Positions 1-64,000 are shown, numbered from the stretch's first letter. The stretch is DNA of 64,000 bases from Macrostomum lignano (GCA_002269645.1 NIVC01002437.1:62001-126000), one strand, 5' to 3'. Translations and numbers: made by a program. Notes: generated by a model not told the origin, from the letters alone.

Positions 1-255
1 ATGTAAAACTACACACATTACATAAAAATGTAAAACTACACACATTACATAAAAATGTAAAACTACACACATTACAAAAAATGTAAAACTACACATTACA
101 TATAAATGTAAAACTACAAATTACATAAAAATGTAAAACTACACACATTACATAAAAATGTAAAACTACACATTACATCAAAATGTAAAACTACATATTG
201 CATCAAAATGTAAAACTACACACATTACATAAAAATGTAAAACTACACATTACGT
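1..255. repeat. AT-rich ~27-31 bp minisatellite (atgtaaaactacacacattacataaaa), in an intron of the SLC5 gene
   Basis: About 8-9 imperfect tandem copies read directly; the array runs off the window start. Confidence 0.9.
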
Positions 256-279
256 AAAGAAACATTACAACAATTGCAG

Positions 280-3200
280 GGAGCCGCTGCTGGTCACCTT
301 GTCAGTCAGATATTCGTATTCTGGATCGGATTCGGCTACTATGTGCATGGAGTCCAAGCTCCCACCAAGCCTATGTACACCTACAACTGCACCTCGCACC
401 CAGAAGCTGGACTCAACTCGAGCAGCACTGTTGGCGCCACGACTGCTACATCTCCTGCGACCACCGCTGTGCCAAGGTGCGCCGATTTTACCTGCTTGAT
501 TTATACTACGGCTCGTACTTCTAAAGCAGATTGAGTAGATCATATGCAAAGTAGAGATAAATGTCTAAATAGATACTCGTATCTATGTAGAATAGATATC
601 TTTTATAATATATATAAACGATTATATCTATAATTAGATATTTATAAACTAAATTTCAGCGAGCCTTACATCCTGCCGGCTTACAAAGTGTCTTACACCT
701 GGTATGCAATGTACGGATGGTTGACCGCCATTCTGGTTGGCCTTGTGGTTAGCCTGCTGACCAGAGGTGAGTGGCATGCAGCTGCTTTTGAGCTTTTCTT
801 CTCATTTGAGTAGCTTTCTACCCATTTCGGTAGCTGTCTATTCAATCGGGTAGATTTCTACTCATTTGGGTAGCTTTCTACCCATTTCAGTAGCTGTCTA
901 TTCAATCGGGTAGATTTCGACTCATTTCGATAGCTTTCTACTCATTTGGGTAGCTTTCTACTCATTTATGTAGCTTTCTACTCATCTATGTAGCTATCTA
1001 CTTATTGATGTAGATGTCTACTCATTTAAGTTGCTTTCTACTCATTTGGGTAGCTTTCTACTCATTTATGTAGCTTTCTACTCATTTATGTAGCTATCTA
1101 CTCATTTATGTAGCTTTCTACTCATCTATGTAGCTATCTACTTATTTATGTAGATGTCTACTCATTTAAGTTGCTTTCTACTCATTTGGGTAGCTTTCTA
1201 CTAATTTGGGTAGCTTTCTACTAATTTGGGTAGCTTTCTACTCATTTGGGTAGCTTTCTACTCATTTGGGTAGCTTTCTACTCATTTGGGTAGCTTTCTA
1301 CTCATTTGGGTAGCTTTCTACTCATTTGGGTAGCTTTCTACTCATTTGGGTAGCTTTCTACTCATTTGGGTAGCTTTCTACTCATTTGGGTAGCTTTCTA
1401 CTCATTTGGGTAGCTTTCTACTCATTTGGGTAGCTTTCTACTCATTTGGGTAGCTTTCTACTCATTTGGGTAGCTTTCTACTCATTTGGGTAGCTTTCTA
1501 CTCATTTGGGTAGCTTTCTACTCATTTATGTAGCTATCTACTTATTGATGTAGATGTCTACTGATTTAAGTAGCTTCCTACTCTGATACATGTAGGTAGC
1601 ATTCTTTTCATTTAGATAGCTTATTTTACTCATTTGGTCACCTACTCGAACAAATCTCAACTTTCCAGACAAGGAGGCTGAAAAGAACATCCCCAGAGAC
1701 TACTTCACCCCGATGGTTCGACATTTCATGAAGCCGACGCCTGAGGATATTCAGCGCCAGATGAGCCAGCAGAAGGAACAGCAGGAACTGGAGTTTGACA
1801 AGGCCGTGTCCATACTCAAGCAGGATCGCGAGAACAATGGGAAATATGAATTTGAGATGGCACCAGCGGAACTGGTAGGCCTCCACAATCAGTTTGCTCA
1901 GATACTAGACCTGTCACTTCATCATTCACCAGATACTAGACCTGTCACTTCATCATTCACCAGATACTAGACCTGTCACTTCATCATTCACCAGATACTA
2001 GACCTGTCACTTCATCATTCACCAGATACTAGACCTGTCACTTCATCATTCACCAGATACTAGACCTGTCACTTCATCATTCACCAGATACTAGACCTGT
2101 CACTTCATCATTCACCAGATACTAGACCTGTCACTTCATCATTCACCAGATACTAGACCTGTCACTTCATCATTCACCAGATACTAGAACTGTCACTTCA
2201 TCATTCACCAGATACTAGAACTGTCACTTCATCATTCACCAGATACTAGACCTGTCACTTCATCATTCACCAGATACTAGAGCTGTCATCTCATCATTCA
2301 CCAGATACTAGAGCTGTCACCTCATCATTCACCATATACTAGAGCTGTCACCTCATCATTCACCAGATACTAGAGCTGTCACCTCATCATTCACCAGATA
2401 CTAGACCTGTCACTTCATCATTCACCAGATACTAGAGCTGTCACTTCATCATTCACCAGATACTAGACCTGTCACTTCATCATTCACCAGATACTAGACC
2501 TGTCACTTCATCATTCACCAGATACTAGACCTGTCACTTCATCATTCACCAGATACTAGAACTGTCACTTCATCATTCACCAGATACTAGAACTGTCACT
2601 TCATCATTCACCAGATACTAGACCTGTCACTTCATCATTCACCAGATACTAGAGCTGTCACCTCATCATTCACCAGATACTAGAGCTGTCACCTCATCAT
2701 TCACCATATACTAGAGCTGTCACCTCATCATTCACCAGATACTAGAGCTGTCACCTCATCATTCACCAGATACTAGACCTGTCACTTCATCATTCACCAG
2801 ATACTAGACCTGTCACTTCATCATTCACCAGATACTAGACCTGTCACTTCATCATTCACCAGATACTAGACCTGTCACTTCATCATTCACCAGATACTAG
2901 ACCTGTCACTTCATCATTCACCAGATACTAGAACTGTCACTTCATCATTCACCAGATACTAGACCTGTCACTTCATCATTCACCAGATACTAGAGCTGTC
3001 ACCTCATCATTCACCAGATACTAGAGCTGTCACCTCATCATTCACCAGATACTAGAGCTGTCACCTCATCATTCACCAGATACTAGACCTGTCACCTCAT
3101 CATTCACCATATACTAGAGCTGTCACCTCATCATTCACCAGATACTAGAGCTGTCACCTCATCATTCACCAGATACTAGAGCTGTCACCTCATCATTCAC

Positions 3201-3944
3201 CAGATACTAGACCTGTCACTTCATCATTCACCAGATACTAGACCTGTCACTTCATCATTCACCAGATACTAGACCTGTCACTTCATCATTCACCAGATAC
3301 TAGACCTGTCACTTCATCATTCACCAGATACTAGACCTGTCACTTCATCATTCACCAGATACTAGAACTGTCACTTCATCATTCACCAGATACTAGACCT
3401 GTCACTTCATCATTCACCAGATACTAGAGCTGTCACCTCATCATTCACCAGATACTAGAGCTGTCACCTCATCATTCACCAGATACTAGAGCTGTCACCT
3501 CATCATTCACCAGATACTAGACCTGTCACCTCATCATTCACCATATACTAGAGCTGTCACCTCATCATTCACCAGATACTAGAGCTGTCACCTCATCATT
3601 CACCAGATACTAGACCTGTCACTTCATCATTCACCAGATACTAGAGCTGTCACCTTATCATTCACCAGATACTAGAGCTGGCACCTCATCATTCACCAGA
3701 TACTAGACCTGTCACCTCATCATTCACCATATACTAGAGCTGTCACCTCATCATTCACCAGATACTAGACCTGTCACTTCATCATTCACCAGATACTAGA
3801 GCTGTCACCTTATCATTCACCAGATACTAGAGCTGGCACCTCATCATTCACCAGAAAGGTTCAAATTTTTCAATTTTTTAACCATTTTAGCCAAGCCAGT
3901 CCGCAACAGCTGAAACAGTTAACGGCTGGAATTCGAGACTTTGA
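280..3944 (+). CDS. SLC5 family Na+/solute symporter (SMVT/SMCT/NIS-like), last four coding exons; 5' part lies outside the window
   Basis: Exons 280-476, 660-766, 1669-1874 and 3891-3944 all have AG/GT boundaries with compatible phases (2,1,0). Translation GAAAGHLVSQIFVFWIGFG...YKVSYTWYAMYGWLTAILVGLVVSLLTRG...NGWNSRL* matches the last TM helices (SY.WY motif) and a PDZ-type -xRL tail of SLC5A5/6/8/12-like proteins. The last exon is the least certain. Confidence 0.8.
800..1630. repeat. 20-bp minisatellite (gtagctttctactcatttgg) in SLC5 intron
   Basis: Near-perfect 20-bp period at 1200-1520, degenerate at the edges. Confidence 0.95.
1898..3854. repeat. 31-bp minisatellite (ccagatactagacctgtcacttcatcattca) filling SLC5 intron
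   Basis: 31-bp period over ~1.95 kb with a few recurring variants (gacc/gagc/gaac, ctt/cct). Confidence 0.97.
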
Positions 3945-4185
3945 TGCTCGACCTGGTGTTGGATCAAGACATGATTAATGTACGAAGAATATCTGCAGAT
4001 ATTTTTACAATATAACGGATCAACTGTTACCTATTATAAAATTCTGTATTAATTTTTATTGACAATACATAATAATTGCCCTAATTAAAGCGTGGCTGTT
4101 AAACGTTCCTTTGGATTTAAAGGTCTGTTAAAAAAGTAAAAATGCTAACTGGCACATGTTGAACTCTGTGTTTGAGGATCTGTGC

Positions 4186-4560
4186 TCACCGACCTGTGCT
4201 CACCGACCTGTGCTCATCGACCTGTGTTCATCGACCTGTGCTCATCGACCTGTGCTCCTTGACCTGTGCTCATCGACCTGTGCTCATCAACCTGTGCTCA
4301 TCAACCAGTGCTTATAGACTACTCTTCAGAAGCCTGTTTTCACACACACTTTTATTCACACACACTTTTATTCACACACTCCTGTATTCACAAACACACT
4401 CCTGTATTCACCCACCTGTATTCACACAACTGTACACAACTATATTCACACACACACATACACACACACACACACCTGTATTCACTCACACCTGTGTTCA
4501 CACACACACATGCAGTCACTCACGCCTGTATTCACACACCTGATTTCATACACACCTGTA
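4186..4560. repeat. 14-bp repeat (cgacctgtgctcat) followed by CA-rich cacacctgtatt repeat
   Basis: Tandem copies read directly; the ORFs over this region are low-complexity artefacts. Confidence 0.85.
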
Positions 4561-5461
4561 AGCTAGTATTTGCATGCCGTATTCACAAAACTATTTTCAT
4601 GTACATTGCCGTAGAAAGAACGCCATTCGATCCCCGAGCAACATTGCGCAATTTACAGCAACTAGGAAGCAGCTTTGGGCTATACCAAATCTATTAGCAT
4701 TACTTTTACACTTGAAGGAAATCAACAAGCCCCCCCCCATCGAGAGTTCAAGTTGGATACTTATATATAAAAAGAACGGTGCAAAAAGGCTTTATAGCAA
4801 TTGACGAAGTTTCTTAGCTGGCGGCGCAGTTGGTGGCCTAAAGGACGTCAATTAATAGACCTGGAAATTGGTTGTACAGTATACAAGCGAGAAGGTAAGA
4901 AGCGCCTCATATTTATGCATAATATAAGCTTGATTTCTATACATTAATTGCTTTTTTGGCGGACAAAAAGCACCGCGGTTTGCTTGCTCGTATATTCAAA
5001 TAAAGTTCCACTCATCGGCATTCTGTTTTTGTTCTGCAGCCTACTAGTTGATTGTTGCAGCAAGGTTTAGCAAGAGTATTGGCTAAACAAATTAGTGTCA
5101 CCTGCACGGACCTGTTAGATCGGGTGTTGCAGTTCCCGAGTCACAGATTGTTAATATAGATTAGCAAAACATTTATGGAGCTCTTCAGTATACACACAAT
5201 AGGAAGGCTTCAACTGCTCAATACTTATAAAGAACTCACAGGCTCTCAGTCTATACCAAAGATCTTATGCGAGCGTATTCCCTAGATGGGCCACTTTGAA
5301 GACGTAAAGACAGTCTCTGACTGTTTTTAGGGCTGCCTTACTGGCGGCGTTTCTCGGGTTGTGCACAATCCAATTGAGTTGCCCACTCGGGCGCTCAATT
5401 CTAAAGTGGCCTCGCCGGAGGTGAAGTCCACTCCAAAAGAAACTCCTTTCTTATCTGCCCC

Positions 5462-6000
5462 GCCTTGGTTCTAGGGGGCGGGGGTGTACCTGGAGTGAAT
5501 GTGATGCTGGACTGCAGTGTGGCTAGATCGGGACTTGAGCCCCCCGGTTGCACCCACCCAGCAGGAAAGACGACCATCACAAAAGTGTACGGTAGAGCCC
5601 AGTTGATGCCAGACCTGAGGTTGAGCCCCAGAGGTCGTGTGATCCTCCTCTATTTGTTTTTATCCCCGCTTTTGGTTTTATCTTTTGGTCATGTGCCAAC
5701 CCCAAAATTAGGAGTTATGATCTCTGCCTTTTGGTATTCCATCCGCTCCCTCGGTCCATCTACTGTCTCCTCTGGTTGTCTCCCTGCTTTTGTGTCTCAG
5801 GGAGTAAATGGGAGGAGCACCTGAACCCTAAACCCGGGGCTCAGCCTCAGGGCTGGCATCAACTGGGCTCTACCATACACCTTCGTGAATGGTCATTCTT
5901 TCCTGCAGGGCGGGTGCGACCGGGGGGCTCAAGTCCCGTTCTAGCCACACTGCAGTCCAGAATCCCAACTCACTCCAGGTACACCCCCCTAAACCAAGGC
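5462..6000. repeat. Imperfect inverted repeat, arms ~5462-5654 and ~5805-6000, spacer ~150 bp
   Basis: The reverse complement of 5481-5630 aligns with 5836-5990 (e.g. ggctcaagtcccg[a/t]tctagccacactgcagtccag; ggcatcaactgggctctacc). Confidence 0.85.
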
Positions 6001-6469
6001 CGATGGCCAAAAAATTGGAGCTAATTAGAATGCATGAGTCAGAGTCAGAGACCGCCTTTACGTAGACTTCACATTCATCTGTATAATTCACACGTCTCTA
6101 TTTACACACCTGTATTTACCCACATGTATTCACACACCTGTTGAAATTTGTAGCCATTTCCATCCTATGCCTTCTAGTGCAATTCCACCAATGCACTTTT
6201 ATCCACCCGCTGATTTGCTAAACGCAGGCTACCAATAGCAGCCTAAGATCACGCTGTACATTTAATATACGAAAGTAGGAAGCAGTCTCACCCCCTCTCT
6301 CCTCCTCCTTTTCCCGATCTTAGTAGCTAACCGACTTAAAACACTATAGTAACAACTGATTGAACCTTAGAATCGACTACCTGACTACAGGCATCGGCCT
6401 TGGGCAACAGACCTCCAGAAAAGTATCGATAAGTATCTCAACCTTGACTGCTTCGTACTTAGTAAACTG

Positions 6470-6694
6470 ATTGCTCAGCATCGTTGCGACTGTGTATCTC
6501 AATATCTGGAATACCGATTAGAATATAACACCCACAAGAGAAGGTTTAACACCGCAGGAAAATAGTCGACCGTGTTGACTACCAATTTATATTATATCCA
6601 ACAGCAAATAATAGTGACCCATAGGGCCAAAGAGGAAGCAAAAGTATTCCCACACACCTGTATTCACATACACCTGTATTCACACACCTGTATT

Positions 6695-6727
<33 letters not shown>

Positions 6728-7175
6728 GTATCCACACACACGCACCTGTATTAACACACACCTGTATCCACACACACACCTGTATCCGCACACACACCTG
6801 TATCCGCACACACACACACCTGTATTCACATACACCTGTAGTCACACACACCTGTATTCACATACACCTGTAGTCACACACACCTGTATTCACATACACC
6901 TGTAGTCACACACACCTGTATTCACACCTGTAGTCACACACACCTGTATTCACATACACCTGTAGTCACACACACCTGTAGTCACACACACCTGTATTCA
7001 CATACACCTGTAGTCACACACACCTGTATTCACATACACCTGTAGTCACACGCACCTGTATTCACATACACCTGTAGTCACACACACCTGTATTCACATA
7101 CACCTGTAGTCACACACACCTGTATTCACATACACCTGTATTCACATACACCTGTATTCACATACACGAGCACGA
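6470..7175. repeat. Dispersed repeat copy 1: ~185 bp unique head (attgctcagcatcgttgcgactg...aaagtattccc) plus CA-rich cacacctgta[g/t]tcacata minisatellite ending in acacgagc
   Basis: The head is nearly identical to 14379-14570, and the same minisatellite and terminal motif follow in both. Confidence 0.85.
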
Positions 7176-7509
7176 GCAAAACATCCTACCGCCCTGTATG
7201 GGCAACTTACGAGACACGAGTATATTTGGAAAGCATTCGAAAAAACACCTTTTGGAGGAGTAAAAGGTAAACGAAGCGAAAGGAAAAAAAAGTTGCAGGA
7301 ATTGCGAGAAAGGGGGGCTAAAAGCAGAAAAAAACGCACGCAAGCTGGCGAGGAGAGATAGGCTGAGGCGGGCACAACGCACGGGGCTAAAAAGGCCCCA
7401 CAGACACCCACCCCCGGACCAAGCACCCCCAAACACGGGCGACGACAAGCCCCCCCGGCCCCGCTAACAGCGATTGGCCAGCCAATGTACACTTATTGTG
7501 AGTGGCCAG

Positions 7510-7667
7510 GATCGGCCGTTAGGCGCCCTCTGATTTGACATTCACGCCCTGAGAGTGTACATGTAGCTATTAATACACTATTAGTTAGGGCGGGCAAAAA
7601 TGCCATTTCCAGTTCGAACTGAGCAGTAAGAGAGACAGGAGAGAACTAGTTGACTGCTTCTCTGCCA
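7510..7667. repeat. ~157-bp dispersed repeat, copy 1 (copy 2 at 17649-17807)
   Basis: ggatcggccgttaggcgccctctgatttgacattcacgccc...gactgcttctctgcca is present twice with few differences. Confidence 0.85.
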
Positions 7668-7957
7668 ATTTTTCTTTTCCAATTTTCCCCTTTGCAGTCT
7701 GCATGAATGATCCCTTCGACAATCTGCAGTTCCCCTCAGCATCTGCTGTTCTCCTCTCTTTTTCGGCAGAGCCAATGTACAGTTAAGAGAAATCTATAAA
7801 TAGCAGTTGTCTATGCAGTCCGCCATTCAGCCAGGGTCAGAATGTACACACTGAGCATTATTTTAATTTCAATACTTTTAAAATGCACTGGCTGATTTCT
7901 CTCTCCCTCCCTCCCGCAATGCTTGGCACACTGCCTCCATCATAATTAGAATTGGAA

Positions 7958-10503
7958 CTAGCAATCTTCGCCCCCCGTTGGGGGACATCTGTATAGAATC
8001 TCTGTTCTCTACAAGTAATAAGAAGATAGCCAAATAAAGCTTTCACAAAGAAAACAAACAAACTACTCAAATGAAGTGCAATGCAAAAAAAATCATCCCA
8101 AGACAGCAAGCATCCCCCAGATAGCAAGCATCCCCCAGATTGCAAGCATCAACCAAATAGCAAGCATCCCCCAGATAGCAAGCATCCCCAGATAGCAAGC
8201 ATCCCCCAGATAGCAAGCATCCCCCAGATAGCAAGCACCCCCTAGATAGCAAGAATCCCCCAGATAGATAGCATCCCCAAATAGCAAGCATCCACCAGAC
8301 AATAAGTAGCTAGTGCGACAATTTCCTTAGCATTATAGTGGCTCCTTTAAAATTCACTCACTTTTACATTTTGAATTGTGTATCTTTTATGTTTGACATA
8401 GTGGCTCTTTTATGTTTGAAATGAAGTCACTTATATGTTTGACATGGTGAATCTTTTAAATGTTTTACAGGTTGGCTCTTTAATTTTCAACATGGTGGCT
8501 CTTTTATGTTCTACATGGTGGCTCTTTTATATCAGACATGGTGGCTCTTTTATGTTCTACATGGTGGTTATTTTATGTTCGACATGGTGGCTCCTTTATG
8601 TTCAACATGGTGGCTCCTTTATGTTCGACATGGTGGCTCTTTAATGTTTGACATGGTGGCTTTTTAATGTTTGACATAGTGGCTCTTTAATATTCAACAA
8701 AGTGGCTCTTTAATGTTTGACATAATGACTCTTTAATGTTCAAAATGGTGGCTCTTTAATGTTTGACATGGTGGCTCGCTAATGTTTGACATGGTGGCTC
8801 TTTAACGTTCGACATGGTGGCTCTTTAATGTTCGACATGGTGGCTCTTTAATGTTTGACATGGTAGCTCTTTAATGTTCGAAATGGTTGTTTTTTTGTTT
8901 TACATTGTGGCTCTTTAATGCTCAACATTGTGGCTCTTTAATGTTCAACATAGTGGCTCTTTAATGTTCGACACGATGGCACTTTAATGTTTGACATGGT
9001 GGCTCTTTAATGTTTGACATGGTAGCTCTTTAATGTTCGACACGATGGCACTTTAAAGTTTGACATGGTGGTTCTTTAATGTTTGATATGGTAGCTCTTT
9101 AATGTTCGACATGGTGGCTCTTTAATGGTCGAAATGTTTTTTTTTGTTTTATAGTGGCTCTTTAATGTTCAACATGGTAGCTCTTTTTGTTTGAAATAAA
9201 GTCTCTTATATGTTTGACATGGTGGCTCTTTAATGTTCAGCATGATGGCTCTTTAATGTTCAACATGAAGTCACGTATATGTTTGATATAGAGTCACATA
9301 TATGTTTTACATAGTGGCTCTTTTATGTTTGACATGGTGGCTCTTTTATGTTTGAAATGGTGGCTCTTTAATGTTTGACATGGTGGCTCTTTTCTGCTTG
9401 ACATGATGGTTCTTTTATGTTTGAAATGGTAGCTCTTTAATGTTTGATATAGTGGCTCTTTTATGTTTGAAATGGTGGCTCTTTAATGTTTGACATGGTG
9501 GCTCTTTAATGTCAACATAGTGGCTCCTTTATGTTCAACATGAATGGCTCTTTTATATTAGACATGGTGGCCCTTTAATGTTTGACATGGTGGCTCTTTT
9601 CTGGTTGACATGATGGTTCTTTTATGTTTGAAATGGTAGCTCTTTAATGTTTGATATAGTGGCTCTTTAATGTTTGACATGGTGGCTCTATTATGTTTAC
9701 ATGGTAACTCTTTAATTTTTGACATTGTGGCCCTTTAATGTTCGAAATGGTGGCTCTTTAATGTTTGACATGGTAGCTCTTTAATGTTCGACATGGTGGC
9801 TCTAATGTTGGACATTGTGGCTCTTTTATGTTTGACATGGTGGCTCTTTGATGTTTGACATGGTGGCTCTTTAATGTTCGACATGGAGGCACGTATATGC
9901 TTGGCATGATGGCCCTTTTATGTTTAGCATTTTGTGTTTTTAGGGTGTTTTAACAAAAAAATTATTTTGCTCTACTAAGATTCGAACCCAGGTCACTACA
10001 TTAGCAGTCCAGTCTACTCGCATCTAGGCTATCTCTTTTTAATTTGAGAACATGAATTGTGGCCCTTATAATTCAATTCTTACAGCAAGTCAATTGGAGT
10101 AAAAAGTTATGACATAATCAATTTCTCAGTCAGCCAGTATCAGTCCCAATTTAAGTTAGCAATATTGGTTACGCAATTTCTATCAAGTCGTGTGTGCATT
10201 TCTTTGACACTGTTTTCAACTTTTTGTGATGCAATCTTTATCACAATCGGAATTCAGTCAGTCAGTTTTTTCTCTAGCATTCTTACAATGCATTTCAAGT
10301 CAAAAATTTGGCTTGACCTTTGCAAAAAAGCATGTTTTTCGAATAATTAATCCCTTTAAAATTGAGCAATTTCTTAGCCAAGATGCATGTACCGTCCCAG
10401 AAAAATTTCTGATCAAATGGTGCAAGTTTGAAGAAAATCGGTTAAGCCGTTTTTTCTGAAATCTATCTCACAGAGACACACATTTCATTTTTAGTATATA
10501 GGA
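7958..10503 (-). mobile_element. Non-autonomous Helitron, copy 1
   Basis: On the minus strand: 5' end TCCTATATACTAAAAATG; 3' end GC hairpin (cccccaacggggg) ~10 nt before CTAG, followed by T. It carries an 18-bp (cccccagatagcaagcat, ~8095-8300) and a ~22-bp (tgtttgacatggtggctcttta, ~8390-9920) minisatellite. No Rep/helicase ORF. Confidence 0.8.
9972..10035 (-). other. tRNA-Ser(GCT)-like / SINE-head-like fragment inside Helitron copy 1 (second copy ~13239-13302)
   Basis: Minus strand gatagcctagatgcg...tggactgctaat...tgggttcgaatc gives an A-box-like motif, the Ser(GCT)-type anticodon arm TGGACTGCTAAT, a B-box GGTTCGAATC and a downstream T-run. It is not a full cloverleaf, so not called a tRNA gene. 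Confidence 0.55.
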
Positions 10504-13500
10504 CTAGCAATCTTCGCCCCCCGTTGGGGGACATCTGTATAGAATATCTGCTCTCTACAAGTAACAAAAAGATAGCCAAATAAAGCATTCACAAAGAAAA
10601 CAGACAAAATACTTAAATGAAGTGCAATGCAAAAAGACAGCAAGCATCCCCCAGATAGCAAGCATCCCCCAGATAGCAAGCATCCCCCAGATAGCAAGCA
10701 TCCCCCAGATAGCAAGCATCCCCCAGATAGCAAGCATCCCCCAGATAGCAAGCATCTCCCAGATAGCAAGCATCCCCCAGATAGCAAGCATCCCCCAGAT
10801 AGCAAGCATCCCCCAGATAGCAAGCATCCCCCAGATAGCAAGCATCCCCAGATAGATAGCATCCCCCAAATAGCAAGCATCCCCCAGATAGATAGCATCC
10901 CCCAAATAGCAAGCATCCCCCAGATAGCAAGCATCCCCAAGGTAGCAAGCACCCCCAGATAGCAAGCATCCCCCAGATAGCAAGCACCCCCAGATAGCAA
11001 GGATCCCCCAGAAAGCAAGCATCCCCAAGATAGCAAGCTTCCCCCAGATAGCAAGCATCCCCCAGATAGCAAGCATCTTCCAGAGAGCAAGCTCCCCCAG
11101 ATAGATAGCATCCCCAAATAGCAAGCATCCACCAGACAATAAGTAGCTAGTGCGACAATTTCCTTAGCATTATAGTGGCTCCTTTAAAATTCGCTTACTT
11201 TTACGTTTGAAATTGTGTATCTTTTATGTTTGGCATGGTGGCTCTTTAATGTTTGACATGGTGGCTCTTTTATGTTGACATGGTGGCTCTTTTATACTTG
11301 ACATGGTGGCTCTTTACTGTTCGAAATGGTGGCTCTTTTATGTTTGACATGGTGGCTCTTTTAGGTTTGAGATGATGGCACTATTATGTTTTGACATAGT
11401 GGCTCTTTAATGTTTGACATGGTAGCTCTTAAATGTTTGACATGGTAGCTCTTTTATGTTTGACATGGTGGCTCTTTATTGTTTGACATGGTGGCTCTTT
11501 AATGTTTAACCTGGTGGCTCTTTTATGTTTGACACGGTGGCTTTTATTGTCTGACATGGTGGCTCTTTTATGTTTTACATGGTGGCTCTTTATTGTTTGA
11601 CATGGTGGCTCTTTAATGTTTAACCTGGTGGCTCCTTATGTTTGACACGGCGGCTCTCTAATGTTTGACATAGTGGCTATTTAATGTTCGAAATGGTGGC
11701 TCTTTAAAGTTTGACATAAAGTCACAAATATGTTTGAGATGGTGGCTCTTAAATGTTTGACATGGTGGCTCTTAAATGTTTGACATGGTGGCTCTTTAAT
11801 GTTCTTCATGGTGGCTCTTCAATATTCTACATGGTGGCTCTTTTATGTTCGACATGGTGGCTTTTTAATGTTTGACATGGTGGCTCTTTTATGTTTGACA
11901 TGGTGGCTCTTTACTGTTTGAAATGGACAATGGTGGCTCTTTAATGTTCTACATGGTAACTCTTTTATGTTTGATACGGTGGCTTTTTAATGTCTGACAT
12001 GGTGGCTCTTAAATGTTAGACAAAGTGGCTTTTTAATGTTTGACATGGTGGCTCTTTTATGTTTGACATGGTGGCTCTTTACTGTTTGAAATGATGGCTC
12101 TTTAATGTTCGAAATGGTGGCTCTTTTATGTTTGACATGGTGGCTCTTTACTGTTTGAAATGATGGCTCTTTAATGTTCGAAATGGTGGCTCTTTTATGT
12201 TTGACATGATGGCACTTTTATGTTTTGACATAGTGGCTCTTTAATGTTTGACATGGTAGCTCTTAAATGTTTGACATGGTAGCTCTTAAATGTTTGACAT
12301 GGTAGCTCTTAAATGTTTGACATGGTAGCTCTTAAATGTTTGACATGGTAGCTCTTTTATGTTCAACATGGTGGCTCTTTATTTTTTGACATGGTGGCTC
12401 TTTAATGTTTAACCTGGTGGCTCTTTTATGTTTGACACGGTGGCTTTTAATGTCTGACATGATGGCATTTTTATGTTTTGACATAGTGGCTCTTTAATGT
12501 TTGACATGGTGGCTCTTAAATGTTTAACCTGGTGACTCTTTTATGTTTGACATGGCGGCTCTCTAATGTTTGACAAAGTGGCTATTTAATGTTCGAAATG
12601 GTGGCTCTTGAAAGTTTGACATAAAGTCACATATATGTTTGAGATGGTGGCTCCTAAATGTTTGACATGGTGGCTCTTTACTGTTTGAAATGGTGGCTCT
12701 TTAATGTTCTACATGGTAACTCTTTTATGTTCGACATGGTGGCTTTTTAATGTCTGACATGGTGGCTCCCAAATGTTTGACACGGTGGCTCTTTAATGTT
12801 CTTCATGGTGGCTCTTTAATATTCTACATGGTGGCTCTTTTATGTTTGATACGGTGGCTTTTTAATGTCTGACATGGTGGCTATTTTATGTTTGACATGG
12901 TGGCTCTTCTATGTTTAACATGGTGGCTCTTTTATGTTTGACACGGTGGCTCTTTAATGTTCGACAAAGTGGCTATTTGATGTTTGATATGGTGACACTT
13001 AAATGTTTGACATAAAGTCACATAAATGTTAGACGTGGTGGCTCGTTTAGTTTTGACATGGTGGCTTTTTAATCGTTGACATGGAGTCACGTATATGTTT
13101 GACATAGTGCTTATTTTATGTTTGGCATGGGTGCTCTTTTATGTTTGACATGGTGGCTCTTCTATGTTTGACATTCCGCTTCTATTATGTTTAGCAGTTT
13201 TGTGTTTTTAAGGTGTTTTGATAAAAAAATCTTTTTGCACTACTAAGATTCGAACCCAGGTCGCTACATTAGCATTCCAGTCTGTTTGCATCTTGGCTAT
13301 CTATTTTCAATTGGAGAACATGAATTGTGGCCCTTATAATTCAATTCTTACAGCAAGTCAATTGGAGTAAAAAGTTATGACATAATCAATTTCTCAGTCA
13401 GCCAGTATCAGTCTCAATTTGAGTTAGCAATATGGTTACGCAATTTCATTCAAGTCGTGTGTGCATTTCTTCGGCACTGTTTTCAACTTGTTGTGATGCA

Positions 13501-13770
13501 ATCTTTATCAGAATTGAAATGCAGTCAGTCAGTTTTTTCTCTAGCATTTTTACAATGCATTTCAGGTCGAAAATTTTGCTTGACCTTTGCAAAAAAGCAT
13601 GTTTTTCGAATAATTAATCCCTTTAAAATTGAGCAATTTCTTAGCCAAGATGCATGTACCGTCCCAGGAAAATTTCTGATCGAATGGTGCAAGTTTGAAG
13701 AAAATCGGTACAGCCATTTTTTCTCTAATCGATCACATAGACACAGACAGACCATTTTTAGTATATAGGA
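10504..13770 (-). mobile_element. Non-autonomous Helitron, copy 2 (directly head-to-tail with copy 1)
   Basis: Same termini and internal order as copy 1; longer because of larger arrays (~10637-11135 and ~11220-13190). The junction reads CTAG|TCCTATATAC on the minus strand. Confidence 0.8.
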
Positions 13771-13828
13771 ATTCAGCCAGTCAAGAATTCAACCTTGCTT
13801 GGCCTTCCATTAAAAGCATAGGGAAAAC

Positions 13829-14365
13829 TCGATTTTCGAATATTTAACACCTTTAAAATTGAATCAGATATAATAAATTTTAACTGTCTTCTTTTCAGAT
13901 AATTACGAATCTTTTGGCGAAAAAGCGATCAAAATTGGTCAAGAATTGCAATCTGTAGAGCGTTACAGACAAACCGATCTTAGACATTTAGAGCTGTCTT
14001 CCAGCATCCAGAATTTTTTATTATTTTTGACCCCTGGTATAATTGCGCAATTTAAATAGAGAAATTCTATTGGCAGTGGTTCACAGTGAGTTTTCTTTTC
14101 AGTTGGCTCTGACGCAATCATTAAAATTGGCTGTGAAGTCTCTCGCTGCGAGCAGGTTGATAAAAGTACATTGAATTCGCCCATTTAAAACAGTTTTTCG
14201 AAAATTTAATCCCTTTAGCATTGAAGCAGATGCAAGAAATTTTAACTGTCTTCTTTCCACACAATTTTGCATCTTTTGGCGAAAACGCGATCAAAATCGG
14301 CCAAGAATTGCAATCTCTAGAGAGTTATGGACAAGCAAGCAAGCAAGCAAGCATACAAACCTTAG
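13829..14365. repeat. Two related ~170-bp segments (~13829-13990 and ~14190-14365), probably remnants of another non-autonomous TE
   Basis: Both share ttttaactgtcttcttt...tcttttggcgaaaa.gcgatcaaaat.gg.caagaattgcaatct.tagag; the second ends in a (caag)n microsatellite. Confidence 0.55.
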
Positions 14366-14378
14366 AGATGTGTGGAGT

Positions 14379-15098
14379 ATTGCTCAGCATCGTTGCGACT
14401 GTGTATCTCAATATCTGGAATACCGATTAGAATGTAACACCCACAAGAGAAGGTTTAACACCGCAGGAAAATAGTCGACCGTGTTGCCTACCAATTTATT
14501 ATTATATCCAACAGCAAATAATAGTGACCCATAAGGGCCAAAGAGGAAGCAAAAGTATTCCCACACACCTGTATTCACACACACACACACACACACACCT
14601 GTATCCACACACACCTGTATTTACATACACCTGTATTCACATACACCTGTATTCACATACACCTGTATCCACACACCCCTGTATTCACATACACCTGTAG
14701 TCACACACACCTGTAGTCACATACACCTGTAGTCACATACACCTGTAGTCACATACACCTGTAGTCACATACACCTGTAGTCACATACACCTGTAGTCAC
14801 ATACACCTGTAGTCACATACACCTGTAGTCACATACACCTGTAGTCACATACACCTGTCGTCACACACACCTGTAGTCACATACACCTGGAGTCACATAC
14901 ACCTGTAGTCACATACACCTGTAGTCACATACACCTGTAGTCACACACACCTGTAGTCACATACACCTGTAGTCACATACACCTGTAGTCACATACACCT
15001 GTAGTCACATACACCTGTAGTCACATACACCTGTAGTCACACACACCTGTAGTCACATACACCTGTAGTCACATACACCTGTAGTCACAAACACGAGC
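14379..15098. repeat. Dispersed repeat copy 2 with 18-bp cacctgtagtcacata-type minisatellite
   Basis: See 6470-7175. Confidence 0.85.
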
Positions 15099-15494
15099 CA
15101 CTGCGCGAAAAGCTTTTATTTCGTGGCCAAAATGACAGATCTGTCTGTCATTTGCTCATCATGAATCCAGCACTGTATGTGTAAGTTCTGCGGCTGTTAC
15201 TCCAGATTCGCGTTCAACCTCTTCTGGGACAGGGCTAGGACTAGCCAGACCGGAAGTACCTTGGAGGGGGCGGACGCCATCTACAAGCGGGCTGGTAGTT
15301 GTGCAAACAGAAAATTTCTTAGCTAGTATAAATTACAGGTACGTGCAAGAGGCCAGGTCAGCTTACACGGGTTTCGTATGCGCTTGAATCTGTTTAACAT
15401 TCCTGCAGGTTCAAGCGAAAAACTCCAGCTGAACCACCTGGCGAAGGCTCCAACATCAAAGGGAACGAGGCGGCACCGGTGGAGCCTGAGAGCA

Positions 15495-16800
15495 ATGCTT
15501 CTTGGCGTCGCAGCGTACTGCACAGTCGTGGCCGTCATCTTATCAAAAACTTTGGCCAGCGATCCAAAATTTGGTCAGCTAGACAACGCGTGGTAAGGCG
15601 AAAGCATTAGCGTTAATTCCCAGTCGATTGCTTTTTAAAATGAACAAACCAATCATCGCTGCAGGCCACACCAGTCTGGTTACTTGGAGAAAGGTGGAAA
15701 GGTGCAAAAGGATTATAAACCGAATTCCGAGCCCTCACAACAGTCAGTCAACAGTCAAGGCCTGTCTGAATCGCTGCCAACTCAAAAACCGACGACTCTG
15801 CAGTACCGCGAGCGGTGCTGGCGCGCGAATTTCAGCAGCCCGGAGCGCCGCCCGGTCGACCACACGCCGCGGCCGTTCCTGCTCGGCGAATCTGCCGCTC
15901 GGTGCCGCGGCGACATCTTCCTGCTGATAGCCGTGCAGTCGGCGGTGCAGCACCGGGCCCGCCGCGACCTGATCCGCGCCACCTGGGCCGCCGTCACCAA
16001 CATCGGTGGCGACCGACTCCAGACGGTGTTCTTCGTCGGAACGACAAACGACAAACGACAAGCGGAGGCGCTGCGTCGAGAGAGCGACAGTCGAGCTGAC
16101 ATTGTGCAGGCCGACTTCGTGGACACCTACCGGAACCTCACCTATAAGCACCTGTACGCGCTCAGGTGGATCGCCGAGTCCTGTCGCTCGGTGCGCTACG
16201 TCATGAAGGTCGACGACGACGTTGTGCTGAATGTGTTCAGGCTGCGGGAGTCTCTGCGCGAGCTGGTCGGCTCGAGGACCGACGACTTCTTCTACTGCCA
16301 GGTGCGCGGTACAACGTTCGATGGCTGATTTGCTTCATTTGCTCACATTAAACGGGACTATCAAAATAATACTCGTATCTCTTCTTTTGTTGTAGGTGAG
16401 CCAGGTAAAGCCGATTCGAAACAAAAAGATAAAGTGGCACGTGACCTACGAGGAGTACCCGGACGATCGCTACCCTGACTACTGCAAGGGCTTCGGCTAC
16501 GTGATGAGCTTCGGTCTGATTGAGAAGCTGCACCAGTGCGCCAAGTGGCGGCGGTACTTCTGGATCGACGACGTGTTCGTGTCGGGGGACCTGGCGAGCG
16601 CGCTGGGAGCTCCGCGCATCCAGTGGGAGGACGGCTGGGGCGCCAAGCGGCTGCACCCTCGGCTGGCGGGTCCGGAGGCGAACCAGATGGTGCTGGCCAA
16701 CGCTGGTTCGAATGCAGTTGCGCCTTCGTTGAATCGGCGAGTGTGGCGAGCCATCGTCAGGTTCAGCGACTGGGGCTGGGAGAACGGCCTTGGCGGTTGA
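15495..16800 (+). CDS. GT31 beta-1,3-galactosyltransferase-like protein, paralogue 1 (type II membrane)
   Basis: Exons 15495-15592, 15665-16301 and 16396-16800 join in frame at GT/AG. Signal anchor MLLGVAAYCTVVAVIL; GT31 motifs LLIAVQS...RRDLIRATW, DFVDTYRNLTYK, MKVDDD (DxD), YPDYCKGFGYV, DDVFVSG. The true start may lie further upstream. Confidence 0.88.
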
Positions 16801-17648
16801 AACTACCCTTAATTTTTAGTAGATTGTCTTTAGTACAAAGTCTGCTTTTTGAATCGAATAAAAATTCAATTTTCAAACTGCTCTCCCATTCTGATGCCCG
16901 ATGGCCACCATTGCAGTGACCCAGTAGGAAATTTCGGTTGCGTGTGGCTGGTAACGGGGGGGGGCGTTGACAATATGTGACTAATGTTTTGTCGAATTTT
17001 CGACTTTGCTTACTAAAATCTGTATGAAATTTTACCAATCGGAACGTAATATCGAAAGAAAGTTGGAAAACAAAAAATAAATGAATTATCGGACTATCGG
17101 AAATGCTACGAACGATAGTATAGTTTTTGGCATCTGGTGACTTCAAAAAATTTTTTGCATTGGCTAATATTAAAAAGTCTGCTTGAAATTACTTAATTTC
17201 TCGTTTTGTGACTTCATTAAATTAGTAATAAGTCCAAAACTACATTTAGACTTCTGACAGGAAAACTAGGTAAAATCGAGCTTGCTTGGCCAATTCCTCA
17301 GACCAGTTTGAGCCACTCGACTCAGAATCATCATCCAGATGTTCCAGCCGCAGTTGTCGCTGAAGGTGACAAAGTCGCTGGTCGCTTCTGCTGCATGGCA
17401 GTTTCAGCCAATTGGGACTCCAACCACGCCAACAGACTGCCTGGGGGGGGTGTGGAGTGCACTCTCCATCACAATATAATAGCAGCAGATGCCAGAGGGC
17501 ACAGAGACAGGGCACAATGACAGAAATACCCATCCTTCCACTGCGTAAATGGGAAATCAGAGGGCACCGTTAGAGCATCGACGCGCTCTCTGTGCACCTG
17601 ATTGTGCTGACAGTCTGTCACCAGGATGCAGTTATTGTGAGTCACCAC

Positions 17649-17807
17649 GGATCGGCCGTTAGGCGCCCTCTGATTTGACATTCACGCCCTTAGAGCGTAC
17701 ATGTAGCTATTAATACACTATTAGTTAGGGCGGGCAAAAATGCCATTTCCAGTTTGAACTAATCAGTAAGAGAGACAGGAGAGAACTAGTTGACTGCTTC
17801 TCTGCCA
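17649..17807. repeat. ~157-bp dispersed repeat, copy 2
   Basis: Matches 7510-7667. Confidence 0.85.
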
Positions 17808-18303
17808 CACTGCTCAGAAAGTCGCTATACGTGTAGTGATGGCGAATTGACGCATGCTCCAATACACACGAGAATTATAGTTCTGTAGACTTACCCGGCT
17901 ACAAAAAGTTTAGCTAATGCGAGTACAAATTTAATCAGTCTCTCTATCCAACCTCTCGCAAAGATTTTTTAAACGGAATATATAACTGTAACTGATATTT
18001 CTTTATCTATAACTGAGTGCTTCGAGCCGAATAAAGCGCATATATGCGATACGTATGCAAAAAATTCGCATGCAGTGTCCAGGACTTGCTCGACAGTCCA
18101 AGAAACAGAATAATCATTTAAAACTCGCTACGTGCGAACAGGCAATTGCAGAGCAATAAAGTTAAAACCATTTTATTAGTTAAATAAAGTTCTATGAACT
18201 GATCTGATCTGTCTTGCAGTCAATCACGCCGAGAAAGTCCTCATCAGTCCCACTGGCGCCAGCTAAAATCTGCACTAAACGACATCGTTGGAGTCTTAGA
18301 GCC

Positions 18304-19642
18304 ATGCTCCTGGGAGTGGCAGTGTACTGCTCTTCAGTCGTGCTGATCATCCTGTCAACAACATCCGCCAGCAGCCCTCAGCCTATAAACGACATAGTCA
18401 GCATGTGAGAGCCTGCTAAATCTAGATCAAATTATTAACAGTATGTTGCCATGCCAACTGCACGAAAAGCATTTCTCCGTTCACCGCAGGCCACAACAGC
18501 CCAGCACTGTGGAGACGGACAGCAAAGCTACAAAGAATTTCCAACAAAATCGTCAGCCCACGCTGAATGCTGGCCACTCAATTGGCCAAAATCCGTCTAC
18601 ATCGCACTCGGTCGACAAAGACTTGAAGACTTCACCGACGACTCTGCAGTACCGCGAGAGGTGCTGGCACGCGAATTTCAGCAGCCCGGAGCGCCGCCCG
18701 GTCGACCACACGCCGCGGCCGTTCCTGCTCGGCGAATCTGCCGCTCGGTGCCGCGGCGACATCTTCCTGCTGATAGCCGTGCAGTCGGCGGTGCAGCACC
18801 GGGCCCGCCGCGACCTGATCCGCGCCACCTGGGCCGCCGTCACCAACATCGGTGGCGACCGACTCCAGACGGTGTTCTTCGTCGGAACGACAAACGACAA
18901 ACGACAAGCGGAGGCGCTGCGTCGAGAGAGCGACAGTCGAGCTGACATTGTGCAGGCCGACTTCGTGGACACCTACCGGAACCTCACCTACAAGCACCTG
19001 TACGCGCTCAGGTGGATCGCCGAGTCCTGTCGCTCGGTGCGCTACGTCATGAAGGTCGACGACGACGTTGTGCTGAATGTGTTCAGGCTGCGGGAGTCTC
19101 TGCGCGAGCTGGTCGGCTCGAGGACCGACGACTTCTTCTACTGCCAGGTACGAGACGCTCTGATTTTAGTAGGATTTCGTATCTACATTGATTGAGCGTC
19201 AATGTTAATGCATTGCTCGATCCTCTAGGTGATTAGGTCAAAGCCCATAAGAAATCGTCGGCACAAGTGGTACGTGGCCTACGAGGAGTGGCCAGGCGAT
19301 CTCTACCCGCACTACTGCAAGGGCTTCGGCTACGTGATGAACTTCGGTCTGATTGAGAAGCTGCACCAGTGCGCCAAGTGGCGGCGGTACTTCTGGGTCG
19401 ACGACGTGTTCGTGTCGGGGGACCTGGCGGTCGCACTCGGGGCTCCGCGCATCAAGTGGGAGGACGGCTGGGGCGCCAAGCGGCTGCACCCTCGGCTGGC
19501 GGGTCCGGAGGCGAACCAGATGGTGCTGGCCAACGCGGATGGGAACTTCATGGTGCCTTCGTTGAATCGGCGAGTGTGGCGAGCCATCGTCAGGTTCAGC
19601 GACTGGGGCTGGGAGGACGGCGATGCAGTCTATTCGGAATAG
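18304..19642 (+). CDS. GT31 beta-1,3-galactosyltransferase-like protein, paralogue 2
   Basis: Exons 18304-18404, 18442-19147 and 19229-19642 have the same intron positions and phases as paralogue 1, and the same GT31 motifs. The start may extend upstream (acceptor near 18219). Confidence 0.88.
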
Positions 19643-19862
19643 TGTCCCGATGCTTTATCAGGGACTGCTATGGTAAATTTATATCGCAGAGGTCCCAGGT
19701 TTTATGTAGTTTTATGTAACGAATCTTCTGAATTAAAAGAAAGCATGTTTTACTGAGGTGCACTGCACAAATGCAGCAAGCTTTTTTCATAACTCGCTAG
19801 GTCTCAAACAAACACATTTTTGGGTGGAAATTTTCGTCGTTCCTTACAGATAGAGGCGTAAA

Positions 19863-21017
19863 GGGGATGTCAACTTAAGCACCAGAATGGAGCCCGAAGT
19901 TCAGCTCCGGACCAAACCGACTGCAATCGATAACTTGTCGGCCCAGACGACTAGAATCGCCGAGACATCCCATCCGGCTCCCTTCCTTGGGGTCCCAGGG
20001 GATAAAGGGGATAAAATGGGGATCTCATGTCAACTTAAGGCTCTGGAATGGAGCCCGAAGTTCAGCTCCGGACCAAACCGACTGCAATCGATAACTTGTC
20101 GGCCCAGACGACTAGAATCGCCGAGACATCCCATCCGGCTCCCTTCCTTGGGGTCCCAGGGGATAAAGGGGATAAAATGGGGATCTCATGTCAACTTAAG
20201 GCTCTGGAATGGAGCCCGAAGTTCAGCTCCGGACCAAACCGACTGCAATCGATAAGTTGTCGGCCCAGACGACTAGAATCGCCGAGACATCCCATCCGGC
20301 TCCCTTCCTTGGGGTCCCAGGGGATAAAGGGGATAAAATGGGGATCTCATGTCAACTTAAGGCTCTGGAATGGAGCCCGAAGTTCAGCTCCGGACCAAAC
20401 CGACTGCAATCGATAACTTGTCGGCCCAGACGACTAGAATCGCCGAGACATCCCATCCGGCTCCCTTCCTTGGGGTCCCAGGGGATAAAGGGGATAAAAT
20501 GGGGATCTCATGTCAACTTAAGGCTCTGGAATGGAGCCCGAAGTTCAGCTCCGGCCCAAACCGACTGCAATCGATAACTTGTCGGCCCAGACGACTAGAA
20601 TCGCCGAGACATCCCATCCGGCTCCCTTCCTTGGGGTCCCAGGGGATAAAGGGGATAAAATGGGGATCTCATGTCAACTTAAGGCTCTGGAATGGAGCCC
20701 GAAGTTCAGCTCCGGACCAAACCGACTGCAATCGATAAGTTGTCGGCCCAGACGACTAGAATCGCCGAGACATCCCATCCGGCTCCCTTCCTTGGGGTCC
20801 CAGGGGATAAAGGGGATAAAATGGGGATCTCATGTCAACTTAAGGCTCTGGAATGGAGCCCGAAGTTCAGCTCCGGACCAAACCGACTGCAATCGATAAC
20901 TTGTCGGCCCAGACGACTAGAATCGCCGAGACATCCCATCCGGTTTCAAGTGACGAAGCTCTATTCTATTCGAATATCGCATTAGCGGGTGTATTTTATT
21001 TTAGCTATTATATATTG
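19863..21017 (+). repeat. Left TIR (1155 bp): 6 full plus 1 partial 161-bp units and ~75 bp unique inner segment
   Basis: Period 161 (ORF starts 19887, 20048, 20209...). The inner unique part ggtttcaagtgacgaagctctattc...gctattatatattg is mirrored at 24805-24880. Confidence 0.95.
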
Positions 21018-21257
21018 TTTGCATTGTAATATTTCCGTCGTTTAATTTTTCCGGATTTTTGAGAATGTTTTCGCGGTTTTGATTTGACCACTTTAGGCGA
21101 GAGATTTTTGATACTGTGCGTCAAGTATTTGTAGCATTAGTTTAAGTGATATATTTTAAGTGATATATTAATGAAGTTAAGGTTTTGGTCAGTTTTTCTT
21201 ACTTAGTTTTATGACAGGTGCAGATTTGTTGCAGATTGCGTTTTATACTTGCTAGTA

Positions 21258-24194
21258 ATGTCCGATTTTACTTGCTCTCAATGTGGTCATCAATTCAGCA
21301 AAGCAGCCAATTTGAACCGACATCTCGAAACGACTAGATGTGGTCGCTGCTCATCTGAATCGTCTGGAGCCTTCGCGCCTCCGAGAAACGCACGAGAGGC
21401 GCTTCAGTTTCTTGCGGTCGGTGGTAAGTATGTGAAAGTTTTTTTGAACCCAAACCTTTTTCCACGAACCGCAAATGAGAAGGAGTTCAAACGTATTTGC
21501 GGTCTTAGCTATAGTGATTTCGATAGCTTCTCAGAAATGTTACCAGAAGTATCTCGCCTTCGTATTTTGACAAAGCCATCTCGAATATTTTTGTACCTGA
21601 AGAAGCTTCGCCAAGGTTGCAGCTTTCAATCATTAGCTTTCGATTTCAACATTTCTGCCCAAAGAGCATGCGACATTTTTTGGGAGATTGCCAAGGAGCA
21701 GTACCTACGGGATCCATATCAACCGAGGTCGATAGCGTCGACTCCGATTCAGACTCTGCTTGAGGAAAATGTAGTACGCGATCAATTTATTCTCGGTGTA
21801 TTTCACACACTACTCAAAGGCAAGAAGCTTGTTCTTCTAGTGGGTGATCATACTTACTTTTATCTCCCTAAGAGCAGCTCACACCACACGCAAATTCGAA
21901 CTTACTTTTCCGGCAAGAAAATGAATGTGAACAAAAAAATGGCGGTTGTCAACAGTAGAGGAAAAATTATCTACACCGCTCCCCTTACCGCCGCTATCTC
22001 GCCAACAATGGGCGATGGGAATTTGACTGCAATGCAAGTTGACATGGAGGCTGAAGGACTAATAGAGCCCACTTTGTTGCGCATTCTGTGCTCTGTACAG
22101 AAAGATTATCACGTTATTGGCATTTTCGACAAAGGTTACAGCCACCAACTTTGTTCACCAACTTCGGTTAACTTCCGCGACTTTATAGAGACTAATAGTA
22201 AAGGCTGCACGACGCTTCTATTTCCGACCAGTCCAGGTGACCGAGTTCTAAACGAGCAGTTTGAATTTGTAAATAATGAGGCTCCTGTTGGTGACCGATC
22301 AATACCAGGAAAGCTTACATCAATCGAAGCAAATACAAGTCGCTGCGCTACGCTTTTCCGTTATCTCGTAGAATGTAGCTTTGCTGCAATCAAGCAGGAC
22401 AAATGCATAAATGAGCGACAGGAGCCGTACCAATGGCTACATGCCCCAGAGTTTACCGAACGCAGCCGGCTCGATGTTGTTATTGAAAACTCCATGGCAA
22501 AATTCAACCGTTCGCATCCAGGATTTCAAGCTACAAGGAGTCTGCCGCCGTCATGGTCAGATTGCTCCATGTTCGAATACGGACGGAACTTTGCTAAACG
22601 TCTTTTCATTGCGAATGAGCTAGACGAAATTGAGCAACTTGAGTACAATTGCGATTTGACTCGAATACCAACGAGTTCTACCCGAAAATGGACAGCAGTG
22701 GATCCCCTGGACCCTGAAAGTTCAGGGTTCCCCAGCGTTGACGAAAGAAATCTGGAAGAGCTTAGCATCGGCCCATACCACGTTCTTCAGTCAAAACGCT
22801 ACATCGAAAACGTCAGAGTTCATGAGGTGCTCAGTAGCTACGCTGGAGACTCGTGGCGCGATTTCGAATTGTTGATTTCTGAACTGCCAAGCCATTTAAA
22901 ATGCTGGAAGTTTCATCAGCGAGCGCCACCAAAGGGGTGGAGCAGTAAGTTTGGAGAATGGAGGCCATCTTGGATATATTTAGCCGTTCTTCATTCCCGT
23001 CATCGGTCAAAAACTTACCGAGTTGTCCTTCGTATTTGCGAAACTGCAAGTGGTAACCGATTCGGATTTCGTTACTCGGGGCTGCTGCGTCTGCATGGCT
23101 ACTTTTCATCCTCAAAGGCCGGAAGCAGGACAGCAGGGTGTGACAGTCATGTTATGGCTGTGGTTAGAATGCTAGGCTGTTATGCATATCACCCCGAAAG
23201 CTACAACATGTGCGGCAGCAGCTTCCGATTTATTGACAGTGCTTTGCCAAAAGCACTGATTGCCAATCTTTACAATGATCAATCTGGTGGTCATCCAGCT
23301 CCAAATGCACCTCGCAGAGACAGTGCTGAATCGCAGCAAGATGAACAGAGGCACAGTTCAAATGCTACTGGTTCATTGAATTCGCCGAAGAAGTTATTTG
23401 GGTTGCCAAATAATGGCCTGCAGTGCTACGCAAATGCAGCAGTGCAATTGTTTCTCTGCCTGCATTCTAATGGATGCATTTTAAAAGAGACTAGCAACGA
23501 CCAAGTCCATCGAGAGCTGCTTCGTCTTCTGACGGAGATGCAACAGCGGTCTGCAACAGTCACTCCACTGTTAACGGCAGTTCGGTTGCAACATCCAGAT
23601 TCATTTCAAACAAATCAGCACCATTGCGTCAACGAATTTGTTCAAACGCTTCTAATACATCTGGAATTTCTGTCATCAGATGCTTTCACAGAATTTTCAC
23701 TCATTCAAACTTGTCGGGATTGCCAGCGCACAAGTGCTGAAGTTCCTGTTGGCACAATCGATAACAGAGTGATTTGCATTCCTCTCTGTCAATTTGAGCG
23801 CTCAATTGTCAGTTTAGACAAAATCTTCTGCGCTTTTGTCGCTCCTCAGGTAGTGAAATGTTCGGACGCCAATTGCCTGGGCGATTGTAATCAAGAGATC
23901 GTAGTAACACCTGGAAAGTTTACCCTGATATATCTTGATCGTGCTAGTATGGATGGCCACCTTAAGCTTCAAACTCCTGTAAGCTTTTCTTCAAGGTCAG
24001 GGGGTGTTTCTACACTTGGTAAGCCAGTGGCCACAATATCACACCATGGAAACCGACTGAAATCGGGACATTTCACAGCAAGCGTACTGAGCTGTGTGTG
24101 GACGAGAATTGACGACATGAAAGTTACGTCAGACTATAACCCGTTCGTACGTGAGCCTGAGTGCATCGTGCTCGTTGCACTTTTAAACTCGTAA
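21258..24194 (+). CDS. Fusion protein: Zn-finger + HTH + DDE transposase (IS5/PIF-Harbinger/ISL2EU/Spy-type) + SWIM-like segment + USP/peptidase C19 deubiquitinase domain
   Basis: Uninterrupted ORF (track 21249-24194; first ATG at 21258). CSQC-x12-H finger; IFLYLKKLRQGCSFQSLAFDFNISAQRACDIF (HTH); catalytic candidates VGDHTY (D at 21846), IFDKGY (D at 22128), RYLVECSF (E at 22371). USP Cys box GLPNNGLQCYANAAVQ (C at 23424), His box SHHGNRLKSGHFTA (H at 24069), WTRIDDMKV (D at 24111/24114). Confidence 0.88.
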   Translation: MSDFTCSQCGHQFSKAANLNRHLETTRCGRCSSESSGAFAPPRNAREALQFLAVGGKYVKVFLNPNLFPRTANEKEFKRICGLSYSDFDSFSEMLPEVSRLRILTKPSRIFLYLKKLRQGCSFQSLAFDFNISAQRACDIFWEIAKEQYLRDPYQPRSIASTPIQTLLEENVVRDQFILGVFHTLLKGKKLVLLVGDHTYFYLPKSSSHHTQIRTYFSGKKMNVNKKMAVVNSRGKIIYTAPLTAAISPTMGDGNLTAMQVDMEAEGLIEPTLLRILCSVQKDYHVIGIFDKGYSHQLCSPTSVNFRDFIETNSKGCTTLLFPTSPGDRVLNEQFEFVNNEAPVGDRSIPGKLTSIEANTSRCATLFRYLVECSFAAIKQDKCINERQEPYQWLHAPEFTERSRLDVVIENSMAKFNRSHPGFQATRSLPPSWSDCSMFEYGRNFAKRLFIANELDEIEQLEYNCDLTRIPTSSTRKWTAVDPLDPESSGFPSVDERNLEELSIGPYHVLQSKRYIENVRVHEVLSSYAGDSWRDFELLISELPSHLKCWKFHQRAPPKGWSSKFGEWRPSWIYLAVLHSRHRSKTYRVVLRICETASGNRFGFRYSGLLRLHGYFSSSKAGSRTAGCDSHVMAVVRMLGCYAYHPESYNMCGSSFRFIDSALPKALIANLYNDQSGGHPAPNAPRRDSAESQQDEQRHSSNATGSLNSPKKLFGLPNNGLQCYANAAVQLFLCLHSNGCILKETSNDQVHRELLRLLTEMQQRSATVTPLLTAVRLQHPDSFQTNQHHCVNEFVQTLLIHLEFLSSDAFTEFSLIQTCRDCQRTSAEVPVGTIDNRVICIPLCQFERSIVSLDKIFCAFVAPQVVKCSDANCLGDCNQEIVVTPGKFTLIYLDRASMDGHLKLQTPVSFSSRSGGVSTLGKPVATISHHGNRLKSGHFTASVLSCVWTRIDDMKVTSDYNPFVREPECIVLVALLNS

Positions 24195-24804
24195 AAGCAT
24201 TTTTAGCGAAAATACAATTGTTTTAAGCGAGTGTACTGTACGTTTTGTATTGCAGATTTTAAAGGACATGCAGATTAAGAAACAATGTCATCTCACGCAT
24301 TCTTTACGTACCATAGGTTACATGTGAAGATAATTCAGACTGACATCAAATAACAAAAGCTTTGAATTAGTTGTTTCAATTTCTTTTAGACTCACAATTA
24401 ACTAAAAATTGGAAGTATTTTTTACTGAAGCAAAGAACTTAAACCCAAAAACCGTTTCTTAGGACTGAGAAACTTTTGCAATTATGATTTTACTAAGCTT
24501 TGCGTGAGAGGCGTTACTTTATTTGCTTAAAAACGTGTGCTGCTTTGCATGACATGCTTTGTTTTTATTACTTTGATAACTTGTACAGCTTTGCATGATA
24601 TGCTTTGTATCCATTACGTCATAACTTGTACAGCCTTGCGTGATATTCTTTATTTTACCAATATACATGGTTTCGGTTTATCGTCAAAAGTTCTGCTTAC
24701 TAATAACCAAACGAATTTACAAGTTAATTTTTTCAAACTGAGTTTCCAGATCAGCATTTTTAACAGGTTTCGATACGAGCAAATCATTTTTATTACTTAA
24801 CAAT

Positions 24805-26925
24805 CAATGTATAATAGCTGAAATAAAATACACCCGCCAATGCGATATTCGAATTGAATAGAGCTTCGTCACTTGAAACCGGATGGGATGTCTCGGCGAT
24901 TCTAGTCGTCTGGGCCGACAACTTATCGATTGCAGTCGGTTTGGTCCGGAGCTGAACTTCGGGCTCCATTCCAGAGCCTTAAGTTGACACGAGATCCCCA
25001 TTTTATCCCCTTTATCCCCTGGGACCCCAAGGAAGGGAGCCGGATGGGATGTCTCGGCGATTCTAGTCGTCTGGGCCGACAAGTTATCGATTGCAGTCGG
25101 TTTGGTCCGGAGCTGAACTTCGGGCTCCATTCCAGAGCCTTAAGTTGACATGAGATCCCCATTTTATCCCCTTTATCCCCTGGGACCCCAAGGAAGGGAG
25201 CCGGATGGGATGTCTCGGCGATTCTAGTCGTCTGGGCCGACAAGTTATCGATTGCAGTCGGTTTGGTCCGGAGCTGAACTTCGGGCTCCATTCCAGAGCC
25301 TTAAGTTGACACGAGATCCCCATTTTATCCCCTTTATCCCCTGGGACCCCAAGGAAGGGAGCCGGATGGGATGTCTCGGCGATTCTAGTCGTCTGGGCCG
25401 ACAAGTTATCGATTGCAGTCGGTTTGGTACGGAGCTGAACTTCGGGCTCCATTCCAGAGCCTTAAGTTGACATGAGATCCCCATTTTATCCCCTTTATCC
25501 CCTGGGACCCCAAGGAAGGGAGCCGGATGGGATGTCTCGGCGATTCTAGTCGTCTGGGCCGACAAGTTATCGATTGCAGTCGGTTTGGTCCGGAGCTGAA
25601 CTTCGGGCTCCATTCCAGAGCCTTAAGTTGACATGAGATCCCCATTTTATCCCCTTTATCCCCTGGGACCCCAAGGAAGGGAGCCGGATGGGATGTCTCG
25701 GCGATTCTAGTCGTCTGGGCCGACAAGTTATCGATTGCAGTCGGTTTGGTCCGGAGCTGAACTTCGGGCTCCATTCCAGAGCCTTAAGTTGACATGAGAT
25801 CCCCATTTTATCCCCTTTATCCCCTGGGACCCCAAGGAAGGGAGCCGGATGGGATGTCTCGGCGATTCTAGTCGTCTGGGCCGACAAGTTATCGATTGCA
25901 GTCGGTTTGGTCCGGAGCTGAACTTCGGGCTCCATTCCAGAGCCTTAAGTTGACATGAGATCCCCATTTTATCCCCTTTATCCCCTGGGACCCCAAGGAA
26001 GGGAGCCGGATGGGATGTCTCGGCGATTCTAGTCGTCTGGGCCGACAACTTATCGATTGCAGTCGGTTTGGTCCGGAGCTGAACTTCGGGCTCCGTTCCG
26101 GGGCCTTAAGTTGACATGAGATCCCCATTTTGTCCCCTTTGTCCCCTGGGACCCCAAGGAGTGGAGCCGGATGGGATGTCTCGGCGATTCTAGTCGTCTG
26201 GGCCGACAACTTGTCGATTGCAGTCGGTTTGGTCCGGAGCTGGACTTCGGGCTCCATTCCAGGGCCTTAAGTTGACATGAGATCCCCATTTTATCCCCTT
26301 TATCCCCTGGGACCCCAAGGAAGGGAGCCGGATGGGATGTCTCGGCGATTCTAGTCGTCTGGGCCGACAACTTATCGATTGCAGTCGGTTTGGGCCGGAG
26401 CTGAACTTCGGGCTCCATTCCAGAGCCTTAAGTTGACATGAGATCCCCATTTTATCCCCTTTATCCCCTGGGACCCCAAGGAAGGGAGCCGGATGGGATG
26501 TCTCGGCGATTCTAGTCGTCTGGGCCGACAAGTTATCGATTGCAGTCGGTTTGGTCCGGAGCTGAACTTCGGGCTCCATTCCAGAGCCTTAAGTTGACAT
26601 GAGATCCCCATTTTATCCCCTTTATCCCCTGGGACCCCAAGGAAGGGAGCCGGATGGGATGTCTCGGCGATTCTAGTCGTCTGGGCCGACAAGTTATCGA
26701 TTGCAGTCGGTTTGGTCCGGAGCTGAACTTCGGGCTCCATTCCAGAGCCTTAAGTTGACATGAGATCCCCATTTTATCCCCTTTATCCCCTGGGACCCCA
26801 AGGAAGGGAGCCGGATGGGATGTCTCGGCGATTCTAGTCGTCTGGGCCATCAAGTTATCGATTGCAGTCGGTTTGGTCCGGAGCTGAACTTCGGGCTCCA
26901 TTCTGGTGCTTAAGTTGACATCCCC
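24805..26925 (-). repeat. Right TIR (2121 bp): ~75 bp unique inner segment plus 12 full and 1 partial 161-bp units
   Basis: Reverse complement of the left TIR with exactly 6 extra units (966 bp = 6 x 161). Confidence 0.95.
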
Positions 26926-27319
26926 TTTGAATTTATTGCTCCAGCTCTGCGTGGTTGACTCATTGATCGTACAATACGGTAAACTAATACGATAAATGAA
27001 CACTCGAAATAAGCGTGAGAACCTGCTGCAGTTTTTGGTATGAGCGTATATTAGCCATGATTGCTCTGAACGTTTCGAAAGTTAAACTCAGAACTGCCAG
27101 AATATACTCGTAATTGCCGAAAACATGCCTATATTTCTGTATCCCATGTATTGCAATTCCACATACTTTATAAACTTAGGCGAGTTGAGATAACGGGTCA
27201 GATAAAAATAAATTGATAAGCAGGAAAGCTTTTCGAAATAGTCTATGCTAGTTTTGGGAGTTTAAAGGTTCTGCTTAAGCGAGCTGACATGTCATTTAAG
27301 TTTGCTTCATATTGGACAG

Positions 27320-29290
27320 CTAAATCGGAAAGCTAAAATCGGACAGCGAGAGTTGAAATTCCTAGGACATATTCTAACCAGCGAAGGAGTCTAGATCGAT
27401 CCGGAGAAGATACGAAGCATCAAGGACATGCCGCATCCGAACAGTTACTCCCAGATATCTGAAAAAGCCGCGCAACTACAAAGATTTATCGAAGTTCATA
27501 CCAAATTTCTCAGCGCTTGCTTCACCTTTGCGACAGTTACTGAAAAAAGATGTAGCGTGGAACTGGGGAAAACGGCAGGAAGAAGCATATGAAGCAATTA
27601 AGGAATCACTGTGCAAAGCTCCACTATTGGGACAATTTAACCCAGATCAGAGTGTCATTCTAAGTGTAGATGCCAGTAAAGATGGACTCGGAGCCGCTTT
27701 GATGCAAGACGGACACGTCATTGAATACGCATCGTCATCGATGACTCCTGCTCAAAAGAAATATGCTCAAATCGAAAAAGAATTCTTGGCAATAGTCTTT
27801 AGATGTCGCAGATTTCGACAATACTTATGGGGTCGGCACGTACAGGTTGAATCAGATCACAAGCCCCTGCAATTCATTATGAAAAAGCCACTGAGTGAAC
27901 TATCAGCTCGACTGCAGCGACTAGCTTTGAAAATTCAAGAATTCGATCTCAATGTGACGTATGTACCCGGAAAAGAACTATACCTTGCGAATACAATAAG
28001 CCGCGCTTATCTGAAATCCGTACATTCATCCAATGATATTGATGATGACATTCAGTGCCAGACAACTTGCTAAAGGACATCCAGCATCACACAAATGCTG
28101 ACGATTTATGTCATATGCTAAAGGACCAGATTCGAGAGGGTTGGCCAGATGCCAAATCCCAAATAGCTGAAGAACTGAAGCCATTTTGGAATATTCGGCA
28201 TGAACTGATGGAGAATGACAGACTCATATACAAGAGCAGCAAAATATTCATTCCTGATGCAATGCGAAGATAAATGCTTCAAATCCTCCATGAAAGTCAT
28301 CAAGGCGTGGAAAAGACGTTGATGAAGGCTACTGAATCTGTATTTTGGCCTCGAATGCGCCATGACATTGAGCAATACATTTCTTCATGCGAAAAATGCC
28401 AAAGTTACCAAGCTCTTCATCAAAAAGAATCGATGAAAATGGTTGAAATACCTGAGTATCCATTTCAAGAGTGTGGAACTGACATTTTCTATTGGAAAGG
28501 GGAAACACACATTGTCCTGGTTGACAGGTTAAGTCGATGGATCTGCACTGATAAGATCACGACTACATCAGCAGAGTGCGTCATAAAACAGCTGTCACAA
28601 TATTTTGCTACCTATGGTACTCCAGAAGTGATAAGATGTGACAACGGACCTCCATTTGGATCCAACAGGTTTAAAGAGTTTGCTGAACAGAAAGGTATAC
28701 GAATTAGGACATCGTCGCCAAAATATCCACAATCAAATGGCCTATCAGAAAGAGCTGTTCAGACAGTTAAAGGATTTCTAAACAAAGCAGATATAAATTG
28801 TGCATTACTACACTATCGGAATACGCCAATTGAAAGAGGGCTACCGACACCGGCTGAGCTAGTGATGGGACGAAAGCTCAGATATCAACTGCCACTGCCC
28901 ATTGAACAGCTGAAACCAAGACAAGTCTGGACAAAACGTGAACTAGAGATTTTGGCAGAGAAGAACAGTAAACAGGCATTCTACTACAATCGCACTGCAC
29001 AAGACCTACGACCGTTTAAAGAAGGAGATCAGGTGTGGATGCAAGAAGATCGAAGACAATGGATTCCTGCAGAAATCGTGAAACCCGATGTCACTGACCC
29101 AGACAGGTCATACAAGTTCGAACTGCTACAGGTCGTGAATTCAGACGAAATCGCAGATTTCTGGCAAAGCGCAATACAGACCGCAGAATGCAGACCATAC
29201 CAGAGTATTCAAGGATTCAACTACCTAATCAGGATTCTAACAATGGAACGATTCAGACTTACAGCTCAGACGCTCATGCATCCGATATAG
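27320..29290 (+). pseudogene. Decayed Ty3/Gypsy pol fragment (RT end, RNase H, integrase)
   Basis: KFLGHILTSEGV*IDPEKIRSI (RT end, with stop at ~27392); LSVDASKDGLGAALMQ (RNase H); HESHQG...CEKC, GTDIFY, CDNGPPF, GLSERAV (integrase HHCC and D,D,E). Split by stops and frameshifts; 5'-truncated. Confidence 0.9.
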
Positions 29291-29469
29291 TACACAATTC
29301 TTAGCTGGATTCTGGAAAATCTGGTGGAACAAAATACATTACACGATATGGACGTGAAGTGAAGCCAACTCAATTTTACAAGGCTACATAATTATATGCA
29401 CTCAAACTGAATTAACTGACAATGCCATTTTCATTCATTCATCCATTAATGCGTATGACAATTCTTTTT

Positions 29470-29621
29470 GGAAAAAAGGGATGTCGCAGACAGACCGAAT
29501 TAAGTTGTCTATGACCTTAGCTTTATGTCTTTATAAGCTAAATATACGAGAGCTGCAGATCCGAACTAAGCGCAGCACAGACGGCTATGCCGTAATATAA
29601 CATTCATATCCGAAACATAAC
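29470..29621 (+). mobile_element. Putative polypurine tract plus start of Gypsy 3' LTR
   Basis: ggaaaaaagggA followed by TGTCG at 29482, downstream of integrase. The right end (...cataaca ~29621) is a guess and no second LTR is present. Confidence 0.45.
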
Positions 29622-30440
29622 AGTCACTTCAGCATCCACTGTCACCAGAAGGAAACATCCTGTTAACAGCTCTGTTCACTTCAGCATCCACTGTCACCAG
29701 AAGGAAACATCCTGTTAACAGCTCTGTTCACTTCAGCATCCACTGTCACCAGAAGGAAACATCCTGTTAACAGCTCTGTTCACTTCAGCATCCACTGTCA
29801 CCAGAAGGAAACATCCTGTTAACAGCTCTGTTCACTTCAGCATCCACTGTCACCAGAAGGAAACATCCTGTTAGCCTCTGATCACTTCAGCATCCACTGT
29901 CACCAGAAGGAAACATCCTGTTAGCCTCTGATCACTTCAGCATCCACTGTCACCAGAAGGAAACATCCTGTTAGCCTCTGATTACTCCAGCATCCACTGT
30001 CACCAGAAGGAAACATCCTGTTAGCCTCTGATTACTCCAGCATCCACTGTCACCAGAAGGAAACATCCTGTTAGCCTCTGATCACTCCAGCATCCACTGT
30101 CACCAGAAGGAAACATCCTGTTAGCCTCTGTTCACTTCAGCATCCACTGTCACCAGAAGGAAACATCCTGTTAGCCTCTGATCACTCCAGCATCCACTGT
30201 CCCCAGAAGGAAACATCCTGTTAACAACTCTGTTCACTTCAGCATCCACTGTCACCAGAAGGAAACATCCTGTTAGCCTCTGATCACTTCAGCATCCACT
30301 GTCACCAGAAGGAAACATCCTGTTAGCCTCTGATTACTCCAGCATCCACTGTCACCAGAAGGAAATATCCATCCTGTTAGCCTCTGATCACTTCAGCATC
30401 CACTGTCACCAGACGGAAACATCCTGTTAGCCTCTGATTA
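29622..30440. repeat. 50-52 bp minisatellite (cacttcagcatccactgtcaccagaaggaaacatcctgttagcctctg)
   Basis: About 16 tandem copies; the first few are 52 bp (ttaacagctctg), later ones 50 bp. Confidence 0.95.
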
Positions 30441-30929
30441 CTGGCGCTCCTCTGAAATGACAGAAAGCACCCCTATAGAAAAATGTATAGATTTAATTGG
30501 CTTATGACTTACGCGAGTACTAACAGCAAGTTTTGCGGCATCAGCAACATGTTGCTTATCCGATATCCAATATATTTCACAAATGAGGCTTGCAAGCCTA
30601 TTTCAATGGCTAATCCGAAGCGAAATCCTTTGCTGATCTGCTCATTTAAACAGCAAGGAAAGCGGGTTATAAGTTGTACAGAGAAAGTTTTTTTACACCG
30701 ATAAACCCGAAAGCTAAGCGCTGGGAGACAGATTAACCATAATTGTATGCGCTACAGCGTCAAGTGAGGAAACGCGAAGCAAAATATCATCAATGGCATT
30801 TTAGCTAGCGCAATTGTGGCTTTGTTAAATAATAATTTGATTGCGGAAAATTTCAAATTTCATTAACCACTAATGCTCATGGAAACTCAATATAACGGCA
30901 TAAGCCATTGTAAGCGGCTATATGAATAT

Positions 30930-31087
30930 GAGTAGGAGTAGATGGGAGGGGAGTAGATGGGAGGGGAGTAGATGGGAGGGGAGTAGATGGGAGGGGAGTA
31001 GATGGGAGGGGAGTAGATGGGAGGGGAGTAGATGGGAGGGGAGTAGATGGGAGGGGAGTAGATGGGAGGGGAGTAGATGGGAGGAGT
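30930..31087. repeat. 15-bp purine-rich repeat (gagtagatgggaggg)
   Basis: About 10 perfect copies. Confidence 0.95.
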
Positions 31088-31496
31088 AGACAGGAACACG
31101 CTCAAGGGAAAAGGAAACCGATAGAATTAACAGCAAAGATCTACAGACTGGAGTTACACACAAGTGTTTCAGAACGCGAATAATTAACAAACCAATCAGA
31201 TGAGACCAATATCAGTAGTATTATTAGAATTGCAACGGTGGGCAGCGAGTGGCGCAAGCAACAAAAAGCATGTAAGATATTAAGGAACTGTTAAAACAAA
31301 TTTTATTGAATTTGATTTTTTAATAACAAGCACTAAGAGATACAGGTAGGAAAGTAGTACAACAAATTGTCATTTAGTAAATAAATATGTATAAAAAATT
31401 AGTACCTAACACCTACCATCATACGGTAATAGTAGCATTATACTTAATTGCATATTTGCTACAGTATTAAGCAATGAAAATAGCTGTTTTTTGCCC

Positions 31497-31987
31497 TATG
31501 TCTGCCCATGTGTCTCTTTTGTCTGTCTGTCCATGTGTCTTTTTTGTCTGCCTGTCCAGGTGTCTTTTTTGTCTGTCTGTCCATGTGTCTTTTTTGTCTG
31601 CCTGTCCAGGTGTCTTTTTTGTCTGTCTGTCCATGTGTCTTTTTTGTCTGTCTGTCCAGGTGTCTTTTTTGTCTGTCTGTCCATGTGTCTTTTTTGTCTG
31701 CCTGTCCAGGTGTCTTTTTTGTCTGCCTGTCCATGTGTCCTTTTTGTCTGCCTGTCCATGTGTCCTTTTTTCTGCCTGTCCATGTGTCCTTTTTGTCTGC
31801 CTGTCCATGTGTCCTTTTTGTCGGCCTGTCCAGGTGTCTTTTTTGTCTGCCTGTCCATGTGTCCCTTTTGTCTGCCTGTCCAGGTGTCTTTTTTCTGTCT
31901 GTCTGTCCATGTGTCCTTTTTGTATGTCTGACTGTCTGTCTGTCTGTCTGTCTTGGTGTCTGTCTCTCTGTCTGTCTGTCTGTCTGT
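31497..31987. repeat. Complex (tgtc)-based pyrimidine-rich minisatellite
   Basis: tgtctttttgtctgcctgtcca[t/g]g units, then (tgtc)n. Confidence 0.9.
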
Positions 31988-32496
31988 CTAATTACTGTCT
32001 AAAATAATAATAGGCTATTATAATGAACAACAGCAATGGATAGTCGAACAAAAAGATACCTATAAAAATCAACCAGTGAAAGCAATAACCAAACGTTTAA
32101 CCAAGAGAAGAGCAAAGGAGATTTCTAAGAATTTTATATACGCATAAGTAGTGTGCATTCGCGTACAGACCAGTGAATGCAGCTTCGGTTTGCACGTTAT
32201 TATACTTTGTACTCTAATTCAACTATGAAAATGAATTACTATCAATGATAATATTCATAATATCGTCAATCATTTGTCGCAAATTTTCCAACACCGCCAA
32301 TCATACTTCAAGTTAGAGAGTAGAAGAAAGAATTAAATTAATCAGTTATTTTTGTAACAACGCCAAGACAAACGCGCCTACTATGAGTAGGCATCACCAT
32401 TTCTTGTCGATAAATATAAAGAACATATGTATAAATATGTATAAATATGCAAGGCTCTTACAATGGTCAAATTAGTCAAAGGGTTCACTCTCGAAA

Positions 32497-35400
32497 TCAG
32501 AAGGTTTTCCTGTGAATTGACCGGGCGCCCTCCTCGTCGTACTCTTTCTTGCTGACCCACATTCGCCGGAACGTGTCCAGCGCTGCCAGAATGGAGCCGC
32601 CAATCCAAGTGGAGTAGAGGCGCTCCTGCGGTGCAGAAATTTTCAACCGATTGTCCTTGGGCACCAGGCGCTTCAGCTCCGCCAGAAGCCTGTCGCCGAA
32701 TCCTGCAGTAATTTGGGTGGGTCTTATGTAGGATTTATTAGTAGAATCCTATTTTATTCATTCGAGTGGGGTTGTCGGGGATTGGATGTACATTGAGGGG
32801 AGTGAGGTTGATGAGGATTGGCTGTACATTGAGGGGAGTGAGGTTGATGGGGATTGGGTGTACATTGAGGGGAGTGAGGTTGATGAGGATTGGGTGTACA
32901 TTGAAGGGAGTGAGGTTGATGGGGATTGGCTGTACATTGAGGGAGTGAGGTTGATGAGGATTGGGTGTACATTGAGGGGAGTGAGGTTGATGGGGATTGG
33001 GTGTACATTGAGGGGAGTGAGGTTGTCGAAGATTGGGTGTACATTGAGGGGAGTGAGGTTGTCGCAGATTGGGTGTACATTGAGGGGAGTGAGGTTGATG
33101 AGGATTTGGTGTACATTGAGGGGAGTGAGGTTGATGAGGATTGGGTGTACATTGAGGGGAGCGAGGTTGATGGGGATTGGCTGTACATTGAAGGGAGTGA
33201 GGTTGATGGGGATTGGCTGTACATTGAGGGAGTGAGGTTGATTAGGATTTAGTGTACATTGAGAGAAGTGAGGTTGATGGGGATTGAGTGTACATTAAGG
33301 GGAGTGAGGTTGTCGAAGATTGGGTGTGAATTGAGGTGAGTCAGGTTATGAGGATTGGGTGTACACCACAGATTCTAGCTATTTTTAGTATCTGTGGTGC
33401 ACACTAGGGGGAGTGAGGCTGTGTGTACATTAAAGCAGGGGTTCGCTAGGAATGAAAGTACATTGGGGGTGGGGTTCGGAGACTTGGTGTACATTGGCGG
33501 CAGGGATTCGCCAGCAGGACTCACCTCTAAACAGCGTGGAGCCGCCCGACACAACAATATTGGCGTACAGCAGGCGTCTCAAATCCATATCGGATCGCTG
33601 AATAGAATAGGCCAGCACCTCGTGGATGCCTTCCCATTCTTCGCCGACAAGTTCAGGCCTAAACAGCAGCTCGGGAGCGCGGAATGCGGCTGCATTGACC
33701 TCCAGTTGAGACCCATCGGGCAGGGAGTAGGTGACCCGTTCCGGATCAAGTTTCTCCTCCGTGACAGGATTAGCCGATACGTAGCAGGCTCGCTCCTTGA
33801 CTTGGCGTACAATTTCCAGCTCAGCGGAGGTGTGAAAACAGGCTCCCTCCTTGCGCAGCAGCAGCTGCAGATAGCGAGTGACATCGCGGCCGGCAATGTC
33901 GGTCCGCATGACCGCGTGCTGCAGGGCGAAGCCCTCGTAGATCGGCACAGCGTGGGTGACGCCGTCGCCGGAGTCCAGCACCACCCCGGTGGTGCGGCCG
34001 GTGGCGTACAGGGACAGCACCGCCTGCATAGACATGAACAGGCCCGGGACGCCGAGGGTTTCGAAAAAAATCTCGGCCGTTTTCTCGCGATTTCTGGTTG
34101 GATTTTTTTGTTGTATAGTTAGGCTGCGGCGACTCACTGGCACTTTTAGAATACTAGGAATACTACTTGTTAGTAGTTAGCTGGTTAGTGTGGAAAGGAC
34201 GAATCTAGCACATACAATCTTCTGTTTGTACGTTCAATAACTGTGGCTCTGAGAATGCCTTACTCATAATTGAGTCTTGAAAGCAGTTCCCGGGAATCGC
34301 CCTCAGACCCTCCCAAAGAATCGCCCTCAATCTCTCTCCCAAAGAATCGCCCTCAGAACCCTCCCAAAGAATCGCCCTCGGACCCTTCCCAAAGAATCGC
34401 CCTCAAACCCTCCCAAAGAATCGCCCTCAGACTCTCCCAGAGAATCGCCCTCAGACCCCTCCCAAAGAATCGCCCTCAGACCCTCCCAAAGAATCGCCCT
34501 CAATCTCTCTCCCAAAGAATCGCCTCAGAACCCTCCCAAAGAATCGCCCTCAGACCCCTCCCAAAGAATCGCCCTCAGACCCCTCCCAAAGAATCGCCCT
34601 CATACCCCTCCCAGAGAATCGCCCTCAGACCCCTCCCAAAGAATCGCCCTCAGACCCCTCCCAAAGAATCGCCCTCAGACCCCTCCCAAAGAATCGCCCT
34701 CAGACCCTCCCAAAGAATCGCCCTCAGACCCTCCCAAAGAATCGCCCTCAAACCCTCCCAGAGAATCGCCCTCACCCCCCCCCCCAAAGAATCGCCCTCA
34801 AACCCTCCCAAAGAATCGCGCTCAGACCCTCCCAAATAATCGCCCTCAAACCCTCCCAGAGAATCGCCCTCACCCCCCCCCCAAAGAATCGCCCTCAAAC
34901 CCTCCCAAAGAATCGCCCTCACCCCCCCCCCAAAGAATCGCCCTCACCCCCTCCCAAAGAATCGCCCTCACCCCCTCCCAAAGAATCGCCCTCAGACCCT
35001 CCCAAAGAATCGCCCTCAGACCCTCCCAGAGAATCGCCCTCACCCCTCCCAAAGAATCGCCCTCACCCCCTCCCAAAGAATCGCCCTCAGACCCTCCCAA
35101 AGAATCGCCCTCACCCCCCCAAAGAATCGCCCTCAAACCCTCCCAGAGAATCGCCCTCACCCCCCCCAAAGAATCGCCCTCACCCCCTCCCAAAGAATCG
35201 CCCTCACCCCCTCCCAAAGAATCGCCCTCAGACCCTCCCAAAGAATCGCCCTCAGACCCTCCCAGAGAATCGCCCTCACCCCCTCCCAAAGAATCGCCCT
35301 CACCCCCTCCCAAAGAATCGCCCTCAGACCCTCCCAAAGAATCGCCCTCAAACCCTCCCAAAGAATCGCCCTCACCCCCCCCCCCAAAGAATCGCCCTCA

Positions 35401-38400
35401 AACCCTCCCAAAGAATCGCCCTCAGACTCTCCCAGAGAATCGCCCTCACCCCCCCCCCAAAGAATCGCCCTCAAACCCTCCCAAAGAATCGCCCTCAGAC
35501 CCCTCCCAAAGAATCGCCCTCAGACCCTCCCAAAGAATCGCCCTTAGACCCTCCCAGAGAATCGCCCTCAGACCCCTCCCAAAGAATCGCCCTTAGACCC
35601 TCCCAGAGAATCGCCCTCAGACCCCTCCCAAAGAATCGCCCTCAGACCCTCCCAAAGAATCGCCCTTAGACCCTCCCAGAGAATCGCCCTCAGACCCCTC
35701 CCAAAGAATCGCCCTCAGACCCTCCCAAAGAATCGCCCTCAAACCCTCCCAAAGAATCGCCCTCAGACCCCTCCCAAAGAATCGCCCTTAGACCCTCCCA
35801 GAGAATCGCCCTCAGACCCTCTCCCAAAGAATCGCCCTCAGACCCTCCCAAAGAATCGCCCTTAGACCCTCCCAGAGAATCGCCCTCAGACCCCTCCCAA
35901 AGAATCGCCCTCAGACCCTCCCAAAGAATCGCCCTTAGACCCTCCCAGAGAATCGCCCTCAGACCCCTCCCAAAGAATCGCCCTCAGACCCTCCCAAAGA
36001 ATCGCCCTTAGACCCTCCCAGAGAATCGCCCTCACCCCCCCCCCCCAAAGAATCGCCCTCAGACCCTCCCAAAGAATCGCCCTCAGACCCTCCCAGAGAA
36101 TCGCCCTCAGACCCCTCCCAAAGAATCGCCCTTAGACCCTCCCAGAGAATCGCCCTCAGACCCCTCCCAAAGAATCGCCCTCAGACCCTCCCAAAGAATC
36201 GCCCTTAAACCCCTTCCAAAGAATCGCCCTCAGACCCTCCCAGAGAATCGCGCTCAAACTCCTAAAGAATGGCCCTCAGGCAGGTATGACACACAATTAT
36301 AACATTAAAAAGAACACACATTATACATTTCAAGTAATATTTGCCCCACTGATCAATAAATCACTTCATATTTAGTCCCTTCGCTTCACTCCCTTCACCC
36401 CTCTAGCTTAAAGCGGCCAGAGATTTGGAAAGGAATGGAATGGGGAAAAGGACTTCGGAATCGCCTGAGCAAAAGACAGACCGCGGAAGCAAAAGGAAGC
36501 CAGTGGTCGGACAACAGGGCCAGCTCCAACTTGCCAGAGCCTAGCCAAAGTTTAATATGAGAATGCATAGATATATAGACAAGTTGCTAAAATTAGACAT
36601 GGGAAGTTTAGCGACAAGGCAGACGCACACGACACACATGAGGGACGAAAATCTGTACCTGACTGCCTGACCCCCCCCCCCCCAAATCCTATCCAACCCT
36701 TATTCCTCAAAACAAATAGCGAATATTCATACCAACGACTGCATTCGTACACCGATTATAACAAAAATCATTATGCATGCTTTTTTTAATAAAAGTCTAA
36801 ACTTAAACTGGGTAAAGTGCGACAAAGATGTCGCCTGTTATACTAAAGAAGTAAAGATACAACATAATTGATTGTCTTAAGTCTAGGTGTGATTCTTGGG
36901 ATAATCTTAAGGGGAGATTCTGGGGATAATCCTAGGGGGAATTTTTGGATAATATTAGGAGAAATTCTTGGGATAATCCTAGGGGCGATTCTTAGGATAA
37001 ACTTAGGGGAGATTCTTGGGATAATCCTAGGGGCGATTCTTAGGATAAACTTAGGGGAGATTCTTGGGATAATCCTAGGGGCGACTCATAGGATAAAATT
37101 AGGGGAGATTCTTGGGATAATCCTAGGGGCGATTCTTAGGATAGACTTAGAGAAGATTCTTGGGATAATCCTAGGGGCGATTCTTAGGATAAACTTAGAG
37201 GAGATTCTTAGGATAATCTTAAGGGAGATTCCTAGGATAATAGTAAGGGAAATTCTGGGGATAATCTTAGAGGGAGATTTTCGGGATAATCTTGCGGAGA
37301 TTATTAGGATAATCTAAGGGGGGGGGCGATTCTCTGGATAATCTCTGGATATTCTTATGATAATATTTAGAGAAGATTCTTGGGATAACCTTAGGGGGAG
37401 ATTTTAAGGGTAATCCTAGGGGCGATTCTTAGTAAGGAAAATTTTAGGGGGCGATTCTTAGGATAATCTTAGGAGATTCTTGGGATAATCTTAGGAAGAG
37501 ATTCTTTAAATGATGTTAGGGGAATTCTTAGTATTATCTTAGGGGTGATTCTTATGAAATAATCTTGAGGGAGATGAACTTAGTTTCTTTAGAAGGATAA
37601 TACTAACGAATTCGAATTTTAGACATAATCTTAGGGACACTATCTTAGCGATAGAGTAACAGTTTTAGTGACCATTGGGATAACTTCATAAGGGATTCTT
37701 TAAAAGAATATTAATGGAAATGCTTTTGATATTCTTCAGTATTGGAAGTTTCTTTAAAAACACAAAAAACCACAAATGAAGCTAAACTTACTTTCTAGGA
37801 TTCAATGGCGCTTCAGTAAGCAGCACGGGATGCTCCTCGGAGTAGGTGTTCAATTGGTCCTTGCTGTAGATGTACTGCCAGATCTTCTCCATATCGTCCC
37901 AGCTGCGCACAATGCCGTGCTCCATTGGGTAGCGAATGGACAGCAGGCCTCGATGCTCCTCGGCTTTGGGCCCGATGAACACGTCGCCTTCGAGGCCGCC
38001 AGCCATCACTCTGACGTGCTTTGGTCGGCCGATGAAGTTGGAGAATATGTACTTTGGCACCTGGTCGCCGGCAAAGCCTGCTTTGATAACGCCGCTGCCC
38101 TGTGCAGTGTGATATAGTGAGATTATCCATAAATATAGTGATAGATGCTGGCCCAGCAACTGAGGATCTGGGAGGCTGGCCCAGCAACTGAGGATCTGAG
38201 AGGCTGGCCCAGAAACTGAGGATCTAAGAGGCTGGCCCAGCAACTGAGGATCTGAAAGGCTGGCCCAGCAACTGAGGATCTGAGAGGCTGGCCCAGCAAC
38301 TGAGGATCTGGGAGGCTGGTCTAGCAAATAAGAATCTGGGAGGATGGCCCAGCAACTGAGGATCTGAGAGGCTGGCTCAGCAACTGAGGATCTGAGAGGG

Positions 38401-39880
38401 TGGCCCAGCAACTGAGGATCTGAGAGGCTGGCCCAGCAACTGAGGATCTGAGAGGGTGGCCCAGCAACTGAGGATCTGAGAGGCTGGCCCAGCAACTGAA
38501 GATCTGAGAGGCTGGCCCAGGAACTGAGGATCTGGGAGGCTGGCCCAGCAACTGACACTCTGGGAGGCTGGCCCAGCAACTGAGGATCTGGGAGGCTGGC
38601 CAAGCAACTAAGGATCTGGGAAGCTAGCCTAGCAACTGACAATCTAGGAGGCTAGCCTAGCAATTTAGGATCTGGAAGGCTAGCCTAGCAACTGAGGATC
38701 TCTAAGGCAAGCCTAGCATCTAAGGAGCTGGGTGCCTGCTAGCCAAGCAACTGAAGGTCTAGGAGTCTATTGACTTAGCAATTAAGGATTTAGTTTGTTC
38801 AATTTCCAATTGGCATTTACAATCTCTTAGACTATAGTATACACTAGTAATAATAAGCAGTACTATTCTATTAATAGCAATAAACAAAGCAAAATGTCAA
38901 AAAGTTAAAAGCAAGTAATAGCTTAGTTTAAATTATTATATAATGTTTGTTTACTAATAATTTTGAATATAAATTATTAATTAAATTGGAATACTACTTA
39001 AAATAAAAAATAACTAATCAAGACAAAGTTGAACTTTATTGGGGACCTTAGTATATATATACTAATATATAGTATATTAATATATAATATACTACATTTA
39101 TATATAGTATATAAATATATAGTATCTAAGCAATCTAGCTAATAATAAATCTAAATATACTCAAATACTAGCCAACCTAGCTTATTTAGCTAATATATAT
39201 TGTGGCAAAGCAAGGGTCAATTGTAAAATATAAAACTTTTATAGATACTTTTATAATTTTCTTTGCTTTGCCTTGGATAATATTTTGATAACAAATTAGA
39301 TTCTTTATTTTTTAACAAAATCATAAAGGAAAAGCAAATAAAAAAGAAGAGACAAAGGGCTATAATCTATACGACTATATTAATTATGACTAGCATTTTT
39401 GTAGTCTAGTTTTAACAGCAGGCATTTTATTTAGAATTAGATGGCATATAGATGCTTGAGAAATTTGGACTCTAGTCTAGACTAGGCAATGATTTTAATA
39501 ATATTATTAAAATTTTTTGTTTCCTTTTTTCTAGTAAAATGTCCTTAATTGGTATTAGCCTTACTACAATGGAATTTAAATTTAGTGGCGCTAGCCCTAA
39601 GGAGGGGTAAAGGTTATCACTAAACTGCCCTAGTTTTAATCTGATGACTGTTCTGCCATGAATGCAGTTATAGCCATATAGACATGCAGGACTACACTTG
39701 AATAAAATATATAGATAAATATAGAAAAACTAAAGACAAAAAACATCAGAGCAGAGTAGATTGTAATCTAAACAGCATTTAGATAGAGATACTATGTCTA
39801 AGCTTTTAGATTATGAATACAGGCGTACTTACATTATCAATCACAATGGGCTGATTAGCAATCACATCGTAGGAATCCAT
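32497..39880 (-). CDS. ARP1: Actin-related protein 1 (centractin, dynactin ARP1), complete 4-exon gene
   Basis: Exons 39880-39833 ([16 protein letters not shown]), 38099-37792 ([16 protein letters not shown]...TEAPLNPRK), 34093-33525 ([11 protein letters not shown]...SGGSTLFR) and 32702-32497 ([10 protein letters not shown]...SIHRKTF*). All junctions are GT/AG and in phase; the sequence is recognisably ACTR1A/B. Confidence 0.96.
32765..33360. repeat. 36-bp minisatellite (gattgggtgtacattgaggggagtgaggttgatgag) in ARP1 intron 3
   Basis: Tandem copies read directly. Confidence 0.93.
34295..36280. repeat. ~24-bp C-rich minisatellite (ctcagaccctcccaaagaatcgcc) in ARP1 intron 2
   Basis: About 2 kb tandem array; the Pro-rich ORFs here are artefacts. 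Confidence 0.95.
36885..37560. repeat. Degenerate 24-bp minisatellite (gattcttgggataatcctaggggc) in ARP1 intron 2
   Basis: Tandem copies, decaying to the right. Confidence 0.85.
38145..38760. repeat. 28-bp minisatellite (gctggcccagcaactgaggatctgagag) in ARP1 intron 1
   Basis: Tandem copies starting ~45 nt from the acceptor. Confidence 0.93.
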
Positions 39881-41679
39881 TTTGCGAGGACTGAGACTTT
39901 TATAAGTAAATACACAATGAAATTATTATTTGACCTTTTGTCAAGGAAATAACTTTAAATAACGTTTAAGTGCAGACTGTCACTGTTATAAAAACTAGCA
40001 CTCACTCTTTTCAAGTTGTTTCTACAAAACCATTTAACGTTTAAATTATTTCAATAAGTAACTTCTTATTAAAACAAATGCTTCCGATATTAAAGCAATG
40101 AAAACAAGACTAGGCTACAATTTAGCTCAGTAAATATAAAAATGAACTGGCAATGAATAAATAAACAAATCCAATACACAGAATATTTTAAAGAAAATCT
40201 TGCACATCGTTATTAATTCCAAGCTAAGACGACGGACTCAAGTTATAGGGTTCGCTTACTGTAGTCGTCCTTGATTCCAATGTGTACTTAAATTTAAATG
40301 TAGCGTCAAAAAGCAAAACTTTACAATCTAACGCTAGAAAACACTATACCACCCTTTTGAACCTAGGATCGCGAGGTCATATTTGGTACGTTTTAAAACA
40401 TACGTAAATTTTACTTTTTTGTGTAGTAAAAGCGGCCTGCTTTTCTGAGACCTGCAGCTCTTTGATTCTCTTAACAGGCCGCCGAAGCACTCACAAAGAA
40501 GATTTGTTCACGCCATGTAAAATCCCACCTATAGTATCTGCGATTACATGTTTATTTTTCTGTACAGGCATTCGCAAGGAACGTTCCAAAGACAAAAACG
40601 CAATGTTACTGGTAATTTGTGCATCAATTACTATATCTAATTGATAGAGCATGTAAAGATTATAAGAAATCCATGTGTAAAAAGCCGATAGATCGAATCA
40701 CCAATCACGGGGCCAACATAACTCTCCTGATCAATAGCAGTAGATTCTGAATCTTTCAAATCACAATGAGGTACTTTTATAGGGTACATAATGCACCATC
40801 ATGAATTGTCATTTATAAATATTCACAGAATGGCTACTGTACGCAGGCACGCACTCGTAAGTGCACACTCACACAGGGGTGTACATACCATGTACATACA
40901 GTACGTGGCCTTAACTTTCTAAATGGTGTTTCTGATAAGGCATGAGTATACATATTATACTGCACGATCTCTGTGCCTTGCGAGTGCCCTGAATTAACTT
41001 TGCCGCGACCGGAACGAAACAGCTGAATTGTGATTTCCAATCATCCAAACCAATATAAATTATAGAGCTGCACAAAATCAGGAAGTTACACGTAGGCCGG
41101 CCTTTAATAAAGTTGTAGCTGCATGTACCAGAGTATGTACAGGTAATAAAAGTTCAATAAGAGTTCAGCAATTCCACCTTTCGACCATATACCAGTTCCC
41201 TTAACTTACGAGTATAGAATGGATGGTGCGAAAAATACACAGCGTTTCATGTGCATAGGTTTTGCATTCATATTGGGAAAATGAACCCTAAACTGAAGAA
41301 AAATAGCAGCCAATATTTACAGACAGAGAGCTATAAACTGTGTCGGCTATTTTACATTTTTAAACATTCTTAAAACGTGCCAAAAGCCAAACTCTACAAG
41401 GGTGTATTGTACACTGTCCGTGAAAAGCGAGTCAAAGAGAAAAGGTTGAAAAACGCAAGATAAAAAGACGCTTTGCATAAATGCATTCTGCTCTTTCAAG
41501 TCCATTTGTTACCGTTCTACACCTTTTTCTACCTAGCCTGACTGCGCCTTCAGAACATCTTTTTGAAACTGTTTAAACACTTTAATTCTCAATGAGGTCA
41601 TTTCTGTTGGAAGAACTGGGCTTTCGTACCATACCATACTCAGTCACTAAGCTGGCTTGCAGCTAGTAGCTAGCTGGAT

Positions 41680-43138
<1,459 letters not shown>

Positions 43139-43417
43139 AAAAAAGCAGAAATAGATACTGCACCGGAAAGCAAGTTTTACATGTTCATGAGTAGGTAAAA
43201 GAAAAATAGGAAGCACAGCCTGAAACTTAGGCTGAGACGAAAACTATTGGACTCTGTGAGAAAGAAAAGAAAAGTCTAGAATAACAGAGCCAACAGGCTT
43301 TAGAGCTGCTGTGCACAGAAACAACACTTAATATATTCATTTCTATATATAGTTCGAAATGGAGACAAGACCAGCAGAAACAGAGTCTAAACAACGCATT
43401 GGTTTGACAATAACAAG

Positions 43418-45844
43418 ATGGCCTCGCAACATCAGGGCGACGGTCAGTCAACTTCTTCCGCCGTGGCAAACAAACGAAAACAATTAGCTAAATCGGAAAC
43501 TGTCGATATTACAGATGAAGGAAGCAGAATCCAGACTCTTGGTAAGTTGAGGCTCTGCAGGGTGATGAAGCGTGCCTGAGTCTCGCGCCACGACCCCAGC
43601 TGGTTCCAGCGGGCTTTCGTGTCTAAGTGGGGGCTTGATGATGATGAGTTAGTGTAGTGCTTTGTGCACAAAGTCAAAATAGCAAATTAAGCTTGGATCG
43701 TAATGCTATTCACTCCTGCCCTGATGAAGTTTAGCAGCTTAGCGGCTTGTACTACTCGTAAGCCTTTATGAATTTTGCATCAACTGAGACCTACTTTTCT
43801 TAGATTAAATTATTTCTGTTTGCCTATATTTAGTATCTAACGGACGTCAGAAACTCTCGAATGTTAAATGATGCTTTTTTACGTAAAAGGACTTGAAATC
43901 TGCGCCTCCATTGGGGAAGCAATAATAAAAAGGGACTAAAAAATTGGAATAAAAATCAGAATAACATTGGAACTGTTATACACTGCAGTCCCATGCAGTG
44001 CGCCTTAGCGAGGATTGGAAAATCTTGCGTCATTGCAGCATAGGGGGCTGAAGTCAATCGCTCTGACTATATACTAAAGGTTTTCAATTTTCTGTGTTGA
44101 GCGGAGAGGCAGACTCTCAACGACTGAATGAGCAGAGAGGCAGATTCTCAATGACTGAGTGAGCGGAGAGGCAGATTCTCAATGGCTGAGTGAGCGGAGA
44201 GGCAGATTCTCAATGACTGAGTGAGCGGAGAGGCAGATTCTCAATGGCTGAGTGAGCGGAGAGGCAGATTCTCAATGGCTGAGTGAGCAAGAGACAGATT
44301 CTCAATGACTGAGTGAGTGGAGAGGCAGATTCTCAATGACTGAGTGAGCGGAGAGGCAGATTCTCAATGACTGATGAAGCAGCTATAGGATTAGTATTAC
44401 CTATAAAAGTCTCCTATAAAAAGAACTGGCAAACCCTCAGGAGAGAACAGCGGTCTGGGCCGCGTACTGATCGGCCTGCGCTACCAGTCTGCCAACTCCT
44501 ACCTCGAAGTGCGAATCGTCCGTGGCGACGGCATTCGCCGTTCCGGCGACGGCGGGAAGCCACCGGCGTCAACCTACTGTTCGGTTGTGTTCCTACCCGA
44601 CTGCACAGAGTCGGTTGCCACGGCAACCGTAGACTCAACAGTCGGTTGTCCTCGCTGGAAGGGTGCTTTTCAATTTGAAAAATTTCCAAAAGTCGCGGGC
44701 GCCGGTGCGTCCAGCCAGCGGTGCATGCAGGTGCAGGTGCACGACCCGGCTGCTGGCGGAGCGGCCATCAGCGAAGCGACACTGTTGCTAAGTGAGGATG
44801 GATCAGTGTGTAAAGTTTTGTAGCACTGTGTGGCGCTCAAGCACAAGTGTCTCTAAGCACACAAGTGTCTATAAGCACACATGTGTCTAAGCCCAAATGT
44901 CTGAGCACAAAAGTGTCTCTAAGCACACAAGTGTCTCTAAACACACAAGTGTCTCTAAGCACACAAGTGTCTCTAAGCACACAAGTGTCTCTAAGCACAC
45001 AATTGTCTCTAAGCACACAAGTGTCGCTATGCACACAAGTGTCTCTAAGCACACAAGTTTCTCTAAGCACACAATTGTCTCTAAGCACACAAGTGTCGCT
45101 AAGCACACAAGTGTCTCTAAGCACACAAGTGTCGCTAAGCACACAAGTGTCTTTAAGCACACAAGTGTCCAAGCGCAAATGTCTAAACACAACAATTAAA
45201 GTGTCCTCCGTTCTCCCCCAGGCCACTGGAGCGAGGAAGACTATGAGAGAGGCATCCGTGTCTGGAAATACCTGAACGGCACCCAGGAGTCTCAACGAGT
45301 CAGCAGCAAGGAGGGCACCGCATTTCTTACTCTGTATTGCCGGCCAGACAAATTCAAGTTGACCTTGAATAGTATCGAAGATTTGAATCCGCGCCATACG
45401 TCGGGCATAGAGCCGGAGGACTTCTACTGCAGATTGCAGGCGTTTATGCAACACCGCGGCCTCATCAAAGAGACGATGGTGCGAGGTTCAAGAGATTCTA
45501 CACCAGGGAGCGAGTTGAACTTCCTGGGATTTGAGTTTAGCGTTAGACTGCACGGAAAACACGGCGGAGGCGGCGGCGTGGAGGCGCTCACCGTCAGGCT
45601 GGTGCTCAGCAAGCAGCATAACGGGCAGCACCAGGAGATCTGCTGGGTGGACCTGGGATCCGATGTCAAACGGGTCGACTGCAGAGGCCTGTACAAATCA
45701 GTGATGGAGAACCCCAATCAGCCTCACGTGATCTCTGTGCGCATGAACCGCCCGCCTGCGCCCTCGGGGTTGGAGGGACCAGCCCACAAGCACCGGCAGT
45801 CGCAGCCGGCACAAGGCAGCGGCCACCACAAGCACGAAGCATGA
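43418..45844 (+). CDS. Tandem C2-domain protein (synaptotagmin-like fold, no TM seen)
   Basis: Exon 1 43418-43541 (MASQHQ...IQTL G|gtaagt); exon 2 from 44441 (ENSGLGRVLIGLRYQSANSYLEVRIVRG..., C2-like) ending at 44791 or 44809, both phase 1; exon 3 45222-45844 (second beta-sandwich-like region). Family assignment is by pattern only. Confidence 0.62.
44098..44370. repeat. 31-bp minisatellite (tgagtgagcggagaggcagattctcaatgac), array A
   Basis: Same unit as 45905-46585. Confidence 0.93.
44836..45185. repeat. 18-bp minisatellite (ctaagcacacaagtgtct) filling C2-gene intron 2
   Basis: Tandem copies read directly. Confidence 0.93.
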
Positions 45845-45904
45845 TCTGCCTGCATACGATGTGCAGAACCTCTTTTATGTGATTGATTGAAATTATTATT
45901 AGAG

Positions 45905-46585
45905 AAAGATTCTCAATGACTGAGTTGAGCGGAGAGGCAGATTCTCAATGACTGAGGGAGCGGAGAGGCAGATTCTTAATGACTGAGTGAGCGGAGAAGC
46001 AGATTCTCAATGACTGAGTGAGCGGAGAGGCAGATTCTCAGTGACTGAGTTGAGCGGAGAGGCAGATTCTCAATGACTGAGGGAGCGGAGAGGCAGATTC
46101 TCAATGACTGAGGGAGCGGAGAGGCAGATTCTTAATGACTGAGTGAGCGGAGAGGCAGATTCTTAATGACTGAGTGAGCGGAGAAGCAGATTCTCAATGA
46201 CTGAGTGAGCGGAGAAGCAGATTCTCAATGACTGAGTGAGCGGAGAAGCAGATTCTCAATGACTGAGTTGAGCGGAGAGGCAGATTCTCAATGACTGAGG
46301 GAGCGGAGAGGCAGATTCTTAATGACTGAGTGAGCGGAGAAGCAGATTCTCAATGACTGAGTGAGCGGAGAGGCAGATTCTCAGTGACTGAGTTGAGCGG
46401 AGAGGCAGATTCTCAATGACTGAGTGAGCGGAGAGGCAGATTCTCAATGACTGAGTGAGCGGAGAGGCAAATCCCCAATGACTGAGTGAGCGGAGAGGCA
46501 GATTCTCAATGACTGAGTGAGCGGAGAGGCAGATTCTCAATGACTGAGTGAGCGGAGAGGCAGATTCTCAATGGCTGGGTTGAGC
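45905..46585. repeat. 31-bp minisatellite, array B
   Basis: Same unit as 44098-44370. Confidence 0.93.
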
Positions 46586-46967
46586 AGATGTTAACAAATA
46601 TCGCTAACAATATTTTTTTCAATACGAGTTAATGCACTGTTGCAAAAGTACTTTATCTATCGTGTAAATACTATACAAAAGGCATGCGAACAATATGTAA
46701 AAACTGATTCGGTTTAGTACAACAAATATCTGCCGCTGTGCTGCATCTGTAAGAAAATCTGTAATCAAACGATTTGAGTCACAAGAACAGCTGACTGGAT
46801 TTCTACAGGAATGCCAAGTATGGCAATACTATACAAAATGTGTAGCTGTGAACGCATCGAGGCGTGAATCTTGATAATTTTGTTCACTATTGAACTGTAC
46901 AGCTGTTAAAAATTCTTACTCGGAAAGTTCTACTAAAAGAAACATACAGTTTTCCTGATTGCTTTGC

Positions 46968-48005
46968 AAATCTACTCAGATTAGACTAACCAAATCTACT
47001 CAGATTAGACTAACCAAATCTACTCAGATTAGACTAATCGAATCTACTCAGATTAGAGTAACCAAATCTACTCAGATTAGACTAACCAAATCTACTCAGA
47101 TTAGACTAAACAAATCTACTCAGATTAGACTAATCAAATCTACTCAGATTAGACTAACCAAATCTACTCAGATTAGACTAATCGAATCTACTCAGATTAG
47201 ACTAACCAAATCTACTCAGATTAGACTAATCGAATCTACTCAGATTAGACTAAACAAATCTACTCAGATTAGACTAACCAAATCTACTCAGATTAGACTA
47301 AACAAATCTACTCAGATTAGACTAAACAAATCTACTCAGATTAGACTAAACAAATCTACTCAGATTAGACTAACCAAATCTACTCAGATTAGACTAACCA
47401 AATCTACTCAGATTAGACTAATCGAATCTACTCAGATTAGACTAACCAAATCTACTCAGATTAGACTAATCGAATCTGCTCAGTTAAGACTAATCAAATC
47501 TACTCAGATTAGACTAATCAAGTCTACTCAGATTAGACTAACCAAATCTACTCAGATTAGACTAATCGAATCTACTCAGATTAGACTAACCAAATCTACT
47601 CAGATTAGACTAATCGAATCTACTCAGTTAAGACTAATCAAATCTACTCAGATTAGACTAATCAAGTCTACTCAGATTAGACTAATCAAATCTACTCAGA
47701 TTAGACTAACCAAATCTACTCAGATTAGACTAATCAAATCTACTCAGATTAGATTAACCAAATCTACTCAGATTAGACTAATCAAATCTACTCAGATTAG
47801 ACTAACCAAATCTACTCAGATTAGACTAACCAAATCTACTCAGATTAGACTAATCAAATCTACTCAGATTAGACTAATCGAATCTACTCAGATTAGACTA
47901 ACCAAATCTACTCAGATTAGACTAACCAAATCTACTCAGATTAGACTAATCGAATCTACTCAGTTAAGACTAATCAAATCTACTCAGATTCGACTAATCG
48001 AATCT
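46968..48005. repeat. 24-bp minisatellite (aatctactcagattagactaacca)
   Basis: Period 24; this is the source of the spurious KSTQIRLT ORF. Confidence 0.96.
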
Positions 48006-48886
48006 GCTTGATCCCTATACTAAAAATTATATCATATTTTATTAATATAATTAATATAATTAATATAATTAATGTAAATATAATTAATTAAGCAATTATA
48101 TTCCCAGCACGTCAAGAGTTTCTTAACATTTTTTCATTTTCAACCCATCAAATCATTCTTGAAGGAATCTGTTGGGAGATCCTACATGTGCCTTATTATA
48201 CCAGACCCCAGTGCATGTCAAGATCAATGGGAGTCCCTGGAACACGAATAAGGATTAGCTGTTGAGTACAGGTGATCAGTTTAATCAAAGAATTTTACAA
48301 AATTCTTTCAAAGAATTCTACATTTCCGAAATCTCCATTTTCAAGACCACCTCTTGTTAGGAAACAGGGAAATTTTTGTCACTCCATATCCTGGTTCCGG
48401 GCCTCCATGGCCTCAGGATCTCATTGGGTGCAGGCAGTCCAATCAAGGTTGCCACCCGCCAGTATGAGGAAGGTAAAACTTGAGTCCAAAATAATCTTCC
48501 CAAGACTCCGAACTCAAGCGCACCGACCATGATCAAAACGTTGATCCTCGTCCACCGGACTTCTCCTCCAACTCCGAGCCAACTTCAAGGACCGCAGAGG
48601 CAGTAAAGTTGTCCAGCCAGTAGTCCCAACCTGTCCACTTGACGACCGGCCCAAATTGGACAAGAAATCGGTTGCTTCTCTCATCGAAAAAGATAGATTT
48701 TTTAAACCTGTATTATACTCGGGTATTTTAGTCTGCACTTTCCTTGTCTGAGGTATTAACAGAGGGATATCGGATAAGTTGATAGCTTTCTGCATGACCA
48801 GGATGTAAGTAACGTAAAGGTCATCAGCAGATTAATAGGCCTACAATATCTCATTCGATATTGCACTATATTATTTTGACAACTAA

Positions 48887-62343
<13,457 letters not shown>

Positions 62344-62349
62344 GTGAGG

Positions 62350-62554
62350 CTGCCTGTCTGTCTGCCTGCCTGTCTGCCTGCCTGCCTGTCTGTCTGTCTG
62401 TCTGCCTGCCTGCCTGTCTGTCTGTCTGTCTGCCTGCCTGCCTGTCTGTCTGCCTGCCTGCCTGTCTGCCTGTCTGCCTGCCTGTCTGTCTGTCTGTCTG
62501 TGTGTCTGTCTGTCTGTGTGTCTGTCTGTCTGTCTGTGTGTCTGTCTGTCTGTG

Positions 62555-62649
<95 letters not shown>

Positions 62650-63280
62650 GTGTCTGTGTGTCTGTGTGTCTGTGTGTCTGTGTGTCTGTGTGTCTGTCTG
62701 TCTGTCTGTCTGTCTGTGTGTAATAGTTCTCGTAGAGCTAGTTACTAGTAGGGCTAGTTACTAGTAGAGATAGTTACTAGTAGGGCTAGTTACTAGTAGG
62801 GCTAGTTACTAGTAGGGCTAGTTACTAGTAGGGCTAGTTACTAGTAGGGCTAGTTACTAGTAGGATTAGTTACTAGTGGGGCTAATTACTAGTAGGGCTA
62901 GTTACTAGTAGGGCTAGTTACTAGTAGGATTAGTTACTAGTGGGGCTAATTTCTAGTAGGGCTAATTACTAGTAGGGCTAGTTACTAGTAGAGCTAGTTA
63001 CTAGTAGGGCTAGTTACTAGTAGGATTAGTTACTAGTAGGGCTAGTTACTAGTAGGGCTAGTTACTAGTAGGGCTAGTTACTAGTAGGGCTAGTTACTAG
63101 TAGGGCTAGTTACTAGTAGGGCTAGTTACTAGTAGGGCTAGTTACTAGTAGGATTAGTTACTAGTAGGGCTAGTTACTAGTAGGGCTAGTTACTAGTAGG
63201 GCTAGTTACTAGTAGGGCTAGTTACTAGTAGGGCTAGTTACTAGTAGGGCTAATTACTAGTAGGGCTTAGTTATTAGCTC
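62350..63280. repeat. (tgtc/tgcc)n microsatellite (62350-62720) then 16-bp ctagtagggctagtta repeat (62735-63280), in nAChR intron 5
   Basis: Starts ~5 nt after the donor at 62344. Confidence 0.95.
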
Positions 63281-63789
63281 GTAGAAAGGTGGGAGGCATG
63301 CAGCGTGACAGTTCCTTGCAATCTTAGTGAAATGGAAGCAAAATTCAGTACAGAAGTGAAAACTATTACAGGAAATTATCAGTTGGAAAAATTAGAAATT
63401 ACTTCGGGAGAAAAGTAGTCAGGGCTTCACACTACACAATATAGATTAGTAAGCCAGAGGTTATTAACAAAGGGTTTTCTCCTCTCAAAAGACTGCAACA
63501 GAAAATTCAACGAAAAGGCCAACGAAGGAAAGAAGAAGGAATGCCCCAGAAATTTCATCACGAAGAGGCGGTGTTTCCATTTTCTTGTTGTCGCACTCGG
63601 GGCGTCACGGACTTTCGGGTGGGTCCTGGATGGAGCAGGGAGACTGGGAAATGTGAAGCAAATAATTTTATATGAACTCACTGAATTCATTCGGAAGACA
63701 GAGACTAAGACAGTGAAAGAGGGAAAGAGCGAAAGGGAGAGATTAAGAGTGAGAGAGACATCGTGTGAGTGAGAATGAGAATGATACAG

Positions 63790-64000
63790 TGAAAGAGGGA
63801 GGCAGTAAGAGAAGGAGACAGTGAGAGGGAGAGGCAGTGAGAGAGGGAGACAATGAGGGAGGGAGACAGTGAGAGAGGGAGACAGTGAGAGGGAGAGACA
63901 GTGAGAGGGGAGACAGTGAGAGAGGGAGACAGTGAGAGAGGGAGACAGTGAGAGAGGGAGACAGTGAGAGAGGGAGAGACAGTGAGAGAGGGAGACAGTG
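63790..64000. repeat. Purine-rich gagagggagacagtga repeat
   Basis: Runs off the window end. Confidence 0.9.

What the first reader, a model, noticed from the sequence alone, without database searches (positions are those of the whole stretch)
21258..24194. DDE transposase fused in one ORF to an intact-looking USP (peptidase C19) deubiquitinase domain
Seen in sequence: one stop-free ORF between the TIRs. The N-terminal ~600 aa carry a Zn finger, an HTH and DDE motifs (GDHTY / FDKGY / LVE). The C-terminal ~270 aa carry, in the right order, a Cys box (GLPNNGLQCYANAAVQ), a Q..EF box (NQHHCVNEF, with Cys where USPs have QQDA.EF), two Zn-ribbon Cys pairs (CRDC, CSDANC), a His box (HHG..LKSGHFTA) and W..IDD. 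Established knowledge: this motif order defines USP/C19 proteases; other eukaryotic DNA transposons and Helitrons carry Ulp1/C48 or OTU proteases. I do not know of a described PHIS/Spy element with a fused USP, but I could not search. Inference: the element may deubiquitinate itself to avoid degradation, or remove chromatin ubiquitin (e.g. H2A/H2B-ub) to counter silencing, or the protease may process the polyprotein.
Basis: partly seen in the sequence, partly recalled or inferred. Interest (0 to 1): 0.93.

Follow-up and report, generated by a model that had tools for sequence, protein, structure and literature searches.

The report
Transposase fused to a deubiquitinase domain
A young, intact DNA transposon in an animal genome encodes one 978-residue protein that joins an IS5/Harbinger-type cut-and-paste transposase to a ubiquitin-specific protease with all catalytic residues in place. 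The same fusion recurs in several distantly related elements from marine samples, so the protease looks like a working part of the transposon, not an accident.

Summary
Window 21258-24194 (+) is one stop-free 978-codon ORF.

- **Protease part.** Residues 715-958 match Pfam UCH/peptidase C19 above the curated cut-off. An AlphaFold model (pLDDT 87) hits only USP catalytic domains in the PDB (E about 1e-16). Cys723, His938, Asp952 and four zinc-ribbon cysteines are present.
- **Transposase part.** The N-terminal ~680 residues carry a C2H2 finger, an HTH and a conserved D197/D291/E372 triad. They are homologous to DDE_Tnp_4 (PIF/Harbinger/IS5, "PHIS") transposases.
- **The element.** It spans 19860-26928. 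Its 1.2 and 2.1 kb inverted ends are built from 161-bp tandem repeats, and it is flanked by AAA|...|TTT with no duplication, as Spy transposons are.
- **Not a one-off.** At least six diverged relatives (17-35% identity in the protease part, where measured) carry the same transposase-USP fusion with catalytic residues intact. In one related cluster the USP part shows dN/dS 0.4-0.5.
- **Prior art.** DUB or ULP proteases fused to transposases are known (Ginger1, MULEs, Helentrons). A C19 + IS5-like transposase in Trichomonas was mentioned in 2010. This Spy-like USP-bearing family appears undescribed.
- **Function.** Untested. My favoured reading is that the USP protects the transposase from ubiquitin-dependent removal.

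The parts
19860..26928 (+). Whole transposon (7,069 bp): long inverted ends, one ORF, no second ORF
   Evidence: The inverted repeats end at 19860 and 26928. Only one copy lies in the window.
19857..19859 (.). AAA immediately outside the left end (left half of a putative AAA|TTT target, or the outermost bases of the TIR)
   Evidence: The junction reads cgtAAA|GGGGATGTCAAC. The left end of relative L001 reads cttAAA|GAGGATGTCAAC.
26929..26931 (.). TTT immediately outside the right end (right half of a putative AAA|TTT target)
   Evidence: The reverse complement reads ttcAAA|GGGGATGTCAAC. No direct duplication flanks the element.
19860..21031 (+). Left inverted arm (1,172 bp): terminal GGGGATGTCAACTTAAGC, a 161-bp tandem array at 19867-20943 (6.7 copies), and an 88-bp unique inner part
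   Evidence: The terminal motif ATGTCAACTTAAG recurs once per unit, 7 times here.
24791..26928 (-). Right inverted arm (2,138 bp): the same structure, with the array at 24879-26921 (12.7 copies). It is exactly 6 units (966 bp) longer than the left arm.
   Evidence: The terminal motif has 11 exact copies here.
21258..24194 (+). Single ORF of 978 aa plus stop: transposase-USP fusion protein
21267..21332 (+). C2H2 zinc finger (aa 4-25)
   Evidence: Pfam zf-C2H2 is sub-threshold at E=0.002. The finger is conserved in P0001 and in N-terminal or upstream parts of relatives.
21567..21683 (+). Helix-turn-helix of the PIF/Harbinger type (aa 104-142)
   Evidence: HTH_Tnp_4 scores 23 bits against a cut-off of 27. 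The model is helical here.
21825..22397 (+). DDE catalytic core (aa ~190-380): D197 (21846-21848), D291 (22128-22130), E372 (22371-22373), plus K226/227, GDGNL (D253) and R368-x3-E372
   Evidence: Motif positions are. The motifs are conserved across about 25 relatives. D197 lies on a strand, D291 follows a strand and E372 lies in a helix of the model. Remote hits are DDE_Tnp_4 proteins.
22398..23285 (+). Family-specific C-terminal transposase region (aa ~381-676). It includes a remnant of a CxC...CxH (SWIM-like) zinc motif at aa ~612-645 (23091-23192); this copy keeps only GCDSH.
   Evidence: The model is confident here, with pLDDT mostly above 90. Most relatives carry C..C..R...CC.H, while this copy has S..SSK..GCDSH.
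23286..23390 (+). Disordered Ser/Gln/Pro-rich linker (aa ~677-711)
   Evidence: pLDDT is below 50 in both models.
23400..24191 (+). USP / peptidase C19 catalytic domain (aa 715-978): Cys723 (23424-23426), His938 (24069-24071), Asp952 (24111-24113), and zinc ribbon C819/C822/C868/C873

Best explanation
**What it is.** This is a recently inserted, apparently autonomous cut-and-paste DNA transposon of the IS5/PIF-Harbinger ('PHIS') superfamily with Spy-like hallmarks.
- Its single gene encodes a modular protein. A C2H2 finger and an HTH presumably bind the terminal motif, which recurs once in every 161-bp unit of the long inverted ends.
- A DDE (RNase-H-like) core cuts and joins DNA.
- A family-specific C-terminal region follows, then a ~35-residue disordered linker tethers a catalytically competent USP deubiquitinase.
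- The USP is a conserved, selected component of a whole family of such transposases, not a passenger.

**Most likely role (inferred, not shown).** The tethered USP removes ubiquitin from the transposase itself or from its partners in the transpososome. This would spare them ubiquitin-dependent degradation or extraction, raising the effective dose and lifetime of transposase at the element's ends.

**Confidence by step.**
- About 0.9 that it is a TE-encoded transposase-USP fusion with an intact active site.
- About 0.8 that the USP is under selection in this family.
- About 0.35-0.4 for self- or transpososome protection as the specific role.
For: **Shown**
- One 978-codon ORF.
- UCH profile above the cut-off.
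- USP fold in a confident model, with only USP catalytic domains among the 50 listed PDB hits.
- Cys, His and Asp boxes and the zinc ribbon are aligned and conserved.
- The transposase part has 114 homologues. Remote ones are bona fide DDE_Tnp_4 + HTH_Tnp_4 proteins. The D/D/E columns are conserved.
- The arms are 98-99% identical, with AAA|...|TTT junctions.
- A ~20-bp terminus is shared with the element encoding the 51%-identical transposase P0001.

**The fusion recurs** in single ORFs:
- P0010 (1048 aa), P0022 (955 aa), P0033 (1119 aa, 19 contigs), P0047 (1639 aa) and P0186 (1010 aa).
- Fragments P0007, P0068 and P0084.
- P0176, where the USP lies N-terminal of the DDE core.

**Selection in the P0010 cluster**
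- dN/dS is 0.15 for the transposase and 0.38-0.47 for the USP in the two more diverged pairs (excess of synonymous changes, p=0.002 and 0.03).

**Analogy for the proposed role**
- Unrelated transposases have repeatedly acquired OTU or Ulp1 domains (PMC2836005).
- A bacterial toxin uses its own OTU domain for self-stabilisation (title and abstract of bioRxiv 10.1101/2023.02.08.527603).
Against: - No activity, expression or substrate data exist.
- This copy is young, so its intact ORF says nothing by itself about selection.
- The dN/dS evidence comes from a sister cluster. It is weaker for the USP than for the transposase, and it is not significant in the closest pair (0.74, p=0.41).
- The conserved QQD-A-EF box, which contacts the ubiquitin tail in canonical USPs (established knowledge), is QHHC..EF here and in the nearest lineages. 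Ubiquitin may therefore not be the substrate.
- Close USP-less relatives exist (P0003-P0006), so the USP is not essential to this type of transposase.
- Nothing distinguishes self-protection from action on chromatin.
Confidence: 0.55

Rival explanations
1. The USP works on chromatin or the DNA-damage response rather than on the transposase. Delivered to the element's ends by the DNA-binding domains, it would strip ubiquitin from histones (H2A/H2B) or from repair factors such as PCNA. That would open silenced chromatin or steer repair of the excision break and the integration gaps.
For: - The domain is tethered by a flexible linker to a DNA-bound enzyme, which is ideal for local action.
- Bao, Kapitonov and Jurka proposed just this for the OTU and Ulp1 domains of Ginger1: activation of DNA-repair factors during transposition (PMC2836005).
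- SAGA-type USPs acting on nucleosomes are among the structural matches (6t9l, 3mhs), but they rank no better than other USPs.
Against: - The domain shows no specific similarity to histone- or PCNA-directed USPs. The best matches are USP2, USP18, USP46, USP4 and USP21.
- No histone- or PCNA-binding module was detected.
- There are no functional data.
Confidence: 0.25
2. The domain is USP-shaped but does not remove ubiquitin. It would either be specific for another ubiquitin-like modifier, or act mainly as a binding module that recruits the transposase to modified proteins or chromatin.
For: - The QQD-A-EF box is replaced by Q[QH]HC..[ED][FL] in this protein and in P0007, P0014, P0068 and P0084. 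This is a conserved lineage-specific change, not random decay.
- USP18, an ISG15-specific USP, is among the top structural matches.
Against: - The catalytic Cys, His and Asp, the Asn preceding the Cys box and the zinc ribbon are all retained across lineages that are 17-35% identical. That is not expected of a pure binding module.
- Other fusion lineages keep D in the box: P0022 FHDAGEF and P0033 FEDAQEV.
Confidence: 0.12
3. The protease processes the fusion protein itself, releasing transposase and protease as separate proteins in the way viral polyproteins are cut.
For: Viral USP- and OTU-like proteases often double as polyprotein-processing enzymes (PMC9741609 introduction).
Against: - USPs cut after a ubiquitin-like ...GG tail. 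No ubiquitin-like fold precedes the USP (model).
- The only GG in the linker (DQSGG) is not conserved in P0007 (KQSAA).
- Linkers differ completely between lineages.
Confidence: 0.03
4. The fusion is an accident of this copy or of the assembly: a host USP exon captured by chance, or a chimeric contig. The USP would be a functionless passenger.
For: - Only one copy is visible in the 64-kb window.
- The protein itself is absent from the 5.8-billion-protein collection.
Against: - The same architecture occurs in at least six independently assembled, highly diverged lineages, each as a single ORF.
- P0007 spans the junction, matching query residues 636-975.
- The USP is under purifying selection in a sister cluster.
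Confidence: 0.03

Closest known systems
Spy transposons (PHIS superfamily; Han et al. 2014, PMC4122938; cgSpy, PMC11304231)
   Same: - AAA on the left and TTT on the right of the element, with no target-site duplication.
- A single ORF.
- An N-terminal HTH plus a DDE core in a transposase of about 700 aa.
- Highly variable, sometimes kilobase-long TIRs.
- Invertebrate and marine hosts.
   Different: - The extra ~300-aa USP domain. Neither the Spy nor the PHIS papers searched mention any protease or ubiquitin domain.
- D-D-E spacing is 93/80, against the published 79-80/44-62.
- The terminus is GGGGATGT, against GGANNNNG.
- The TIRs are built of 161-bp tandem repeats, whereas published long Spy TIRs show no subrepeat structure.
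- Clade membership was not tested.
Trichomonas vaginalis XP_001314237.1: transposase_11 (pfam01609, IS5-type) + Peptidase C19, noted in Bao, Kapitonov & Jurka 2010 (PMC2836005), citing Gladyshev & Arkhipova 2009
   Same: The same two kinds of domain in one protein: an IS4/IS5-type DDE transposase and a USP/C19 protease. It prompted the same idea, that the ubiquitin pathway is involved in transposition.
   Different: - It is a one-sentence mention of a protist protein. No element structure, family, conservation or catalytic-site analysis is given in what I could read.
- I could not obtain the sequence, so homology to the present family is untested.
Ginger1 transposases with C-terminal OTU or Ulp1 protease domains (PMC2836005)
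   Same: A cut-and-paste transposase with a cysteine deubiquitinase or deSUMOylase appended at the C-terminus of the same ORF, in invertebrates (Hydra, Aplysia, aphid).
   Different: - A different transposase superfamily (Gypsy-integrase-like).
- Different protease families (OTU, Ulp1/C48), not USP/C19.
Helentron/Helitron RepHel proteins with OTU and VTD deubiquitinase domains (PMC9741609)
   Same: A DUB domain embedded in the transposition protein of a DNA transposon, with catalytic residues conserved in autonomous copies. DUB activity was shown experimentally for VTDs.
   Different: - A rolling-circle mechanism (HUH endonuclease and helicase), not DDE.
- Different DUB folds.
Ulp1-carrying Mutator-like elements (cited in PMC2836005: Hoen 2006; van Leeuwen 2007)
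   Same: A DNA transposon carrying a ubiquitin-like-modifier protease. MULE transposases also carry a SWIM zinc finger (own knowledge), a motif type seen here between the DDE core and the USP.
   Different: - Ulp1 is often a separate ORF.
- It belongs to a different superfamily, with 9-12-bp TSDs.
Cellular USPs (USP2, USP21, USP12/46, USP15, USP18)
   Same: - The fold matches: TM 0.65-0.69 over the whole domain, E about 1e-16.
- The Cys, His and Asp boxes and the four-Cys zinc ribbon in the fingers are all present.
   Different: - Only 16-20% identity.
- A compact ~265-residue domain.
- An altered QQD box.
- Covalently attached to a transposase.

Membership tests
USP / peptidase C19 (Pfam UCH PF00443) | Profile match above the curated threshold | tested here: met
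   40.4 bits against a cut-off of 23.9, E=3e-10, profile positions 2-237 of 254. The family profile against PDB USP15 and USP2 gives E=1e-38.
USP / peptidase C19 (Pfam UCH PF00443) | Cys box with the catalytic Cys and an upstream Asn; His box (GH[YF]); Asp/Asn box | tested here: met
   The Cys box is N718-x4-C723, the His box SGH938F and the Asp box RID952D. All align with the corresponding boxes of 14 USP domains.
USP / peptidase C19 (Pfam UCH PF00443) | Fingers-palm-thumb fold | tested here: met
   The AF2 model has pLDDT 86.7. All 50 listed Foldseek hits are USP catalytic domains, E down to 1.2e-16, TM 0.6-0.69.
USP / peptidase C19 (Pfam UCH PF00443) | QQDAxEF box | tested here: not met
   The box reads NQHHCVNEF, with His and Cys in place of Asp and Ala. 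P0007, P0014, P0068 and P0084 share the change. The box is not part of the catalytic triad, so this bears on substrate recognition rather than on membership.
USP / peptidase C19 (Pfam UCH PF00443) | Isopeptidase activity on ubiquitin conjugates | not testable with these tools
   This needs Ub-AMC, Ub-PA and di-ubiquitin assays.
PHIS superfamily (IS5 / PIF-Harbinger / ISL2EU / Spy; Pfam DDE_Tnp_4) | DDE_Tnp_4 / HTH_Tnp_4 profile match | tested here: inconclusive
   - There is no DDE_Tnp_4 hit on the protein itself, and HTH_Tnp_4 scores 23 bits against 27.
- 4 of 30 family members hit DDE_Tnp_4 (P0006 at 32 bits, above 24.8) and 5 of 30 hit HTH_Tnp_4.
- Ten of ten tested remote phmmer hits (E 1e-8 to 1e-5) are DDE_Tnp_4 proteins at 52-79 bits.
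PHIS superfamily (IS5 / PIF-Harbinger / ISL2EU / Spy; Pfam DDE_Tnp_4) | Signature D..K..D..D..P..R-x3-E (PMC4122938) | tested here: met
   D197, K226/227, D253 (GDGNL), D291 and R368-x3-E372 are present and conserved in the family. Some spacings exceed the published ranges.
PHIS superfamily (IS5 / PIF-Harbinger / ISL2EU / Spy; Pfam DDE_Tnp_4) | RNase-H-like DDE fold | tested here: inconclusive
   - The model is confident at pLDDT 87.5. D1 lies on a strand, D2 follows a strand and E lies in a helix.
- The best PDB match is Tn5 transposase at only E=0.016, TM 0.21-0.29.
- No PHIS-type transposase appeared among the PDB hits.
Spy group | Insertion between AAA and TTT without a target-site duplication | tested here: inconclusive
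   - Both junctions of the window copy and the left junction of L001 read AAA|G[GA]GGATGTCAAC. There is no TSD.
- No empty site was available: the paralogous duplication stops 240 bp short. AAA/TTT could therefore be the outermost TIR bases.
Spy group | Single long ORF with an N-terminal HTH | tested here: met
   There is one ORF. Only 226 bp and 597 bp of unique sequence lie between it and the inverted arms.
Spy group | D(79-80)D(44-62)E spacing | tested here: not met
   There are 93 and 80 residues between the triad members.
Spy group | Terminal 5'-GGANNNNG-3' | tested here: not met
   The terminus is GGGGATGT, and GAGGATGT in L001. Only the leading G(G) agrees.
Spy group | Placement inside the Spy clade in a DDE-core phylogeny | not tested
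   No reference Spy, ISL2EU, Pangu or Nuwa protein sequences were obtainable.

The most novel reading that the evidence does not exclude
USP-bearing, Spy-like PHIS transposases would form an undescribed and widespread family in marine eukaryotes, in which the built-in deubiquitinase is needed for efficient transposition because hosts restrict transposases through ubiquitination. The lineage-specific change of the ubiquitin-tail-binding box (QQD to Q.HC) would mark a shift in linkage or modifier specificity. Moving the USP within the protein (C-terminal in most lineages, N-terminal in P0176) would show repeated selection for keeping the two activities on one polypeptide.
Probability: 0.3. Interest if true: 0.8.

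Novelty: new variant of a known kind. Interest (0 to 1): 0.62.

Why it matters
Transposases from at least four unrelated superfamilies have independently picked up ubiquitin or SUMO proteases: Ginger1, MULE, Helentron and now PHIS/Spy-like. This points to a general, still uncharacterised layer of host control of transposition that acts on proteins rather than on RNA or chromatin.

This family is a clean test case:
- The gene is a single ORF.
- The active-site cysteine is obvious (C723).
- Close USP-less relatives exist as natural controls.
- Spy-type elements already work in two-plasmid assays in human cells (PMC11304231).

A point mutant could therefore show directly whether a transposon needs to remove ubiquitin in order to move. 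If the USP raises the stability or activity of the transposase, that would also interest people engineering transposon vectors.

Tried and rejected
1. Word-indexed protein search, with the protein and with a 30-sequence alignment. It returned only P0001 and P0002, with no names or taxa.
2. JGI metagenome scans with the protein and with a two-sequence alignment. Pattern hits were found but no confirmed relative. A3 was too diverse to derive search patterns.
3. IMG/VR scans with the protein and with P0010. Nothing was found, so there is no sign of a viral carrier.
4. TIRs and AAA|TTT junctions in the relatives' contigs (L002-L009, L013). No convincing terminal inverted repeats were found. The contigs probably end inside the elements or break in repeats.
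5. A paralogous empty site within the window. The Galactosyl_T duplication (15788-16788 against 18634-19621) ends 240 bp before the insertion.
6. dN/dS within the P0033 cluster. The loci retrieved by exact-protein look-up have identical ORFs, so they carry no information. I used the P0010 cluster instead.
7. Reference Spy protein sequences from paper supplements. None are held. Gladyshev & Arkhipova 2009 is not in the library.
8. Foldseek of the transposase part. There was no significant PDB match.
9. Rfam scan of the window. No hits.
10. A self-cleavage site. The linker 'DQSGG' was considered and rejected because it is not conserved.


Full report
**1.

- The window contains one ORF at 21249..24194 (+). 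It is 981 aa from a TTG and 978 aa from the first ATG at 21258. I number from the ATG, because the nearest relative starts at the same Met.
  - GDHTY (D197), FDKGY (D291), RYLVE (E372)
  - the Cys box, with C723 encoded by TGC at 23424-23426
  - NQHHCVNEF; CRDC and CSDANC
  - SGHFT (H938) and RIDD (D952)
- The ORF lies between two long inverted arms, 19860-21031 and 24791-26928, which are 98-99% complementary.

**2. The C-terminal domain is a USP**

- Pfam UCH (PF00443) matches residues 715-958 with 40.4 bits (curated cut-off 23.9, E=3e-10), covering positions 2-237 of the 254-position model.
- A single-sequence search of PDB sequences is only marginal (USP12, E=0.09). A profile of 14 related USP domains hits 113 USP chains, led by USP15 and USP2 at E=1e-38.
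- An AlphaFold2 model of residues 682-978 is confident (pLDDT 86.7, pTM 0.84). Only the first ~30 residues and one loop are disordered.
- Foldseek against the PDB gives 370 matches at E<=0.001. All 50 listed are USP catalytic domains: USP2, USP18, USP46, USP4, USP21, USP15, USP8, USP7, SAGA Ubp8 and others. E reaches 1.2e-16 and TM is 0.6-0.69.
- In the alignment, the catalytic Cys, the His of GH[YFW], the Asp/Asn box and the zinc-ribbon Cys pairs line up in nearly all sequences.
- The one clear deviation is the QQDAxEF box. It reads Q[QH]HC..[ED][FL] in this protein and in P0007, P0014, P0068 and P0084.

**3. The N-terminal ~680 residues are an IS5/PIF-Harbinger-type transposase**

- Pfam gives only sub-threshold matches on the protein itself: HTH_Tnp_4 at 23 bits against 27, and zf-C2H2. 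DDE_Tnp_4 does not hit.
- An exhaustive phmmer search of 1.84 billion representative proteins found 132 hits. Of these, 114 match only the transposase part.
- Closer relatives (28-51% identity over the bulk of the transposase part) define a family with these conserved features:
  - D.TY, K.....K, GDGNL, D.GY, EAN..R..T..R...E, NR.H..F
  - a C-terminal CxC...CxH (SWIM-like) motif
- Four of 30 family members reach Pfam DDE_Tnp_4, and five reach HTH_Tnp_4.
- All ten tested remote hits (E 1e-8 to 1e-5, aligned to residues ~70-250) are canonical DDE_Tnp_4 proteins, and most also carry HTH_Tnp_4.
- The PHIS signature D..K..D..D..P..R-x3-E of Han et al. (PMC4122938) is recognisable: D197, K226/227, D253, D291 and R368-x3-E372.
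- A model of residues 1-701 is confident (pLDDT 87.5). It places D197 on a strand, D291 just after a strand and E372 in a helix.
- The PDB search returned nothing significant. The best match is Tn5 transposase at E=0.016.
- Superfamily assignment is therefore well supported by transitive homology, not by a direct profile or fold match.

**4. The element**

- The inverted repeat begins at 19860 and ends at 26928. The junctions read cgtAAA|GGGGATGTCAACTTAAGC... and ...GCTTAAGTTGACATCCCC|TTTgaa, with no direct duplication.
- Each arm is mostly a 161-bp tandem array: 6.7 copies on the left and 12.7 on the right. An inner unique part of about 88 bp follows. The arms differ by exactly six units.
- The terminal motif ATGTCAACTTAAG recurs once per unit, with 18 exact copies against 0 expected. 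This makes the arrays a plausible set of reiterated transposase-binding sites (inference).
- The metagenomic contig L001 encodes P0001, the 51%-identical transposase. It carries cttAAA|GAGGATGTCAACTTAGGC about 800 bp upstream of its ATG. The ~20-bp terminus is conserved, and the sequences diverge outside AAA. This independently validates the end of the element.
- All three observable ends abut AAA.
- Spy transposons insert between AAA and TTT without a TSD, have a single ORF, an N-terminal HTH, a transposase of about 700 aa, and TIRs from 5 to 1,474 bp (PMC4122938, PMC11304231). All of this agrees.
- Three things do not agree:
  - the D-D-E spacing (93/80 against 79-80/44-62)
  - the terminal consensus (GGGGATGT against GGANNNNG)
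  - the subrepeat structure of the TIRs
- No empty site was available, and I had no reference sequences for a tree. I therefore call it Spy-like and do not file it as a Spy member.

**5. The fusion is a family trait**

- Single ORFs with the transposase followed by a UCH domain:
  - P0010 (1048 aa; a cluster of 20 sequences)
  - P0022 (955 aa; aligned to the query over residues 75-970)
  - P0033 (1119 aa; 19 contigs, including Tara Oceans samples)
  - P0047 (1639 aa; its USP was detected at E=3e-40 by a profile that did not include it)
  - P0186 (1010 aa)
  - fragments P0007 (spans the junction, query residues 636-975), P0014, P0068 and P0084

- USP-domain identity to the window protein, for the members in alignment A2, is only 17-35%. 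Yet nearly all keep the catalytic residues: P0022 lacks some zinc-ribbon cysteines and P0186 has Phe for Tyr after the catalytic Cys.
- In P0176 the order differs: C2H2, then USP (262-502), then HTH/DDE (584-908).
- Close relatives without a USP also exist. P0003-P0006 end just after the SWIM-like motif, and nothing USP-like lies downstream on their contigs.
- Pairwise dN/dS was measured for three members of the P0010 cluster (L007, L010, L011):
  - 0.15 for the transposase part
  - 0.38, 0.47 and 0.74 for the USP part
  - The excess of synonymous change in the USP part is significant in the two more diverged pairs (p=0.002 and p=0.03), but not in the closest pair.
- The USP is thus constrained, but less tightly than the transposase.
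- The window copy itself is young. Its arms are 98-99% identical, so its intactness alone proves nothing.

**6. Mechanism**

Shown:
- One polypeptide combines DNA-binding modules, a DDE core and a USP with a complete active site.
- A ~35-residue disordered linker joins them.
- The architecture is conserved across deep divergence.

Inferred:
- The USP acts locally, on the transposase or on proteins near it. I favour protection of the transposase or transpososome from ubiquitin-dependent degradation or extraction (probability about 0.35-0.4).
  - This is by analogy with the K48-preferring DUBs carried by Helentrons and their proposed protective role (PMC9741609).
  - It also follows a bacterial toxin that stabilises itself with its own OTU domain.
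- Action on chromatin or repair ubiquitin marks, as Bao et al. proposed for Ginger1 proteases, is the main rival (about 0.25).
- The altered QQD box keeps open a different modifier or a binding role (about 0.12).
- Polyprotein processing and chance capture are unlikely (about 0.03 each).

**7. Comparison and novelty**

- Ubiquitin and SUMO proteases fused to transposition proteins are known:
  - Ginger1 (OTU or Ulp1)
  - Mutator-like elements (Ulp1)
  - Helentrons (OTU, VTD)
- The closest precedent is a single sentence in PMC2836005. It reports a T. vaginalis protein with a transposase_11 (IS5-type) domain and a Peptidase C19 domain, credited to Gladyshev & Arkhipova 2009. I could not read that paper.
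- The Spy and PHIS survey papers do not mention any protease or ubiquitin domain.
- Full-text searches for USP or C19 together with transposase found nothing else.
- I could not query Repbase or Dfam.
- I therefore rate this as a new variant of a known kind. The principle (DUB fused to transposase) and even the domain pair have been noticed before. A conserved, widespread, Spy-like family with an intact USP, a linker and a SWIM-like module has not been described in what I could search.

**8. Context**

- The host is an animal. The window also holds two Galactosyl_T exons in a 90%-identical 1-kb duplication, actin exons, a Cys-loop receptor ligand-binding exon, and an LTR-retrotransposon integrase.
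- The relatives come from marine and other metagenome or SRA assemblies, on short contigs without taxonomic labels.

Noticed in passing
window 19867-20943 and 24879-26921: The TIRs are arrays of a 161-bp unit, with 6.7 copies on one side and 12.7 on the other (exactly 6 units apart). Each unit carries the terminal motif ATGTCAACTTAAG. The arrays also generate a ladder of spurious overlapping 122-aa ORFs. Published long Spy TIRs are said to have no subrepeats.
   Followed up: partly
window 23091-23192 (aa ~612-645): Most relatives have a CxC...R...CCxH (SWIM-like) zinc motif between the DDE region and the USP. The window protein has Ser at the first two Cys positions (S..SSK...GCDSH), and P0022 has also lost most ligands. 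Pfam does not call SWIM in any member.
   Followed up: partly
P0176 (cluster of P0017; ENA contig of 3,121 bp): In this relative the USP domain (aa 262-502, with Cys and His boxes present) lies N-terminal of the HTH/DDE core, after a C2H2 finger. This is the opposite order to the window protein.
   Followed up: partly
L007:202-1941 and L002:1568-2929: USP-bearing relatives have a separate upstream ORF (580 and 454 aa) with C2H2 fingers. It is homologous to the N-terminal extension of the USP-less relatives P0003-P0005. It could be an exon split off by an intron or frameshift, or a second protein. The window element has only a short N-terminus with one finger.
   Followed up: partly
L001:2582-2750: The closest relative (P0001) stops at aa 560, but homology to the window protein continues in another frame (ORF 2631-2744, '...NPFGFRYSGLRRLH'). 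That copy has a frameshift or an intron, and the contig ends before any USP.
   Followed up: no
window 15684-16328 and 18443-19195: There are two Galactosyl_T (beta-1,3-galactosyltransferase-like) exons in a 1-kb tandem duplication at 90% identity (15788-16788 against 18634-19621). Both cover only profile positions 1-118 of 195. The transposon sits about 240 bp beyond the second duplicate.
   Followed up: partly
window 28274-29290: An ORF with Integrase_H2C2 and rve domains: a fragment of an LTR retrotransposon just downstream of the element.
   Followed up: partly
window 29624-30442: A 50-bp tandem repeat with 16 copies at 95% identity.
   Followed up: no
window 33430-34143 (-) and 37788-38642 (-): Two actin-family exons on the minus strand, separated by about 3.6 kb that includes a very G+C- and skew-rich proline-rich repeat (34277-35596).
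   Followed up: partly
window 41647-43216 and 56037-57068: Long arrays of a 12-bp repeat (reads as (SIYL)n in translation) in opposite orientations. Several other minisatellites lie at 46959-48011, 50263-50871, 55055-55720 and 58679-60716.
   Followed up: no
window 61881-62723: An exon encoding the C-terminal half of a Cys-loop neurotransmitter-gated channel ligand-binding domain, running into a CT-rich repeat.
   Followed up: partly
window 24542-24656: A 45-bp imperfect tandem repeat (2.5 copies) in the unique region between the stop codon and the right arm.
   Followed up: no
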